A stretch of 64,000 nucleotides of DNA. Origin: Candidatus Aenigmatarchaeota archaeon. Its GTDB lineage: Archaea > Aenigmatarchaeota > Aenigmatarchaeia > QMZP01 > QMZT01. The notes under the pieces are model-generated. The model had not been told where the DNA came from. It ran no database searches and worked only from the letters and a program-made list of their open reading frames with translations. Shown here piece after piece: positions 1-64,000 of the stretch. The position numbers were made by a program, and so were the translations under genes. Location: positions 132,183-196,182 of the forward strand of contig JAFGCI010000001.1 of the NCBI GenBank assembly GCA_016932735.1, read 5' to 3'. Positions within the stretch are counted from its first letter, which is position 1; every line of letters begins with the position of its first letter.

Positions 1-469
1 CATCACCGGCCGGATCGGATACGTACGAAACTTTCTTTGAAACGAAGCTGTAGATTCCGAAAATCTTGGCTGCTACCGAATTAGGGTTCCTGAATTTGGA
101 TACTGAAGCAACTGCAAGATTCCTGACGGACGCGGGATCCATCTTCTCTTTGAAAAGATCAGACGAATATATCGGAATCTTTTTCGCATGCTCGATAAAT
201 ACAGGAGAGAAGGTTATGCTCTTCTCAACATTGGGCGTTATGTTCCAGAAGCATGTCCATCTCTTTGAAAAGCTTACAGGGGAAACGCAGTTGCAGAATC
301 CATCCTTTATGAACCCTGTCTTTCCATCCTCCAGGCAGAGCGTTTTGCATTGCTCTGCCGTATCCGTTGTCGCGAGTATGAGCGAGTCTTCTATGTATTT
401 CAGTTCATACGCAAGCAGTATGAATAGAACAATGATTATTAAAATCAGAAAAATTGTCCGTTTGCGCAT
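1..469 (-). CDS. Hypothetical membrane-anchored protein, partial. The start codon is inside the window and the 3' end runs off the window edge.
   Basis: I reverse-complemented 1..469 by hand. An ATG (complement of 467..469) opens a frame with no stop through position 1. The translation starts MRKRTIFLILIIIVLFILLAYELKY..., which is a clean N-terminal signal-anchor helix. The overlapping plus-strand ORF 66..515 has a Ser-rich, low-complexity, antisense-like translation. Confidence 0.4.
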   Translation of the reverse strand, partial: MRKRTIFLILIIIVLFILLAYELKYIEDSLILATTDTAEQCKTLCLEDGKTGFIKDGFCNCVSPVSFSKRWTCFWNITPNVEKSITFSPVFIEHAKKIPIYSSDLFKEKMDPASVRNLAVASVSKFRNPNSVAAKIFGIYSFVSKKVSYVSDPAGD

Positions 470-713
470 ATATAATCACCGACATAACAATTTAGAAAAT
501 GTCGTTGAAATATAGTGAACGACCGGATTCTAAAAAGTTATGCCATTCACTATAGAATATATTATGCCCGTTTAACTAATAAAAAATCAAATTTCACGGA
601 ATCTGCCCTTTATGTCTTTGATTATTTTCGAAAAAAGCTTTTATTGAATAATTAATAAATATAATCTATGCCAGCCATGCTCATGTCGTGGTTTTAGGCT
701 TTTTGGGTATATT

Positions 714-3700
714 ATGGCGGGGGACAGGTTCTTGTACAGGAAAAATATTCTTCTTTTAACAACGTTAGTCGCTTTTGCTTTGTCGTTCGCCTTCATGGCG
801 CAGGCTTTCGATTTGGAAGGAGCCTATTTCATCACAGCCGAACAGCCGAAGAATTCCGATGGATTGGGATTCTTCAGGATAGGGACTCCGCTCGACGCGG
901 ACGTCAACATAAGCTTCAGCTACCCGATACCGCTCAGCCCTGGAGAGGCGGATCTGACAGCTGTTGTATACAAACCAACGAACATATTCACGAACATGGA
1001 ACTGCCATGTTCTTTGAATTCACAGACTGGGTATTATCCAGTCAATGTCCAGCACAGATACTATGTCCCACAAGATGTGTGGTATCAGTATTATAGAGCT
1101 GGTGGAAGATTCAATTACCAATCGAGTGCATGTATAAATGGATTGGTCCATGTGTTTACAGAACCCTTTGAAATGAACACAATATCCCTCGGCGACATAA
1201 TCAAGGCAGGCGACATCAACGGCAACCAGATTGTCTCCGGCAACCCGCCGACATACGACTTCAAGGAGTATTTCTTCGACTTCACCCTGAACCTCACATA
1301 CGACAACGTAAGCGAGGAGGGAATCGACTTCAAGTACAATTACACGAGGGATATAGAAAAGACAGAAATGAGTAATACGGACGACTTGGAAGTGGCTTTG
1401 CCTACCGGAGACAATAAATATCATTTTGAAGACTATGATAACTATGTCGAGTATAGAAATTTATTAGCACCCCCCAAAATAGTTTATCATGATACCGACG
1501 ACGGGGATTCAAATGAAGTATTTGATTCTGAAATATATGTATACTCAGAAACAGTGAAAGCTGTCACTTTTTATGTTAGAGGTTATAATGATGACTCAAC
1601 TATAGACGACAAAGCCGCAATAAACATATATCAGGCAGGAAATCCTACCGCATTGAGCAGTTCTGGTTGGAAGGAGCACAGTCCTTTCTATCACAGTTTC
1701 ACATTCCTGCCCGGAATCGAATACAGAGTCCAGTTCAGGCTGAAAAATAGAGCCGATCATGATAACGAACATGCACATTTTGAAGTTCAGATATCCAGCC
1801 CTTCCATAACAAACCATAACCAAATATGGAGTGTCATAAATTCGGGAATTTTCAATGTTGATATAAATCAGGAATTCTGGAAGATTACCCAGCGCCAAGG
1901 CATATTTGATGCAAACAATAACCAGCGGCTTGATAATTATTGTTCGGGGCCTCAGGATTTTTATGTAAAGGCCGCTACCGGTATTAAATCTGAAAGTTGT
2001 GACGGAACGGATGTCGTCATAACAGCAACCAATCAGGCCGGAGATTCAGACGATAAAGTGGCTCATATAGCAAATGGAGGATTTTTATTCTTTAAACAGG
2101 ACGATATGAACGATACAAGCTATCATTTCGAAACTGTCGTAAGAACAGGAAAAGCCCTTGAAATAGAATTTGCTGTCATGGTAAATTACGGAGTTTCGGT
2201 TTATGTTGACGGCGACCTTTCCAAGGGATTCAGGATAGGATGTCCTTCCGCTGAAGACTGTGCTAACCAGAACTACTATACACCGTCAGAAAAGCTAAAC
2301 ATACCGGCCGGTTATCACAAGATTGATATCTACCTTTTCTGCAAGGACGGGCAGAAATGTTTCCTTGAGATGAAAGCCATAGAGAAAAATGGAAACGCGC
2401 CGGAGATATTTTTCAAGGATAATTTTGATGAGATAGGAAAACCCGTCGACAGCAATCTTGAAAAAAACCCAATCGAAGCAAATTCCGGACAGGCCGTCAC
2501 ATTCTCAACCGAAGACGGGCTTGTCGATGTTGAAAGGAAAGAGCCTGTTTATTTTGAATCAGGCCTTTACAAGGATCTTGAGCCTGTCAAAGCTGATAAT
2601 GTCGATGAAGCAGATGACAGGATCCAGCTTTCAATGAGGCTTGCATGCGGCGAGCAGATTTACCAGCCGTGCAGGGACTTCGGAAAATGGGGTGCCTGCA
2701 CCACCGATAACAACGGCTGGATAAGGAACAGGATACTCCATGAGAATTACGCCGATTACGAATTGGTGGAAGACGATAACGGGGACTATACAATAGCCAA
2801 ATTCACAATAGAGCCCTTTGACCATCACAGCCTTGATTATACCAACAATGCAAATGCACCGAACCAGCCGGGGCAGCATAACAGGACAGCTTACGGCGGT
2901 GAATACATCGGCGGAATATACGAGTGCAAGATGAACTGGCCGAACTACGAGACTGAATGCCCGGACCCCACCTACCAGTACAGCTTCAGCGGCTTTGAGT
3001 GCTGCTACCAGAAATACACAGAGGCTGACAATAAGCCGACAGGCCCTGTCTGGTGGTCCGGAATATCCAAGGATCCCGATACTGGAGAGCAGGTGGGAAC
3101 AATCCATATAAGGGACTTCAAGGAATCCACCCAGACGTCGGGGGAAGCCGTCATTTACATTGTCAATTATCTTCCATATGGAGGCTACACTTCAAAACTC
3201 GATGCAGAGTACATGAACTTCTCCATGTTCGACGAGCGCCCGAAATTGTGCGCGTATGTAACCAAGAAGGTGTCCCTTCCGCATGAATATCTCATAACTT
3301 TCAACAACACACATACATGCAATAAGGTGTCAGCGACGGGAGACTGCTGCTACTGCGACCCCAACTCGGTCTGCACGCTGAACTGCAAGAACAGGGAAGA
3401 CATAACGGACATGTATTATGCTACCTCCCTGATAACGGCGAACAGCCTGAGGGCGTCGAGCTTCAACCTCCCCTTCACGACAATGGGAAGCGGATGGTAT
3501 CTTGAGAACATAAACGTCTCCGTAATAGTCGACAGCGATACGGGAAGCAACGTGTCCGTTTCCGTGGAAAATACGAGCGCCACGAGATGGAAGACGACAG
3601 CGGAAATGAAAGAAGGCTCGCAGAGGCTCCTTCAGGAAGGAAACTACACCGTTTCCGTCAATCTTCACCACGATTTCGGCTTCAATGTCTCCGACGACAA

Positions 3701-6700
3701 TCCGGGGACATATTACGTAAACTTCACCCTGGATTACATCAATTTCAGCAAGAGGACTTATTCAGACGCCGAATTTGATTTCGGCAGCAATGAGATGGGG
3801 AACAGCTCATGGGAAATATACCTGAACCAGTACAATCAGGACGACTACCCCTCAAGCGTCAGGGACCAGTATGTCTCCTACTCTCCCCTCAAACCGCAGG
3901 AGATTGACGTTAAGAAGATATCGTTCTCGGGAGAGTCGGGAAGCATAGTCGATTACGGGAAGAGGATAAGCTTCAGAGCGCCTCCCAAGAACCAATATGA
4001 ATGTGAGACAGCCGCAGAGTTCGCGGCTTATTGTACAACATGCAGTGGAACATCAACGCGGGGTCACTGGGACGGCACGAAATGTGTATGTAGTTATCCT
4101 TCCGAATCAGAAAAAGGCATTTGTTTTGAAGTTGATGTACAAGCTGGGTGTAATTCTAATTGTTGTGTATGCCCAGAATCATTTAATAATCCGGTGATAT
4201 ATTGGAATCGTAATGTATGCCAATGCACCGAGTCTAGGGCAGATAACAAACCGCCAACAATAACAATATTAAATGAATCTGGAAGCACAATAAATGATAA
4301 CACGGCAACTATTAAAGGCACGGCATACGACTTAGGAGGGCTTGCAGATATTAGAATTTCTATTGAATCTACAGAACAACGACAAATTGCAACTCTTAAT
4401 GACTTGGAAGAAGGCGAATATGAATGGGAAGCGGAGTTATCGTTCTCATATCCGGCTACATATACCGTTTCAGCTACAGCAACCGATTTGGGACGCAATA
4501 CAAATAGTGTTTCAATCACAATAACAGTTTCGGACACCGCCTTCCCTCCGACAATAACAATAAACGCGCCTGAAGAAGGGCATGAATTCTTCACGACAAC
4601 AACCAAAGTGAATCTTGAAATATCAACAAACAGGGACGCTTTATGCAGGTACTCTACCAGCGATTTGGGTTATGATGAGATGGAGCCGACACAAAACTTC
4701 ACAGAGGAGAATCCTACAACAAACTTCAAAGCAGAAGTGCCTGTCTACTCGAACCAGAGATATACATACTATTTTGCATGCACTGACGGAACAAAAAGCC
4801 ACACATCAGCAGACAATTCGCAGGTTTCCTTTGATGTTCTCGGGGTTGGAGGCAGAGAGCCAATCGACTTGGAATGTTCCGAAGAAATTGTTGATGAAAG
4901 CACATGCACTGTGGACAAGTGCAACTGCGGGCCTGACGGCGGGATACCAATCTGGAACGCGCACAGGGGTTGCATCTGCACCAAATGGGACAATGTCTGC
5001 AGGGACGTGACCGACTGCAAAGAAGACAGGAACGGCGGGCCTAACCAATACCGCTACTGCGACACGGAATACAATATGTGCTATGACAATGAATACACTT
5101 CCTCGAACCTTAAGCTTGCCGGAGGCACGGAGCCTCGGAACAACATTAATTTCACGGCTTCCGAATGCACGGTAATAGGCTCCGAGACGAGGTTCATCTA
5201 TGACTGGAAAAGTCATCCCGGAACTTACGACGATTTCGGAGCATGCGCATCCGACGGGACCTGTCCGGACGGCGGCATCTGCGCATTTGTGAATGAAATA
5301 GAAAGCAGGTGCATCCTTCCGAGGGGCGGGTGCTCCCTCGGTTTGCAGGTGTGCGGCCCCGGCTACAGATGGCTTTATGCGGAGAGCGAGGAGGAGCCCG
5401 TGTACAACAAGCCAGAAACCTGCAACCGAATTGACGACGACTGCAACGGCTGGATTGACGATACTGTCAACTTCACCACAATGTTCAAGATATCCCTCGA
5501 GCTTGCCGGAAGCGGAATAGGAAGGAGCCCGCAGGAAATCACGCAGTGCCAGTGCTTCAACGGGCTTCCCCCTGAAGAGGAAGTCTGCGATTCCATAGAC
5601 AACGACTGCGACGGAATCATAGACAACGACGTAAAATACGTCCTCAGGAACAACTGCACAGAAGAGGTCTTGACGATTATTGATATAGGCAACCCTCCCA
5701 CAGGATACAGCCTTTATGATTTTGCCTACAACAAATATTACAGCGATGAGTGCACCATTACAAACGAAACAATACGTGAAACCCAGAACCTGACTGTCAA
5801 CCCCTGCACTGACGAGGTTTATGAATGCATGCAGCTTGGCAAATATCACACAGAAATAATTTATAACAACGACACAGATGAATATGAATTTCCTTATAGA
5901 TTTGAAGATTGCACTACACAATTATGCCTTGATGGCTGTATAGAACATGGATATAGTTCGGTCCCCAACGATACAGCGCAACTTGAATGCGAAACCTATT
6001 TCGGTAGTGCCAGCGAATGCTGCTATAAGATGGGCTATAATACAAATCCGCCTATACCAGACAATGCTCTCCAGAATACATACGAATATTGCGCCGAGAA
6101 ATATTATAATCCTTACACATGCATCCCACTTGAAGAAGAGATGTACTATGTCCCCGGAGAATTATGCAATTGTGAATTCACTGGAACCATGTATGATTCA
6201 GGCGGAATAACACAAGAATATCTGGATTTCATAAAAAAGGTGGATTCAAACAACGAAAGCTATTGCTCATCTTACACACCTTTTAGCACCGAATGTTGTA
6301 ACGGCATAGACGACAACTGCGACGCGCTTCTGGACAACACGGAATATCCGGAATTGTGTGCATGTTACGGCATTGATAATACAACCATCAGAGACGAAAC
6401 GTGGACTATAAATGACATGAATTGTACAGGAAGGGACGAGAACTGTGACGGGACTATAAACGAGAACGCATTATTTTGTAATTGTACGCAAACATTAAAC
6501 CTTCCAAACGCTACGACAATAAAAGAAGCTTTGATTTCTGATGAAAGTTGTAACGGCATAGACGATAACTGCAATAATGAATATGATGAAGATTTCCCTG
6601 TCAACACCTCTTGCGGAGGAACCAATGTAAGCAGGTGTTATGGCGGAGTGTATGTGTGCAACGCTACGGGATATAATGCTGTTTGCAATACAACAGCAGA

Positions 6701-9700
6701 CATATCGGAAATAAATACAGATGAGGGATTTTTTGGTACAGCGACAGGTGCTGATCTTAGAATACCTGAAGTTTGTAGTGGGGAAGATAGTGACTGCAAC
6801 GGGACAGTCGATGACACTGCACATCCGGAGCTTTGCAACTGTTATAATTATGAAAACTTGTGGGAGATTCAGGACATATGGGAAAACAACACAGACGACA
6901 ACTGCAACGGAATAGACGACAACTGCAACATGAGAATAGACGATGAATCCTTCAGTTGCGCATGCACGAACAAGACAGAGTCAGAGGTTGTCCAGATAAA
7001 GACTGTCAACGAGACCTGCGACGGCATCGACAACAACTGCAACGGATTTGCAGACGAGACATATTCCGATATTGGAAAGATGTGCGGATTCGGCGCGTGC
7101 GCAAACGGCGTGATGGTATGCGATGTCTACGGAATGAGGACTGTCTGCAACACGACAGTCGATGCGGCAGACACTTACAGCGGAATCGCGCAGAGCTTCA
7201 TAAGCGACGAAGTGTGCGACCTTGTCGGCGACGAGGACTGCGACGGCTCAATAGACGAGGGATGCGCCTGCACCCCGCAGGGCATAAAGAAAATATGCGG
7301 ATACGCGTCTGAGCTCGTCTACAATAACAGGCAGCACATCGACAGCATTTGCAATGAGATAAGAAGCCAGCTAAGGAACATGGTATCCAAGTCTTCCTCT
7401 CCGGGAGACATGAAATACAGGAGAACAATCAAAATAAAGAACAGCAATAGTTATGTTGTTAAGGACTATCCGGTCAGGGTCGACCTTTCGGTAATAGGCT
7501 CGACAAAGATAAGAAGCGATTTCGGCGACGTCAGGGTTCAGGATGCAAGCGGAAATGAGCTTCCGTGGAGAAGGGACGGCGGTTCAATCGTGTTCAAATC
7601 GAGTCTCCTGAGCGCCGGAAACAACAAATATACATTATATTACGGAAGCCCTGTCAGGACATATTCCGAGAAGTCAATGACGGAAATATACGGGCTTGAA
7701 AGATATCAGGAGACATTCCTGATGTGCGACTTCAATTACAATACACAATGCAATAAGGGAAACATGGTTCCAAGGGCATCTGACGTTTCAGTATTCAGCA
7801 TCGGAAGATATGAAGCGGCCATGCTTTTCAATTCAACAAATCACACTCTGCGATACGCCTCATCCGCAAACATAAACCTCAACAGAGGAACAGTCGAGAT
7901 GTGGATAAAGACATCTTCTTCATCAGGGACTCTGTTCCATCTTCCTGCGGCTGCAGGTTCAATAAAGCTTGAGATAAATGCGGGAGCCGCTTCTCTGGCA
8001 AGAGACTCTTCTGTAATAGCAAGCGGCGGGTCGGTATCAGACGACCAATGGCATCATATAGTCGTTGGATGGGATAATCTCATTGGAATGAGCCTTTATG
8101 TTGATGGGAACAAAGTCGGAGGATCTGTAGTGGCATGGACTCCGAACAACATGGGAACCGATATATTCATAGGTTCCGAGCAGGGCGCTGCAAATTATTA
8201 TGCAGGTCTTATCGATGAGCTCAGAATTTCAAAGACAAAGCTGAGCGACGGCGAGGTAAAGGCAGATGCACGCCTGCTCGGAGGAAGCATCTCACCATCC
8301 CTTGCTAACGAAGAGGACATGGGAAGTGTCGGCGGCGGTTCCGGACAACTGACTGATTCAGAATTATATTATGAATGCCTGGAAAGGCTGGAGAATGCGG
8401 CAGGCGCTCCCGAGAACTCAGACAACGAGAACAGCATCCTTAGCCTGTGCTCATCAATGATAACATGCAACAGCGACTTCAGCATTGATTCTGCAAGCGT
8501 CTGCAGGGTCGGAGTCCAGAGCTGCAGCTCATCGGGATGGAGCGATTGTTCAGGAAACGTCGTCCCGCAGACAGAAGTTTGCAACAGGAGAGACGACGAT
8601 TGCAACGGTTTGACTGATGATTTCCTTTATGCACAGGATACATGTGCATGCTACAACGGGAACCCGCCGAACGGCCCCGAAGAGTGCAACGGTGTGGATG
8701 ACGACTGCAACGCCCAGGTTGATGACGGCTTCGGCGGCAGATGCGCCTGTTCAAGCGGCCAGAGAGCGCAGGGAGATGAGCCGAGGATATGCAATGGAAT
8801 AGACGACAACTGCAACGGGATAATTGATGAGAATGTATCCAACTGCGCCTGCGCGGACGCAACATTCGCTGAAATAAACCAAAGGGTTGGCACTGAGAGA
8901 TGCAACGGCATTGACGACGACTGCGACGGCGAGATAGACGAGGACTTCGCTAATGTGGGAAACACATGCGGGGGAGACCAGAACAGCGCCTGTTATGGCG
9001 GCTACTATATCTGCAAAGCGGACGGAACAGGGACAGTTTGTTCGACCACTACAGACGGAGTCCAGTTGCTGGGCAACCTTACCAGTATTGACCTGAGGAC
9101 AGATGAAACATGCAATGGAATAGATGACGACTGCGATGGTGAGAGAGACGAGAACATTCCTAGGTGTGCATGTGCTGACGGAGCCCAGAATACGGGCGGA
9201 TATGAACCGCAGGTCTGCAACGGAATAGACGACAACTGCAACGGACTTATAGATGAAGGAGTCCTGAAATGCCCGTGCGCAGACAAGACTCTTGAAGACG
9301 TTGAGAGCTTCATAACACCTGATTTGACATGCGATGATATTGATAATGACTGCAACGGGATTGTTGATGACCAGTATCCTCAGCTAGGAGAAGTATGTGG
9401 CGGCAACCCAAGGAGCGCATGTTATGGAGGCAAGTATGTATGCAGTATCGATGAGGTTTCAGTTGTCTGCAATACTATGACTCCGCCTGAAAATTCCTTC
9501 ACCGGAAAGACCATAGACAGAAGAAGTGAAGAGAGCTGCAACGGAATAGATGACGACTGCAATGATGTAATAGACGATCTGGCCGGCAGCAACTCAAACA
9601 GATATTGCGCCTGTTACAACGGAATGCGCCTTCCCGGGGAACTCGTGGAAAGATGCAACGGAATTGACGAGGACTGTGACGGCGTGATAGACAACAACGT

Positions 9701-11168
9701 CCCAATGTGCGGATGCTCAGGCGTGAGCACTATGATAAGCAATTCAAAGCTTGTCCAGACAATCGACGGAAAGAGAGCGTCTTCTGAAATCTGCAATAAC
9801 ATTGACGATAATTGTGACGGCGGCATAGATGACGGCCTCGGAAAGTCATGCTATTGCACCGGCGGATACAACGGAACCGCGCTTGGAAGGCCCGAATTCT
9901 GCAATGCAGTTGATGACAATTGCAACGGGGTTATTGATGATATACCAAAGCCGTATGCATGTGCATGCTATAATGGCGCGCACGGGGCAGGGGAGCTCAC
10001 AGAAATATGCAACGGCATAGACGACGACTGCAACGGAATAGTCGATGAAGAATATCCGGAGAAGGGAGCTTTCTGTGGCGTAGGTATATGCACGGGGGGC
10101 ATGTACGAATGCTCCCAGGACAACCTGACGACAACCTGTTCCGGTAACAGGAGAGCGATTTCAGCCGCCCTCGAACATCCGTCATACTGCAACACATATG
10201 ACGACAACTGCAACATAGCGGTAGATGAAGGATGCGGCACGAACGCATCTGTGACTAACAGAAGCTGCGGCAGCGATATTGGTGAATGTTCTTCCGGCCT
10301 TCAGCTGCTGGTCGGGGGAAAATGGGGCCCATGTATGACAATAGGCCAGAACAGGCTCAAGGGGCCCGAAATAGAGGTTTGCGACAGCCTTGACAATGAC
10401 TGCGACGGTATAATAGACAACATAGGCGGAAAGACATCCACAGAAACAACAAGATGCGGTTGTTACGGAGGTGCCCAGCCTTCGACTGAAGAATGCAACG
10501 GCATCGACGACGACTGCGACGGGACTATTGACAACATCGGCGGAAAGACGTCTGTTGAATCCACTAAATGCGGCTGTTATGATGATGAATACGGAAGAGG
10601 AGCCAGCATTGAAAGATGCAACGGAATAGACGACGACTGCGACGGTATAGTCGATAATGTCAAGGAAGAAGAGTCTGTTGAAGCCACGAAGTGTGGATGC
10701 TACGGAGGACTTGTCCCGACGGCCGAAAGATGCAACGGCATTGATGACAACTGTGATGAGCGCATAGACGAGGATTTCGTTGAACTGGGAAAAGAATGCG
10801 GTATCGGTTACTGTTCAGGCGTATACATATGCAGCCAGGACGGTCTGCAGTCCGTGTGTAACGGCAACACTCCCACAACAGAAATATGCGATTCGATAGA
10901 CAACGACTGCGACGGCAAGATAGATGAGGGCTGTTACGGCAGTGAGCTAACGAGCTGCGAAAACGGAATCAGGGACGGTCGTGAAGAGGGCATAGACTGC
11001 GGCGGTCCATGTCCGGATGAATGCATGGGAACGCACGGACCTTCTGTCGATGACCTCAATACAAAGAAAGAAAACATAAAAAGCACATGGTTCACTATAT
11101 TCCTTGTAATGGTTGTTCTTATTATAGGCATAGGCATCGTCCTGCAATTCGGCCTGAAAACCAAGTAA
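714..11168 (+). CDS. Giant 3,484-aa secreted and anchored surface protein. It has an N-terminal signal peptide, Cys-rich modules, tandem Ig-like domains, a LamG/ConA-like lectin domain, about 27 MopE-like/TSP3-like Cys-Asp repeats of the form CNGIDDDCDGxIDE, and a C-terminal TM anchor.
   Basis: A single uninterrupted 10.4 kb ORF. The N-terminus is MAGDRFLYRKNILLLTTLVAFALSFAFMAQA, a signal-peptide-like segment. The C-terminus is WFTIFLVMVVLIIGIGIVLQFGLKTK, a TM helix followed by a basic tail. Repeats such as CNGIDDDCDGIVDE and CDSIDNDCDGKIDEGC recur about 27 times. A LamG motif region reads GTVEMWIKTSSSSGTLFHL...YAGLIDELRISKTKLSDGE. Ig-like segments read KPPTITILNESGSTINDNTATIKGTAYD...TYTVSATATDLGRNTNSVSITITV. 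Confidence 0.9.
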   Translation: MAGDRFLYRKNILLLTTLVAFALSFAFMAQAFDLEGAYFITAEQPKNSDGLGFFRIGTPLDADVNISFSYPIPLSPGEADLTAVVYKPTNIFTNMELPCSLNSQTGYYPVNVQHRYYVPQDVWYQYYRAGGRFNYQSSACINGLVHVFTEPFEMNTISLGDIIKAGDINGNQIVSGNPPTYDFKEYFFDFTLNLTYDNVSEEGIDFKYNYTRDIEKTEMSNTDDLEVALPTGDNKYHFEDYDNYVEYRNLLAPPKIVYHDTDDGDSNEVFDSEIYVYSETVKAVTFYVRGYNDDSTIDDKAAINIYQAGNPTALSSSGWKEHSPFYHSFTFLPGIEYRVQFRLKNRADHDNEHAHFEVQISSPSITNHNQIWSVINSGIFNVDINQEFWKITQRQGIFDANNNQRLDNYCSGPQDFYVKAATGIKSESCDGTDVVITATNQAGDSDDKVAHIANGGFLFFKQDDMNDTSYHFETVVRTGKALEIEFAVMVNYGVSVYVDGDLSKGFRIGCPSAEDCANQNYYTPSEKLNIPAGYHKIDIYLFCKDGQKCFLEMKAIEKNGNAPEIFFKDNFDEIGKPVDSNLEKNPIEANSGQAVTFSTEDGLVDVERKEPVYFESGLYKDLEPVKADNVDEADDRIQLSMRLACGEQIYQPCRDFGKWGACTTDNNGWIRNRILHENYADYELVEDDNGDYTIAKFTIEPFDHHSLDYTNNANAPNQPGQHNRTAYGGEYIGGIYECKMNWPNYETECPDPTYQYSFSGFECCYQKYTEADNKPTGPVWWSGISKDPDTGEQVGTIHIRDFKESTQTSGEAVIYIVNYLPYGGYTSKLDAEYMNFSMFDERPKLCAYVTKKVSLPHEYLITFNNTHTCNKVSATGDCCYCDPNSVCTLNCKNREDITDMYYATSLITANSLRASSFNLPFTTMGSGWYLENINVSVIVDSDTGSNVSVSVENTSATRWKTTAEMKEGSQRLLQEGNYTVSVNLHHDFGFNVSDDNPGTYYVNFTLDYINFSKRTYSDAEFDFGSNEMGNSSWEIYLNQYNQDDYPSSVRDQYVSYSPLKPQEIDVKKISFSGESGSIVDYGKRISFRAPPKNQYECETAAEFAAYCTTCSGTSTRGHWDGTKCVCSYPSESEKGICFEVDVQAGCNSNCCVCPESFNNPVIYWNRNVCQCTESRADNKPPTITILNESGSTINDNTATIKGTAYDLGGLADIRISIESTEQRQIATLNDLEEGEYEWEAELSFSYPATYTVSATATDLGRNTNSVSITITVSDTAFPPTITINAPEEGHEFFTTTTKVNLEISTNRDALCRYSTSDLGYDEMEPTQNFTEENPTTNFKAEVPVYSNQRYTYYFACTDGTKSHTSADNSQVSFDVLGVGGREPIDLECSEEIVDESTCTVDKCNCGPDGGIPIWNAHRGCICTKWDNVCRDVTDCKEDRNGGPNQYRYCDTEYNMCYDNEYTSSNLKLAGGTEPRNNINFTASECTVIGSETRFIYDWKSHPGTYDDFGACASDGTCPDGGICAFVNEIESRCILPRGGCSLGLQVCGPGYRWLYAESEEEPVYNKPETCNRIDDDCNGWIDDTVNFTTMFKISLELAGSGIGRSPQEITQCQCFNGLPPEEEVCDSIDNDCDGIIDNDVKYVLRNNCTEEVLTIIDIGNPPTGYSLYDFAYNKYYSDECTITNETIRETQNLTVNPCTDEVYECMQLGKYHTEIIYNNDTDEYEFPYRFEDCTTQLCLDGCIEHGYSSVPNDTAQLECETYFGSASECCYKMGYNTNPPIPDNALQNTYEYCAEKYYNPYTCIPLEEEMYYVPGELCNCEFTGTMYDSGGITQEYLDFIKKVDSNNESYCSSYTPFSTECCNGIDDNCDALLDNTEYPELCACYGIDNTTIRDETWTINDMNCTGRDENCDGTINENALFCNCTQTLNLPNATTIKEALISDESCNGIDDNCNNEYDEDFPVNTSCGGTNVSRCYGGVYVCNATGYNAVCNTTADISEINTDEGFFGTATGADLRIPEVCSGEDSDCNGTVDDTAHPELCNCYNYENLWEIQDIWENNTDDNCNGIDDNCNMRIDDESFSCACTNKTESEVVQIKTVNETCDGIDNNCNGFADETYSDIGKMCGFGACANGVMVCDVYGMRTVCNTTVDAADTYSGIAQSFISDEVCDLVGDEDCDGSIDEGCACTPQGIKKICGYASELVYNNRQHIDSICNEIRSQLRNMVSKSSSPGDMKYRRTIKIKNSNSYVVKDYPVRVDLSVIGSTKIRSDFGDVRVQDASGNELPWRRDGGSIVFKSSLLSAGNNKYTLYYGSPVRTYSEKSMTEIYGLERYQETFLMCDFNYNTQCNKGNMVPRASDVSVFSIGRYEAAMLFNSTNHTLRYASSANINLNRGTVEMWIKTSSSSGTLFHLPAAAGSIKLEINAGAASLARDSSVIASGGSVSDDQWHHIVVGWDNLIGMSLYVDGNKVGGSVVAWTPNNMGTDIFIGSEQGAANYYAGLIDELRISKTKLSDGEVKADARLLGGSISPSLANEEDMGSVGGGSGQLTDSELYYECLERLENAAGAPENSDNENSILSLCSSMITCNSDFSIDSASVCRVGVQSCSSSGWSDCSGNVVPQTEVCNRRDDDCNGLTDDFLYAQDTCACYNGNPPNGPEECNGVDDDCNAQVDDGFGGRCACSSGQRAQGDEPRICNGIDDNCNGIIDENVSNCACADATFAEINQRVGTERCNGIDDDCDGEIDEDFANVGNTCGGDQNSACYGGYYICKADGTGTVCSTTTDGVQLLGNLTSIDLRTDETCNGIDDDCDGERDENIPRCACADGAQNTGGYEPQVCNGIDDNCNGLIDEGVLKCPCADKTLEDVESFITPDLTCDDIDNDCNGIVDDQYPQLGEVCGGNPRSACYGGKYVCSIDEVSVVCNTMTPPENSFTGKTIDRRSEESCNGIDDDCNDVIDDLAGSNSNRYCACYNGMRLPGELVERCNGIDEDCDGVIDNNVPMCGCSGVSTMISNSKLVQTIDGKRASSEICNNIDDNCDGGIDDGLGKSCYCTGGYNGTALGRPEFCNAVDDNCNGVIDDIPKPYACACYNGAHGAGELTEICNGIDDDCNGIVDEEYPEKGAFCGVGICTGGMYECSQDNLTTTCSGNRRAISAALEHPSYCNTYDDNCNIAVDEGCGTNASVTNRSCGSDIGECSSGLQLLVGGKWGPCMTIGQNRLKGPEIEVCDSLDNDCDGIIDNIGGKTSTETTRCGCYGGAQPSTEECNGIDDDCDGTIDNIGGKTSVESTKCGCYDDEYGRGASIERCNGIDDDCDGIVDNVKEEESVEATKCGCYGGLVPTAERCNGIDDNCDERIDEDFVELGKECGIGYCSGVYICSQDGLQSVCNGNTPTTEICDSIDNDCDGKIDEGCYGSELTSCENGIRDGREEGIDCGGPCPDECMGTHGPSVDDLNTKKENIKSTWFTIFLVMVVLIIGIGIVLQFGLKTK
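5421..7270 (+). repeat. Block 1 of in-frame tandem Cys/Asp-rich repeats (about 9 copies, C-x-G/R-I-D-D/N-D-C-D/N-G) inside the giant CDS. The repeats are also visible at the DNA level, e.g. tgcaacggaatagacgacaactgcaa.
   Basis: Recurrent translated motifs: CNRIDDDCNG, CDSIDNDCDG, CNGIDDNCDA, CTGRDENCDG, CNGIDDNCNN, CSGEDSDCNG, CNGIDDNCN, CDGIDNNCNG, CDLVGDEDCDG. Confidence 0.8.
8580..10935 (+). repeat. Block 2 of tandem Cys/Asp-rich repeats (about 18 copies). Many copies are near-identical at the nucleotide level, e.g. tgcaacggaatagacgacgactgcgacgg.
   Basis: Motifs from CNRRDDDCNG, CNGVDDDCNA and CNGIDDNCNG through CDSIDNDCDGKIDEGC. The spacing between Cys pairs is regular, and an Asp/Glu-rich loop of the form DxDxDGxIDE resembles Ca-binding loops. 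Confidence 0.8.
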
Positions 11169-11181
11169 TATTTAAATATAA

Positions 11182-11215
11182 TTCCTGACATAAACCTTTA
11201 TAAAACGTCAGGAAA
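11182..11215 (+). terminator. Hairpin immediately downstream of the giant CDS, a candidate terminator or processing structure.
   Basis: ttcctgac (11182..11189) and gtcaggaa (11208..11215) form a perfect 8 bp inverted repeat around a 17 nt AT-rich loop. The element begins 14 nt after the stop codon. Confidence 0.25.
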
Positions 11216-11359
11216 ATCTAGTGAAAGGCATCATTCCGGATATTTATGCCTTCCACTATAATTGATATTTATTTATGGTTAACAGTACAAATATAGTAGA
11301 AAGTCCTGTATTCGGGACATTCAGCAAGAATATAGGATTCGGTATAAAGGGGTGGATTT

Positions 11360-11551
11360 ATGATTATACCCGTCAGATGCATGACCTGCGGAAAGGTCAT
11401 CGGGCAGGAATGGGAAACCTTCAGGGAAAAGATAAAGAAAGGTGAAAACCCGAAGAAAGCATTGGATGAAGCAGGATTGGAGAGATATTGCTGCAGAGCC
11501 GTGTTTATAGGCCACAAGGACCTTATTCAGGGCATGAATAGATTTATATAA
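11360..11551 (+). CDS. rpoN: DNA-directed RNA polymerase subunit N (RpoN/Rpb10).
   Basis: 63 aa. MIIPVRCMTCGKVIGQEWETF...LERYCCRAVFIGH matches the RpoN/Rpb10 zinc-binding CxxC...CC signature and length. Confidence 0.85.
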   Translation: MIIPVRCMTCGKVIGQEWETFREKIKKGENPKKALDEAGLERYCCRAVFIGHKDLIQGMNRFI

Positions 11552-11576
11552 AATATTCTCATAAGGTGCCAATATT

Positions 11577-11732
11577 ATGAATATAAAGAAATATCTGAGA
11601 GTTCTTCAGGTCGCAAGAAAACCCAGCAAAGAGGAATTTATGGCTTCTTCCAAGATATGCGTGCTTGGAATAGTTATTATAGGTATCATAGGATTCTTGA
11701 TATTCCTCGCAGGCGTATTAACAGGAATTTGA
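11577..11732 (+). CDS. secE: Protein translocase subunit SecE / Sec61-gamma. At 51 aa it is below the ORF-track length cutoff.
   Basis: Hand translation gives MNIKKYLRVLQVARKPSKEEFMASSKICVLGIVIIGIIGFLIFLAGVLTGI*. This is the archaeal SecE pattern: a K/R-rich N-terminal segment followed by a single TM helix. It sits directly upstream of spt5, which is the conserved gene order. Confidence 0.7.
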   Translation: MNIKKYLRVLQVARKPSKEEFMASSKICVLGIVIIGIIGFLIFLAGVLTGI

Positions 11733-11741
11733 TGTGAGATT

Positions 11742-12191
11742 ATGATTTATGCTGTCAGAACAACTTCAGGAAGGGAAAACATAGTTATAGACCTTCTCGA
11801 GGATTCCATAAAGGCCAGAGGATACAACATAAATGCTGTTGTCCACCCGGCAGAAATCAAGGGCTACATATTTATAGAAGGCAACGTCGCCGACATACAC
11901 AAGGCCGTTCATGGCGTCATGCATATCAAGGGCGTTATAGAGAAGCCCATATCAATAGGCGAGGTTGAAAGATTCCTTGTGACAAAGAAGAAGGAACTTA
12001 ACATAGGAATGGAAGACATCGTCGAGATAATAGGCGGACCTTTCAGCGGCGAGAAAGGAAAGGTAAAAAGAATAGATGTTGTGAAGGAAGAAATCACAAT
12101 AGAGCTTCTTGAAGCCGCAATACCGATTCCTGTTACGATTTCAATAGAACTTATAAAACTTATTAAGAAGAATGAGGGTAACCAAGAGTGA
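11742..12191 (+). CDS. spt5: Transcription elongation factor Spt5 (archaeal NusG homolog; NGN and KOW domains).
   Basis: 149 aa. MIYAVRTTSGRE... is an NGN-domain start. The C-terminal KOW-like segment reads IGMEDIVEIIGGPFSGEKGKVKRID. It lies between secE and L11, which is the universally conserved position. Confidence 0.85.
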   Translation: MIYAVRTTSGRENIVIDLLEDSIKARGYNINAVVHPAEIKGYIFIEGNVADIHKAVHGVMHIKGVIEKPISIGEVERFLVTKKKELNIGMEDIVEIIGGPFSGEKGKVKRIDVVKEEITIELLEAAIPIPVTISIELIKLIKKNEGNQE

Positions 12192-12766
12192 TTTTTATGG
12201 GTAAAGAGACTATAGAACTGTTAGTTGAAGGTGGCAAGGCCACCGCAGCGCCCCCGTTAGGACCATCGCTGGCGCCATTAAAAGTGAATGTGGGTCTCGT
12301 GGTTGCGGAGATAAACAAAAAGACAGCAGAGATGGCCGGGATGAAGGTTCCCGTCAAGGTTACAGTCGATAAGGATACTAAAACATTTGAAATATCCGTC
12401 GGCACACCGCCCGTTTCAGCCCTCATCAAGAAGGAACTGAAGCTCGAAAAAGGCTCTTCGGAGGCCGGAGTCGCAAGAGTCGGCGACCTTTCAGAAGAGC
12501 AGGTAAGAAGGATAGCAAAAATAAAATTCGGTTCGGATGATAAGAGATTCACTGAAATGATAAAGGGAACGGCAAGAAGCATGGGCGTGACAGTGGGTGT
12601 CGGCCAGGTCACAGCTGAAGAAAAGGCAAAAGAGAAAGCCCACAAGCAGGAACTTAAGGACGGCGATAAAACAAAGGAAGAACCCAAAGCAGAAGAGGCA
12701 GCAAAAGAACCTGCTGCTAAAGATAAAGAAAAATCCAAAGAGAAACCCAAAGAGAAAAAGAAATAA
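12188..12766 (+). CDS. rpl11: 50S ribosomal protein L11 (uL11) with a Lys/Glu-rich C-terminal extension.
   Basis: The LVEGGKATAAPPLGPSLAPLKVNV motif is diagnostic of uL11. The C-terminus is KEKAKEKAHKQELKDGDKTKEEPKAEEAAKEPAAKDKEKSKEKPKEKKK. Confidence 0.9.
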   Translation: MIFMGKETIELLVEGGKATAAPPLGPSLAPLKVNVGLVVAEINKKTAEMAGMKVPVKVTVDKDTKTFEISVGTPPVSALIKKELKLEKGSSEAGVARVGDLSEEQVRRIAKIKFGSDDKRFTEMIKGTARSMGVTVGVGQVTAEEKAKEKAHKQELKDGDKTKEEPKAEEAAKEPAAKDKEKSKEKPKEKKK

Positions 12767-12779
12767 TATATGTGATGTT

Positions 12780-13580
12780 ATGACTGTTATAAAATTACTG
12801 AATAAGCCGAAGCTTGTCAATCCGATATTCATTGAAGGCCTTCCAGGAGTAGGAAACATCGGCCGGGTTTCTGCGGGTTATCTTGTTGAAGAGCTGGGCG
12901 GAAAAAAATTCGCTGAGCTTTATTCGGAATGGTTCTTTCCGTTCGTAATGCTTCATGACGATCACAGAATACATTTACTGAAGAATGAGTTCTATTATGT
13001 AAAAAAAGGGTCACACTGCAACAGGGACATGATAATACTTACAGGCGACTGCCAGTCATTGTCGCCTCAGGGACATTATGATGTAAGCACGAAAATACTG
13101 GAATTTGTGAAGAAATTCGGAACTAAAGAGATAATAACCATAGGCGGTCTGGCCACAGGCGAGCTCGATGACAAGGAGCAGAAGGTTGTCGGGGCGGTCA
13201 CTCATGATGAACTTCTTAAGAAATACAAAGACAAGAAACTTGATTTCAATGCAGGAAAAAAAGTTGGATATATAGTCGGTGCAACCGGCCTTCTGCTTGG
13301 AATAGGCGCTGAAATGGATATGAAGGGCGTCTGCCTTCTCGGGCAGACTGCCGGATACCCGATAATAACGGACCCAAAAGCAGCTGAGGAAGTCCTTATT
13401 GTTCTTTCAGACCTTATCGACATGAAAATGGACATGAGCAAAATCGGTAAGAGGGTCACTGAAATGGAAGAGTTCATAAAGAAAGTCGAGGCTCTCCAGA
13501 AGAAAGCCCTTGCTGAAATAACAAAGCAGAGCAAGTCCGGAGGCGCAACCAAAGAGGACGAGACCAGATATATAGGGTGA
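12780..13580 (+). CDS. PAC2-family protein (proteasome assembly chaperone-like).
   Basis: An in-frame ATG at 12780 gives [40 protein letters not shown], which is the characteristic PAC2 family N-terminus. The longer ORF-track start at 12597 overlaps L11 in another frame and is low-complexity. Confidence 0.6.
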
Positions 13581-13587
13581 AATTATT

Positions 13588-13767
13588 ATGAATAAGAAAT
13601 ATACAAGATACGAGAAGACAAGGATTCTTGCTGCAAGGTCCCTCCAGATATCGCAGGGAGCTCCAGTGCTTGTAAAAATACCGGCGGGAACTACAGATCC
13701 CCTGAGGATAGCAGAGATTGAATGGGAGAAGGGAGTAATACCGATAGATGTCAAAAGAATAAATTAA
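13588..13767 (+). CDS. rpoK: DNA-directed RNA polymerase subunit K (RpoK/Rpb6). At 59 aa it is below the ORF-track cutoff.
   Basis: Hand translation gives [59 protein letters not shown]. The TRYEKARILAARALQIS...DPL..A..E motif is the Rpb6/RpoK signature. It sits immediately upstream of an enolase-like gene, which is the conserved archaeal rpoK-eno linkage. Confidence 0.75.
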
Positions 13768-13813
13768 TAACCTCTCTTCTTAATATTTAACCAGTTTTTC
13801 CCAATATATTATC

Positions 13814-14923
13814 ATGATTAAAGACATCAGGATATACCCATGGAAGACATATTCTGACACAAGTTATGTTCTCACCAAGATATCCACCCCCGATTCTTCT
13901 TATTCAACGATAACAGCCCTTTCAGATGAATTTATAAAATCAAAGAAAAGGCTTTCATCCTTAAGGAAAAATCTGGCGGCAATGGACGAGGATTATTGGG
14001 AATCAGCCGACGAAATGCTTGAGGAAATCAACGTGAAATCCGATTCTGACCCCGGCCTCCTGCTCGGAACATCACTATCGATGTGCAAGGCTGCCACCAA
14101 GGGAGATCTCTGGATGATTGACGAAGTTAAGCAGAATATGATATTCCCGAGGGTATGGCTATCCGTTATAAGGGGACGTGTTTCCGGAAGTGGTTCCGAC
14201 TGGAGGGATTTCATGATTCTGCCGGAAAAGGTAAAGGATACTTTGGACATGCAGGACAGGTTAATTGGGTCATGGAGCGAAATAGGCGAAGAGCTTAACA
14301 GGAAGAAGACTCTAGCGGGAAAAGACATTGAGAACAGGTGGATATCCTCAATGAACACAGAGCAGACGCTTGAATTATTATCCGGAATATGTGCGGAAAT
14401 GAATCTCAGCCTCGGGATAGACTGCGGTTCCTGGAGGCCTTCAAAAAACAACATATATGACTACAGGAACGAAAAGAAGAAGCTTACTGAAGAGAAACAC
14501 AAAGATTTTCTGAAAGAGATGTGCAATAAATATGCAATAAAATATCTGGAGGATCCATTTGTTCCGGGTTCGTATGACCTGTTAGAGGAACTGAAAACAG
14601 GGCTTAAGGCAGAGATATCAATTGATGTGCGCAATGAGAACTCCTTCCAGAAAGTGCTTGAGAATAAGAATGTAACCATATTAGACAATTCCCCTGATTT
14701 GTTCTTCAATTTTTCCGGAATTAAAAAATACGTTAAATTCATTTCAGAAAAGGGAAAGAATGCAGTCTTTTCTGCTCCTGAATATGCTATTCAGGATCCT
14801 TGGGTAGCCGATTTATGCATAGCACTGAAGGTTCCGTTCATAAAAGCAGACCCTTCAACCGGGAAAGGCGTCCTCAACCGCCTGAGCGAGCTTTGGCATG
14901 ACGTCCCTAATGAAGTCATCTGA
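13814..14923 (+). CDS. Enolase-like protein, divergent and probably non-catalytic, with a TIM-barrel C-terminal domain.
   Basis: 369 aa. YLEDPFVPGSYD aligns to the enolase SIEDPFDEDDW metal-ligand region. AVFSAPEYAIQDPWVADLCIALKVPFIKADPS aligns to enolase [33 protein letters not shown], but the catalytic His, Arg and Glu of the SHRSGETED motif are replaced, and the KxNQIG lysine is not conserved. Confidence 0.6.
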   Translation: MIKDIRIYPWKTYSDTSYVLTKISTPDSSYSTITALSDEFIKSKKRLSSLRKNLAAMDEDYWESADEMLEEINVKSDSDPGLLLGTSLSMCKAATKGDLWMIDEVKQNMIFPRVWLSVIRGRVSGSGSDWRDFMILPEKVKDTLDMQDRLIGSWSEIGEELNRKKTLAGKDIENRWISSMNTEQTLELLSGICAEMNLSLGIDCGSWRPSKNNIYDYRNEKKKLTEEKHKDFLKEMCNKYAIKYLEDPFVPGSYDLLEELKTGLKAEISIDVRNENSFQKVLENKNVTILDNSPDLFFNFSGIKKYVKFISEKGKNAVFSAPEYAIQDPWVADLCIALKVPFIKADPSTGKGVLNRLSELWHDVPNEVI

Positions 14924-15180
14924 TTCTTCCTTTTCTGTCGGACATTTTCTGTATCTTATTCCTTCAATAAGAGGTTCATTATTATGATATTTTCTGAAAC
15001 AGGTTTCTGATAAAACAGTATGCGTACATTCTAAATCATAAAGATTTTTAAGTCTTCTTGCAGTCTTTGGAGAGTATATCTGTCCGTGACATATCATAGA
15101 ACCGCAGTAACACGTTGAACATAGCTCTGCCATTAGTAATCACTCAGAAGTACTTATTTTTAATTCATTTAAATGTATGC

Positions 15181-15699
15181 TTATAAAAACAGTTTTTCAT
15201 AGCATAATTTCCTTAATTCCGGCTCTATATCAGAGTATGATTTTCCGCAAAGCATTCCGCCTGCGAGGAATTCTTCTTGTGTTACTTCAACGATGCAGAA
15301 ATCTGGCATCTCGAAAGAATTTTTATCTTCTTTGGTTTCGAACTCAAAATCAGCGACTATAAGGCCCTTTAGCGCGTCCTGATAGACATCTATCTGGGAT
15401 TCGATTCCGTTAAAATCATAGTAATATCTTATTTTCCTGAAGCTTTTGCCTTCAAGCTTCATCAATTCATCATATTCTTCTTTAGAAAGGACGATCGTCT
15501 GCTCTTTCTGGCAGGATATGTCGTTCTCGTCCACCGGGCATTTCTTTGTCATCTCTAAAACTTCCCCATTCTTCCTTATCCGAAGAACAGGATGGCGGCT
15601 TCCTTTCGGAATGAAAAGGTCTATTATTTCCCCTGATTTGCATTCTCTGAGGTCGTCCGGTATGTATTTCAGAAGAAAAGTCCGTTCCAGTTCTATCAT
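15181..15699 (-). CDS. CYTH-domain protein (triphosphate tunnel metalloenzyme family).
   Basis: 172 aa. The N-terminus MIELERTFLLKY matches the CYTH ExExK-type opening motif (E-x-E-R-K/T-F-L). The size is typical for the family. Confidence 0.6.
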   Translation of the reverse strand: MIELERTFLLKYIPDDLRECKSGEIIDLFIPKGSRHPVLRIRKNGEVLEMTKKCPVDENDISCQKEQTIVLSKEEYDELMKLEGKSFRKIRYYYDFNGIESQIDVYQDALKGLIVADFEFETKEDKNSFEMPDFCIVEVTQEEFLAGGMLCGKSYSDIEPELRKLCYEKLFL

Positions 15700-15739
15700 T
15701 AGAAATAATTGGAATTAGGAATATAAGAAAAAGAAGAAA

Positions 15740-18700
15740 TTATTTCTTCTTCACCAGTTTCTTAAGCTTCATAAGAGGCCCGCCACCCTTGTGTACGGCA
15801 TAAACACTTGCCTGTCTCTCATATCCGGGCATGTACGGGCTCTTGAACTGCACGATTGTCTTCTGGCTCCCAAAAGCCTTTTGCCTGCCAATTCCCCGAC
15901 CTGATGATTTTATTTTTGGTATTTTGTCCTTTATGCTATTCAGCATATTCTTCCTTTTCGGACCAATCGCCCTGTAGCCGGACCTCATGCTGTAACTTCC
16001 GTGTTTCGGTGGCAGGAGAAGATACACTAGAATACCACCGACTATGACAACGATTACAATTCCCACTATCCAGAAAGTTGTATCTGTCAAGGCGAGTCCC
16101 AGTATCTGCTGCTTCTCATTCTGTAAATCGGAGAACTGGTTATCTATCTCGCCAAGCAGGGCGTCGACTTCTTTCAGAAGCTCGTTTGCCTCCAGATAAT
16201 ATCCGGCGGCCAGCTTGGTCTTTATGTCTTCCAGCATCCTTCCTATGGTTACAATCGACCTGTTGAGTTTGGTGTAATTATCAGAAGCCACACCCCCCAT
16301 ATTCACCGTGCTGAAGTCTGCCAGGAATTCGTTGAGCATTTTTACATAAGTATCATATGTTGTATTAATCAGGAGTTTTGTCTCTTCGTTTGGCTGTATT
16401 CTTATTGTGATGTTATATTCAACAGATGCAGCCGTCCTGTCCTTGTCGTAAGCAATGAAGGTTATATTCCCAGTCCCTATATCACTTGTCTCTGATATAT
16501 TGACATCAAGCGTTGAACTGTATGTCATGAATGGCTGGAGTATGTGGTAGACACCAGAAGGTATGGGGATATTGACGCCCCTGAGGATTGATGTTGCGTT
16601 TATCTTTACATTCGAGGTGACGTTGCCGATGTTTTTTATCTTGAATTCTATAGTACCGTTTTCGCCCTGTTTTATATCAAGAAATTCTGTTATCTCCATT
16701 ATTTTTAGTGCATAGTTGTATGTATCCAGAACACATTCGTGGTTTACTGCTGAGTATCCAGCAGCGCAAACCAGTTCCAGACACGTCCCGCCTACGCAAT
16801 GATAATTTGAAGAGCAATCGTCGTCCTCATCACATTCATCCGTTGTGGATGTATCGCCTGTCGTTCCCGTATTGTCAGTAGTCGTGCTTGAGCTGCTGTT
16901 GGTGACCGTTATTATTTCGTAATCAAGGTGTGTGGAGTTGTAGAATATCTGCTGGGCTGAAGCGTTTCCATAAGCATAAACCACCGACAGCCTGAAGTCG
17001 CCGAGTGCTGTCGCCTCAGCATCTAAAGCATTGTTTAAATCTGGTCCGCATTCCATGTTCTGCCATGTCGAGGAAGAGTTGGGCAATGTATTATTATAAT
17101 AGCAATAAAGATTTACAGTGGTCTCGACTTTATAGCTGGAACTGTTTGACTGGATAAATGCTGTCACATTTGATATGTCTTCCGTCCCGTCATTGAGAAC
17201 CTGCACATATATTGTGTCGGTATTTCCTGAAGGGTATGAAAGCGATGTATCGACCCCGTAAAAGGCGACCTGAAGCTGGGGAGCGATTATATTATAGACG
17301 TTAGTGTCATTCGCCCATCCTGAATAGTTGCCGCATCCGTATGTGGCTGAAATTTCTATCTTAGTCGAATGATTTCCGGATTCTGCGACCCTCCTCTCTG
17401 TTATAGCATAGTCTTTAAATTCAAAATTGTTTAGCGGTACTGTATAATTAATAATATATAAGCCGTTGCCACCCCCGCCAAAGTATGTGACATTCGCAGT
17501 CCTGTTCCAGTCGTCCCTTCCTGAATATGAATCGTATATTACAGTAATATTTGAAGTATCAAGGCCGGTAATGGCCGTCCCATTGGAAAGCTTAACGGAT
17601 ATGTTCAATGTTACTGTGTCTTCGGGGAGGACGGCTGAGCCGTATGTTATTACATCAATAAGAGTGACATTGAGGTCTGTGGAGATATATTCCACCCTTG
17701 TATTGTTTGAGCTGACCCCCAAAACCTCATCTCTTTCCATTGTCCAGTTGTCCCCATAGTCGGCGGTGGCATTTATGGATGTATTGCAGTTCCTGGCTAT
17801 CAGCCCTGTATAGTTTATATAAGCCTCTTCTCCAGGATTAAGAGACGCAATTGTGACAGAGGAATTTGTCGTCGTATAGTAAGAGAAACTGACATTAGTA
17901 ACGTTCGTAACCGGTGCCGTTCCTATATTTTTGACGATTACGGTTGCATTGAATTCCTGCCCTCCGTAAGGAGATCCGGGAGTTATTGTTATATCGTATA
18001 TGATAAGGTCTGACCTGTTCCCGACATACAGCGTCCTGTTAGACGATGCGAATGCTGTGTTATTTTCAGAGTCGTAGCACTGCACATTCCATATGTATGT
18101 TCCGTTATGGTTCGTGCTGTTGTTCATGCCGTCAACAGAGAATGTCGTAAGCGTGTTGTTTTCCATGGTGGAATTCGTCTGGTTTATATCCCATGCGCCA
18201 CCTGAAGAGTTCGTAAGCCAAAGGCTACAGTTTGCGAATCCGGAGAAGTCGGTAGCCGTGAAATTGAATGTTACTGCATTCCCGTCATCGTCCCACCAGC
18301 TATCCGAAGTGTTGAGGACTACGGAAGGCGCCGTATTGTCAATTACGATTGACTGGTTCTCCGCTGTCGAATTGCCGTTTCCTGCAAGGTCAATCATTGT
18401 TATGTTTATGTTATACCTGCCATCCGCGGGTACTGTCGAAAGCGATATGTTCTGGGTAGTCGTATTTGTTCCGGCTGTTATGTTAGATGTATTGGATGCA
18501 GAATAAACAGAATAGCCCGTTGCGTTCGTTATGTTGATTATGAATGAAGCGGGATTTGCTTCTGTATAGCTGAAATTCATTGTGAAGTTTATAGTTGAAT
18601 TTATAGTCTTAAGATAGGCCGGCGTCGAGTTCGTCGGCGAGTTAACCAAAAGCTGTGCGGGCGTGTTATCAATTACAAGCGATCCGTTCTCCCTTGTCGA

Positions 18701-19780
18701 GTTTGAATTTCCCGCCCTGTCATAAAGCGTTATCTCTATATCATAGTTCCCGTCGGCAAGAAGTCCGGGATAGTCCATTGATACGTTCTGAGCCTTTGAT
18801 AAAGATGAGCCTCCTGTTATAATGCTTGAATTTGTCACATTGTGAACACAGTCCCCCGTGCTGTTGGTTATGTTTATCCAGTACAAAGCCGGATATAGCT
18901 CCGTATAGGTGAAATCAATTGTGAAATTGATGTAATTGCTTACGTTCTTCTGATAGGTCGGTGTTGCGTTGAGCGGTGAAACCATCGCCAGAGACGGCGT
19001 TGTATTATCGATTGTGACCACCCTCGTTTCAGAGAACTCATCTGCAGTTCCGTCGTCGTCTGAATCGCATCCGATGAACCACGAATAAAGCGTGTTGGAA
19101 AGCGTGGAATTTGCTGTTATGTTTGTATTCGTTGCATTGCCCGCTGTCGTGTTTCCATATGGGGTTGTTACTGAGTCTACGAACAATGTGCAGTTGATCG
19201 TTGTGTTGTATTCCGACAGGAATGTGAAATTGAACTGCGGCTGAGTGTCATTGATGTAGCTCATGCTGGCAGGGTATGTAAGGTTTATGGAATCTATATA
19301 CGGGTCGAATGATATGTTCACCCAGTCAGTTCCATTAAACATCAATAGGGTAAAGTTCCATTTGCCGTAAAGCGGCTCTGTCATGTTTATTTCGACCATG
19401 AAGGGATATACGATATCATTTACAAATGGCAGGTTTTCTATGATGTTCGTGGTTATCTCCGTGCAAGGTATCTGGCTGCAGTTGTATATGGTGAAATTGA
19501 CATCAGTTGTTCCGAAGGTCGCGCTGTTGTTAAATGTTATATTGTATACCCCATTAAGCGTGGCATTATTGCTTGTCATATTGATATATGCAGTGCATCC
19601 CGGATAGCATGAGTACGAAGACTTATCCGAAACGAAAGTCACATTCCAGGGCATTGCCGTATAAGTAAAACCTACCGCAACGCTTGCCAAACCAAAAACC
19701 AAAAAACAAACAAAAACCAAAGTCGATATTGAAAAGTATCTCGAATTAACTATCCTATTCCCCACCATTATCCCACTCAT
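15740..19780 (-). CDS. Large 1,346-aa cell-surface glycoprotein, a candidate S-layer or envelope protein. It has an N-terminal signal or TM segment, a very high density of N-x-S/T sequons, a predicted secondary-structure-rich Cys pair, and a C-terminal TM anchor with a basic tail.
   Basis: N-terminus ...YFSISTLVFVCFLVFGLASVAVGFTY. There are more than 100 N-x-S/T sequons, e.g. NMTSNNATLNGVYNITFNNSATF. The C-terminus is LTDTTFWIVGIVIVVIVGGILVYLLLPPKHGSYSMRSGYRAIGPKRK. Confidence 0.8.
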   Translation of the reverse strand: MSGIMVGNRIVNSRYFSISTLVFVCFLVFGLASVAVGFTYTAMPWNVTFVSDKSSYSCYPGCTAYINMTSNNATLNGVYNITFNNSATFGTTDVNFTIYNCSQIPCTEITTNIIENLPFVNDIVYPFMVEINMTEPLYGKWNFTLLMFNGTDWVNISFDPYIDSINLTYPASMSYINDTQPQFNFTFLSEYNTTINCTLFVDSVTTPYGNTTAGNATNTNITANSTLSNTLYSWFIGCDSDDDGTADEFSETRVVTIDNTTPSLAMVSPLNATPTYQKNVSNYINFTIDFTYTELYPALYWINITNSTGDCVHNVTNSSIITGGSSLSKAQNVSMDYPGLLADGNYDIEITLYDRAGNSNSTRENGSLVIDNTPAQLLVNSPTNSTPAYLKTINSTINFTMNFSYTEANPASFIINITNATGYSVYSASNTSNITAGTNTTTQNISLSTVPADGRYNINITMIDLAGNGNSTAENQSIVIDNTAPSVVLNTSDSWWDDDGNAVTFNFTATDFSGFANCSLWLTNSSGGAWDINQTNSTMENNTLTTFSVDGMNNSTNHNGTYIWNVQCYDSENNTAFASSNRTLYVGNRSDLIIYDITITPGSPYGGQEFNATVIVKNIGTAPVTNVTNVSFSYYTTTNSSVTIASLNPGEEAYINYTGLIARNCNTSINATADYGDNWTMERDEVLGVSSNNTRVEYISTDLNVTLIDVITYGSAVLPEDTVTLNISVKLSNGTAITGLDTSNITVIYDSYSGRDDWNRTANVTYFGGGGNGLYIINYTVPLNNFEFKDYAITERRVAESGNHSTKIEISATYGCGNYSGWANDTNVYNIIAPQLQVAFYGVDTSLSYPSGNTDTIYVQVLNDGTEDISNVTAFIQSNSSSYKVETTVNLYCYYNNTLPNSSSTWQNMECGPDLNNALDAEATALGDFRLSVVYAYGNASAQQIFYNSTHLDYEIITVTNSSSSTTTDNTGTTGDTSTTDECDEDDDCSSNYHCVGGTCLELVCAAGYSAVNHECVLDTYNYALKIMEITEFLDIKQGENGTIEFKIKNIGNVTSNVKINATSILRGVNIPIPSGVYHILQPFMTYSSTLDVNISETSDIGTGNITFIAYDKDRTAASVEYNITIRIQPNEETKLLINTTYDTYVKMLNEFLADFSTVNMGGVASDNYTKLNRSIVTIGRMLEDIKTKLAAGYYLEANELLKEVDALLGEIDNQFSDLQNEKQQILGLALTDTTFWIVGIVIVVIVGGILVYLLLPPKHGSYSMRSGYRAIGPKRKNMLNSIKDKIPKIKSSGRGIGRQKAFGSQKTIVQFKSPYMPGYERQASVYAVHKGGGPLMKLKKLVKKK

Positions 19781-19927
19781 CTCGTTTATTAGATTAAATT
19801 TCAGCCTTGTTTTATTGATGTAATTTAACTGTTATTAGATTATCATTCTGATTTATATATCCGATACCCTGAGGCTGTCTTTGAACCGAGGACATATATT
19901 TATTCGTACCCTGACATAACATATTCC

Positions 19928-21481
19928 ATGACGTCCGGGAAACAGACGAGGGGAATGAAATTCGGAGTTTATGAAGGAATCGCAGCTACTATAATGTCTA
20001 CAATAGTTTCAGCTTTCTTGGGAGTTTACATAGTCTCTTTGGGAGGCACGAACACTGATGTCGGATTTGCTCTTTCCTTTCCTGCATTGCTGACAGTTGT
20101 TGCATATATTCCGGCAGCCTACATGGCCGAGAGGGGGATAAGCAGGAAAAGGATATCGGTAGTAACATCACTTCTCTCCAGAATGCTGTGGATACCGGTT
20201 GCCTTTGTTCCGCTCCTTTTTTTTGGCGGGACGATTCCGGTTCTCATGGTAATAATGCTTGCTACATTATCGTCATTTCTGGGAGCTTTTATAACACCTT
20301 CGTGGTCTTCTCTTATGGGGGACATCGTACCCGCAGGGGAAAGGGGAAGATATTTCGGCTCAAGGAACAACAAATGCATTCTTTTTTCATTGGTTTTTGT
20401 GTTTCTTTCAGGTTTTATAATAGACTATCTGGGAAGCATTCAGGGATTCTTTTTCTCATTCATAATGGCAGGCATTGCAGGAATACTTTCCTCGGTATTC
20501 TTCATGGGTTTCCCTGACATAAGATTCCCCATTTCAGAAAAGATTAACATAAAAAGAGATATAGAATTCATCCTTTCAGATAAGAAATTCAAATACTTCA
20601 TAATATCATTTTCCGTCTTCCAGTTCGGGGTTTCCCTTGCATCACCTTTCTTCAACATTTATCTCGTAGAGTACATGAATGCCCCATATATATGGATATC
20701 TATTCTCATTCTTGCAGGAGGAATAACCAAGATTGTTTTCCAGAAAGGATGGGGCTCCCTCTCGGACAGGTTCGGCCATCTGCACATATTGCGGATAACA
20801 GCTGTCGGAGCCACATTCATACCGTTCTTCTGGATATTTGCGCCTTCCCCTGAATTCACAGTTCCGATTGAGATTCTCTCCGGGCTTTCGTGGGCAGGCC
20901 TCAATCTTGCAAGCTTCAACTTCCTTCTTGAGATAACGAAAGGAAAGAAGAGAACCATGGCCTCAGCGATATTCTGGACATTTACGGGAATAGCGCTCTT
21001 TCTGGGACCGATAATAGGCGGTCTTATAGGAGATAATTTCATAGGCCAGACAATATTCTACATGGACAACATAGAAATCATATTCTTCCTTTCGTGGATT
21101 TTCAGGGGAATCGGAACTATCATGCTTCTTAAAGCTCTATCAGGCGTCAAGACCGACCCGTATTTTTCGACACGATACGTGACAAATGAAATAATGAACA
21201 TAGGAGTATCCCATCTAACACAGCCTTTCATGATGCTTAAAATGACAAGCCATCATGCGACAAGAAAGAGTATCGGATTCCTTTTAGACCATGTAAAGAA
21301 TGCCATAAATGAAATGAAAAGGATGAAGATTGAGATTCCGGTTGGTATCAGAAAAGACATAAATAAGATAGGCAGAGAGATAAGAGCCACAAGAGAAAAC
21401 CACAGCCATCATAAAAGAAACATAGAAAGAAGGGAAATGAGAATCATTTACAGGCTCCACAAGCTCAAGCAAAAGAAATGA
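19928..21481 (+). CDS. MFS-family transporter with a C-terminal basic cytoplasmic extension.
   Basis: 517 aa with about 12 hydrophobic helices. The MFS-like loop motif is AERGISRKRISVVTSLLSRM. The C-terminal tail is highly charged (RKDINKIGREIRATRENHSHHKRNIERREMR). Confidence 0.8.
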   Translation: MTSGKQTRGMKFGVYEGIAATIMSTIVSAFLGVYIVSLGGTNTDVGFALSFPALLTVVAYIPAAYMAERGISRKRISVVTSLLSRMLWIPVAFVPLLFFGGTIPVLMVIMLATLSSFLGAFITPSWSSLMGDIVPAGERGRYFGSRNNKCILFSLVFVFLSGFIIDYLGSIQGFFFSFIMAGIAGILSSVFFMGFPDIRFPISEKINIKRDIEFILSDKKFKYFIISFSVFQFGVSLASPFFNIYLVEYMNAPYIWISILILAGGITKIVFQKGWGSLSDRFGHLHILRITAVGATFIPFFWIFAPSPEFTVPIEILSGLSWAGLNLASFNFLLEITKGKKRTMASAIFWTFTGIALFLGPIIGGLIGDNFIGQTIFYMDNIEIIFFLSWIFRGIGTIMLLKALSGVKTDPYFSTRYVTNEIMNIGVSHLTQPFMMLKMTSHHATRKSIGFLLDHVKNAINEMKRMKIEIPVGIRKDINKIGREIRATRENHSHHKRNIERREMRIIYRLHKLKQKK

Positions 21482-21487
21482 GACGGA

Positions 21488-22804
21488 TTACCTCTTTATG
21501 ACTCCGGGAATCTTATCCGACTCTATCTTTTTCTCTTCGCCGGTTTTCATGTCCCTGACGGTGAAGCGGCCTTCTGCAACTTCCCTCTCGCCGACAAATA
21601 TTGCATAAGGTATGCCCATTGAGTTGAGATAACTGAGGTTTTTGGATATCCCTCTTTTCATCAGGTCTGTCTCTGTATTTATTCCTCTTTCTCTGAGTCT
21701 TGCTGAGAGTTTTAGCGCATCCGGAAGGTTCTTTCCTATGGGAATAATGAAAGCCTCTGTTGTCGTCTTTACCGGTTCTGTCTTCCCTGATAATTTCATT
21801 GCTTCATAAATCGGCTCTATTCCGAATGAAACTCCTGTTGCAGGATAATTCTTCTTTCCGCCAAGATACATCCCTATCATTTTGTCGTATCTGCCCCCGC
21901 CCGCAACCGATGAAGTTATCTTTGAATCCTCAAGATAAACCTCAAAAACGGGTCCTGTATAGTATTCAAGTCCTCTTGCAAGAGAGAGGTCTATTCTAAG
22001 GTTTTGGACTCCCATGGACTCACAGAATTCAATCAGTTCCCTTAATTCTTTGATGCCTTCTTTTCCTTCTTCGGTCTTTACGAATTTCGAAACCTTATCG
22101 AGTATCTCGCTGTTAGTGCCCTTTATGTCGATTGAATCGAGAAGCTTCTTTATTTCGGGCTTGTCAAATCCGAGGTCGAGAAGCTCGTCACGGACTCCGT
22201 CTCTTCCGATTTTGGCAAGCTTGTCTATGGAAATTATGGCTTTCATTGAATAATCCTTGTAGCCTGCATATTCAATGATTCCGTTGAGAAGTTTCCTGTT
22301 ATTGGCCTTTATAACGAACTTGAAATCCATTTTCGTGAAAACATAATCAAGTATGCTGATAATCTCCGCATCTGCCAGCATCGATTCGACGCCGACGATA
22401 TCGACGTCGCACTGCCAGAATTCCCTGTAGCGGCCGAGCTTTATCGGGCCGTCCCTCCAGACAGGCTGCATCTGGTATCTTTTGAAAGGCATGTTAAGGT
22501 TGGGGTTCATTCCAACAACCTTTGCCATCGGAACGGTGAGGTCGAATCTCAGGCCGAGAGACCTTTCACCCTGGTCGGTCAGCTGGAAAATCTCCTTTGC
22601 TACATCGGACGCTTCTCCTGCGCCGAATTTGGCAGTGAGAACGTCGAGTCTCTCAATTGCCGGGGTTTCCAGCGGAGAGAATCCGAACAATTCAAACGTC
22701 TCCCTGAGCATGTCCATTATCTTCTGCCTCGGGATCTTGTCTTCCGGAAGGAAGTTTCTGACACCTTTAGCATCCATGAGTTCGAATTTTTCTTCTTTTA
22801 GCAT
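21488..22804 (-). CDS. hisS: Histidine--tRNA ligase (HisRS).
   Basis: 438 aa with class II aaRS motifs. The N-terminal GVRNFLPED (RDFLPEE-like) and GRYREFWQCDVDIVG (motif 2) are typical of HisRS. An anticodon-binding C-terminal domain is present. Confidence 0.9.
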   Translation of the reverse strand: MLKEEKFELMDAKGVRNFLPEDKIPRQKIMDMLRETFELFGFSPLETPAIERLDVLTAKFGAGEASDVAKEIFQLTDQGERSLGLRFDLTVPMAKVVGMNPNLNMPFKRYQMQPVWRDGPIKLGRYREFWQCDVDIVGVESMLADAEIISILDYVFTKMDFKFVIKANNRKLLNGIIEYAGYKDYSMKAIISIDKLAKIGRDGVRDELLDLGFDKPEIKKLLDSIDIKGTNSEILDKVSKFVKTEEGKEGIKELRELIEFCESMGVQNLRIDLSLARGLEYYTGPVFEVYLEDSKITSSVAGGGRYDKMIGMYLGGKKNYPATGVSFGIEPIYEAMKLSGKTEPVKTTTEAFIIPIGKNLPDALKLSARLRERGINTETDLMKRGISKNLSYLNSMGIPYAIFVGEREVAEGRFTVRDMKTGEEKKIESDKIPGVIKR

Positions 22805-22851
22805 AACATCACTTATGAATTCTTTTTAATCAGGCATTTTAATAAAGTAAC

Positions 22852-23391
22852 ATGCCTGCTAATTCGACATTAATGGCCTCCGTAGCTTCATATGTAATCT
22901 CACTGAACAGCATTTTCAACGAACTGGCCGGCTGGGGCTACATAGGAATTTTTCTCATATCTCTCATAGGGGCGGCAACCATCATCCTCCCGTTACCTTC
23001 CTTGTTTTTTGTTTTTATCATGGGAGCAGAATTGAATCCGATTCTTGTTGCATTGCTTGCCAGCGTCGGGGCAGCGATAGGAGAATTCACAGGATACGCG
23101 CTTGGTTTTGGAGGCTCTTCCCTTTCAGAGAAGAACAAGAAATGGAAGAAAGAAATAGAGAAGACGGAAAAGCTATTCCAGAAATACGGGGGGTTCTGGG
23201 TCATCGTCTTCGTAGGAGCGACACCGCTTCCCGACGATGTTGCAGGAATAGTCGCAGGGCTTTTGAAATATCCGCCAAAGAAATTCCTTCTTGCGACATT
23301 CATAGGAAAAATGATACTGCACCTTATTGTAGCGCTGGCAGGATTCTATTCCATGGGCTGGGTAGTAAATGCCATCGGCGGATTGGGTTAA
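22852..23391 (+). CDS. DedA / VTT(SNARE-associated)-family membrane protein.
   Basis: 179 aa with four hydrophobic segments. The motif YGGFWVIVFVGATPLPDDVAGIVAGLLKYPPKKFLLATFIGKM is typical of the DedA/Tvp38 family. Confidence 0.6.
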   Translation: MPANSTLMASVASYVISLNSIFNELAGWGYIGIFLISLIGAATIILPLPSLFFVFIMGAELNPILVALLASVGAAIGEFTGYALGFGGSSLSEKNKKWKKEIEKTEKLFQKYGGFWVIVFVGATPLPDDVAGIVAGLLKYPPKKFLLATFIGKMILHLIVALAGFYSMGWVVNAIGGLG

Positions 23392-23400
23392 ATCAAAGAA

Positions 23401-23787
23401 TTAGTTCTCTTCTTCAAAAAGGGAAATTCCATAGAACTTCTCAAGCCTGTCCAGCACGGAATCTTCCGGTCTGAAGCCGCTTTCCGCCCTTTTGATTAGC
23501 GAAAGCGGAAGATTGAGCTTTATTGCAACATCTTTTTGCATCATTTTCATCTGCTCTCTTTTTTCCCTAAGTATCTTTGAGAAGTCGGGATTTATTTCCT
23601 TGGGCTTGGCTTCCTCGACCTTTATTTTCGGAAGAGGAACATGCCTCCTGATTTTAACGTTCTTCTTTTTTCTTCTCAGTACCTTCCCCAAAGTAGAGCA
23701 GTTGTTGCATGTCTCCAGAACAATGCCATCAATTGATACTCTGTTGGCCTTGTCTATTCTTCGTCCGCAGACCTCACATTCCGGCAT
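23401..23787 (-). CDS. MBF1-like transcriptional regulator (N-terminal zinc ribbon plus C-terminal HTH of XRE type).
   Basis: MPECEVCGRRID...VLETCNNC is a C4 zinc ribbon. The C-terminal KILREKREQMKMMQKDVAIKLNLPLSLIKRAESG is an HTH. Confidence 0.65.
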   Translation of the reverse strand: MPECEVCGRRIDKANRVSIDGIVLETCNNCSTLGKVLRRKKKNVKIRRHVPLPKIKVEEAKPKEINPDFSKILREKREQMKMMQKDVAIKLNLPLSLIKRAESGFRPEDSVLDRLEKFYGISLFEEEN

Positions 23788-23817
23788 AAAATAGCACCAC
23801 TATTGGGATTTCAGCTA

Positions 23818-24945
23818 TTATTTTTTTGTATATATCCTTACAGATTCTATATTCCAGACGCCGGTGCCAGAGAATGATATCACATTGTCACCCTGAACAA
23901 ATTTTGTAGCATCAATAAACATTGTTGTGTGCCCTTCAACTGAAACGGGGCTGCTGATTTCTTTTCCATTGACAGCCACAATAAGGGTCCCTTGTTTATC
24001 GATTTCTGTTATGTAAATGTCCAGGCTGGCGCCGTAACGGCTTAGGTATGCATATTTATCCTGCGGGATATTTATATTCTTATCTACCCTGGCGCTTCCG
24101 CCCTCAAAAGTAATCACGTTCATCTTGGTGTTGTGCATTGTTATAATGCCGCCTGTCGCTTTAAACGACATGAGATTTGTGCCTGCTTTCAGGTCTGCAT
24201 CCGTATACCCGATTTCAAATTCGGCCCTCTCGCCTATATTATTATCATTGTAAACGACATCACCATTCAGTTTTATGAGTATTGAAGTTTCATCATCGCC
24301 GGTAGTGAAGAATGAAAACTCTCCTTTGTCCCATGTCTCAATCTCTTCGGTTGTAAGGACAAAAGGGACAACCTTCTCCGGTCCGTATTCAGCATAGACT
24401 TTCAGGTTCTCCAGCTCGTAGGAGGTCGCAGTCCAGAACATCCAGCTGGGCGCCGCCGAAATCTCAATATAATTCTTTTCCATAATCCTTTCGCTCGGTA
24501 TTTCTATATCATAATGGTTGAGGTTCGCCACGTCATTGAAGATTTCATAGCCATTCCAGTTTATCACGAGATTTCCAAGCTGGTTAGTCTTTTTCAGGTC
24601 GAAACCGACCTTCACCGATTTCAGGCTTGTTCTGACCTCTTCTACAGTCGTATCAATGTCAAATCTCTCGGAATGAGAACCCATCACTCCGCCCTGGATA
24701 CCGGTTTCCTGAAGGGTTACGAAATCATATTTCTGCGGCGTTCCCAAATCAAATGTGCCGAAGCTGACAACCTTTGCAATATTATTTCCAAGAAGGCCGA
24801 CACTTCCCACAGAAAGATTGGCTATCTCAACTTCATTGCCTGTGCTGCCATCATCAGACATTATATCAGCCAAAGGAGCGCTGAAAGCGAACAATAAAGC
24901 AAATATTACAACAACCGCAATCAAAACATAAATGAACTCATCCAT
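23818..24945 (-). CDS. Hypothetical membrane-anchored extracellular protein.
   Basis: 375 aa. The N-terminal helix is EFIYVLIAVVVIFALLFAFSAPLA, followed by a beta-rich, Thr/Asn/Gly-rich ectodomain. No recognisable catalytic motifs. Confidence 0.6.
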   Translation of the reverse strand: MDEFIYVLIAVVVIFALLFAFSAPLADIMSDDGSTGNEVEIANLSVGSVGLLGNNIAKVVSFGTFDLGTPQKYDFVTLQETGIQGGVMGSHSERFDIDTTVEEVRTSLKSVKVGFDLKKTNQLGNLVINWNGYEIFNDVANLNHYDIEIPSERIMEKNYIEISAAPSWMFWTATSYELENLKVYAEYGPEKVVPFVLTTEEIETWDKGEFSFFTTGDDETSILIKLNGDVVYNDNNIGERAEFEIGYTDADLKAGTNLMSFKATGGIITMHNTKMNVITFEGGSARVDKNINIPQDKYAYLSRYGASLDIYITEIDKQGTLIVAVNGKEISSPVSVEGHTTMFIDATKFVQGDNVISFSGTGVWNIESVRIYTKK

Positions 24946-25007
24946 GACATCGCCTCGTGTTTTATATTTTGTGAGATTGAATTATAAATTAAACGTACGC
25001 CTGTACA

Positions 25008-26024
25008 GTGAGTTATATGAAAACCATTAGAAAAGACCTTCGTGAAGGCGTCATAAAACTCAAGGTGGAAACGCCCAGCGATTTATGGCATCTGGAGAAG
25101 ATTGTGGAGCCCGGTGACCAGGCAAGAGCAGCCACAACGAGAAAGATCATAATCAACAGGGGCGGAGACCTAAAAACCGGCGAAAGGAAGAAAATGATTC
25201 TAACAGTCGAGGCCGAAAAGATGGAACTCACTGAAAGCGCTTTCAGGATTACCGGACCCATAAAGGCGGGTCCTGAAGACATTCAGCTCAATTCATATCA
25301 TACACTCCAGATTGAGATTGGAGACGAGATAGAGATAAAGAAAGTATGGAAGAAGCATCATCTTGACAGAATAAAGAAGGCTCAGGAGACCCAGCCTCTT
25401 GTCCTCATATGCATCCTTGACAGGGAAGATGCTGACATCGCAATGCTCAAGGAATCCGGGATAGAGAAACTCGGAAGGATAAAGTCGGGGGACCCTGAAG
25501 CGAGAGAAGAATATTATGCGGAAATAACTGCCTTTCTGGAAAAGGAGGAGGGATACAGCGCGCTCATTCTTGCAGGGCCCGGATTCGAGAGGGAGAATCT
25601 TCAGAAATACATGAAGGAGAAGAAGAGCCCGCTTGCGGGAAAGGCGCACCTTGTGCAGGCATCCTCGACCGGATTGTCAGGCATCAATGAAGTACTGAAG
25701 TCATCTGCGACAGCCATAATAAACAAGACGAGGATTGCAGAGGAATCTCAGTACGTCGAGAAACTGATGGAAGAGATAAAGAAGGAAGGACTCGCCGTTT
25801 ACGGACCCAAGGAAACAGAGGAAGCCGTCAATGCCGGAGCGGTCCAGACACTCCTTGTTTCAGAGAGCAAAATGAAAGATTACGAGATTCTTATGAGCAC
25901 TATTGAAAAGCTTCAGGGAAAGGTCATGATTATCGGGACAGACCATTCAATGGGAGAGCAGTTTCTTCATATGGGAGGAATCGGGGGATTCCTGAGATAC
26001 AAGCTGAAATATTATAGTGGGTGA
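25008..26024 (+). CDS. pelA: Protein Pelota (Dom34 homolog; mRNA surveillance and ribosome rescue).
   Basis: 338 aa, the typical Pelota length. It has an N-terminal Sm-like beta domain, a central domain, and an eRF1-domain-3-like C-terminus (LVSES...GGIGGFLRYKL). An alternative start MKTIRK lies at 25017. Confidence 0.8.
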   Translation: MSYMKTIRKDLREGVIKLKVETPSDLWHLEKIVEPGDQARAATTRKIIINRGGDLKTGERKKMILTVEAEKMELTESAFRITGPIKAGPEDIQLNSYHTLQIEIGDEIEIKKVWKKHHLDRIKKAQETQPLVLICILDREDADIAMLKESGIEKLGRIKSGDPEAREEYYAEITAFLEKEEGYSALILAGPGFERENLQKYMKEKKSPLAGKAHLVQASSTGLSGINEVLKSSATAIINKTRIAEESQYVEKLMEEIKKEGLAVYGPKETEEAVNAGAVQTLLVSESKMKDYEILMSTIEKLQGKVMIIGTDHSMGEQFLHMGGIGGFLRYKLKYYSG

Positions 26025-26105
26025 CATAACTTTTTAGAATCTTGTCATTCACTATATTTCAACAGCATTATTTGATTTATTATGCTGGTGATCATAGATG
26101 ATTAG

Positions 26106-26774
26106 ATGGATTACCTGACTGCAAAGCAAACCGAAGAGCTTGACATGCTCGCGCAGGAAAAATACGGCATTCCGGTTCTTTTATTGATGGAGAATGCGGG
26201 AAAAGCTGTTTCTGAGGAAGCCGTCGAAAGCTTATCCGGAAAGGGTAAAGTCGTTCTCGTTTGTGGGAAAGGAAATAATGGCGGAGATGCGCTTGTCTGT
26301 GCAAGGCATCTCATCGAAAATGGCCTCGACTGCGAGATATTCCTTATAGGAAATCCGGAAGACCTGAAAGGAGAGCCAAAGACCAACTATGAAAAACTGA
26401 AAGCTATGACTATAATCAGAAGGCTATCTTTTGAAAGCATGGAATTCTTTGAAAGGGAACTGACATATGCAGAACTAATTGTTGATGCAATATTCGGAAC
26501 AGGATTATCAAGAGAAGTGGGAGAGCCTTACAAAACCATTATTGAAAAGATAAACTCTTCGGGAAAGCCTGTGTTGTCAGTTGATGTGCCTTCCGGTCTT
26601 GACGCAACGGCAGGAGAAATTCTCGGAACCTGCATCAAAGCGACAAAAACGGTAACATTCACACTACCAAAGACAGGTTTTGTCAAAAGGGACGGTCCTA
26701 AAGTTACCGGAGAAGTCATTGTCAGGGATATCTCAATCCCAAAATCTTTATTATTGGAAATCACGAAGATTTAG
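26106..26774 (+). CDS. nnrE: NAD(P)H-hydrate epimerase (YjeF N-terminal domain only).
   Basis: LLMENAGKAV...VLVCGKGNNGGDALVCARHL is the YjeF_N signature. No C-terminal carbohydrate kinase domain is present. Confidence 0.75.
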   Translation: MDYLTAKQTEELDMLAQEKYGIPVLLLMENAGKAVSEEAVESLSGKGKVVLVCGKGNNGGDALVCARHLIENGLDCEIFLIGNPEDLKGEPKTNYEKLKAMTIIRRLSFESMEFFERELTYAELIVDAIFGTGLSREVGEPYKTIIEKINSSGKPVLSVDVPSGLDATAGEILGTCIKATKTVTFTLPKTGFVKRDGPKVTGEVIVRDISIPKSLLLEITKI

Positions 26775-26776
26775 TT

Positions 26777-27193
26777 ATGGGACTTTTTTCTAATAAGGGC
26801 GAGATAGAAGAATTGAAACTGAAGATGCCCATTAAAGCGGAGTTTGTTGCTTTGGTATCAAATACCCTCAACGAGGATTTCGAGGAAGAATTGCTTGAAG
26901 GAAATTACATCATGATTTCAAAATCAAAAGTAATTGCAATCACTAACCCTGAAGTTATAATTCACAGAGACCCCAACCAGGTAGAGGTACAAAAGGAAAA
27001 CCTTGAAGTAAGGGGTGAGAATCTTGTAGGTCTTGGAGAAAGCTGGATAAATAAGGAAATATTGGGGAAGCTGATAGAGGCCTTCGTACTTTATGAAAAG
27101 AATTACAGAATGTTCATCAATCCGAGAACGCCCTTTCCGCTCCTGATAACCACATATGACGGAAATGTTAGCATTGCACCTGTCGTAGCCTGA
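26777..27193 (+). CDS. Hypothetical protein.
   Basis: 138 aa ORF tightly coupled to nnrE by a 2 nt gap. No recognisable motifs. Confidence 0.4.
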   Translation: MGLFSNKGEIEELKLKMPIKAEFVALVSNTLNEDFEEELLEGNYIMISKSKVIAITNPEVIIHRDPNQVEVQKENLEVRGENLVGLGESWINKEILGKLIEAFVLYEKNYRMFINPRTPFPLLITTYDGNVSIAPVVA

Positions 27194-27224
27194 CTTATTT
27201 AAACCGTCCATACAATCCCTAATC

Positions 27225-27473
27225 ATGATACCGGTCCATAGGCTTCTCCTTAAATTCCTGGGTGACAGGCAGACAGATAAAAGCGAGTTCGAGATAGTCG
27301 TTGCAGATCCTGCCGGACGGCTGTCATACTATAATCTGGAAGACGTCATGGTGGATGAAAGCAATCCGGAGACATTCACATTCATCGATGAGGATGACAG
27401 CTTCATTAAGATATCGTATTCGGATGTCAGGAAAGTATTAAGGAACGAGAAGCCGGTCTGGGAGAAAGGGTAA
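27225..27473 (+). CDS. Hypothetical small protein.
   Basis: 82 aa ORF with an acidic C-terminal half. No motif recognised. Confidence 0.3.
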   Translation: MIPVHRLLLKFLGDRQTDKSEFEIVVADPAGRLSYYNLEDVMVDESNPETFTFIDEDDSFIKISYSDVRKVLRNEKPVWEKG

Positions 27474-27477
27474 ATAT

Positions 27478-27771
27478 CTACAAAGGTTTACCTTTATACC
27501 TGTCGTCAATGTCTCCATGTTTTCCCATTGTAACTTTCATTGCATCTCTTGCTAAAAGAGTTGTTGTTCTAAAGAAGAACCTGCTTACAGGCTTCATTTC
27601 AGACTCTATTTCTCTGATGTTATTCAATTGTTTTCTGGCAGCCTCGAAAACAGTCTTCTTGCCATATTTTACATCAAGATTCATATGATATAGAGCTGCT
27701 CCTGCCTGTAAAATATTTCCTGCGCCAACATAAATTCCTGCCAGTATGCCGGCAATTCCTAACGGGTGCAT
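27478..27771 (-). CDS. Hypothetical small membrane protein.
   Basis: 97 aa. The N-terminus MHPLGIAGILAGIYVGAGNILQAGAALY is a glycine-zipper-like hydrophobic helix. Confidence 0.35.
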   Translation of the reverse strand: MHPLGIAGILAGIYVGAGNILQAGAALYHMNLDVKYGKKTVFEAARKQLNNIREIESEMKPVSRFFFRTTTLLARDAMKVTMGKHGDIDDRYKGKPL

Positions 27772-27848
27772 AATTAACTACTGGAAAATATACATATATT
27801 CACAATTCAATCGATTATAAAACCTTTCCAGTATAATATAATTGGATT

Positions 27849-28100
27849 ATGAAAGGTAATGGAAAGCATTTTGCGTATGTCTGGGGAGACTTAATTAACG
27901 GTTACGCTAATTTATTAGTCGTTGGAAAAGAAGGCCCTTTCGAGACAGGTACGGAGGAATCAATAATAGCGGAAGTGAGAAAGCTGAAGAGTAAAGGATA
28001 TAAAATCTTTATGGGAGAAAGACCTTTATATGGAGAAAACGGAAGAATAGAAAAAACAGAAAAGGCGACACTATCATCACGTTTTGATTTAGAAATATAA
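27849..28100 (+). CDS. Hypothetical small protein.
   Basis: 83 aa ORF with a TATA-like AT-rich region upstream. No motif recognised. Confidence 0.3.
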   Translation: MKGNGKHFAYVWGDLINGYANLLVVGKEGPFETGTEESIIAEVRKLKSKGYKIFMGERPLYGENGRIEKTEKATLSSRFDLEI

Positions 28101-28191
28101 AACCGTATTGGAACACTTTATAGTCTCGGATATTTATATATGAAACCGGTATGCACAGTTCCTTATTTAAATTTTTATTTTAAGTACTTGC

Positions 28192-28464
28192 ATGGGAAGA
28201 GAACATAAATACATTGTGACCTTCAGGCAGACAAGAGAAATGTATCTGCCGTCTTTCTGCCATCTGGTAAGAGAAGGAGCAACGCAATCCGGCTACATAT
28301 TTGAGGGATTCTCCGGATTCGTGCCAGACCCATCCAAAGGAATATTTGAATTTTATGTCTCAGGTAAAGCGAGGCCGGAAAATAACAAACGACTTAAAGG
28401 AAATCTGGCGATTTATGGAGTAATAGAGAAATCTGAAAAAATCCAAAACCCCTTGAAAGAATAA
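28192..28464 (+). CDS. Hypothetical small protein.
   Basis: 90 aa ORF. No motif recognised. Confidence 0.3.
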   Translation: MGREHKYIVTFRQTREMYLPSFCHLVREGATQSGYIFEGFSGFVPDPSKGIFEFYVSGKARPENNKRLKGNLAIYGVIEKSEKIQNPLKE

Positions 28465-28514
28465 ATCAAAAATAGCGAATTGCTTAAAAAGGCTAATTCT
28501 CTTAATAAATACCC

Positions 28515-29447
28515 ATGAAGAGCGTCAACACAGGAATATTCCATGATTCGTCAGGAGAGCTTCTGTCGCTTCTTGGAAAGAAAGGCACGATGACAGATAT
28601 CCAGTTCTCAAACCGAAAAGAAGGGGATGTCTTCTATGCCTTCCTTGAGCCGAGGGAAGACAAGCTCTCGGCCAAGTGCCAGATTATACAAACAATGGAC
28701 ATCGCGGTACTCTGCATAGACCAGATAACATCCGAAGTGGGCGAAACAATACTGCTTCTTGATGCGATGAAAAAGAATCTCGGTATAATGATTCTTTCAG
28801 ATGTGGTCGATAAAGAAATGCTTTCCAAAGTTACAAAGGGCACTGTGGTTTCCGGCTATAAAGAGGTCGGAAGGGACTTCAACCAGATAATAGAAGCCAT
28901 AAACTCTTTTGAAATCAAGAGGAATGACAGCCTGAAAAAAGTCGTCGAGGTGGACCAGTTCTTCAATGTAAAAGGCGTTGGGACGGTAATCCTTGGTTTT
29001 GTCAAACAGGGAACCATCAACAAGTTCGACAAGCTGAAGATGCTTCCTCAGGGAAAAGAGATTGTCGTGCGTTCCATCCAGATGCACGATAAGGACTTCG
29101 ACTCAGCAAACGACGGATGCAGAGTTGGCCTAGCCCTTAAGGGCGTCGAAGCTGAAGAGTTCACTAAAGGAACACTACTTTGCGAAGACGGAACCGCTGA
29201 ACTCGTAACGGAAGTTCAGATAGAATTCAAAAAGAACAAGTTCTTTTCTGGAGCAGCCGAAGCGGGAAAAGTCTTTCATGTATCCCATGGAATGCAGTTT
29301 CCGCCACTTAGTATAAAATCGATTGATGGAAACAAACTTGTCTTAGAATCAAAAAACAAGATGGCAATACGAAAGAATCAAAGAGTCGTTCTGATAGACT
29401 TGAATGCTCCTAAATTACATTTGGTCGGGAGCGGAAAAATACTATAA
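28515..29447 (+). CDS. EF-Tu/EF1A-family paralog with a degenerate (probably GTPase-dead) G domain and intact beta-barrel domains II and III.
   Basis: Domain II, VDQFFNVKGVGTVILGFVKQGTINKFDKLKMLPQGKEIVVRSIQMHDKDF...GCRVGLALKGVEAEEFTKGTLL, aligns to EF-Tu domain 2 ([21 protein letters not shown]...). The C-terminal ...LHLVGSGKIL resembles the domain III end. The N-terminal region (GIFHDSSGELLSLLGKKGT, LDAMKK, SDVVDKEM) lacks canonical G1 GxxxxGKS/T, G3 DxxG and G4 NKxD motifs. Confidence 0.7.
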   Translation: MKSVNTGIFHDSSGELLSLLGKKGTMTDIQFSNRKEGDVFYAFLEPREDKLSAKCQIIQTMDIAVLCIDQITSEVGETILLLDAMKKNLGIMILSDVVDKEMLSKVTKGTVVSGYKEVGRDFNQIIEAINSFEIKRNDSLKKVVEVDQFFNVKGVGTVILGFVKQGTINKFDKLKMLPQGKEIVVRSIQMHDKDFDSANDGCRVGLALKGVEAEEFTKGTLLCEDGTAELVTEVQIEFKKNKFFSGAAEAGKVFHVSHGMQFPPLSIKSIDGNKLVLESKNKMAIRKNQRVVLIDLNAPKLHLVGSGKIL

Positions 29448-29660
29448 CTTCTTCCATACCATCGATTTCTTTTCGGGAGAGAACCTTCCTTCGACCTTCT
29501 TCTCCCCGCGAAGCTTGATGAGAGCGAAATTAACCTTGTCCATGCATTCGGAGCGGCTGCCTTCCTTTCTGAGAGTGTCCTCAATTTCTGTCGTTGTCTT
29601 CTCTCCCTCATCGAGCAGCCTCATGATTATTATCTCGATGTCCTCTTTGCTTAAAGTCAT
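29442..29660 (-). CDS. Small putative winged-helix DNA-binding protein.
   Basis: 72 aa. The pattern LSKEDIEIIIMRLLDEGEKTTTEIEDTL...VNFALIKL resembles a wHTH (ArsR/TrmB-like) fold. It is convergent with the upstream gene and overlaps it by 6 nt. Confidence 0.35.
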   Translation of the reverse strand: MTLSKEDIEIIIMRLLDEGEKTTTEIEDTLRKEGSRSECMDKVNFALIKLRGEKKVEGRFSPEKKSMVWKKL

Positions 29661-29845
29661 ATGGCATCTTTATAGCTCAATAATATATGAATACTTATAT
29701 ATTATGATGTGATTTCATAGTCAATATGGCAATTCGCTTTACATTTGATTCATGTTTGCAAAGCCAAATGTGAAGCTCTCCATATTGATTGCTAGCTAAG
29801 CAAAAGCATAAACTAATCAATTAATGGTTAGAAAAAGGTGAAAAA

Positions 29846-31660
29846 ATGTTTAATAAACACAAGAAAATAGTACCGGATACATCCGTTCTCATAACAAGGA
29901 AATTATCGGAGCTTGTTTCTGAAGGAAAATTATCCGATGTAAAGATCATAATTCCAAGGTTCGTGATGGATGAGCTTCAGGCTCAGGCATCGCGCAGCCG
30001 CGACACCGGATTTCAGGGTCTTGCAGAAGTGAAGGCACTAAGAGACCTTCCCAGAAAATACAAGATAGAAGTCACGATTGACGGAAGGCTTCCGACGGCT
30101 GAAGAAATAAATTTAGCCAAGAAAGGAAGGCTGGATTCGCTGATAAAGGAATTCGCCGGAAAAGAGAAAGCGCTTCTTATCACAAGCGATTACGTACAGG
30201 CGATTGTCGGCGAAGCGGAAGGCGTCGCCGTCCAGCATTACCCAAGCGCACATCCGCAGATTGTCGGTATCGAGAAGTTCTTTGATGAGAACACACAGTC
30301 GGTTCATCTGAAAACCGGCGTAATCCCTGTAGCAAAGAAAGGGAAGCCGGGATCAGTAAAGCTTGCAAAACTTTCCGATAAGCCCATTACAGAAAAGGAA
30401 ATAAAAAAGATTGTCGATGACATAATGTCCAAGCAGAGGAAGGAAGAAGATTCGTTTGTCGAGATGAATCGTGGCGGAGCTTCCGTTATCCAGCTCGGCG
30501 ACTACAGGATTACAATTACGAAGCCGCCTTTCTCGGACGCGCTGGAAATGACGGCTGTAAGGCCGATAGCAAAGAAGTCGATTGATGACTACAAGCTGAA
30601 AAAAGAAATTATTGACAGGATTACCGGGACATCCCAGGGAGTCCTCATTTCGGGAGCTCCGGGAAGCGGGAAGTCGACCTTCGCTGCAGCTGTCGCTAAC
30701 ATGCTTTCCGGAATGGAAAAGATTGTAAAAACATTTGAACAGCCAAGAGACCTTCAGGTCGTCCCGGAGATAACGCAGTACGCGCCTCTTCTCGGAAGCT
30801 GGGAGAAGACTTCGGAGATACTTCTTCTGGCAAGGCCGGACTACACTGTCTTCGATGAAGTCAGGACGACTGATGATTTCCGTGTCTTTGCTGACATGCG
30901 CCTTGCAGGCGTCGGAATGATAGGAGTCGTCCATTCGACAGACCCAGTATCTGCCATACAGAGATTCGTCGGAAGGATTGAGCTTGGAATGATTCCGCAC
31001 GTAATGAACACAGTCATTTTCATAGAAGCGGGACATGTGAAAAAGATTTACGATGTCTCGCTATCTGTCAGAGTCCCGACAGGGATGAAGGACGACGACC
31101 TTTCAAGGCCGGTCGTTGATATCAAGGACTTCGACACGGGAAAACTTGAATACGAGATATACACGTTCGGGGAAGAAAATGTAGTTATCCCGATTAAAGA
31201 TGCAAAGAAAACAGCGGGGGAAAGCCCGCTGAAAAAACTTGCAGCTGAAACCCTCTACAGGAAACTTTCAAACATAGATAGGAACATGAAAGTCGAGGTC
31301 TTAAGCGATAACAGGATTCTGATAAAGGTCAGAAACGATCTCATTGCAAAGATAATAGGAAAGAAGGGCGCCAATATCGAGAAGCTTGAGCAGGAGATAG
31401 GCTTTAACATATCCGTTGAACCCATTGAGGAAACGATGAAAAAGGAAGCAAAGTTTCAGGCCTTCGAGAAGGGAGCAAGCTATTATATCGACCTAGGACA
31501 CGAATCCGGAGGGCGTTTCGTGGACGTCTACGACGGAAAGAGCCTGATCTTCTCTGTTGAAGTCGGGAAGAGGGGAATGATTAAGGTCAAGAAGAAGTCC
31601 GAGATAGGAAGAAAGATTCTAAGCGCAATGGCTTCTGACAGGATGAAGGTTTATTACTGA
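29846..31660 (+). CDS. PIN-domain / PilT-type ATPase / KH-domain protein (conserved archaeal COG1855-like).
   Basis: N-terminal PIN (VPDTSVLI...D). Walker A is ISGAPGSGKSTFAAAVAN and Walker B is YTVFDEVRT. The C-terminal KH reads KIIGKKGANIEKLEQEIGFNISVEP. Confidence 0.8.
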   Translation: MFNKHKKIVPDTSVLITRKLSELVSEGKLSDVKIIIPRFVMDELQAQASRSRDTGFQGLAEVKALRDLPRKYKIEVTIDGRLPTAEEINLAKKGRLDSLIKEFAGKEKALLITSDYVQAIVGEAEGVAVQHYPSAHPQIVGIEKFFDENTQSVHLKTGVIPVAKKGKPGSVKLAKLSDKPITEKEIKKIVDDIMSKQRKEEDSFVEMNRGGASVIQLGDYRITITKPPFSDALEMTAVRPIAKKSIDDYKLKKEIIDRITGTSQGVLISGAPGSGKSTFAAAVANMLSGMEKIVKTFEQPRDLQVVPEITQYAPLLGSWEKTSEILLLARPDYTVFDEVRTTDDFRVFADMRLAGVGMIGVVHSTDPVSAIQRFVGRIELGMIPHVMNTVIFIEAGHVKKIYDVSLSVRVPTGMKDDDLSRPVVDIKDFDTGKLEYEIYTFGEENVVIPIKDAKKTAGESPLKKLAAETLYRKLSNIDRNMKVEVLSDNRILIKVRNDLIAKIIGKKGANIEKLEQEIGFNISVEPIEETMKKEAKFQAFEKGASYYIDLGHESGGRFVDVYDGKSLIFSVEVGKRGMIKVKKKSEIGRKILSAMASDRMKVYY

Positions 31661-31705
31661 CTATAAAATAGTTAAATTTATATTTAACAAAGAATATTAA
31701 ATATA

Positions 31706-32659
31706 ATGAAAACTTCACCTGAAGTGCTGATAATAACACCCTACAGGGCAGATAATAAAGAAAGAATGAGATTATTTCAGGAGAGAACAAAAGAGAGCGT
31801 TCTTACTCAGTCTTTCATGAATTTCCACTGGTTAGTTGTTGACGACGAATCTCCCATACCCGCAGAAGAAGCCTTAAGAGGAGTCAGGGATTCGAGAGTT
31901 GAGGTTTTCAGAAGACAAAGAAAAACTGGAGATATTTCAACAGCATCGAATGGCATTAACGAAGGCTTCAGAGTTCTTTTTCAGGATTCACGATTTTCTG
32001 ATACACCTTTCGTATCAGCACTGCATTCAGACGATATGTACACGGAAAACGGCCTTAATCTCAAGGTGGATGCAATGAGAAAGGATGAAAGGGCCGGTTT
32101 CCTTTATACAAAACTTAAAATAGAGAATCTTAACGGCGGATATCCTTATTTAAAATTCATTCATAATGGTGAGACCGAACCGGATAAATTAAGAAAACTT
32201 GTATGGATTTCCGGACTTCCTTATATGAGCATGCTTTACAGAAAAGGCTTCATAGCAGATGTGAACAGCCAACTGCAATATCCGGAGAAACATGACTTTG
32301 GCATATGGGACCCTTTGATTAGATTCGGTGAAGATAGAGAAATGGCTCTCCAATGCATAAACGCTGCGCAAGATTGTGGTTGGAAAATAATATCTTTGCC
32401 ATATGTAACGGCTACTTATACAACTCATGACAATTCAATAACAGGAACCACTGGCAGAAAAAGCATAAGAGCTGACAATGAAAGGATAGTAAGAAGACAT
32501 TACGACAGGTTTACACGAGACGAAAAGGCAGAAATGATTATCAAGGATGCATTATGCTATAAAAGATACATAAGATGGCTACCCGACAAAATAAAAAACC
32601 CTTTGAAATATGCAAGAAATTGTATCAGATATCATATGCAGAAGAATCAATTTGCATAA
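31706..32659 (+). CDS. GT-A fold (family 2-like) glycosyltransferase.
   Basis: VLIITPYRAD...WLVVDDESP...ASNGINEGFR...VSALHSDDMY follows the GT2 order of motifs: SVIIPTYN-like, DxD and xDD. Confidence 0.55.
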   Translation: MKTSPEVLIITPYRADNKERMRLFQERTKESVLTQSFMNFHWLVVDDESPIPAEEALRGVRDSRVEVFRRQRKTGDISTASNGINEGFRVLFQDSRFSDTPFVSALHSDDMYTENGLNLKVDAMRKDERAGFLYTKLKIENLNGGYPYLKFIHNGETEPDKLRKLVWISGLPYMSMLYRKGFIADVNSQLQYPEKHDFGIWDPLIRFGEDREMALQCINAAQDCGWKIISLPYVTATYTTHDNSITGTTGRKSIRADNERIVRRHYDRFTRDEKAEMIIKDALCYKRYIRWLPDKIKNPLKYARNCIRYHMQKNQFA

Positions 32660-32665
32660 TTTGCC

Positions 32666-33409
32666 TCAGAGCCAAATCAGTCTCAGAGGAACTTCCGCCT
32701 TCTTTATTGTCACTATGTCGCCCTCGCCTATTTTGAACGTGTACTGGTCCTGCCCATCGATGCTCAGCTCAGCTTCGTCATTCAAAGGAATCACTGTTAC
32801 ATGAGCCGCCGATAATGCCGGGCCTTTCTTGAGCGAGCCTTTGTAAGGTGCGACAGCGCAGACGCCGAATCTTCCTTCAAGGAAATCTGCAGGCCGGACA
32901 CCGGCAGAACCCGCGAATGCGGTTGAGCCCTGCGATGTGTATGCAAGTATTGCGGTATTCATCTCAAGCGAAGTCTTGTTGTCAATCGTGAGTTCAGAAT
33001 GAAGCATTTTTCTCGTGTAAAGAGCGCTCACTATCACTTCGTTTACAGCCGCAGCGTTAACCGGCTCTTTGTTTATTTCAGCAGCGAGTCTCATTAATTT
33101 TCTTATGGAATAGTCCTTGCCTTCAAAACCAAGGATAGTTTTCTTAACCTTCTCCATGTAGTCGCCGGGACCTGCTGCAAGGTAATGTCCCACGGAATCG
33201 CCGCCGTTTATGCCGAGAATCGGGCAATGAAAATCATTCTGGTAGTGAAGAAGCGTCCCGTCGCCGCCTATTGTTATCACGAGGTTTATATGTTCCTCTT
33301 TTTTGTCTGTGTGCCCGACTTTATTATCATCAAGGAACTTCTCTATGTTTTTCCTTATATCGTCATACATGTCCGGCTTGGTCGCGATAAAGACCTTAGT
33401 GAAGCGCAT
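32666..33409 (-). CDS. nadK: NAD kinase.
   Basis: Motifs: GGDGTLL, NEV..., and SQGSTAFAGSAG (matching DGxxxxTxxGSTAYSxSAGG). Confidence 0.8.
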   Translation of the reverse strand: MRFTKVFIATKPDMYDDIRKNIEKFLDDNKVGHTDKKEEHINLVITIGGDGTLLHYQNDFHCPILGINGGDSVGHYLAAGPGDYMEKVKKTILGFEGKDYSIRKLMRLAAEINKEPVNAAAVNEVIVSALYTRKMLHSELTIDNKTSLEMNTAILAYTSQGSTAFAGSAGVRPADFLEGRFGVCAVAPYKGSLKKGPALSAAHVTVIPLNDEAELSIDGQDQYTFKIGEGDIVTIKKAEVPLRLIWL

Positions 33410-33470
33410 AATACCACATTGAAATATTGTTTGGGGCGCTTAAATAACGGCTACATATTTAATTTCGATT

Positions 33471-34292
33471 CTATTTATGGACGAACTTTATCGGGGAACT
33501 AATAGCTGTCTTTGAGTCGGCTATAAACTTGTCCGGGTTTCTACGGTAGCTTTCATAAACATATTCCATCTCTTCAAGTATGCGTTTATCGAAAGACATT
33601 CTTCCCCATATTCTCGTGTAGCAATTCCCCATAAATTTCATGGCTTCTTGAGAAATCTCGTATTGGCGCCGCCCAATATTATCCGGTCGGGAAGGTTTTA
33701 TTAGTTTCTTTTTGATTAGTGGACACAAGTCATATATACCGGGGTATCCAAAAATACCGGTCTTAGATAATCGGGAAATCCTTTCCTCGCTGTAAAGATT
33801 GCTGCCGATGTCGGGTTTGCATTCAGTTATTCTGGAAGCAAGAACAAGAGTTCCATGTCTTACACCCTGGTTAAAACCGGGAGACTGGTTATTCTCAGCC
33901 GCTTTTTTTACATTAAAAGCTGCAAGATTTCTTGCAAATCGGAAGAATCTGCTATTGACTGGTTCTATTAGCCAGTCATTATCTTTATAGACATATGCAA
34001 TTTTCCCGCAATTCAGAAGCTCCGAACGGCTGACACCATTATAGGGTCTTCGGTATAGATTTACTGCGTTTATATGGTGGGGAGTAAAATGTTTTCCAAA
34101 AGCCTCTTCAATAGATTCCAATTTTTTCAGGTTTTCGATATTCCCAAGAAGAAAGAATACCGGCATTTCGGATCTTCCGTATAGCAACATGCATACAGGG
34201 TCAGCCATCTTCCAATCGCTCATATAGTCCATCGTGTCTCCGCCAAGACCCCTGACATACTTTCTTCCGAATATTCTGGGTTTCGACAGCAT
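33471..34292 (-). CDS. Hypothetical protein.
   Basis: 273 aa ORF with good coding character. No motif I can assign. Confidence 0.5.
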   Translation of the reverse strand: MLSKPRIFGRKYVRGLGGDTMDYMSDWKMADPVCMLLYGRSEMPVFFLLGNIENLKKLESIEEAFGKHFTPHHINAVNLYRRPYNGVSRSELLNCGKIAYVYKDNDWLIEPVNSRFFRFARNLAAFNVKKAAENNQSPGFNQGVRHGTLVLASRITECKPDIGSNLYSEERISRLSKTGIFGYPGIYDLCPLIKKKLIKPSRPDNIGRRQYEISQEAMKFMGNCYTRIWGRMSFDKRILEEMEYVYESYRRNPDKFIADSKTAISSPIKFVHK

Positions 34293-34361
34293 ATGTGTTC
34301 ACAGTTTCTATTTCCAAAAGAAGAAATTAAAGGACGAATTGTTCCATGAAATTATGCCTTA

Positions 34362-35090
34362 TCAGAAAACACATTTCTCCCCGTTCTTGCTGAGCCATTT
34401 ATCCCTTTCTTTGTAATCGGGAATGACCTTTCCGACAAGCTCCCAGTACTTCTTTGAGTGATTGAAATGGACCAGATGAGCCAATTCATGAACACATACA
34501 TACTCCAGAATCTCATCTGGAGCAAGCAGAAGCCGCGAGGAAATCGTGATGTTTCCGTGCCTTGAGCATGAGCCCCATCTTGAGCTCATGTTCTTGAACT
34601 TTATGTCCCCCAGCTCCTTCCGGAAGAAAAGATTGTTAAGAAGGTTGATTTTGTTCTGGAGCCGGGGAAGCCTTCTCTGTGCGACAATCTTTGCAAGAAC
34701 GCTTGATATATGCTTCTTCCGATCTTCTTCGGGTATCGCTTCCGGAATATTCAGCCGGATTATATTGCCTAGTATGTTCCCAGAGGCGCTCTTCCTTTTT
34801 GTGTAATCTATTCTCAGCGCGAACTTCTCACCGCCAATGTCTATGACGTCCTGATTCCTGTATTCCCGCGTATATGGGGGTTTGTATCTTTCAGGGTTCT
34901 TTCTTATCCTCTGGATAGCCCATTCCCTGAACTCATCAAGATGCTTCTGGCGCTCGGCCTTGTTAGCTCTTGATGAAAGGCGGATAGTGACAACATTGTT
35001 CTGCATGGAAGCAGTTGAGCTCCATTTCCTGTGCATCAGAACTTTCAGGATGTATTTGTTCCTGCCGATAAAAAACTCTTCAGTCTGCAT
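34362..35090 (-). CDS. DUF45/YgjP-like (M48-related) zinc metallopeptidase.
   Basis: The C-terminal signature SSRWGSCSRHGNITISSRLLLAPDEILEYVCVHELAHLVHFNHSKKYWELV (WGSC...HELxHL...NHS..FW) is diagnostic of the DUF45/YgjP family. Confidence 0.65.
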   Translation of the reverse strand: MQTEEFFIGRNKYILKVLMHRKWSSTASMQNNVVTIRLSSRANKAERQKHLDEFREWAIQRIRKNPERYKPPYTREYRNQDVIDIGGEKFALRIDYTKRKSASGNILGNIIRLNIPEAIPEEDRKKHISSVLAKIVAQRRLPRLQNKINLLNNLFFRKELGDIKFKNMSSRWGSCSRHGNITISSRLLLAPDEILEYVCVHELAHLVHFNHSKKYWELVGKVIPDYKERDKWLSKNGEKCVF

Positions 35091-35112
35091 ATTTAATTAT
35101 GGCTTCAATATT

Positions 35113-35571
35113 TCAAAAATCAATCCTGAAATCTTCCTTTATGACATTGAGGACTACATGCGTTTCTGTCCTTTCTATTGAAGGGAGAGCTAGAAGCGAT
35201 TTCACAAAGCCATTAAGATCGCTTCTTTTCTTAAACCTGGAGATAACTATTGCGTCAGCACGCCCGGTGACATCATAGACAGCAAGAACGCCTCTTTTTC
35301 TCGAGATATCCTTTTCGGCTTCCACGAGCTTTCCTTTGGATGCGAATATCTCTGTTATGGCTGTCATCTCGTATCCAAGCTTTTCATGGTCTAGAATAGC
35401 GGAATAGTTCCTTATTATCCCTTCCTTCTCCATCTCATCTATCTTTCTGGAGACGGTTGTTATGGAGGCGCCAAGAGCCCTTGATAAAGTTCTTAGGGAG
35501 CGCCTTGAATCCTTCTGGAGTTCTTTTAGGATACCGCTCTCAACCCTGTTTTGGACTTTCATACGTATCAC
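35113..35571 (-). CDS. Lrp/AsnC-family transcriptional regulator.
   Basis: N-terminal HTH (ILKELQKDSRRSLRTLSRALGASITTVSRKIDEMEKEGII) plus a C-terminal RAM domain. It is divergent from glnA. Confidence 0.75.
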   Translation of the reverse strand: MIRMKVQNRVESGILKELQKDSRRSLRTLSRALGASITTVSRKIDEMEKEGIIRNYSAILDHEKLGYEMTAITEIFASKGKLVEAEKDISRKRGVLAVYDVTGRADAIVISRFKKRSDLNGFVKSLLALPSIERTETHVVLNVIKEDFRIDF

Positions 35572-35728
35572 AAAAATACTATTATATCAGAATTTATGGA
35601 ACAAATGAAAATAAATACTTTATTTAAGATTACAAATGAGACCCAAAAGATGACATTGGTTAAAATATATACAAAAATAATATCAGGATAAGTTTGAATA
35701 CTTCTCGGGATAGTTAAGAGGTTTTGGC

Positions 35729-37060
35729 ATGAGCTATGAAGACGTATTAAAGAGAGCCGAAAATGACGGGATAAAATTCATATATCTGCAGTTTACCGAT
35801 ATGTTCGGAACTGTAAAAAACGTGACCATTCCTGTCGAAAAGCTTCCTGAGGCGCTCGAAAGAGGTATATGGTTTGACGGATCCTCAATTGAGGGATTTG
35901 TAAGGATACATGAAAGCGACCTTTTCCTTAAGCCGGACACAGAGACTTACGCAGTCATCCCGTGGGAGGAAAGAGATGAGAAGACAGCAAGGTTCATTTG
36001 CGATGTTTTCAGGCCTGACGGAAAACCATTCGAAGGCGATCCAAGGCATATCCTGAAGAAAGCCGTCAGCGAGATTAACGGGATGGGACTGGAATATTAT
36101 GTAGGTCCGGAGCTGGAATTCTTCATATTCAGGAAAGAGAACGGAAACATAACCCCTGTAACTCATGACAAGGCAGGCTATTTTGACTTCTCCTCGGACT
36201 TAGCATCCAACATAAGAAAAGACATGACTCTTTGCATGGAGCAGATGGGAATATCTATAGAGGCGAGCCATCACGAGGTCGCATGGGGCCAGCATGAAAT
36301 AGACTTCAGATACGGGAAGGCCGTAGCAACCGCAGACAATGCAATAACATTCAAATTTATTGTAAAGGCAATCGCGGCCAAATATGGGCTTTACGCAACC
36401 TTTATGCCAAAGCCTATACAGGGAATAAACGGCTCCGGAATGCATGTGCATCAAAGCTTATTCAATATGAAGACAGAAAAGAATGTCTTTTTCGACAGCA
36501 AAGATCGCTACAAGCTCTCGGAGATGGCCTATTCATTCATAGCAGGGCAGATGCAACACATAAAGGGAATGTCAGCCATATTGTCGCCCACGGTAAATTC
36601 CTACAAGCGCCTCCTACCAGGTTATGAAGCCGCCTGCTATATATCATGGGCACAGATAAACAGGTCAGCACTGATAAGGATACCGAGATATTCTCCAGGG
36701 CGTGAGGACTCTACAAGATGCGAGTTGAGATGCCCTGACCCTTCATGCAATCCATATCTTGCCTTTGCAGTGATGCTGAAAGCAGGAATTGACGGCATAA
36801 AGAAGGGAATGAAGCCACCTGAGCCAGTCGAAGAGAACGTCTTTGATTTCGATGATTCAAAGCTTGCCGAAAGAAACATAGAGGTTCTGCCTTATTCGCT
36901 CATTGATGCGGTTAAAGAGATGAGAAAGAACGAAGTTGTAAAAGAAACGCTTGGCAATTACCTCTTTTCAAAATATATTGATGCCAAAATGGAGGAGTGG
37001 GACTCTTTCCGTATATCTGTCACGGACTGGGAGACGAAGAGGTATTTAGAAAAGACATAA
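35729..37060 (+). CDS. glnA: Glutamine synthetase (type I-like).
   Basis: 443 aa. Motifs: IKFIYLQFTDMFG, GPELEFF, NGSGMHVHQS, and the ATP-binding region KPIQGINGSGMH. Typical GS beta-grasp and catalytic domains are present. Confidence 0.92.
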   Translation: MSYEDVLKRAENDGIKFIYLQFTDMFGTVKNVTIPVEKLPEALERGIWFDGSSIEGFVRIHESDLFLKPDTETYAVIPWEERDEKTARFICDVFRPDGKPFEGDPRHILKKAVSEINGMGLEYYVGPELEFFIFRKENGNITPVTHDKAGYFDFSSDLASNIRKDMTLCMEQMGISIEASHHEVAWGQHEIDFRYGKAVATADNAITFKFIVKAIAAKYGLYATFMPKPIQGINGSGMHVHQSLFNMKTEKNVFFDSKDRYKLSEMAYSFIAGQMQHIKGMSAILSPTVNSYKRLLPGYEAACYISWAQINRSALIRIPRYSPGREDSTRCELRCPDPSCNPYLAFAVMLKAGIDGIKKGMKPPEPVEENVFDFDDSKLAERNIEVLPYSLIDAVKEMRKNEVVKETLGNYLFSKYIDAKMEEWDSFRISVTDWETKRYLEKT

Positions 37061-37078
37061 AATGCCCGATAATAATGC

Positions 37079-38068
37079 CTAATCCTTTTGTATCACAAAT
37101 TCAGGGAAGTAATTCCTCTTATAGACATGATATATGGGGATGCTTTCTATCTCCTTTATCAGGAGAGCGAACTTCTGCCTTATCTCGATTTCGATACGGC
37201 GAAGTTCAGCAGTGTTCTCTGCTTCGACATCAATCTCGAGGTTCCATTCTCCCAGAGTCTTCGTGATGAAAACCACATTATTGTGGAATCTGAGATATTC
37301 GATTAAGTTCTCCTCAGCCTCGGAAGAGACATTATGATAACTGATGGATATTTTTGCCGATTTGTAGCCTATTTTAGGAAGGTCTAAAAGAGGCTTAAAG
37401 CCAAGGATTATCCCGTTCTTCTCGAGCTTTCTTATCCTCTCTATAACGGATTTGGAAGAGATGCCGACAGCCTTTCCTATCCTTACAGAGTTCTTTCTTG
37501 CATCCTGTGAGAGCTCCTTTAGGATCCCGATGTCAATTTCATCAGGATTCTCAGGCTCCCTGTCGCCGCCGACGAATAGTTGGTCCTCCGGGTATCTCAC
37601 ATCAAACATATATTTCCTGCCAAAGTGCCTGCTTACAATGGTAGTCAGAACCATGTAATTCTGGAGCTGTGCAGGAAATTTCTCCATTATGCTTCTTAAA
37701 ATCTTGTTGAACTGTGAAGGGTTGTATGCAAAGAATGAGCAGAAGAGATCATATCTCCCTCCGCACGTTTCAATCTTTGCCGAATGCGGCTCTTTTATGA
37801 GGAAATCTATCAGCTCTTCAATCTTTTGCTCTTCGGCATAGCTCACCTTGAAATATACGCGGAAATTAAGGACATCAAGCTTTGCATAATCGATTAAGGT
37901 GTAGAAGTTCTGAATGATGCTCGCCTCAAGCATCGAATTGACTGTATAATGGACCCTTTGCTGACTCTGTCTTGTCTCTTTCCCTACCTTTGTGAATTTA
38001 GTTCTTGCATCGACGTCAAGAAATCTTAGAGTCGACCTTTCAATAGAGGTAAATTTTTTAGTTTTCAT
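37079..38068 (-). CDS. Tandem-duplicated Lrp/AsnC-like regulator (two HTH-RAM modules in one chain).
   Basis: 329 aa with two repeats of an HTH_AsnC-like segment plus a RAM-like segment (...RFLDVDARTKFTKVGKETRQSQQRVHYTV... and ...ILKELSQDARKNSVRIGKAVGISSKSVIERIRKLEKNGII...). It is convergent with glnA. Confidence 0.7.
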   Translation of the reverse strand: MKTKKFTSIERSTLRFLDVDARTKFTKVGKETRQSQQRVHYTVNSMLEASIIQNFYTLIDYAKLDVLNFRVYFKVSYAEEQKIEELIDFLIKEPHSAKIETCGGRYDLFCSFFAYNPSQFNKILRSIMEKFPAQLQNYMVLTTIVSRHFGRKYMFDVRYPEDQLFVGGDREPENPDEIDIGILKELSQDARKNSVRIGKAVGISSKSVIERIRKLEKNGIILGFKPLLDLPKIGYKSAKISISYHNVSSEAEENLIEYLRFHNNVVFITKTLGEWNLEIDVEAENTAELRRIEIEIRQKFALLIKEIESIPIYHVYKRNYFPEFVIQKD

Positions 38069-38170
38069 ATCAATTATTTTTTGTATATTTTACTTTAAAA
38101 ATATAAATATAGTCCTTTTTAAAAAAATTTTATTCATTATTAATAATAATTTACTTTTCAATTTAGGCAA

Positions 38171-39652
38171 ATGTCCAGAAGATTACCTTTTTCTGATTAT
38201 TCAAAAACGATTGCAGTACTAAGTTTCTGCAGGCCAAATGAACTCGATTATCTTTCTTCGGCTATTCCTGAAAATGTGAGAGAATATGGACATAATACAA
38301 AAGATTGGTCTCTTCTCGTTATAGACACCTCGCCTGAAGAATATAAACAGCAAAACCTCAGATCCCTTTCCGGCAAAGGAAAGGACATGGATATATTCTA
38401 TTTTGGCAGGGATAAATTCTCTGAATTGGCGGGAAGATATGGCGAACAGAATTTCAGAAGAATGTTTACAGGGCATGGCGCGGCCGATGCGAGAAACTTA
38501 GGATTTCTGATAACACCGGATAAAACGATGGTTACCCTTGATGATGATATGAGATTGACAAGTTCCGTGCTACATGAAAAGCAGCAACTTCCCGGACCGT
38601 CTTTCCTTTCAACAGGCAGGTTCATACTTCCTGAAAGATTCGGGAAGGAATCATACAAAAGCTCTTTTGATTTGGTGACTGCAACTACGTCTGCATTGGG
38701 AAAGAGAGTGAAAGAAATGGGCATTCCTGCCGAATTGCAGGGTATTGTTCTGGGAAACAGGGATGCTTCAATAGATGAATTAATGGGAGGAGATAATCCC
38801 ACTAACGGTTTTAACGGGAACGGACATGCCTACTGTTTTATACAGCCGGGCTACATAAATCCGGACAGCCGTGTACTAATGCAGGGCGTTTCTGCGATAA
38901 CAGGAAACACGGACTGTCATGCGACAGCGTCCATAAGAGGACTGGCAAAGGCATCAAATGAAAATGGCAATTTTGGTTATGGAAATATGTTTGTCCATTA
39001 CGCCGTCCATGACGGGAATCCTGGAAAGATCGCCGTTGCATCCAGATGGAAAGAATCGACATTGGCCGCTGCAGGAGTACTGAACGAGAGATGTGTACCC
39101 GTATTCTTGCTGAGCAGAAATGAAGACGCTGCGTACAGATATATAATAGGAGAGAACAATCCGGTTGCGATTTATAATATTGCCGTAGACCATAACAGGT
39201 CTCATGACGGAAGACCGCCGTTGTCTCTCATATATCTGAGGGAATATCTTGGCGCAAAGGTGTGCAAGAGGTTTCATGAAGCAATGAGACCCGACGGCAG
39301 CATTGATACCGGAAGAGTAGAACCTCTCCATGAAAGCGATAAAAAAAGCCTTTACAGGTCTGCAAAGGAAACAAGCGCAATACTTGATACTATTAGTAGC
39401 AACGGGAATGCTAATACCGAACTTGGAGCATATGCATCCAGACTTATAAAAGATATTGCTTCATTTATCGGCGTTCCAGAAACGGAAAGAAGAGATTTCT
39501 GGAATGCGGATACCTTCAAGGGAGCCGTATATAAAAAAGCAGACGAGTTCCTTGGGACAGTTATGAGTGATACAAGAGTATTGAACGATAACTGGGAGGG
39601 AATGGTTGCCGATATCAGGAAAAACGGCGTTCATGTCCAGAGAATTGAGTGA
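38171..39652 (+). CDS. GT-A-like glycosyltransferase domain protein with a large C-terminal domain of unknown function.
   Basis: The N-terminal TIAVLSFCRPNELDY...LLVIDTSPEE...GHGAADARNLGFLITPDKTMVTLDDDM follows the GT2 pattern (N.G.A.ARN.G...A.G.YI.FLDADD). The C-terminal 300 aa have no motif I recognise. Confidence 0.5.
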   Translation: MSRRLPFSDYSKTIAVLSFCRPNELDYLSSAIPENVREYGHNTKDWSLLVIDTSPEEYKQQNLRSLSGKGKDMDIFYFGRDKFSELAGRYGEQNFRRMFTGHGAADARNLGFLITPDKTMVTLDDDMRLTSSVLHEKQQLPGPSFLSTGRFILPERFGKESYKSSFDLVTATTSALGKRVKEMGIPAELQGIVLGNRDASIDELMGGDNPTNGFNGNGHAYCFIQPGYINPDSRVLMQGVSAITGNTDCHATASIRGLAKASNENGNFGYGNMFVHYAVHDGNPGKIAVASRWKESTLAAAGVLNERCVPVFLLSRNEDAAYRYIIGENNPVAIYNIAVDHNRSHDGRPPLSLIYLREYLGAKVCKRFHEAMRPDGSIDTGRVEPLHESDKKSLYRSAKETSAILDTISSNGNANTELGAYASRLIKDIASFIGVPETERRDFWNADTFKGAVYKKADEFLGTVMSDTRVLNDNWEGMVADIRKNGVHVQRIE

Positions 39653-39740
39653 TTTAGAACAGGAGAACTACAACCGGAGAAATGCAACTTGTTATTTACT
39701 TACAATATGGTAATAAATATTTAACTCAGAATAATATTCT

Positions 39741-41123
39741 ATGCAAAGACGTCACATGCATAGAAAAGATTATGGAATAGCCGGGTCAAACTTTGATTTT
39801 GAGGACATGGATCCGAAAAAGATTTACGAATTGTGGGTCGGAGACGTAAGATACTGCCCTATTAATCAGGGAGCAGTTTCTGCATTGCAAAAAGAATACA
39901 ACGGGAGGATAGTTGAGCCCATTTACGTTCTTACCAACAACCCTCCTTTATGGTTTTCTGAAGGGTTTAAGTATTTTGTCATCAATGACGAATTATCCGA
40001 AATCAGCAAAATACATCCTGACAAATCATTCTTTCTTGACGAGCATTACTCGGTAACAAACGCCCAGTTCAGAAACAGTCCCTTCGCCCGAAAACTTATG
40101 GAAAGGGCTCTAAGAAATCAGAAAATGATTTATGTTAATCCTTTCAGCCAAATAAATTTCGGAATTGATGACGGATATAGAATAAGGGCAATTTCCCCTT
40201 CAGAAGACCAGTTCTCTTATTGGCAGGATAAAGGCAATGTCCTGAAAACCTGCAGGAAACTGGGAATAAAAACGCCGGAAACGGATATGGCTGAGAATTT
40301 CGAGCATGCAGTGCATCTTTTTCGGGAAAAATACACTCAAGGCGCATTTGTCAAAAAGGCGGGATACAGCTCAGGCGGGTCCGGGAATTTTATTGTCCGC
40401 AGTGTAGAAGAGCTTTACAAAAGCCCCAAATTTAAAGGAGAACAAAGACTAGCCAGTTGTTGTTTTTTGGTATCGGAAATAGTGAATGGCATCATTTCAT
40501 GTCCTTCTATTACAGGAGTCATCGGAGATGAGCAGATATTCATTGCGTCCATTAACGATCAAATCATCAGAGAAAGCTCCGGCTTTTCAGGTTCAGTGCA
40601 TCCATCCGGATTGGGAAAACAAGTCGAAATGAAAATCCTTAAAATGGCTAAGCCAAAGTTAGAGGAAATGCAAAAAAGAGGATACAGGGGAATATTTAAT
40701 ACCGACTACATTATTAGAAATGGAAGAAATGGAGAAACCGTCTTAGACGGCCTTGATATTAATCCGAGAAAACCCGGATCCATTCTGGCTATATATTATA
40801 TGAACAAGCTTTACGGGGGCAAAGACATTCAGGAAATGGAGTTCAGGGCAGTTACAGGGAAGCCTCTTTTTTCTAGTTCATCAATTGAAGAAGCTATTTG
40901 CTATCAACCGATAGGGCTGGAATGGCAAATGAGCAACATTTATGGCGATTCTTCCACAGTAATCAGAAACGGAAGAAACGGTTCTGGTAAAATCAGAAGA
41001 GTTTTTGAAGGCGGAGGAAAGATAATACAGGAATTTGCACCTTTAGATGCCACGAATTTATCTGAAGGTGTATGGGGGCGAAGAATCAATGTGAAAACCG
41101 CTCAAAACGACCGTCACATTTAA
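39741..41123 (+). CDS. ATP-grasp superfamily ligase.
   Basis: QDKGNVLKTCRKLGIKTPET (pre-ATP-grasp), FVKKAGYSSGGSGNFIVRSVEEL (the K..G..G.G loop) and GIFNTDYIIRNGRNGETVLDGLDINPRKPGS (the C-terminal Mg site) follow ATP-grasp order. Confidence 0.55.
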   Translation: MQRRHMHRKDYGIAGSNFDFEDMDPKKIYELWVGDVRYCPINQGAVSALQKEYNGRIVEPIYVLTNNPPLWFSEGFKYFVINDELSEISKIHPDKSFFLDEHYSVTNAQFRNSPFARKLMERALRNQKMIYVNPFSQINFGIDDGYRIRAISPSEDQFSYWQDKGNVLKTCRKLGIKTPETDMAENFEHAVHLFREKYTQGAFVKKAGYSSGGSGNFIVRSVEELYKSPKFKGEQRLASCCFLVSEIVNGIISCPSITGVIGDEQIFIASINDQIIRESSGFSGSVHPSGLGKQVEMKILKMAKPKLEEMQKRGYRGIFNTDYIIRNGRNGETVLDGLDINPRKPGSILAIYYMNKLYGGKDIQEMEFRAVTGKPLFSSSSIEEAICYQPIGLEWQMSNIYGDSSTVIRNGRNGSGKIRRVFEGGGKIIQEFAPLDATNLSEGVWGRRINVKTAQNDRHI

Positions 41124-41275
41124 AAACACTACTCACTATAATAGGGTAATAGTTATTATATATGAAAATATAATAACTGGCAACCGCTTCATATGACGGC
41201 GCGAGCATCTGACCAAAAAGTTGATGCGCCCGATGCTTGTTTAGGTGTTTGCCATGGTAAATCATGATGGATAGA

Positions 41276-41292
41276 TATTGATTTATATATTC
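41276..41292 (+). promoter_or_regulatory. Candidate archaeal TATA box/BRE for the ribosomal-protein operon.
   Basis: tttatata at 41282..41289 lies about 33 nt upstream of the L4 ATG at 41322. An AT-rich, BRE-like purine run sits just upstream. Confidence 0.4.
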
Positions 41293-41321
41293 AATATCTC
41301 ATAATAGGGTAGCTGATCCAT

Positions 41322-42212
41322 ATGCAAGTCTCAGTATTCGATTTGAAAGGCGCAGAGAAGGGGAAGATTGAAGTCCCGAAGAAACTGTTAGCCCCGAAAA
41401 GGAAGGACATTGTTAAGAAAGCTTTCCTTGCTGAGAAGAGCGAGACACGACAGCCCTACGGGACCGACCCGGAGGCTGGACAGAGGTCATCCGCTTATTA
41501 TCATGGAAGAAGATCCAAAAGGAACAGCATGATGAACAGGGAAATGGCAAGAATGCCGAGAGTCATTAATATGGGCTTTCTGAACTTCAGGGCAAGAAAT
41601 GTGCCTCAGGCCGTAAAGGGCAGAAAAGCACATCCGCCCAAGGCCGAAAAGGTATGGACGCTCAAGATCAACAAGAAAGAATGGACATCCGCCCTTTATT
41701 CTGCCATGTCATTTACTTTTGATAAAAATGCTGTTTCTCTTCGTGGTCATGATGTTTCTTCATTGAAAAGCTATCCTCTTGTTCTTGATGATTCATTCCA
41801 GGAAATGAAAAAGACAAAGGAAGTTGTTGATGTCCTTAATGTTCTCGGCTTCGAAAAAGAATTGGAAAGATGCTCTGAGAAAAAAATAAGAGCGACAAAG
41901 GGCAAGATGAGGGGAAGGAAATACAAGGAGAAGAAAGGCCCTCTTATAATTGTTAATGAAGATAAAGGCATTGGAAATGCCAGCAAGAACATTCCGGGCG
42001 TCGATTTCAGGATGGCAGGAAAGCTTGATGTGATGTCCCTTGCTCCGGGAGCTCATCCTGGCAGGCTTGTAATATGGACGAAATCAGCTCTTGAGAGCTT
42101 TAATAAGACAAAAGAAGACAAGAAAGAGAAAGCAGTAAAAGTAAAAAAAGCAGTTTCTCCAAAGGCGGATGCTCCTAAAAAGAAGACGTCTGCTAAGGAG
42201 AAAGCTAAGTGA
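41322..42212 (+). CDS. rpl4: 50S ribosomal protein L4 (uL4) with a Lys-rich C-terminal tail.
   Basis: The N-terminus MQVSVFDLKGAEKGKIEVP... resembles archaeal L4 (MKVNVYSLDGKEVGEIELP). The C-terminal tail is KTKEDKKEKAVKVKKAVSPKADAPKKKTSAKEKAK. There is no L3 gene upstream. Confidence 0.8.
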   Translation: MQVSVFDLKGAEKGKIEVPKKLLAPKRKDIVKKAFLAEKSETRQPYGTDPEAGQRSSAYYHGRRSKRNSMMNREMARMPRVINMGFLNFRARNVPQAVKGRKAHPPKAEKVWTLKINKKEWTSALYSAMSFTFDKNAVSLRGHDVSSLKSYPLVLDDSFQEMKKTKEVVDVLNVLGFEKELERCSEKKIRATKGKMRGRKYKEKKGPLIIVNEDKGIGNASKNIPGVDFRMAGKLDVMSLAPGAHPGRLVIWTKSALESFNKTKEDKKEKAVKVKKAVSPKADAPKKKTSAKEKAK

Positions 42213-42547
42213 TTTTTATGGCTGAAGAAAAGAAACCAGAGGCTGAAAAGAAGGAAGCGAAGGCCGTGGAAAAAACAGCCAAATCAATAAGCCCATGGAA
42301 AATTCTTCAGTATCCGCATCTTACTGAAAAATCAATGAATATGGTCGAGATGGAAAACAAGCTGGTATTCATAGTTGACAGGAAATACAGGAAAAAGGAA
42401 ATTGCAGATGCAATAGAGAAGCAGTTCAATGTCAGGGTGACAGACCTTAAAACTGTCGTTATGACAAAGGGCCGGAAGAAGGCAATAGCGAAACTGGCTC
42501 CTGAAAATCTCGCTTCAGACATTGCATCCAAATTAGGAATGATGTAG
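42209..42547 (+). CDS. rpl23: 50S ribosomal protein L23 (uL23).
   Basis: 112 aa. ILQYPHLTEKSMNMVEMENKLVFIVDRKYRKKEIADAIEKQFNVRVTDLKT is an L23 signature. Confidence 0.85.
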   Translation: MIFMAEEKKPEAEKKEAKAVEKTAKSISPWKILQYPHLTEKSMNMVEMENKLVFIVDRKYRKKEIADAIEKQFNVRVTDLKTVVMTKGRKKAIAKLAPENLASDIASKLGMM

Positions 42548-42628
42548 ACTTTGGAAAGACAGCTAAGCGGTCATGTAAGAAATTCAAGTGAAAAAAGCGA
42601 GAATCGTTATAGATTACAGGGCGAATAT

Positions 42629-43300
42629 ATGGGTAAGAGAATCATACCACAGAGAAGAGGAAAAGGTTCCCTTACTTACAGGGTTCCTAACAAGTCTTCA
42701 AATGTCAGGGTAGAATACAGGCCATCAAGTGGCAGAGTTGTGGACATCCTTAGCGACCCTTTAAAGACTTCGCCTGTTGCAAAGGTAAGATATGATGATA
42801 ACAGCACCGGCTTCATCCTTGCTCCGCAGGGAATCAGAGTCGGAGAGGAAATCGGTAAATATGTGGTTCCATTATCTATGGTTCCCGAAGGAGCGACGAT
42901 TTTCGCTATCGAAACAGTCCCGAAATCCGGACCAAAGATATGCAGATCAGCAGGTTCATTCGCAATGCTTGTTTCAAAAGCAGGTGATGATTGCATAATC
43001 CAGTTGCCTTCAAGGAAGAAGAAGAAACTGAAAGGCGCATGCATGGTCACAATAGGCGTCCCGGCCGGCGAAGGCAGGATAGCAAAGCCATGGCTTAAAG
43101 CGGGAAAGAGATGGATTGTCCAGCACAAGAAAGGCAAGCTGTACCCAAGGACATCAGGAATAGCGATGAACGCCGTGGACCATCCATATGGATGCGGCTA
43201 CGGCGGTCTTGGAAAGCAGAAGACAGTATCGAGGCACACACCTCCCGGAAGGAAGGTCGGTTCAATAGCTGCAAGGAGAACAGGAAGGACTAAGAAATAA
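42629..43300 (+). CDS. rpl2: 50S ribosomal protein L2 (uL2).
   Basis: An in-frame ATG at 42629 gives MGKRIIPQRRGKGS..., the classic L2 start. The C-terminus GIAMNAVDHPYGCGYGGLGKQKTVSRHTPPGRKVG is the conserved L2 motif. The ORF-track start at 42551 is a non-homologous extension. Confidence 0.9.
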   Translation: MGKRIIPQRRGKGSLTYRVPNKSSNVRVEYRPSSGRVVDILSDPLKTSPVAKVRYDDNSTGFILAPQGIRVGEEIGKYVVPLSMVPEGATIFAIETVPKSGPKICRSAGSFAMLVSKAGDDCIIQLPSRKKKKLKGACMVTIGVPAGEGRIAKPWLKAGKRWIVQHKKGKLYPRTSGIAMNAVDHPYGCGYGGLGKQKTVSRHTPPGRKVGSIAARRTGRTKK

Positions 43301-43312
43301 GATAAAGGAAAG

Positions 43313-43705
43313 TTGATTGTTATGGTAAAGAAATTCATGTTCAGAGGAAAAGAATGGGAAGACATTTCCAAGATGGGAATAGAAGAGTATTCAAAAATTG
43401 TCACATCGAGAGAAAGAAGGACCCTCAAGAGAGGTCTTACAATCGTGCAGAAGAAGTTGCTTGAAAAGATAAAGGAAAAACCAAAGAAATTCCACAAGAC
43501 CCATTCAAGGGACATGGTAATACTTCCACAGATGGTAGGCGTAAAGATCGGTCTTTTTGACGGAAAGAAATATGAAACAATCGAAATAAAGCCTGAAATG
43601 ATTAACCACAGGCTCGGCGAATTCGCGCTTACGAGAAAACAGATAAAGCACTCATCGCCAGGATTTGGTGCTACAAAGTCAAGCAAGTTCGTTCCACTAA
43701 AGTAA
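43313..43705 (+). CDS. rps19: 30S ribosomal protein S19 (uS19).
   Basis: ...FMFRGKEWEDISKM...KKFHKTHSRDMVILPQMVGVKIGLFDGKKYETIEIKPEMINHRLGEF matches S19. Confidence 0.85.
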   Translation: MIVMVKKFMFRGKEWEDISKMGIEEYSKIVTSRERRTLKRGLTIVQKKLLEKIKEKPKKFHKTHSRDMVILPQMVGVKIGLFDGKKYETIEIKPEMINHRLGEFALTRKQIKHSSPGFGATKSSKFVPLK

Positions 43706-43715
43706 GGTAGATAAG

Positions 43716-44099
43716 ATGTTAAAATACGCATTAAACCTAAACCCAAAGAAGTCGGCAAGGGCATATGGCAGAGGTCTATCTATATCGCCAAAGCATTCCA
43801 AGATATTATGCGGGAAGTTAAGCGGCATGAATTTGCAGAAGGGGATAAAACTCCTTAACGGGCTCTCCACGGAAACGGTTTCCATTGACGGCAAACACTA
43901 TACGACAGCGGCATCGAACATACTTGATCTTGTCAGGTCTGCAGAAAAGAATGCAGAATTCAAGGGCCTCGATACAGAGAAGCTGGTGATAATGGCCTCT
44001 GCGCACGAGGCATTTTCCTTTTTCAGGCCAAGGAGAACTAAAATGAGAAGGCAACAGCGCAAATCAACAAATGTGCAGGTTGTCCTCAGGGTAAGCTAA
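43716..44099 (+). CDS. rpl22: 50S ribosomal protein L22 (uL22).
   Basis: 127 aa. KKSARAYGRGLSISPKHSKILCGKLSGMNLQKGIKLL matches the L22 N-terminal region. The C-terminus is basic. Confidence 0.8.
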   Translation: MLKYALNLNPKKSARAYGRGLSISPKHSKILCGKLSGMNLQKGIKLLNGLSTETVSIDGKHYTTAASNILDLVRSAEKNAEFKGLDTEKLVIMASAHEAFSFFRPRRTKMRRQQRKSTNVQVVLRVS

Positions 44100-44100
44100 G

Positions 44101-44886
44101 GTGATTGATATTTTACTGAACAGGCACTTCGTTAACCAGTCCATTAACGGGCTAAAGATGCAGGAATTCATAGAAGAGTATCTCAAGGGAGAGATATTCT
44201 CAGACATAGAACTGGAAAGAACGCCTCTTGGTCTCAGAATAATTATCAGTACAAGCAGGCCCGGAAGGATTATCGGGGCCGGCGGAAGGAAGATTAATGG
44301 TCTTGCTGATGAGATAAAAAGAAGATTCAATGTAGAGAACCCGCAGGTTGATGTCAAGACCATAAAGAACCCTGACATGGACGCAAGGCTTGTCGCAAAA
44401 CAGATAGCCTTTGCACTGGAGACAGGAAACAAGCACAAGAAAGTCGGAAACCTTTTCATGAAAAGGGTAATGGATGCAGGTGCATTGGGAGTCCAGATAG
44501 TCATCGGGGGGAAGCTTGGCGGAAGCAAGGGAAGGACCGATAAATTCGCAAGGGGATACATAAAGTACTGTGGCGACACTGCAAAGACTCTGGTAGATCA
44601 CGGATTTGCCGAAGCACTCACACGACCCGGAAAGATAGGCGTGCAGGTCAAAATAATGAAATATTTCATGGATACATTCGGAAACATCATGACAAAGAAG
44701 GACATAATGGACGCAAAAGCTGCAGCTATTCAGGAAGTTATCGAAGCCAAGAAAGAAACCGATTATGAAGAAGAAGCCGAAGATATTGATAATTTAGATG
44801 ACGAGATAGATGACGACGAAGAAAAACCAAAGAAAAGAAAAGTTGTTGTCCCAAAGAAAGAAAAAAAGAAACAAACTGAAAAGTGA
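44101..44886 (+). CDS. rps3: 30S ribosomal protein S3 (uS3) with an acidic and then basic C-terminal tail; GTG start.
   Basis: RHFVNQSINGLKMQEFIEEYL...ERTPLGLRIIISTSRPGRIIGAGGRKINGLADEI is the S3 N-domain plus KH. The C-terminus is ETDYEEEAEDIDNLDDEIDDDEEKPKKRKVVVPKKEKKKQTEK. Confidence 0.85.
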   Translation: MIDILLNRHFVNQSINGLKMQEFIEEYLKGEIFSDIELERTPLGLRIIISTSRPGRIIGAGGRKINGLADEIKRRFNVENPQVDVKTIKNPDMDARLVAKQIAFALETGNKHKKVGNLFMKRVMDAGALGVQIVIGGKLGGSKGRTDKFARGYIKYCGDTAKTLVDHGFAEALTRPGKIGVQVKIMKYFMDTFGNIMTKKDIMDAKAAAIQEVIEAKKETDYEEEAEDIDNLDDEIDDDEEKPKKRKVVVPKKEKKKQTEK

Positions 44887-45104
44887 TGATTATGGCAATC
44901 CTCAGAAAAAAAGAGATAAAGAACATGTCCGAAAAGGACATGGAGAAGAACATTAACGAATTCAAACTTGAGCTTGCTAAGGAGAAGGCAAACATAGCCA
45001 TAGGCGCTACGGTTACATCTCCGGGCAGGATCAGGGAAATCAGGAAGACAATAGCGAGGATTGAGACTGTTCTGACCCAAAGGAGGAACACGTCAAAAAC
45101 ATAA
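44883..45104 (+). CDS. rpl29: 50S ribosomal protein L29 (uL29).
   Basis: 73 aa. ILRKKEIKNMSEKDMEKNINEFKLEL...RKTIARIETVL is the L29 helix-hairpin pattern. Confidence 0.8.
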   Translation: MMIMAILRKKEIKNMSEKDMEKNINEFKLELAKEKANIAIGATVTSPGRIREIRKTIARIETVLTQRRNTSKT

Positions 45105-45167
45105 TTAACCGCATGCATTGTATAAACCATGATGCATGCTATAAAATAAAAGGTGACCGAATAAAAA

Positions 45168-45476
45168 ATGTCTGAAGTATGCCAGAAGTGTGGCTTGCCA
45201 AAAGACCTTTGTGTCTGCACCACAATTGCAAAGGAAGAGGAGAAGATAAAGATATACTCCGAGAGGAAAAGATACAGAAAAACGATGACCGTTGTCGAAG
45301 GAATAAGCAAGGATGTCAATAAGAAGGATATCCTTACGAAACTGAAGACAAAATTTGCATGTGGAGGCACAATAAAAGACGGTAATATCGAACTGCAGGG
45401 CGATCATAAAAGAAGAGCAAAAGAAATGATGATTAAAATGGGTTTCCCTGAAGATATGATTGAAATATCCGATTAA
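45168..45476 (+). CDS. Translation initiation factor SUI1 (aSUI1/eIF1 homolog).
   Basis: 102 aa. CQKCGLPKDLCVC is the N-terminal zinc motif of archaeal SUI1, and KIYSERKRYRKTMTVVEG...FACGGTIKDGNIELQGDH is the SUI1 domain. Confidence 0.8.
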   Translation: MSEVCQKCGLPKDLCVCTTIAKEEEKIKIYSERKRYRKTMTVVEGISKDVNKKDILTKLKTKFACGGTIKDGNIELQGDHKRRAKEMMIKMGFPEDMIEISD

Positions 45477-45751
45477 TGATTATGAAAAGGACTCCGGAAA
45501 ACCTGGTGAGGCACGAAATAGTGGGATTGGACGTCGTTGTCACTGCGTCTTTGAACCCTTCGGTGAAGGGGCTGGGAGGCAGGGTTATCGACGAGACCAG
45601 GAACACTATCACAATAGAAACTGATAAAAAGGTTAGAAAAATAATAAAAGAGGAATGTGCCTTCAGCTTTTCGATTCCGGGAAGCGGAACCGTCGAAATC
45701 GACGGAAAAGAACTGGCCGGAAGGCCTGAAGACAGGATAAAAAAAAGATAA
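45476..45751 (+). CDS. rnp1: RNase P protein component 1 (Rpp29/Pop4 homolog).
   Basis: 91 aa. VGLDVVVTASLNPSVKGLGGRVIDETRNTITIET...GRPEDRIKK is the Rpp29 pattern. It lies between L29 and S17, the conserved archaeal position. Confidence 0.8.
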   Translation: MIMKRTPENLVRHEIVGLDVVVTASLNPSVKGLGGRVIDETRNTITIETDKKVRKIIKEECAFSFSIPGSGTVEIDGKELAGRPEDRIKKR

Positions 45752-45779
45752 GATAGCGGAAAAATATAATGGTGAAAAA

Positions 45780-46118
45780 ATGAAAGAAAACCTGGGTTTG
45801 GGACTAAACCCTCCGAAAGAGAAATGCGAGGACCATAAATGTCCTTGGCATGGAAGCCTTTCTGTCAGAGGAAAGATTCTGGAAGGCGTGGTAAAATCCA
45901 CAAAAACCCATAAGACTGCCACAGTTGAATGGAAGTACATAAAGTTTGTCAGGAAATACGAAAGGTATGAAAGGAGAAAATCAAGCGTTGCTGCATATAA
46001 TCCCGATTGCATGAATGCAAAAGAAGGGGACAGCGTGGTAATAGTTGAGTGCAGGGCGCTATCCAAGACAAAGCATTTCGTAATAGTTCATGTTGACAAG
46101 GCGAAAGCAGATAAGTGA
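45780..46118 (+). CDS. rps17: 30S ribosomal protein S17 (uS17).
   Basis: DHKCPWHGSLSVRGKILEGVVKSTKTHKTATVEW...EGDSVVIVECRALSKTKHFVIV matches S17. Confidence 0.85.
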   Translation: MKENLGLGLNPPKEKCEDHKCPWHGSLSVRGKILEGVVKSTKTHKTATVEWKYIKFVRKYERYERRKSSVAAYNPDCMNAKEGDSVVIVECRALSKTKHFVIVHVDKAKADK

Positions 46119-46522
46119 TAATAATGAAGGCTATACCATCAAGTGTTACGCAATCTCTGACTACAAGGTCAGTCATCAGATGCGCTGACAACTCCGGAGC
46201 AAAATGGCTGGAAGTTATAGCCGTAAAAGGATTTCGTGGAAGAAGAAGGATGAAGCCGTCATGTGGCGTCGGTTCTTTTGTCTTCTGCAAAGTGAGAAGC
46301 GGAAACGAAAAAGTAAGGCATCAGGTACTGAAAGCCGTGATAATCAGGCAGACAAAGGAATACAGAAGAAGTGAAGGTTTAAGAATATCATTCGAGGATA
46401 ATGCTGCCGTAATCATTAGTGATAAAGGGGAAGCGACCGGATCTATAATAAAAGGGCCGGTTGCCAGGGAAGCGGTCCAGAGGTTCCCGACTATAGGCAA
46501 AATAGCAAGCATTGTAGTATAA
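46115..46522 (+). CDS. rpl14: 50S ribosomal protein L14 (uL14).
   Basis: TRSVIRCADNSGAKWLEVIAVKG...GEATGSIIKGPVAREAVQRFPTIGKIASIVV matches L14. Confidence 0.9.
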   Translation: MIIMKAIPSSVTQSLTTRSVIRCADNSGAKWLEVIAVKGFRGRRRMKPSCGVGSFVFCKVRSGNEKVRHQVLKAVIIRQTKEYRRSEGLRISFEDNAAVIISDKGEATGSIIKGPVAREAVQRFPTIGKIASIVV

Positions 46523-46532
46523 TGGTGAAATA

Positions 46533-47108
46533 ATGAAAAAATCATGGTCAAATGAATGGGTTTCGAGCGTGCAGCCAAGGAAGCAGAGGAAGTATGTACA
46601 TAATGCACCGTTGCACGTAAAGCATAGATTGCTTTCGGTTCATCTTGCGCCCGTACTCAGGGAAAGATACGGAACGAGATCAGTAACTGTCAGAAAGGGA
46701 GACAAAGTTAAGGTTATGAGAGGATCCTCAAAGGGATTCAGCGGACCGGTGGAAAGGATATCCCTGAAAAAGATGGAAGTGTTCATAGAAGGTCTTAAGG
46801 CCAAGAAAGTCGACGGAACGGAAGTCCTCAAATCCTTAAAACCATCAAATATCATGATCACAGAACTTAATACTGACGACAAAACAAGACAGTCAAAACT
46901 GTTAGGAAAAGAAAAGACACCAGCAAAACCAAAAGGGGGAGCAGTGAAAAAAGCAGGTTCTGAAGCTAAAAAAGCAGAATCTTCTAAAGAAGAGAAACCT
47001 AAAGAATCCAAAGCTCCTGTTAAAAAGGAAGCGGCTGAAAAGAAGGTTGCATCTCCTAAAAAAAGCGTTGCCTCCAAGAAACCGGCTGAGACCAAGGTGA
47101 AGAAATGA
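46533..47108 (+). CDS. rpl24: 50S ribosomal protein L24 (uL24) with a long Lys/Ala/Glu-rich C-terminal extension.
   Basis: A KOW motif (VRKGDKVKVMRGSSKGFSGPVERI) followed by a basic C-terminus of about 90 aa (KPKGGAVKKAGSEAKKAESSKEEKPKESKAPVKKEAAEKK...). Confidence 0.85.
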   Translation: MKKSWSNEWVSSVQPRKQRKYVHNAPLHVKHRLLSVHLAPVLRERYGTRSVTVRKGDKVKVMRGSSKGFSGPVERISLKKMEVFIEGLKAKKVDGTEVLKSLKPSNIMITELNTDDKTRQSKLLGKEKTPAKPKGGAVKKAGSEAKKAESSKEEKPKESKAPVKKEAAEKKVASPKKSVASKKPAETKVKK

Positions 47109-47791
47109 GCGGATACCTGAAGAGATATGTAATGCCGGCTTTCTGGCCGGTGAACAGGAAAGGGAATAAATGGGTCTCAAGACCCAGAACGGGCCCGCAT
47201 AAGATAGAACAGTGCATATCATTGCAGATACTTGTCAGGGACTCTTTCAGCCTGACTGACAACGTACCGGAAACGAAGAAGCTGATAAAATCCGGAGCCA
47301 TATTGGTGGACAAAAGAAAAAGGACAGATATAAAATATCCTGTCGGTTTCATGGATGTTATTGAGATACCATCAGTCAAGAAATACTACAGAGTCATGCT
47401 TAGCAGCAAGGGACTTCATCCGGAAGAGATAAAGGAGACGGACAGCTCAAGAAAGCTGTGTATTGTCAAGGGGAAGAAGGCTATCAAAGGAGGCAAATTC
47501 CAGTTAAGTCTTCATGACGGAAGAAATGTTATTGTCCTTCCGAAGAATGATTATAAGGTTAATGATTCAGTCATCATATCACTGCCTGAACAGAAGATAG
47601 CAAAACACTTCAAGTTTGAAAAAGGAGCAGCATCATTCATAACTGCCGGAAAAAATATCGGCATCACTGGAACGATAGAGGAAATAAAGGAAAGGAAGAC
47701 GATGCTGGAAAAAGCAATGGTCACGATAAAAACGAAGGACAATAAAAGCCTTTTGGTTCCCAAAAAATATGTAATGGTCGGTGAAGTATGA
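47105..47791 (+). CDS. rps4e: 30S ribosomal protein S4e (eS4).
   Basis: The N-terminus MSGYLKRYVMPAFWPVNRKGNKWVSRPRTGPHK is the characteristic S4e start. Confidence 0.9.
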   Translation: MSGYLKRYVMPAFWPVNRKGNKWVSRPRTGPHKIEQCISLQILVRDSFSLTDNVPETKKLIKSGAILVDKRKRTDIKYPVGFMDVIEIPSVKKYYRVMLSSKGLHPEEIKETDSSRKLCIVKGKKAIKGGKFQLSLHDGRNVIVLPKNDYKVNDSVIISLPEQKIAKHFKFEKGAASFITAGKNIGITGTIEEIKERKTMLEKAMVTIKTKDNKSLLVPKKYVMVGEV

Positions 47792-48312
47792 ATACAATGA
47801 GAGAAATCCGGATAGAGAAGGTAACAATTAATGTGGGAACAAAAGAAGATGCAGATGTCCTTAACAGGGCAGTGTTTATGATAAAAAAGATAACCGGAAA
47901 GGACGGCGTCATTACAACGACACATAAAAGGACGACATTCGGAGGCGCAAAGAACAGAAAAATTGGTTGCAAGATAACTCTTCGCGGAGACGAGGCTAAG
48001 GAATTCCTGCTCAATGCACTGAAGGCCGTTGATAACAGGATAAAACCGACACAGTTCGACCGTACAGGAAACTTTGCTTTCGGTGTGAAGGAGTACATAA
48101 ACATGCCGGGGATGAAATATGATCCCGACATAGGGATATTGGGATTTGATGTTATTGTCACACTTAAGAGGCCCGGATTCAGGGTGAAAAAAAGGAAGCT
48201 CAAAGCGGCAAAGGTAGGAAAGAAACACCTGATTCCGCCCGAGGAATCAATTGAATGGGCCAAGAAGGAGCTTAATATTAATGTTACTGAAGAAGTCGAG
48301 GAAAAATGGTGA
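47788..48312 (+). CDS. rpl5: 50S ribosomal protein L5 (uL5).
   Basis: [11 protein letters not shown]...[32 protein letters not shown] matches L5. Confidence 0.9.
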
Positions 48313-48316
48313 AATA

Positions 48317-48538
48317 ATGACGTTCAAGAACATGAAAAAGCAGGTCGAGAAGAAACCTGAAAAACTTGCAAGAGTCATGAAGTTCAATGCCTCTAAACAG
48401 AGGAATAGCGGACGCGGCATTCATCCATGCCGAATATGCGGAAAGACTGAAGGCGTTATCTCAAAATACGGGCTTGGATACTGCAGACAATGCTTCAGGG
48501 AGATAGCCCCAAAACTGGGATTCAAGAAATATGATTAA
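48317..48538 (+). CDS. rps14: 30S ribosomal protein S14 (uS14, zinc-binding type).
   Basis: An in-frame ATG at 48317 gives ...[42 protein letters not shown], the C4 zinc S14 signature. The upstream extension in the ORF track overlaps L5. Confidence 0.85.
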
Positions 48539-48548
48539 GGTGTATTTG

Positions 48549-48935
48549 ATGAAACATGATTCACTGTCGGATATGTTCACAATATTAATGAACACAGAAA
48601 CTGTAGGTAAAATTTCATGCATAGTTCCGTCCTCAAAAGTCATAAAGGAGATTCTGAAGACGATGCAGAAGAAGGGATACATAGGCAACTTTGAGTTAAT
48701 AGATGACGGAAAGGGCGGCAAGTTTAGAGTCGAGATGGTAGGAAAAATAAACAAATGCGGTGTCATAAAACCCCGCCATGCGGTAGGTCTCAGAAGTTTC
48801 ATTAACTGGGAGAAAAGATATCTGCCTGCAATAGGTATGGGAGAGCTTTTCGTGAGTACACCCGGAGGCGTCATGAGCCACAGGGATGCGACAGAGCAAA
48901 AAAGCGGAGGAGTTCTCTTAGGTTATATTTATTGA
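48549..48935 (+). CDS. rps8: 30S ribosomal protein S8 (uS8).
   Basis: MKHDSLSDMFTILMNTE... and the C-terminal FVSTPGGVMSHRDATEQKSGGVLLGYIY are S8 signatures. An alternative upstream start lies at 48531. Confidence 0.85.
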   Translation: MKHDSLSDMFTILMNTETVGKISCIVPSSKVIKEILKTMQKKGYIGNFELIDDGKGGKFRVEMVGKINKCGVIKPRHAVGLRSFINWEKRYLPAIGMGELFVSTPGGVMSHRDATEQKSGGVLLGYIY

Positions 48936-49210
48936 ACGTGATGTTTATGTCAACAAAAGAAGAAATAAAGAAAGCGCTTGAAGATGAGAAGGCTATAATG
49001 GGAACCAGACAGGTAACAAAAAATGCTAAAGCTTCATCGCTTTCAAAAATCATTTATGCAGACAATGCGCCCGAACTTACAACGGAAAGGATGAAATTCT
49101 ATTCCAAGTTATCCGGCGTTGAAGTCGTAATATTCAAAGGCAATTCGGTTGAATTGGGAAGACTCTGCGGAAAGCCTTTTGGTATAACGGTAATGGGAAT
49201 AAAAAAATAG
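48932..49210 (+). CDS. rpl30e: 50S ribosomal protein L30e (eL30).
   Basis: IMGTRQVTKNAKASSLSKIIYADNAPE...YSKLSGVEVVIFKGNSVELGRLCGKPFGITVMGI matches L30e/L7Ae-fold proteins and its position at the head of the nusA-S12-S7-EF2 cluster. Confidence 0.75.
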   Translation: MNVMFMSTKEEIKKALEDEKAIMGTRQVTKNAKASSLSKIIYADNAPELTTERMKFYSKLSGVEVVIFKGNSVELGRLCGKPFGITVMGIKK

Positions 49211-49222
49211 AGGACATAACAA

Positions 49223-49624
49223 ATGGTTAAAATAGGCAACGAGGAAATACAAACACTGGCCGTATTTGAAAAAGCAACGGGAACATATGCCCGTGACTGT
49301 ATAAGAGACAACGGCTCTATATATTTCATTGTTGAAAACGGCAAGATGGGCACTGCAATAGGAAAAGGCGGTGTGAACGTTAAAAGAGTCAGGGAAATAC
49401 TCAATAAGGACATAAAAATATTCGAATATTCGTCCGACCCTCTCGAGATGACAAAAAAAATGATTCCTGCATCAAAAGGAGTTGAGCAGAACGGGCAGGA
49501 GATTGTCGTGACGCTGGATGCAAAGGACCGCTCGGCGGTAATAGGAAAAAACGGTAAGAATATCAAGATTATAAAAGAGATACTTGACAGACACTTCAAA
49601 ATCAAGAATCTCAGGTTAAAGTGA
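49223..49624 (+). CDS. nusA: Archaeal NusA-like protein (tandem KH domains).
   Basis: 133 aa with two KH motifs (MGTAIGKGGVNVKRVREIL and SAVIGKNGKNIKIIKEIL). It sits between L30e and S12, the conserved position. Confidence 0.8.
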   Translation: MVKIGNEEIQTLAVFEKATGTYARDCIRDNGSIYFIVENGKMGTAIGKGGVNVKRVREILNKDIKIFEYSSDPLEMTKKMIPASKGVEQNGQEIVVTLDAKDRSAVIGKNGKNIKIIKEILDRHFKIKNLRLK

Positions 49625-49684
49625 CATCGACAAGCTGTTTACAGGCGTTGTCAATGTATTGCACCGAAAGGGTGCACATGGAAC

Positions 49685-50125
49685 ATGATAAATGGTGAAA
49701 ATATGCCAGGAACATTCGCTGCAAGGACACTGAAGAAGAAGAGGAAGAGATTCAAGTGGAAATCGACAGTCTATAAAAGGAAATTCCTTAAACTGTGGAA
49801 AAAGGATCCGCTTGCCGGAGCACCTTTAGGCAGGGGAATAGTCCTGAAGAAGAAAGGAATAGAGCAGAAACAGCCTCACTCTGGTATAATCAAAGCCGTA
49901 AGGATACAGCTGATAAAGAACGGCATCCAGTGCACTGCAATGGTCCCGAGGACCGGTGCAATAAAATTCATTGACGAGCACGATGAAGTCACAGTTGACG
50001 GACTTGGAGGTTCGCAGGGCGGTGCAATCGGTTCGATGCACGGCGTAAAATACAAAGTAGTCGCAGTCAATGGAGCCTCTCTTGAGATGATAAGAAGAGG
50101 AAAGAAAGAGAAACCTAAGGGATAA
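49685..50125 (+). CDS. rps12: 30S ribosomal protein S12 (uS12).
   Basis: PLAGAPLGRGIVLKKKGIEQKQPHSGIIKAVRIQLIKNGIQCTAMVPRTGAIKFIDEHDEVTVDGLGG matches S12. The probable true start is MPGTFAARTL at 49703. Confidence 0.9.
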   Translation: MINGENMPGTFAARTLKKKRKRFKWKSTVYKRKFLKLWKKDPLAGAPLGRGIVLKKKGIEQKQPHSGIIKAVRIQLIKNGIQCTAMVPRTGAIKFIDEHDEVTVDGLGGSQGGAIGSMHGVKYKVVAVNGASLEMIRRGKKEKPKG

Positions 50126-50127
50126 AG

Positions 50128-50730
50128 ATGACTAGCAATTTATTGATGATGAATAAGTGGGATATGTCCGAGATCAAAGTCGACGACAGAGGTTTAAAGG
50201 CATACCTCAACATCAAACCTGTGATAGTCCCGAAATCGAGCGGCAGAAATTCCACGCTTTCCCTGAGAAGACAGCATGTCAGCGTGGTTGAGAGATTTAT
50301 CAACAAGCTCATGGTCACAGGCCACAAAGGCAAGAAACACGAGATAACCTCGGATCATAATATAGGAAGATACTTATCTGTTTACAACGCAGTAAAAGAG
50401 GCATTCGAAATAATTGAAAGCAAGATAAAGAAGAACCCGGTTCAGGTTCTGGTAACAGCTATAGAGAATTCGGCCATGTACGAAGAAGTTGCTGCTTACA
50501 GGATGGGCGGAACAATAGCAAGGAAAGCAGTTATAGTCTCCCCCAGAAGAAGAATAGATATGGCATTGAGATTCATGTGCCAGGGAATATTCAGGCAGTC
50601 TTTCGGAAAAAAGACAAAGCTTGCCAATGTTATAGCCAATGAACTGATAGCCATTTACAACAACGATTCAAACACCATGGCTATAAGGGAAAGACAGAGG
50701 CTTGAAAGGGAAGCTGACGGCGCCAGATAA
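50128..50730 (+). CDS. rps7: 30S ribosomal protein S7 (uS7).
   Basis: 200 aa. ...LMVTGHKGKKH...AVKEAFEIIE...AIENSAMYEEVAAYRMGGTIARKAV matches S7. Confidence 0.9.
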   Translation: MTSNLLMMNKWDMSEIKVDDRGLKAYLNIKPVIVPKSSGRNSTLSLRRQHVSVVERFINKLMVTGHKGKKHEITSDHNIGRYLSVYNAVKEAFEIIESKIKKNPVQVLVTAIENSAMYEEVAAYRMGGTIARKAVIVSPRRRIDMALRFMCQGIFRQSFGKKTKLANVIANELIAIYNNDSNTMAIRERQRLEREADGAR

Positions 50731-50769
50731 GCCCTTTTCATATTTTCAATTGACTTAGGTGATTTTTAG

Positions 50770-52983
50770 ATGGCAAAAAAAGGTGATTTGACACAGATAA
50801 TCAAGGTGTTAATGAGAAAACACGAGAACATAAGGAACATAGGCATTGTTGCCCATATCGACCACGGCAAGACCACGCTTTCTGACAACCTTCTTGCAGG
50901 CGCAGGAATGATTTCAGAAGAGCTTTCAGGAAAGCAGTGCGCAATGGATTTCGACGCGCAGGAACAGGAAAGAGGAATCACAATCTTTGCTGCAAACGTT
51001 TCAATGGTCCACGAGTACAAAGGAAACGATTTTCTTATCAATCTTATAGATACGCCGGGTCACGTCGATTTTGGCGGCGATGTAACACGTGCAATGAGGG
51101 CTGTTGACGGGGCTGTCATTCTGACAGACGCAGTAGAAGGCTGTATGCCCCAAACAGAAACCGTTGTCCGTCAGGCTCTGAAAGAAAGGGTCAGACCGAT
51201 TCTTTTTATCAACAAGGTTGATCGTTACATTAAGGAACTCAAGCTTACGCCGGAGCAGATGCAGCAGCAGTTCATGAAAATTATCGCTGAAGTAAATGCT
51301 CTTATAAGCAAATACGCTGAGCCTGAATACAAGACCAAATGGATGGTCAATGTAAATGACGGGTCTGTTGCATTCGGTTCTGCTTACAGGAACTGGGCAA
51401 TATCTGTTCCTTACATGAAGGAGAAGGGAATAAGCTTCAAGGACATAATAGAGATGACAAATGCCGGACCGGAATCTGAAAAAGAGCTTGCAAAGAAAGC
51501 TCCTCTTCACGAGATACTTCTTGATGCAGTCATCAAGCATCTTCCAAATCCTGATCAGGCACAGAAATACAGGGTCCCAAAGATATGGCCGGGAGACAAC
51601 GATTCGGAAGCGGGAAAGGACATGATAATGTGCAATCCTGATGGAAAGCTTGGTGCAGTCGTCACAAAACTTTATCCGGACCCGCATGCAGGTTATGTTG
51701 CAACGGTCAGGATTTTTTCAGGAAAAGTTAAGGTCGGAACAGAGGTCTATCTTGTCGGAACCCAGAAAAAGGTGAAAATCCAGCAGGTATCACTTTACAA
51801 AGGCCAGCAGAGAGTTCCAATGGAAGAAGTCAACGCGGGAAACATCGTAGGACTTGTCGGCCTGAAGGATGCAAGCAGCGGTGAGACGCTTTGCGACCCC
51901 GACGACATCATCGTTGGGTTTGAAAGCATTAAGCATATATTCGAGCCTGTTGTCACCAAGGCAATAGAGCCAAAGAAGCCACAGCAGCTTGCAAAACTCA
52001 TCGAATTTTTAAGGAGGGTAAGCAAGGAAGACCCGACACTTCAGATTGTAATCAACGAAGATACCGGAGAATATCTTGTATCCGGCCTTGGCGAGCTTCA
52101 GATAGACGCAAAGATTGAGAGACCGCTGAAGGAAGCGGAGATTGATGTATCCGTTTCACCGCCGATAGTAATTTTCAAGGAGTCTGTAAGCGGTTCGACC
52201 AAAGAGCCCATTGAAGGAAAATCACCCAACAAGCACAACAGGTTCTACTTCCTTGTAGAGCCTCTGGAAAAAGCGGTCTTTGATGCAATGGTCGCAGGAG
52301 AGCTCCCATCCGACTCTGAAATGAAAAAGAAGGATGTCGATTTCCAGGAAAAGCTTGTGAAGCTCGGCTTCGATCGGGACGAATCAAAGAAAGTCAAGCT
52401 CATCCATAACAGGAATATGCTCATTGATGCGACCTCAGGTGTCCAGGCAATCCTTGAAGTCATGGAAATGATTAAGGAATCATTTAAGGAAGCAATGGAC
52501 AACGGCCCTCTTGCAAGGGAGCCTTGCAGCGGAATAAAGGTCAAACTGGTCGATGCAAAGCTTCATGAAGATGCAATTCACAGAGGTCCGGCACAGGTAA
52601 TTCCTGCGGTTAGGTCGTCAATAAGATTGGGCATGGTAAATGCAAAGGCATACATTCTTGAGCCAAAGCAGATGATAAGAATAGACGTTCCGATTGACCA
52701 TGTCAGCGGCGCTTTGAAGGAAGTATCGAACAGAAGAGGCCAGGTAATCGACATGACTGACGAGCAGGGAGCAACTGTCATAAAGGCAAAGCTTCCTGTC
52801 GCGGAGATGTTCGGATTCAACTCTGCACTCAAGTCATCTACAGGAGGAATGGGATTCTTCTGGCTGATAGATGTCATATATGAGGCGCTTCCAAAAGAGC
52901 TTGAACTGAAATACGTTACACAAATCAAGCAGAGGAAGGGAATAACAGACCTCAAGAATGACGAGAGCGAAGAAGAGGCTTAA
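50770..52983 (+). CDS. fusA: Elongation factor 2 (aEF-2).
   Basis: 737 aa. G1 is IRNIGIVAHIDHGKTTLSD, G3 is DTPGHVDFGGDV, and G4 is NKVD. The conserved C-terminal domains are present (diphthamide-region histidine context ...GPAQVIPA...). Confidence 0.92.
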   Translation: MAKKGDLTQIIKVLMRKHENIRNIGIVAHIDHGKTTLSDNLLAGAGMISEELSGKQCAMDFDAQEQERGITIFAANVSMVHEYKGNDFLINLIDTPGHVDFGGDVTRAMRAVDGAVILTDAVEGCMPQTETVVRQALKERVRPILFINKVDRYIKELKLTPEQMQQQFMKIIAEVNALISKYAEPEYKTKWMVNVNDGSVAFGSAYRNWAISVPYMKEKGISFKDIIEMTNAGPESEKELAKKAPLHEILLDAVIKHLPNPDQAQKYRVPKIWPGDNDSEAGKDMIMCNPDGKLGAVVTKLYPDPHAGYVATVRIFSGKVKVGTEVYLVGTQKKVKIQQVSLYKGQQRVPMEEVNAGNIVGLVGLKDASSGETLCDPDDIIVGFESIKHIFEPVVTKAIEPKKPQQLAKLIEFLRRVSKEDPTLQIVINEDTGEYLVSGLGELQIDAKIERPLKEAEIDVSVSPPIVIFKESVSGSTKEPIEGKSPNKHNRFYFLVEPLEKAVFDAMVAGELPSDSEMKKKDVDFQEKLVKLGFDRDESKKVKLIHNRNMLIDATSGVQAILEVMEMIKESFKEAMDNGPLAREPCSGIKVKLVDAKLHEDAIHRGPAQVIPAVRSSIRLGMVNAKAYILEPKQMIRIDVPIDHVSGALKEVSNRRGQVIDMTDEQGATVIKAKLPVAEMFGFNSALKSSTGGMGFFWLIDVIYEALPKELELKYVTQIKQRKGITDLKNDESEEEA

Positions 52984-53033
52984 AACCTCTTATTTTTCTT
53001 TTATTCTTATTCTATTAGTTAAAATAATCACAT

Positions 53034-53612
53034 ATGGATTTAGTTGAATTGTCAAAAGAATTAATGTTTAAATCTACGCAAAAGAATAAAGCACCATCAT
53101 GGCTTCTTACAGAATTAGTGATAAAAAAAGGTATTGAACTTTCAGAAAAATACTCTGTTAGAAAAGATCTGGTTCTGGCTTCTTTGTATTTGGCTCATAC
53201 GATTTTTGATCAGGTCTGGAAAGGCAAAGTCCAGAAAAATCACCCTAAACTAAGTTCTGATTTTGTTAAAATTTATCTTGATGAATGGAGAGTCGATTCT
53301 ACTGATAAAGATATAATAATAAATTCTATAGAAGCACATCACGATAAAGTACCGACAAAAACTAAAATAGCAGAAATTGTAAAGAATGCTGAGTGCTTCA
53401 AATTTGTGACCGTCGAAGGCTGTTTGATTTTTCTCCATGAACTGGGACTTAGAGGCACGTCATTTGAAGAATCTGTTGATAAAGTAATTCAGAAGATGGA
53501 ACAGAAAAGAAGCCTTTTGACACTTGATGATTGTAAGAAAGAAGCGGAAAATAACTGTAAAGAGATTGAGAAATTATTTAAAAATCTATTAAAGCCCGAA
53601 AAAACCCAATAA
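53034..53612 (+). CDS. Hypothetical protein on a low-GC island.
   Basis: 192 aa ORF in a markedly AT-rich segment. The H-containing motifs (LAHTIFD, IEAHHDK) weakly resemble HD-superfamily segments but cannot be assigned. Confidence 0.45.
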   Translation: MDLVELSKELMFKSTQKNKAPSWLLTELVIKKGIELSEKYSVRKDLVLASLYLAHTIFDQVWKGKVQKNHPKLSSDFVKIYLDEWRVDSTDKDIIINSIEAHHDKVPTKTKIAEIVKNAECFKFVTVEGCLIFLHELGLRGTSFEESVDKVIQKMEQKRSLLTLDDCKKEAENNCKEIEKLFKNLLKPEKTQ

Positions 53613-54080
53613 CCACGGCCCCACAAAACTCCCTACATAAGCCGCGATAAAGAACTGGGCAGTCCTTCCGATTATTGACGCTATCAGGAATTTCTTTATG
53701 CCGAGTTCGCAAATCCCTGAAAACCATGTGAATACCTTGAAAGGAACAGGACTGAAAGCTGCAATGAGAACTGCCCATGCACCGTATTTTTCGTACCACT
53801 GCTCGACTTTCTTGATGTGTTTTTCCTTGAAGAGCTTTTCCGCAACAGGCCTTCCTATGCGGTCTCCGAGATAATAGCCAACCACGCCTCCGATAACAGA
53901 GCCGATTGTTGCGATGACTGCCACAATGAAAGGGTCAGCGCCGAGAGCGGTTACCGGTGCGACTATTGTTGCTGTCGGGACCGGGAATATGAATGATTCG
54001 AGGACTGCTATTACGAAGACGCCGCCGAAACCGTAAGCGGCTACAAACGCCTGCACAGCAAGTATAAACCCTTCAAACAT
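53589..54080 (-). CDS. DedA/VTT-family membrane protein (second paralog).
   Basis: An in-frame ATG (complement of 54078..54080) gives MFEGFILAVQAFVAAYGFGGVFVIAVLESFIFPVPTATIV...YGAWAVLIAAFSPVPFKVFTWFSGICELGIKKFLIASIIG, a DedA signature. The ORF track extends the frame to 54371 with non-homologous sequence. Confidence 0.6.
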   Translation of the reverse strand: MFEGFILAVQAFVAAYGFGGVFVIAVLESFIFPVPTATIVAPVTALGADPFIVAVIATIGSVIGGVVGYYLGDRIGRPVAEKLFKEKHIKKVEQWYEKYGAWAVLIAAFSPVPFKVFTWFSGICELGIKKFLIASIIGRTAQFFIAAYVGSFVGPWLLGFFGL

Positions 54081-54167
54081 AAGAATAATATTGCTACACC
54101 CGATTAATAACGTTATGAAGATGTGGAACACTGATAGTTTATAATCTTTTTTAACATCAATAATTCC

Positions 54168-54644
54168 ATGAGAACTGCTCCTTACGTTGACAGGGTTAAG
54201 CTCATAGAGACTGGTGGTTTTTTCGAGCCCTTCTTCAGGTATATCTCGAAAGAAGCTCAGGATTTCAAAGGTGTCATCGCAAGATGCTCTTCTGAAAGGC
54301 TTATGGAAGCTCTTGAAAGTTCCGGAACTGAACATTCGCCTGCAATAGAATCCGGTAACGGCAATTTCCACTTACGTATTTTTGGAGGTAAAGGATTGCC
54401 GGAAGATTCCGTTTATCAGCAGGTGGAAGGCTATCTGCATTCAAGTGATTTGATGGATTCGAGGGGCAGTATGCCGGAAGATTTCTTTGGAAAAAGCGTC
54501 ATACATATAATAGACCCCAGAATTGCAAGAGACCTTCCGAGAGAGCACATAGGAAATTATCAGAAAGGAGTTTCCGAATGCTGCAGATACAACGGCTTCA
54601 GGGATCCGTACTATCTTGTGACATTCTCTCATTCTTCTATCTAG
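54168..54644 (+). CDS. Hypothetical protein.
   Basis: 158 aa ORF, divergent from the DedA gene. No motif recognised. Confidence 0.35.
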   Translation: MRTAPYVDRVKLIETGGFFEPFFRYISKEAQDFKGVIARCSSERLMEALESSGTEHSPAIESGNGNFHLRIFGGKGLPEDSVYQQVEGYLHSSDLMDSRGSMPEDFFGKSVIHIIDPRIARDLPREHIGNYQKGVSECCRYNGFRDPYYLVTFSHSSI

Positions 54645-54761
54645 GCGCTGTGCCATCTGCAAACGATTATAAATGTTGTTCTGCAATTATGCTATATGCA
54701 AGAAAGCCAATGCAACTTGAGCCCGAGAAGCCCGTGCCCAAGACCTAGCTCCTGCTAGATT

Positions 54762-54866
54762 CATTGGCCCTTTGCTCACCTTTTCTGTATAGATTTTCCT
54801 GAGTGAGGTAATCTATTTTGTCCGGAATGTATGCGGGTGAGCTGAAGCTATAATGGAGGAAACGAA
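54762..54866 (+). promoter_or_regulatory. Copy 1 of a conserved upstream element: cattggccctttgctcacc ... ggtgagc-N-aagctata ... ggagga.
   Basis: The 19 nt cattggccctttgctcacc (54762..54780) is identical to 55221..55239. gctcacc pairs with the downstream ggtgagc (54836..54842) in both copies although the intervening 48 to 55 nt differ. aagctata and ggagga are also shared, immediately 5' of paralogous small ORFs. Confidence 0.45.
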
Positions 54867-55121
54867 ATGGGAAAACAACATAAAATGATGTTGCTAATGG
54901 AAGACGGAAGCGGCATCAGAGCTGAATATCATCCGGCCACGAGGCTTTACATCTCAACCGATACCGGCGAAGGATTATTTTTTTCCGGGAAGAAAAACGG
55001 TTATACAACTCCATTTGAAATTTCTAAACAGCCGGAAAGATACAAATATGTTGTCATGTCATCCCGCGGAACCGTTCGCTCAATAAGCAATTCAAGAATA
55101 AAACACGTTTACATTAATTAG
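54867..55121 (+). CDS. Small hypothetical protein, a paralog of the 55321 ORF.
   Basis: 84 aa. MMLLMEDGSGIRAEYHPATRLYISTDTGEGLFFSGKKNG aligns with MTIELEDGTKIVIEGNGKPETYRIRDTDFMIGFVWRSAGKG of the next ORF (shared EDG, I, E, Y-I, DT, F, G-K-G). Confidence 0.45.
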   Translation: MGKQHKMMLLMEDGSGIRAEYHPATRLYISTDTGEGLFFSGKKNGYTTPFEISKQPERYKYVVMSSRGTVRSISNSRIKHVYIN

Positions 55122-55220
55122 TTTTATAAATGTTTTCTACTAAAAAGTAAACTATGATTGCAAACCAGTGGAACTATAGCTTTGAATTTTATTTCAGCTT
55201 TTATAGCTGTTAAGCTGTTC

Positions 55221-55320
55221 CATTGGCCCTTTGCTCACCTTCTTCTTGACAAATAACTGAAAGCGAGTTATATTGATTCAGGATTTCGGTGAGCGAAAGC
55301 TATAGAAAAGGAGGATTGAG
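55221..55320 (+). promoter_or_regulatory. Copy 2 of the conserved upstream element.
   Basis: cattggccctttgctcacc at 55221..55239, ggtgagc at 55288..55294, then aagctata and ggagga before the ATG at 55321. Confidence 0.45.
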
Positions 55321-55644
55321 ATGCCGGAAGAAAAAAATACAATGACAATAGAACTCGAAGATGGAACAAAGATTGTCATAGAAGGTAATGGAAAACCTGA
55401 AACTTACAGGATTCGTGATACTGACTTCATGATAGGTTTTGTATGGAGAAGTGCCGGTAAGGGGACCAGAATGAGTAGCTTGTCTCCTGTTCCGGGAATA
55501 GGAAAATATCCCCATGGAATAGAAGCAGGTACTGTTAAAAAATCATACAGATCCAGAATCTGTAATTTCAGCGGAACTTACGCAAATACTGTTTTCGAGA
55601 GTGGTGTACCTATATCTATTCTGGTATCATATGAACAGAGATGA
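55321..55644 (+). CDS. Small hypothetical protein, a paralog of the 54867 ORF.
   Basis: 107 aa. Shares the N-terminal core with the 54867 ORF. Its stop overlaps the ATG of the next ORF (atga). Confidence 0.45.
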   Translation: MPEEKNTMTIELEDGTKIVIEGNGKPETYRIRDTDFMIGFVWRSAGKGTRMSSLSPVPGIGKYPHGIEAGTVKKSYRSRICNFSGTYANTVFESGVPISILVSYEQR

Positions 55645-55844
55645 TTAATATGGACGATTCCAAAAAATCAGACCTCTCAACGATTGGAGGAGAAGCAGGT
55701 TACAGGGCATTAACAGCATATATGAAAGAAGTTTGCAGTAGACTGAACCAGAGCACGGGGGCTGAATACGATAATCTGGTTTATAGACTGACAGGAAAAA
55801 CCGCTGCCCAGAGAGCTAAAGAAAGAGAAGAGAATCATAAATGA
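55641..55844 (+). CDS. Hypothetical small protein, translationally coupled to the preceding ORF.
   Basis: 67 aa. The ATGA overlap with the upstream stop suggests co-translation. Confidence 0.35.
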   Translation: MINMDDSKKSDLSTIGGEAGYRALTAYMKEVCSRLNQSTGAEYDNLVYRLTGKTAAQRAKEREENHK

Positions 55845-55927
55845 CATTTAACAATTTTCGGTTTTTTCCTTATAAAAACGTTAGCGGTTTATAAAGGTTT
55901 AGCTAATTCTAAATTGAGGTGGTTTGA

Positions 55928-56461
55928 ATGAATGTAAAGATTATCGTGCTCATAATCCTGTTGGTTTTTGTGACAGCAGTGGGAGCATCTGCAACAATAA
56001 AATTAGAATCTGAAAAGCAGATAGGAGGAGAAAAGGACGAGCATGGCTGCCTTGTCCCGGCAGGTTATTCTTGGGACGAAGATGTTGGTGCATGTATAAG
56101 GGGCTGGGAACTTGATGAGGACCAGAAAAGAGCAGCTAAAGCAGCAATTGAATATCTGGATTCGGAAAAAATATCGACGATAACTGAAGTAGCAGTTTTA
56201 AGATGTCCCGGCTGCTTCGATGTAAAGCTGGAACAAGGTGAAGATAGAGATCTTCTAAGCGTCAAAATAACTGATTGGAGTGCTTCAGGAAAGACCGTCC
56301 TGCGTCATACATGTAAACCAGAAGAAAGGAGCGCAATTATATGCACAATGGAATACAATCCTGTATGCGGCTTTAAGGAAGACGGAACTTCATCAACATA
56401 CGGAAATGGATGTGGTGCATGTTCAGACGGAGTCGTTTACTGGGAATCGGGAGAATGTTAG
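55928..56461 (+). CDS. Secreted Cys-rich protein with a C-terminal Kazal-like domain.
   Basis: Signal-peptide-like N-terminus MNVKIIVLIILLVFVTAVGASA. The C-terminal C-x9-C-x7-C(PVCG)-x10-Y-x3-C-x2-C-x11-C (...CTMEYNPVCGFKEDGTSSTYGNGCGACSDG...C) follows the six-Cys Kazal spacing with the PVCG and TY.N.C hallmarks. Confidence 0.55.
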   Translation: MNVKIIVLIILLVFVTAVGASATIKLESEKQIGGEKDEHGCLVPAGYSWDEDVGACIRGWELDEDQKRAAKAAIEYLDSEKISTITEVAVLRCPGCFDVKLEQGEDRDLLSVKITDWSASGKTVLRHTCKPEERSAIICTMEYNPVCGFKEDGTSSTYGNGCGACSDGVVYWESGEC

Positions 56462-56493
56462 AATGATTAACGGGGTTCCCCCACCCCTTACTT

Positions 56494-57087
56494 TTAGAAA
56501 GGAATTGCATCTTCTAAGCCCAGAAATCGATAGAAATCAACCTGATTTCCAAGGTCTATCGGTATTCTAAATAATCCGTTCTTTTCTAAGTCAGTTTGTA
56601 AGAATATGCTTCCTTCTTTACCCCATTTTGAACATATCACAAGGGGTTCTCCCGGTTCCTCTTTCAATCTTCTGCATAATCCCATATGGTTATAAGGTCC
56701 GGTTTTGGTGTAGTAATATGCAACAATAACATCATCATCTGGTTTTTCTACACGTTCAAAAATACGCTTACCGCTATTTGAATCTGCTGTAAGCATATTT
56801 TTTACCTTTCTTGGCGGTTCTCCAATGTATTTTGGCAGATTAAGCAAATCGAAAACGAAATCGCTTGGCGAGTAATCATTAAGAGGGTTATTATCCAACG
56901 TTTCATCTCTTAAAAGAGGGGCAACGCCATATACAGACATTTCATCGTATTTCTTTTTACAATTCCCATAGCCTCTTGAAATTTCTTTTGATAAATTCAA
57001 TAGTCTATTTCTTATAACATCATCATTTTCTCCACCAAACATGCTTAAGGTTGATATAAAAAGAAATAAAAACCTATATTTCACCAC
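56494..57087 (-). CDS. Secreted hypothetical protein with possible Cys/His peptidase-like (CHAP/NlpC-like) features.
   Basis: Signal peptide MVKYRFLFLFISTLSMFGG. It carries GYGNCKKKY (Cys) and YYYTKTGPYNHMGLC (His) in the order seen in CHAP-type amidases. This is a weak assignment. Confidence 0.45.
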   Translation of the reverse strand: MVKYRFLFLFISTLSMFGGENDDVIRNRLLNLSKEISRGYGNCKKKYDEMSVYGVAPLLRDETLDNNPLNDYSPSDFVFDLLNLPKYIGEPPRKVKNMLTADSNSGKRIFERVEKPDDDVIVAYYYTKTGPYNHMGLCRRLKEEPGEPLVICSKWGKEGSIFLQTDLEKNGLFRIPIDLGNQVDFYRFLGLEDAIPF

Positions 57088-57147
57088 CAGAAAAGCATAT
57101 CGCTTCTATCTTATCCAAATATTTATATAAAACGCGGAATCAAGGTT

Positions 57148-58722
57148 ATGTATAGCCTTCAAATACTGGCAGGTAGAGCTCAGATGGCAGAAAACGACAG
57201 GAAACATAAGAAATACACATCAAAAGAAGAAGATATTGATTCTCTAGATAAAGAACAGGATAATGATGAATCAGTTAGAAAGGATTATCCGGTAAAAGAA
57301 GAAAGCGAATATGATAAAAGTATTCTTATAGAGCCTATTGAAGATAAAAAAGAGACAGACAAAAAAACGGCCAAAAAGAAAACTAACGGCTCTCCTATCC
57401 GTTCCGTCCTTAAAAAATCCATGATAGGCATGGAAGTCGAGATGTTCACTCTTGATGAGAATGGGAACATGGCCAATCTTGCCGACGTCCTGATAAAAGA
57501 GGTCAAAAAGAAATATCCCTTGGTCGGAACTGCGAAGGAAGCCGGCAGAAGCACGATAGAAATCAAGAGCTTCCCAAACGAGGCCATCAGCGATACCATG
57601 GAACACCTTCTTGAGGAAATGGAGAGCGTCCTCATATGCGCTGAAAAAGAGAATATAAGGCTTTTCCCGCTGGGAACATTTCCCGGCTCATTTACACCTG
57701 ATATGAGACAAGACACTCCTTATCTGCTCAAAGAGCAGATTTTTGGGAAAAACAGGTTCCTTATAGCAGGACGCTGTGTAGGCCTCCACATACATTATAC
57801 ACTTCCGTGGGGGGTATTTGACAGCAAGCAGAAAATCCTCAAGAGGCTTCATCGCTCAAAGAACCAGCAGACAATGGTTGGCAGCTACAATCTTCTTATT
57901 GCAATGGATCCGGCTCTGACAACATTCATGCAGTCCTCTCCCTTTTATCAGGGCAAATATATAGGCAAGGACTCGCGTGTTATTGTCTATAGGGGGGGTT
58001 CGGATTTTGATTATCCGCAGGGCCTTTATGCAAACTATTATGCATTCGGTGCTTTGCAGCCATACAAGCAGACGAACACGGATATGATTGACGTTATTTT
58101 CAGGAAATATGACGAATGGAAGAATATAATCCAGAAGATAGATATGAACCTGAGGGTCTTCTCAAAACACGGTTCGATACTCGACACTACGTGGAATCCT
58201 GTAAAGGTCAATGCCGTCGGGACACTTGAGCAGAGAGGGATGGATACAAACCATCCCATGTATATGACGGCAGCGGGAGCCCTGATAAAATATATCCTGC
58301 GATATGTAGAGGATGAAAACATTAATGTCATTCCTTCGGATATCGGTGTTGCAGAGCCATTCAAGCTGGAAGGTAACGTAATGTACATACCTCCACATAC
58401 CCATGTGAGAAAGAATCTCCAGAGGAACGCCGCTTATGACGGTCTTGACAACAGGGAGGTTTACGATTACTGCAAAATACTGCTTAAGCTTGCATCCCAA
58501 TGCATTCCCAAAGATAAGGAAGTCCTTCTGGACCCTTTCAGGAAGATAATAGATGAGAAGAAAACAGTATCCGACGAAATCATTGAATTAGCCAAAAAGA
58601 AGGGAGCGGATCTCAAAGAAACGCTCCCGAAAAGCATCGTGACTGAGATAGCATTGGAGCATTCCGGACGCCTGTTCAAGGAGATTGTGCTTACAAAGAA
58701 GATGCTCCATGACCTGAAGTGA
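57148..58722 (+). CDS. GCS2-family (YbdK-like) carboxylate-amine ligase with an N-terminal low-complexity extension of about 100 aa.
   Basis: IGMEVEMFTLDENG aligns to YbdK LGIELEMQVV. CVGLHIHYTLPW aligns to GQHVHVG. VGTLEQRGMDTNHP aligns to GTVEVRVMDTP. The first 100 aa are D/E/K-rich and disordered-looking; the catalytic domain may start at the internal Met (MIGMEVEM). Confidence 0.75.
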   Translation: MYSLQILAGRAQMAENDRKHKKYTSKEEDIDSLDKEQDNDESVRKDYPVKEESEYDKSILIEPIEDKKETDKKTAKKKTNGSPIRSVLKKSMIGMEVEMFTLDENGNMANLADVLIKEVKKKYPLVGTAKEAGRSTIEIKSFPNEAISDTMEHLLEEMESVLICAEKENIRLFPLGTFPGSFTPDMRQDTPYLLKEQIFGKNRFLIAGRCVGLHIHYTLPWGVFDSKQKILKRLHRSKNQQTMVGSYNLLIAMDPALTTFMQSSPFYQGKYIGKDSRVIVYRGGSDFDYPQGLYANYYAFGALQPYKQTNTDMIDVIFRKYDEWKNIIQKIDMNLRVFSKHGSILDTTWNPVKVNAVGTLEQRGMDTNHPMYMTAAGALIKYILRYVEDENINVIPSDIGVAEPFKLEGNVMYIPPHTHVRKNLQRNAAYDGLDNREVYDYCKILLKLASQCIPKDKEVLLDPFRKIIDEKKTVSDEIIELAKKKGADLKETLPKSIVTEIALEHSGRLFKEIVLTKKMLHDLK

Positions 58723-58723
58723 T

Positions 58724-59956
58724 ATGATGGTTCTCGGCATCGGTGAAAAATACAATAATACCCTTCTCAAAAATCCGGACCTTTCTGAAAAGACGTTCAG
58801 CTATATCAGAAAAGAATATGAAAGAAACAAAATTATGATGGGTAACAGGTTACTTCCATTTTTTCTGACACCGAATTTTATTTCTGAATCCCGAGACAAT
58901 CTAATCATGCAAAGCTCTGAAAGGATGGCTGGGATACTTGAAAAAATAGGAAAAAATATTCTGAGGAAAAGCCATGAATCCAGATTGAATGTGATAAACA
59001 GGATGGATTTCTTCTTCCATGAAGGAAAAATAAAATTCATAGAATTTAATGCGGACAGCCCCTCCGGTGCCGGAAGGCTTGATATAATCAATAAAATTTT
59101 TTCAGAAATCCCGATAATTTCCGGAATAAAAGAAAATAAAGAGATGAGAGAATCCCTTCTGGAAGCTCTTTTCAACTCTTACAAAGAATGGGGAGGAAAA
59201 AAAGAAAAACCGACCATAGCGCTAATAGATTGGAAGGGTGTCAAGACAATATCTGACCAGAAACTTATTGCACAATATTTCAATGGGAGGGGATTCAGAA
59301 CAATCCTTGCGGACCCCAGAGAACTGAAATATAAAAAAGGGAAAATGTTCTCAGGAGAAACGGAGATAGACATTCTCTACAAGCGTGTTATAATAAAAGA
59401 GCTTCTCGATAAGAAAGAAGAATGCAGAGACCTTTTTTCCGCGATTTCAGATAATTCAATTTTCATTTCCAACCCCCTTGAATCGGGAATTCTGGGCGAG
59501 AAGAAACTCATTTCAAGGATGGCCTCCGGAGAATTTGACAAAATTCTGACGGAAGACGAAAAAAGTTTCCTAAGAGAGTATCTGCCTTGGTCAAAAGAGG
59601 TTAACGTTAATCTCAAAGAGAAAATCATTTCGGAAAAAAACAAGCTGGTTCTTAAACCGGATGAAGGCTATGGCGGAGAAGGAGTCAAAATCGGAAAGTT
59701 CCTTTCAGAAGAAGAATGGAAGAAAGCAGTTGATATATCTATTTCAGATAGCGGTTGGACTGTGCAGGAGTACATAGATGTACCGGCAATAAAAATCTTT
59801 GATAAGGGAAAAATCACAAAGAAATTCATGAGTATGTCATCGTTTGTTTTCGGCGGAAAATATGCGGGATGCATGACACGTGTCTCCGATGATCCTGTCG
59901 TCAATACCAGCAAAGGTGGAGGAATAATACCGACGTTCGTTTTAAAGAAGGGTTGA
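58724..59956 (+). CDS. Circularly permuted ATP-grasp superfamily ligase.
   Basis: The ATP-grasp core motifs occur near the C-terminus: LVLKPDEGYGGEGVKIG, WTVQEYIDV, and R..N.s.GG (MTRVSDDPVVNTSKGGGIIP). No Mg-binding E-x-N segment follows, which implies it is relocated N-terminally (circular permutation). The gene starts 2 nt after the GCS2 stop. Confidence 0.65.
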   Translation: MMVLGIGEKYNNTLLKNPDLSEKTFSYIRKEYERNKIMMGNRLLPFFLTPNFISESRDNLIMQSSERMAGILEKIGKNILRKSHESRLNVINRMDFFFHEGKIKFIEFNADSPSGAGRLDIINKIFSEIPIISGIKENKEMRESLLEALFNSYKEWGGKKEKPTIALIDWKGVKTISDQKLIAQYFNGRGFRTILADPRELKYKKGKMFSGETEIDILYKRVIIKELLDKKEECRDLFSAISDNSIFISNPLESGILGEKKLISRMASGEFDKILTEDEKSFLREYLPWSKEVNVNLKEKIISEKNKLVLKPDEGYGGEGVKIGKFLSEEEWKKAVDISISDSGWTVQEYIDVPAIKIFDKGKITKKFMSMSSFVFGGKYAGCMTRVSDDPVVNTSKGGGIIPTFVLKKG

Positions 59957-59966
59957 CAATATTTCA

Positions 59967-60701
59967 ATGAGTGGTGCAATGATAATCGATTTTCATACGC
60001 ACATAGGACACAGCCACGACGGCTCCGAACAGACAATACCAGAACTTGAATCGAATATGAAAAAGCTGGGGATTGACAAATCTGTTGTTTTCAGCATTGA
60101 CGATAAAGACATGTCGAGGGAAGAACTTAGCTTCAAAATAATGGAAGACGTGAGGGGCGATGACTCATTGATACCTTTCTTCAGGTTTGACCCGAAAAAA
60201 ATGAAAGCTGAGAATCTGGAGAGAATCCTGAAAGATTTCCACGGAGTCAAGCTTCATTCGAGAGCGGAGGATTTTAATCCGCTGGATAAAAAGTTCTTTC
60301 CTCTTTACGAAGCCATTGAGAAATCGGGAAAGCCTCTTCTGTTCCATACAAAGAAATACCATCTGAAGCAGACAGACCCCGCGGAAATTGTAAGGATTGC
60401 GGAAGAATTCCCTAAGTTAAAGCTGGTTCTTGCCCATTTTGCAGGCTCGCAGCCACTCGTTTTTAACTATGTTGAAAAGAACGGGCTTGGCAATGTATAT
60501 TTCGACACTTCGGTGAATTGCACGCAGTTCTACATAAGAAGCATAGGCGAAAAACTGGGCTTTGACAGGATACTGTTCGGCTCCGACTGCCCCTACTCGG
60601 ACCAGGAAGTGGAGCTTCTGAAAATAAAGAAACTGGAAATCGGCGACGATGACAAAAACAAAATTCTGGGGCTCAATGCAAAGAAATTACTTAATTTGTA
60701 G
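59967..60701 (+). CDS. Amidohydrolase-2-type metal-dependent hydrolase (TIM barrel).
   Basis: The N-terminal MIIDFHTHIGH (HxH metal site) and the later HFAG...D pattern over 244 aa fit the Amidohydro_2 family. Confidence 0.7.
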   Translation: MSGAMIIDFHTHIGHSHDGSEQTIPELESNMKKLGIDKSVVFSIDDKDMSREELSFKIMEDVRGDDSLIPFFRFDPKKMKAENLERILKDFHGVKLHSRAEDFNPLDKKFFPLYEAIEKSGKPLLFHTKKYHLKQTDPAEIVRIAEEFPKLKLVLAHFAGSQPLVFNYVEKNGLGNVYFDTSVNCTQFYIRSIGEKLGFDRILFGSDCPYSDQEVELLKIKKLEIGDDDKNKILGLNAKKLLNL

Positions 60702-60754
60702 AACATCTATTCGTTACCTATTAATAGAACCAAAGCCAATTATTAACTAAGCCC

Positions 60755-61858
60755 GTGCTATGCGTTTTACTTTGGGTTTGTTTTTATGGAGTGATATTTC
60801 TGGAGCCGCTGAAAAAAATCGGGACGTGCAGGTTGACGCGCGGAAAACTGCGGCATGGGCACATTCCTGTAAAGGGAGGATATCAGATACCCGTTTCCAT
60901 AATGAAAGGAAAAAATGAGGGAAAGATGTGCTTCATTTCCGGCGGGATACATGGCGATGAGATAAACGGAATAAACCTCGTCCAGATGATAATGAAGTCT
61001 CTTGACCCCGAAAAAATCAACGGCACCATAATATTCATCCCCATTGTAAACATAGAGGGTTTTCATGAGAAAAGCCACAAGTTTACCAGGGATTCAAAAG
61101 ACATAAACAGGTGCTTCGCCAAAAGATGCAGGAGCACTTCATATTTTATTGCAAAGACTTTCATGAAAGAGATAGTCGAGAGATGTGATTTCGGGATAGA
61201 CTGCCACGACTGCGGCGAGAAGAACGTGCTTCTGCCGCATTCAAGAGTTCATGACAGCCCTTACATTGATACGGGCGAGGGAGATACAATATCCCTCGGC
61301 AGGCTTTTCGGCACCAGGATAATACTCAAGAGGGAAGGCGAAAGGGGGATGCTTGCCGTTGAAGCGGCACGGAAGTCGAAGAAACAGATTTTAACAGTTG
61401 AAATAGGGGGTGGCCTCGTCTTCTGGAACGAGTTCCTTAATGATGCCCTGACGGGAATACAAAATATATTGATACACCACGGCTTTATGCAGGGGAAAAT
61501 AAAGCTTCCCCGTGAGCAATATATACTTGAGGATCTGGACAGGTTCCGTCACAGAGCGCGTACAGAGGGCTTGCTCTATAAGAAAGTCAATCTTGGTGAC
61601 AGGGTGCATAAAGGCGATGTCATCGCAGTTATCCATAATCCTATAACCAGGAGAAAGAAAGAAATAATATCAAAGCACTGCGGCTTTGTCTTCTCGCTGA
61701 AAATGCAGGACAAGATAAACAAAGGCGAGTCAATAGCTTCAATACTCCAGAGCAACGATTGCACGCGCCATGGAACAAAGAAACAGAGAGGCCTTACCCT
61801 CATAAGAAACTATCCAAATTTATGGGATTTTGCTCCAAAGAAAGAAGAAGTCAGTTAG
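60755..61858 (+). CDS. AstE/AspA-family (succinylglutamate desuccinylase / aspartoacylase-like, M14-related) zinc deacylase; GTG start in the ORF track.
   Basis: YQIPVSIMKGKNEGKMCFISGGIHGDEINGINLV is the family signature (G.HG.E Zn site). A downstream His/Glu lies in GIDCHDCGEKN. The start is uncertain: GTG at 60755 or an internal ATG at 60902. Confidence 0.7.
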   Translation: MLCVLLWVCFYGVIFLEPLKKIGTCRLTRGKLRHGHIPVKGGYQIPVSIMKGKNEGKMCFISGGIHGDEINGINLVQMIMKSLDPEKINGTIIFIPIVNIEGFHEKSHKFTRDSKDINRCFAKRCRSTSYFIAKTFMKEIVERCDFGIDCHDCGEKNVLLPHSRVHDSPYIDTGEGDTISLGRLFGTRIILKREGERGMLAVEAARKSKKQILTVEIGGGLVFWNEFLNDALTGIQNILIHHGFMQGKIKLPREQYILEDLDRFRHRARTEGLLYKKVNLGDRVHKGDVIAVIHNPITRRKKEIISKHCGFVFSLKMQDKINKGESIASILQSNDCTRHGTKKQRGLTLIRNYPNLWDFAPKKEEVS

Positions 61859-62918
61859 CCTTTTTCAGGCCTTCGATTTTCATCTTTAGCTCAATTATCT
61901 TTCTCTCATAATCGTCTGCGAGTTTCTTGAAATTTTCTTCTGTTATCTCATTTTTATAGAATTTCTTTTCGGCCATGTCCCTTGCCATGCGAAGCTTTTC
62001 AATATCGAATTGCAGGTTTTTTATTGTAGCTTCTGTGTCTTTTTCATCGGGCTTAATATTTGATTTGAGATTGCTTATTTCCTTGATAAGCTTTTGTTTG
62101 TTCTTTATGCTCTTCAATTCCAGAGCCTCGAGAGCTTCTTCAATATCGGTCTGCGTCTCCTCCCTTTCGAGCTGTATTTCGGTTTCCCTTCTTATCCTTT
62201 CATTCTCCATCTCGGAAATGGCAGCCTCCCTGTCAAGTTCCCTTGAAGACACTTCCTCCGCCTTCTTGAGCTTCCGGGATATGATGGCATCTGCATCAGC
62301 TTTCTGCATCTCGCTGCCAACCTTTTCTATTTCCTGCTGGTTCTCATAAGAAAACGCGGGATTGAAGACCAGCGAAAGGAGTGTAATACCTATACTCCTT
62401 AAAGAATCTCCCATTTTTCGGAAGGCCTCGCTTTCAATTGTTTTCTGTACATCCGGAATGTCCGACAGGCCGATAAGAGAGCGTTTCGATACGACGGGAC
62501 CTATAACCTTTGATACCAGTTCCTCCTTTATATCTGACCATAAATCTTCCAGAAGAACGGCATTTCTGGTCCGCATGAAATGACCCATGAATGAATTGAA
62601 GCCTGTTATCTGAAGCTTTATCACGACGGTGGCGTGTATCATGTTCTTATCATTCGTCCATAGATCGACGACTGGCCTCTGCATTCTTTTTTCTGATTTG
62701 TCGAACAAAATCACATTTACCTGCCCCTTTCCCAGCAATCCGCCTATTTTGCAGTTCCTGTTTTCGGCTTCCTCTATTATGTTCCCGTCTTTTTCAATGA
62801 AAGCGTGTTCATGCTCCCCTATGTGTATTTTCTTTAAAAAGAAGCCTCTGACCTCATGATTGCTGAGCCTCTGGGCAATAACAGAATCGGAGCGTACCCA
62901 TTTCATTGTTTTCCCCAT
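61851..62918 (-). CDS. SPFH/Band-7-like domain protein with a long C-terminal coiled coil.
   Basis: 355 aa. The middle region (IESEAFRKMGDSLRSIGITLLSLVFN) resembles the SPFH core. The C-terminal 150 aa are a heptad-rich coiled coil of E/K/R residues. No N-terminal TM. It converges on the deacylase gene with an 8 nt overlap. Confidence 0.5.
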   Translation of the reverse strand: MGKTMKWVRSDSVIAQRLSNHEVRGFFLKKIHIGEHEHAFIEKDGNIIEEAENRNCKIGGLLGKGQVNVILFDKSEKRMQRPVVDLWTNDKNMIHATVVIKLQITGFNSFMGHFMRTRNAVLLEDLWSDIKEELVSKVIGPVVSKRSLIGLSDIPDVQKTIESEAFRKMGDSLRSIGITLLSLVFNPAFSYENQQEIEKVGSEMQKADADAIISRKLKKAEEVSSRELDREAAISEMENERIRRETEIQLEREETQTDIEEALEALELKSIKNKQKLIKEISNLKSNIKPDEKDTEATIKNLQFDIEKLRMARDMAEKKFYKNEITEENFKKLADDYERKIIELKMKIEGLKKAN

Positions 62919-63242
62919 TAAATATTTGCTTTAGATAGTTAATAAAAACAGTTAATATTGCAAATAAATAAGAATTCTGATAGCGGCATAATCAGAATTA
63001 TTGTTTATTGCATTATAGTAAATAATGATGAAAATAGAATTTAACACGTTGTAGTATCTCATTTATTCAAAACCAGATACCTCTGTTAAAGAATTATTTT
63101 CTGGAACAAAGGGAGTTTAAAAAGATTATCATTAATCTTCTATCAATTTCGTTCGTAAGAGCCATTAGTATCTCTAATGTCTCTGACGATTAAAATGTTT
63201 AAAGAATATATAAAAGGAGATTAAAGAGGGAGGTGTTATAGA

Positions 63243-64000
63243 ATGACACAAAAATTGACGGCACTGCCCGTACTGCTTTTGCTAGTAGCTTTTTTTGCAG
63301 TTCAGCCAGTACAGGCAGCAAATGGAGACGGCCTCGTTCTTTCGTATAAGCCAAATACGGTTTCTACGGGAACTGATGTCGTTCTTCAGGTTCAGTTCGT
63401 GAATGACGCAACCGACGGTTCGTGTCTTGATGAACTGATAGTCACTCCGCCAGCAACATGGGGAGGACAGGCAACACTCACAAAATATGACAGGTTGCCA
63501 TCTTTACCGGCATGGTCTAACGAAGCAGACTTAACATGCAACGCGCTTCAGACAGACCTTCAGTCAGTAAGGATTGTTCCAACTCATCCGATTTGCTCTG
63601 GAGAGACAGTGAACCTGGAGATTTCCGGTTTAGTCGCTCCTTCTGATTACGAAGTTTCTGAAATAAAGGTTCTGACATCTGATCAAAACGGCGGACCACC
63701 TTCGTGTATCAGGGCGGTAGCAGACACTATGGATGTCTATGTAACACATGCAATAAACCTGAAATTGGAATATTTCCACATAACAAATTTCTCACCGGCA
63801 GGATTCCAGGGTAGAGCATGGGGCGCATGGGCAAGGTTAGACGAGCTTCATCTGGATTCAGATGGCGGCACTCTGACAGTAACCATGGAAACCGGAACAA
63901 CTGATACGGTCATATATGGACCGACCGCACTTGCGGGAGGAGTAGAGACCATATCAATGGATTACACAGGATGGGACCCGTTGAGGAACACAGCAGACCT
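63243..64000 (+). CDS. Secreted hypothetical protein, partial, running off the 3' window edge.
   Basis: A strong SD (aggagattaaagagggaggtg) precedes ATG 63243. The translation MTQKLTALPVLLLLVAFFAVQPVQAANGDG... has a signal peptide with an AxA cleavage site, then a Thr/Ser/Asp-rich beta-type sequence with paired Cys. The frame stays open to position 64000. Confidence 0.55.
   Translation, partial: MTQKLTALPVLLLLVAFFAVQPVQAANGDGLVLSYKPNTVSTGTDVVLQVQFVNDATDGSCLDELIVTPPATWGGQATLTKYDRLPSLPAWSNEADLTCNALQTDLQSVRIVPTHPICSGETVNLEISGLVAPSDYEVSEIKVLTSDQNGGPPSCIRAVADTMDVYVTHAINLKLEYFHITNFSPAGFQGRAWGAWARLDELHLDSDGGTLTVTMETGTTDTVIYGPTALAGGVETISMDYTGWDPLRNTAD

What the first reader, a model, noticed from the sequence alone, without database searches (positions are those of the whole stretch)
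57148..61858. Four-gene amidoligase/hydrolase cluster: GCS2 (YbdK-type) ligase, circularly permuted ATP-grasp, amidohydrolase, AstE/AspA deacylase
Four tightly packed co-directional genes (gaps of 2 to 53 nt) combine two different ATP-dependent carboxylate-amine/peptide ligase folds with two metal hydrolases. One ligase is a GCS2/YbdK-like enzyme, with motifs IGMEVEMFTLD, GLHIHY and GTLEQRGMD. The other is an ATP-grasp whose C-terminal Mg-binding segment is missing after the GG loop, i.e. circularly permuted. The hydrolases are an amidohydrolase-2 and an M14-like AstE/AspA deacylase. Comparative genomics associates combinations of this kind with synthesis of small peptide or amide metabolites, or of gamma-glutamyl-type peptide tags, together with their trimming or recycling. 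No precursor-peptide ORF is visible inside the cluster, so a small-molecule product or a substrate encoded elsewhere is more likely. I know of no characterised system of this kind in a reduced DPANN-like archaeon, so it could define a novel conjugate or cofactor pathway.
Basis: partly seen in the sequence, partly recalled or inferred. Interest (0 to 1): 0.72.

Follow-up and report, generated by a model that had tools for sequence, protein, structure and literature searches.

The report
Two-ligase amide-synthesis cluster in Aenigmarchaeota
A DPANN archaeon carries a conserved three-gene set (a glutamate-cysteine-ligase-like enzyme, a glutathione-synthetase-like permuted ATP-grasp and a metal amidohydrolase) that most likely builds and recycles an unknown small amide or peptide metabolite, while the fourth gene (a deacylase) is only a chance or recent neighbour.

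Summary
Four co-directional ORFs (57148-58722, 58724-59956, 59967-60701, 60755-61858) lie 1, 10 and 53 nt apart and match GCS2, GSP_synth/CP_ATPgrasp, Amidohydro_2 and AstE_AspA. The quoted motifs are present and invariant in homologues.

The four-gene unit is only partly supported. GCS2-like + ATP-grasp + Amidohydro_2 recurs in three other Aenigmarchaeota genomes, once with a non-permuted ATP-grasp. The AstE gene is unlinked in the nearest relative, which carries its 74% orthologue on another contig. It is absent from all 79 related loci.

The GCS2-like protein belongs to a small, sharply delimited subfamily spread over DPANN archaea and CPR bacteria. Its partners vary: FGase, Amidohydro_2 plus an unknown ~138-aa protein, ATP-grasps of three types, and MscS channels.

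Best reading: a glutathione/glutathionylspermidine-like two-step ATP-dependent amide synthesis with a hydrolytic partner. The product is unknown (thiol or osmolyte). This is a new variant of a known kind, of moderate interest.

The parts
57122..57129 (+). TATA-box-like element (TTTATATA) 19 nt upstream of the first ATG. Candidate single archaeal promoter of the cluster.
   Evidence: It is the only + strand copy within several kb of the cluster. The window holds 10 copies against 2.9 expected. Promoter function is inferred, not shown.
57148..58722 (+). GCS2/YbdK-like carboxylate-amine ligase (524 aa; NCBI aa from M13). It has a lineage-specific, acidic/lysine-rich N-terminal extension of about 85 aa.
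58724..59956 (+). Circularly permuted ATP-grasp acid-amine ligase of the GspS / eukaryotic glutathione synthetase / YgiC clade (410 aa).
59967..60701 (+). Amidohydro_2 TIM-barrel metal hydrolase (244 aa), the conserved third partner.
   Evidence: Pfam 97.6 bits. Nearest solved structure 3cjp. D8, H10, H12, K95, H97, H127, H157 and D207 are invariant in 14 cluster-linked homologues. Found next to the GCS2-like gene in 13 of 79 loci.
60755..61858 (+). AstE/AspA-family (M14-like) Zn deacylase (about 360 aa). Adjacent, but not a conserved member of the module. Its 3' end overlaps the convergent Band_7-like gene (61851-62918) by 8 nt.
   Evidence: Pfam 87 bits. NCBIfam DoeB model 100 bits, far below its cut-off of 402.7. 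PDB 3na6 and 6twl. G64, G67 and E69 of the GGIHGDE motif, and H151 and E216, are invariant; H66 and D68 are at least 90% conserved. The orthologue is unlinked in the sister genome. Absent from 79 loci.

Best explanation
The conserved unit is three genes, probably one transcript. It most likely makes and turns over a small amide or peptide metabolite by two successive ATP-dependent ligations.

1. The GCS2/YbdK-like enzyme phosphorylates a carboxylate, most plausibly the gamma-carboxyl of glutamate, to an acyl-phosphate and couples it to an amine, as gamma-glutamylcysteine ligases do.
2. The permuted ATP-grasp, of the same clade as eukaryotic glutathione synthetase, glutathionylspermidine synthetase and the E-64 ligase Cp1B, activates a carboxylate of that product (or a second acid). 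It adds a further amine, either an amino acid or a polyamine.
3. The Amidohydro_2 metal hydrolase is the hydrolytic partner. It either recycles or degrades the product or supplies a precursor.

The AstE/AspA deacylase is a neighbour acquired by rearrangement. It may act on an N-acyl amino acid unrelated to the module, or may have been recruited only in this lineage.

Shown: gene order, family and fold membership, intact catalytic motifs, conservation of the triad, non-conservation of AstE.

Inferred: the chemistry (by homology), the order of the steps, co-transcription, and the nature of the product. A low-molecular-weight thiol and an osmolyte are both possible.
For: - Families and motifs.
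- Triad conserved in Aenigmarchaeota despite rearrangement:
  - L004/L019: same order, ATP-grasp 68% identical.
  - L002/L020: ATP-grasp and Amidohydro_2 on the strand opposite GCS2, ATP-grasp 40% identical.
  - L083: GCS2, a non-permuted ATP-grasp, then Amidohydro_2.
- GCS2 directly followed by the permuted ATP-grasp in a locus whose record title names an uncultured Candidatus Saccharibacteria bacterium (L091, 11-nt overlap).
- GCS2 together with a PLP enzyme, a GNAT and two ATP-grasps in L060.
- An ATP-grasp of some type lies within 6 kb in 11 of 79 loci.
- The gaps of 1 and 10 nt leave no room for a peptide ORF.
- One TATA-like box lies upstream of gene 1.
- The cluster sits in core chromosome, about 4 kb after EF-2, and is syntenic with the relative.
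Against: - No substrate or product is known. NCBIfam equivalog models for GCL, YbdK and GspS are missed by a wide margin (34 vs 427 bits; 27 vs 882), so substrates may differ from Glu, Cys or GSH.
- Most loci with the GCS2-like gene (68 of 79) show no ATP-grasp within 6 kb.
- Most of the listed homologues of the ATP-grasp (about 30% identity), of which three carry an Omnitrophota name, were found without any sign of a GCS2 partner. In the one such homologue whose surroundings were read (P0016, three places), no GCS2 gene lies within 8 kb and DUF2203 follows it. The two ligases are therefore not obligately coupled and might act in parallel.
- The role of the amidohydrolase is undefined.
- Neighbours elsewhere hint at different physiologies. 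MscS, a Na+/H+ exchanger, inositol monophosphatase and TreT suggest osmoadaptation. Disulfide reductase and SUF genes suggest thiol chemistry.
Confidence: 0.55

Rival explanations
1. Protein or peptide tagging system. The GCS2-like enzyme (the same fold as the Pup ligase PafA) and/or the ATP-grasp (as in RimK or LysX) attach glutamate or a small protein to a protein substrate or carrier, and the hydrolases remove it.
For: - In other loci the partner ATP-grasp is RimK-like.
- A conserved small helical protein of unknown function (~138 aa) accompanies Amidohydro_2 in 12 loci and could be a carrier or substrate.
Against: - There is no Pup-like or LysW-like ORF in the cluster.
- The ~138-aa protein is absent from the window. 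Its C-terminus is a conserved hydrophobic helix (LAQNICILRILK), not an acidic or Gly-Gly tail.
Confidence: 0.12
2. The module makes an osmolyte (compatible solute) of the N-acyl, gamma-glutamyl or dipeptide-amide type. The hydrolase degrades it on osmotic downshift. This reading concerns physiological role and is compatible with the two-ligase chemistry.
For: - MscS channel genes lie within 6 kb of the GCS2-like gene in 11 of 79 loci, several interleaved with Amidohydro_2 and the ~138-aa gene (L035, L039, L042, L058).
- A Na+/H+ exchanger (7 loci), inositol monophosphatase (7 loci), TreT-like glycosyltransferases and AI-2E transporters also recur.
- The one Omnitrophota-named ATP-grasp homologue whose surroundings were read (P0016, three places) lies near inositol-1-phosphate synthase and CDP-alcohol transferase genes.
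- The AstE protein is most similar to the ectoine-catabolic deacetylase DoeB.
Against: - None of these osmo-related genes is in this window.
- The loci are phylogenetically related, so the counts are not independent.
- The associations were not tested against a genomic background.
- The DoeB similarity is far below the equivalog cut-off (100 vs 403 bits).
Confidence: 0.2
3. The module makes a glutathione-like low-molecular-weight thiol (gamma-Glu-Cys-X). The GCS2-like enzyme acts as GshA and the permuted ATP-grasp acts as a eukaryote-type GshB or GspS.
For: - The fold pairing is that of the two enzymes of eukaryotic glutathione synthesis.
- Profile hits to glutathione and homoglutathione synthetases have E-values of 3e-5 and 2e-4.
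- A CxxxxC flavoprotein disulfide reductase lies beside the GCS2-like gene in 4 loci (blastp cluster; 3 Pfam-confirmed).
- SUF, NifU and cysteine desulfurase genes are adjacent in a Parcubacteria locus.
- Haloarchaeal GCS2-type GshA makes gamma-Glu-Cys (PMC7278568).
Against: - Identity to GCL and GS structures is only 11-17%.
- The equivalog thresholds are not met.
- There is no reductase, glutaredoxin or transferase gene in the window.
- Cys- and Gly-binding residues could not be checked with these tools.
- The conserved amidohydrolase has no counterpart in glutathione synthesis.
Confidence: 0.18
4. The four genes are merely adjacent housekeeping genes with independent functions and do not form a pathway.
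For: - The AstE linkage is indeed not conserved.
- Many GCS2-like loci have none of the partners within 6 kb.
Against: - The triad survives inversion and gene-order change.
- The ATP-grasp has been replaced by a different type in some genomes without breaking the association.
- The association recurs in loci titled Aenigmatarchaeota, Woesearchaeota, Nanoarchaeota/Nanoarchaeia, Candidatus Saccharibacteria and (for RimK-like ATP-grasps) Parcubacteria/Paceibacterota, plus several mislabelled or unplaced MAGs.
- Genes overlap or lie 1-12 nt apart.
Confidence: 0.1

Closest known systems
Glutathione biosynthesis (gamma-glutamylcysteine ligase GshA plus eukaryote-type glutathione synthetase)
   Same: - A GS-fold carboxylate-amine ligase is paired with a circularly permuted ATP-grasp ligase.
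- Both act through acyl-phosphate intermediates.
   Different: - Identity is 11-17%, and the curated equivalog cut-offs are missed by more than 10-fold.
- A conserved Amidohydro_2 partner, and elsewhere a ~138-aa protein, have no counterpart in glutathione synthesis.
- The host is a DPANN archaeon. The 2020 review reports no archaeal GshB.
E. coli glutathionylspermidine synthetase/amidase GspSA and its paralogues YgiC and YjfC
   Same: - Same Pfam family (GSP_synth).
- Same permuted topology, with R-x-D...E-x-N aligned to the GspS Mg site.
   Different: - No N-terminal CHAP amidase domain; the protein is only 410 aa.
- 27 bits against a cut-off of 882 for the GspSA equivalog.
- The hydrolytic function, if any, is supplied by a separate TIM-barrel metal hydrolase rather than a cysteine amidase.
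Predicted amidoligase gene neighbourhoods of Iyer, Abhiman, Burroughs and Aravind 2009 (Mol Biosyst 5:1636): GCS2/COOH-NH2 ligases and circularly permuted ATP-grasps with peptidases
   Same: The general logic is the same: GS-fold and ATP-grasp amidoligases combined with hydrolases, predicted to make peptides, metabolites or peptide tags. This comparison rests on my own recollection, because the paper was not available in the library.
   Different: - The bacterial CP_ATPgrasp operons I recall contain alpha-E and transglutaminase-like genes, which are absent here.
- This triad, and the DPANN/CPR-specific GCS2 subfamily, are to my knowledge not described there.
E-64 biosynthesis (ATP-grasp Cp1B plus an amide-bond synthetase)
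   Same: - Two successive ATP-dependent amide ligations build a small tripartite molecule without an NRPS.
   Different: - The pathway is fungal.
- Its second ligase belongs to a different family.
- It starts from an oxygenase-made epoxysuccinate warhead, and no oxygenase is present here.
AstE/AspA deacylases, in particular DoeB (N-acetyl-2,4-diaminobutyrate deacetylase)
   Same: - Same catalytic domain with the Zn ligands conserved.
- Best NCBIfam and PDB matches.
   Different: - The score is a quarter of the DoeB cut-off.
- DPANN orthologues sit in varied contexts: next to DapD, an aminotransferase and LysA in a Woesearchaeon, and next to purine genes elsewhere.
- The gene is not linked to the ligase module in relatives.

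Membership tests
GCS2 / YbdK carboxylate-amine ligase (PF04107) | Pfam model matched above the gathering score | tested here: met
   27.1 bits against a cut-off of 21, but only residues 94-236, i.e. the N-terminal half of the model.
GCS2 / YbdK carboxylate-amine ligase (PF04107) | Glutamine-synthetase-like fold closest to YbdK and GCL | tested here: met
GCS2 / YbdK carboxylate-amine ligase (PF04107) | Metal and phosphate-binding motifs (E-x-E strand, H-x-H, E-x-R) | tested here: met
   E96, E98, H214, H216, E361 and R363 are invariant in 28 and 59 homologues. Their assignment to metal binding is by analogy.
GCS2 / YbdK carboxylate-amine ligase (PF04107) | Orthology to a characterised glutamate-cysteine ligase or YbdK (NCBIfam equivalog cut-off) | tested here: not met
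   Best score 34.3 bits against a cut-off of 427; TIGR02050 27.6 against 176. The protein belongs to a separate subfamily with only 160 representatives at E<=1e-30 out of 1.84 billion.
GCS2 / YbdK carboxylate-amine ligase (PF04107) | Glutamate plus cysteine ligase activity | not testable with these tools
   Needs an enzyme assay or gshA complementation.
Circularly permuted ATP-grasp (GSP_synth / CP_ATPgrasp / eukaryotic GS clade) | Pfam models matched above the gathering score | tested here: met
   GSP_synth 41.5 (cut-off 29.3), CP_ATPgrasp_2 38.3 (32), CP_ATPgrasp_1 29.1 (23.1).
Circularly permuted ATP-grasp (GSP_synth / CP_ATPgrasp / eukaryotic GS clade) | Mg-binding R-x-D...E-x-N segment located N-terminal to the ATP-binding lysines, i.e. 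permuted order | tested here: met
   R93, D95, E107 and N109 precede K260 and K311, and the chain ends after G398-G400. The segment aligns to the GspS sequence 'RMDFCMDERGLKVYEYNADS'.
Circularly permuted ATP-grasp (GSP_synth / CP_ATPgrasp / eukaryotic GS clade) | Fold closer to permuted than to classical ATP-grasps | tested here: met
Bifunctional glutathionylspermidine synthetase/amidase (GspSA) | N-terminal CHAP amidase domain and a score above the equivalog cut-off | tested here: not met
   The protein is 410 aa with no amidase domain. It scores 27.1 bits against a cut-off of 882.
Bacterial CP_ATPgrasp operons (with alpha-E and transglutaminase-like genes; feature recalled from memory) | Adjacent alpha-E domain and transglutaminase-like genes | tested here: not met
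   No such Pfam families among the window neighbours or in related Aenigmarchaeota loci.
Glutathione biosynthesis pathway (GshA + GshB) | Second ligase orthologous to glutathione synthetase, with gamma-Glu-Cys and Gly binding residues | tested here: inconclusive
   Profile hits to 5oes and 3kaj have E-values of 3e-5 and 2e-4, and structural identity is 11-16%. Substrate-binding residues could not be mapped.
Glutathione biosynthesis pathway (GshA + GshB) | Genomic association with thiol-redox genes | tested here: inconclusive
   None in the window. A disulfide reductase is adjacent in 4 of 79 loci (3 Pfam-confirmed), and SUF genes in one CPR locus.
Pup ligase / depupylase (PafA / Dop) | Best fold match to PafA/Dop, with a Pup-like gene and proteasome genes nearby | tested here: not met
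Amidohydro_2 (PF04909) metal-dependent TIM-barrel hydrolase | Pfam match plus the H-x-H ... H ... D metal ligands | tested here: met
   97.6 bits. D8, H10, H12, H97, H127, H157 and D207 are invariant, as is K95.
AstE/AspA deacylase (PF24827) | Pfam match plus the H-x-x-E ... H zinc ligands and a catalytic Glu | tested here: met
   87 bits. E69, H151 and E216 are invariant and H66 is at least 90% conserved among 11 homologues.
AstE/AspA deacylase as a member of this gene cluster | Conserved linkage to the ligase genes in related genomes | tested here: not met
   Absent from 79 loci. The sister MAG has the orthologue on another contig. Other contexts are unrelated.

The most novel reading that the evidence does not exclude
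The GCS2-like protein defines a small, sharply delimited ligase subfamily shared at 40-60% identity between DPANN archaea and CPR/Patescibacteria. It anchors a modular, still unrecognised pathway for a signature small molecule of these ultrasmall episymbionts: a glutathione-like thiol or a gamma-glutamyl/N-acyl osmolyte. The ATP-grasp partners are interchangeable (three types), as are the hydrolase partners (FGase, Amidohydro_2 plus a ~138-aa protein).
Probability: 0.3. Interest if true: 0.75.

Novelty: new variant of a known kind. Interest (0 to 1): 0.5.

Why it matters
DPANN archaea and CPR bacteria have very reduced biosynthetic repertoires, so any ligase kept at 40-60% identity across both radiations probably makes something they cannot obtain from their hosts.

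If the module makes a low-molecular-weight thiol, it would be the first two-step glutathione-type pathway in archaea. If it makes an osmolyte, it would be a new compatible-solute route.

Either outcome would give a function to several hundred 'hypothetical' or 'glutamate-cysteine ligase family' genes, and to an orphan branch of the permuted ATP-grasp clade whose E. coli members YgiC and YjfC are labelled only as putative acid-amine ligases in their PDB entries.

The work also corrects the cluster boundary. Experiments should use three genes, not four.

Tried and rejected
- **Four-gene unit.** Rejected. The AstE linkage is not conserved.
- **Anti-phage defence system.** No PADLOC hit for any of the four proteins or for the ~138-aa partner.
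- **Pup-like tagging.** The fold match is weaker than to GCL or YbdK, and there is no tag gene.
- **Domain fusions.** Checked the longer members of the GCS2-like family (561-690 aa) for fusions that might reveal a partner. No informative extra domain was found.
- **Missing partners in the window.** Looked for the ~138-aa partner, FGase, RimK-like, MscS and inositol monophosphatase genes elsewhere in the 64-kb window by tblastn. None found.
- **Iyer et al. 2009.** Tried to read the paper to compare its neighbourhoods. It is not held, so that comparison rests on memory.
- **Literature searches.** The search for 'circularly permuted ATP-grasp'/'GCS2' returned only unrelated GCS2 hits. The DPANN plus glutamate-cysteine ligase search returned only a general thiol review.
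- **Promoter and terminator scan.** The sigma-70 and intrinsic-terminator scan is not meaningful for an archaeon and showed nothing above the shuffled expectation.
- **RNA genes.** Rfam and tRNA scans of the window were empty.
- **Substrate-binding residues.** Mapping Glu-, Cys- and Gly-binding residues onto the models was not possible, because coordinates cannot be superposed with these tools.

Full report
**1. Observation**

The window carries four + strand ORFs at 57148-58722 (524 aa), 58724-59956 (410 aa), 59967-60701 (244 aa) and 60755-61858 (367 aa, GTG start). They are separated by 1, 10 and 53 nt.

Pfam assigns them as follows:
- Protein 1: GCS2, 27.1 bits, N-terminal half only.
- Protein 2: GSP_synth, CP_ATPgrasp_2 and CP_ATPgrasp_1 (41.5, 38.3 and 29.1 bits).
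- Protein 3: Amidohydro_2, 97.6 bits.
- Protein 4: AstE_AspA_cat, 87 bits.

NCBIfam finds only weak similarity to curated equivalogs. The best glutamate-cysteine ligase model scores 34 bits against a cut-off of 427. GspSA scores 27 against 882. DoeB scores 100 against 403.

Their key residues are invariant across 28 and 59 homologues.

The identical ATP-grasp protein is recorded by NCBI as from a Candidatus Aenigmarchaeota MAG, so the DPANN guess is correct.

A consensus TATA-like box (TTTATATA) sits 19 nt upstream of the first ATG. It is the only + strand copy near the cluster. This fits one promoter for the set, though it does not prove it.

The AstE ORF has no ATG before residue 50. Orthologues of 360-361 aa align from about residue 13-17, so the long form is real and one automatic 310-aa call is too short.

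**2. What the proteins are**

*GCS2-like protein.*
- An AlphaFold2 model of residues 85-524 with 59 homologues has mean pLDDT 91.5.
- It is therefore a true member of the GCS2/GCL branch of the glutamine-synthetase-fold amidoligases, but not an orthologue of any characterised enzyme.

*ATP-grasp.*
- The model has pLDDT 91.9.
- In the family alignment the conserved R93-x-D95 ... E107-x-N109 segment lies near the N-terminus and aligns with the corresponding GspS segment. The ATP-binding lysines (K260, K311) and the Q348-E349 hinge follow, and the chain ends after G398-G400.

*Amidohydro_2.* It keeps D8, H10, H12, K95, H97, H127, H157 and D207 in all 14 cluster-linked homologues.

*AstE-like protein.* It keeps the HGDE motif (E69 invariant, H66 at least 90% conserved), H151 and E216.

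All four proteins therefore look catalytically competent.

**3. Is it one unit?**

Related genomes say three genes, not four.

- *Nearest relative (GCA_964554465.1).* The region is syntenic from ribosomal protein S7 and EF-2 onwards. It contains GCS2 (78% identical), the ATP-grasp (68%) and Amidohydro_2 (76%). These are followed directly by the convergent Band_7-like gene that in the window lies after AstE. The 74% AstE orthologue of that same MAG lies on another contig, next to an AsnC-like regulator.
- *A more distant Aenigmatarchaeote.* It keeps ATP-grasp (40% identical), Amidohydro_2 and an unknown 146-aa gene, with GCS2 convergent.
- *A third Aenigmatarchaeote (L083).* It has GCS2, a non-permuted 309-aa ATP-grasp, Amidohydro_2 and a 141-aa gene.
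- *Other AstE homologues.* They sit in unrelated contexts: beside DapD, an aminotransferase and LysA in a Woesearchaeon, and beside PurP and PurH elsewhere.
- *Wider survey.* None of 79 related loci has an AstE gene within 6 kb.

**4. The wider family**

The GCS2-like protein is much better conserved than its neighbours. It is 48-60% identical to proteins from Woesearchaeota, Nanoarchaeota, Aenigmarchaeota and Parcubacteria.

A scan of one genome per species found 134 encoding loci. By their record titles these are almost all DPANN (Woese-, Nano-, Aenigmat-, Iain-archaeota, Diapherotrites) or CPR (Magasanik-, Doudna-, Gracili-, Peri-, Saccharibacteria, Paceibacterota). Some titles that read 'uncultured Methanosarcinales' or 'Gammaproteobacteria' look like mislabelled MAGs.

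In a library of 1.84 billion 50%-identity representatives, only 160 proteins match the family profile at E<=1e-30 and 543 at E<=1e-3. The subfamily is small and sharply separated from ordinary GCS2 proteins.

Among the 79 loci retained:

| Neighbour within 6 kb | Loci | Notes |
|---|---|---|
| 368-aa FGase-like amidohydrolase | 18 | 16 on the same strand; median spacing -3 nt, i.e. typically abutting or overlapping the 5' end of GCS2 |
| Amidohydro_2 | 13 | |
| Unknown helical ~138-aa protein | 12 | Conserved C-terminal LAQNICILRILK, no Pfam match; usually follows Amidohydro_2 |
| Any ATP-grasp | 11 | 4 permuted, 3 of a 308-314-aa type, 5 RimK-like (L060 has two types) |
| MscS channels | 11 | Several interleaved with the module |
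| Na+/H+ exchanger | 7 | |
| Inositol monophosphatase | 7 | |
| CxxxxC flavoprotein disulfide reductase | 4 | 3 confirmed by Pfam |

TreT-like glycosyltransferases also recur.

One locus (L060) strings together GCS2, a PLP enzyme, a GNAT and the permuted ATP-grasp, with a second ATP-grasp convergent. One locus titled Candidatus Saccharibacteria (L091) has GCS2 overlapping the permuted ATP-grasp by 11 nt.

Most of the listed homologues of the permuted ATP-grasp are only about 30% identical, and three of them carry an Omnitrophota name. In the one whose surroundings were read (P0016, three places), the gene follows citrate synthase, is followed by DUF2203, and has no GCS2 gene within 8 kb.

**5. 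Mechanism**

Both ligase folds work through acyl-phosphate intermediates. This is established for GCL, glutamine synthetase and the ATP-grasp enzymes. Among the close structural relatives of both proteins, those with a known function (gamma-glutamylcysteine ligases; glutathione, homoglutathione, glutathionylspermidine and trypanothione synthetases; Cp1B) join small molecules.

The best-supported reading (confidence 0.55) has three steps:
1. Protein 1 couples a carboxylate, plausibly the gamma-carboxyl of glutamate, to an amine.
2. Protein 2 extends the product with a second amine, either an amino acid or a polyamine.
3. The Amidohydro_2 enzyme hydrolyses the product or a precursor.

The pairing mirrors eukaryotic glutathione synthesis (GCL plus a permuted glutathione synthetase) and glutathionylspermidine synthesis.

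The order of the steps, the substrates and the co-transcription are inferred. Replacement of the permuted ATP-grasp by other ATP-grasp types in equivalent positions argues for a functional need for 'a second ligase'. The many loci without one, and the lone ATP-grasp in the Omnitrophota-named homologue that was read, argue that the coupling is facultative.

Physiological role remains open. Channel, antiporter, inositol and trehalose neighbours point to osmoadaptation. The disulfide reductase and SUF neighbours, and the glutathione-like enzyme pair, point to a thiol. None of these indicator genes is in this window, and the associations were not corrected for shared ancestry.

A protein-tagging role (Pup-like or RimK-like) is less likely:
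- The fold matches favour small-molecule ligases.
- No tag or carrier ORF fits in the cluster.
- The ~138-aa partner seen elsewhere lacks an acidic or Gly-Gly C-terminus.

**6. Comparison with what is known, and novelty**

The proteins are members of known superfamilies (see the membership table), but they fail the curated tests for every characterised enzyme.

My limited literature searches found no description of this cluster or of the DPANN/CPR subfamily. A 2020 review notes only that GshA-family hits occur in DPANN and that no archaeal GshB is apparent.

I class the finding as a new variant of a known kind: a two-ligase small-molecule amide pathway of the glutathione/glutathionylspermidine type, with a distinctive amidohydrolase partner and an unusual host range.

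Interest is moderate (0.5). The cluster is real and uncharacterised, and its anchor gene is a conspicuous shared marker of two radiations of ultrasmall organisms. On the other hand the chemistry is conventional, the product is unknown, and one quarter of the proposed cluster does not belong.

Noticed in passing
L010, L016-L018, L023-L025 and others (FGase gene upstream of the GCS2-like gene, typically abutting or overlapping its 5' end): In 18 of 79 DPANN/CPR loci the GCS2-like gene is preceded by a 363-372 aa FGase-like (N-formylglutamate amidohydrolase family) gene (16 on the same strand; median spacing -3 nt). This ligase-hydrolase pair is more common than the one in the window.
   Followed up: partly
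L020 7320-7769 (-), L032 5558-5968, L035 4169-4585, L083 9004-9429 and 8 more loci: An unknown all-helical protein of about 138 aa, with conserved Y-[LI]-R-[ILV]-[YH] and C-terminal LAQNICILRILK motifs and no Pfam or PADLOC match, follows the cluster-linked Amidohydro_2 gene in 12 loci. It is absent from this window.
   Followed up: partly
L035 1308-3224, L058 4098-5961, L042 2151-3224, L039 4443-5507, L031 9548-10807: MscS-type mechanosensitive channel genes (11 loci, some in tandem pairs) and a Na+/H+ exchanger (7 loci) are interleaved with or adjacent to the GCS2 / Amidohydro_2 / ~138-aa genes. This hints at a link to osmotic or ion homeostasis. It was not tested against a genomic background.
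   Followed up: partly
L100 6001-10475: A Woesearchaeota homologue (43% identical) of the window's AstE-like deacylase lies convergent to a LysA, aminotransferase and tetrahydrodipicolinate N-acyltransferase (DapD-like) operon. In DPANN this deacylase family may stand in for DapE (N-acyl-diaminopimelate deacylase).
   Followed up: no
L007-L009 about 2000-12000: One homologue of the permuted ATP-grasp with an Omnitrophota name (P0016, read at three places) ends an operon of isocitrate/isopropylmalate dehydrogenase, malate dehydrogenase, aconitase and citrate synthase. It is followed by DUF2203 and flanked by inositol-1-phosphate synthase, a CDP-alcohol transferase and inositol monophosphatase. 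There it may ligate a TCA-derived acid.
   Followed up: no
window 57148-57400: The GCS2-like protein of this lineage (and its 4-5 closest relatives) carries an N-terminal extension of about 85 aa, rich in Lys, Glu and Asp and of low complexity. It is missing from the listed Woesearchaeota and most other homologues; a few, including the Parcubacteria protein P0117, carry shorter unrelated N-terminal extensions.
   Followed up: no
window 61851-62918 (-): A 355-aa coiled-coil, weakly Band_7-like gene overlaps the 3' end of the AstE gene by 8 nt. In the nearest relative the same gene abuts Amidohydro_2 directly, which marks the AstE gene as the inserted or relocated element.
   Followed up: yes
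window 55928-56461 (+): A 177-aa protein with a hydrophobic N-terminal stretch, a Cys-rich body and a weak Kazal-type inhibitor domain match (23 bits).
   Followed up: no
window 714-11168 (+) and 15740-19780 (-): Giant ORFs of 3484 aa and 1346 aa. A further ORF of about 1993 aa starts near 63240 and runs off the window (seen on the matching Logan contig, with a faint Big_1 match). These may be the large surface proteins common in DPANN genomes, but they were not analysed.
   Followed up: no
window 41300-52983: A dense run of small + strand ORFs with strong GC and AT skew ends in EF-2 (50770-52983). It looks like the ribosomal-protein/EF-2 region, so the cluster lies in core chromosome rather than on a mobile island. 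No tRNA or Rfam match occurs anywhere in the 64 kb.
   Followed up: partly
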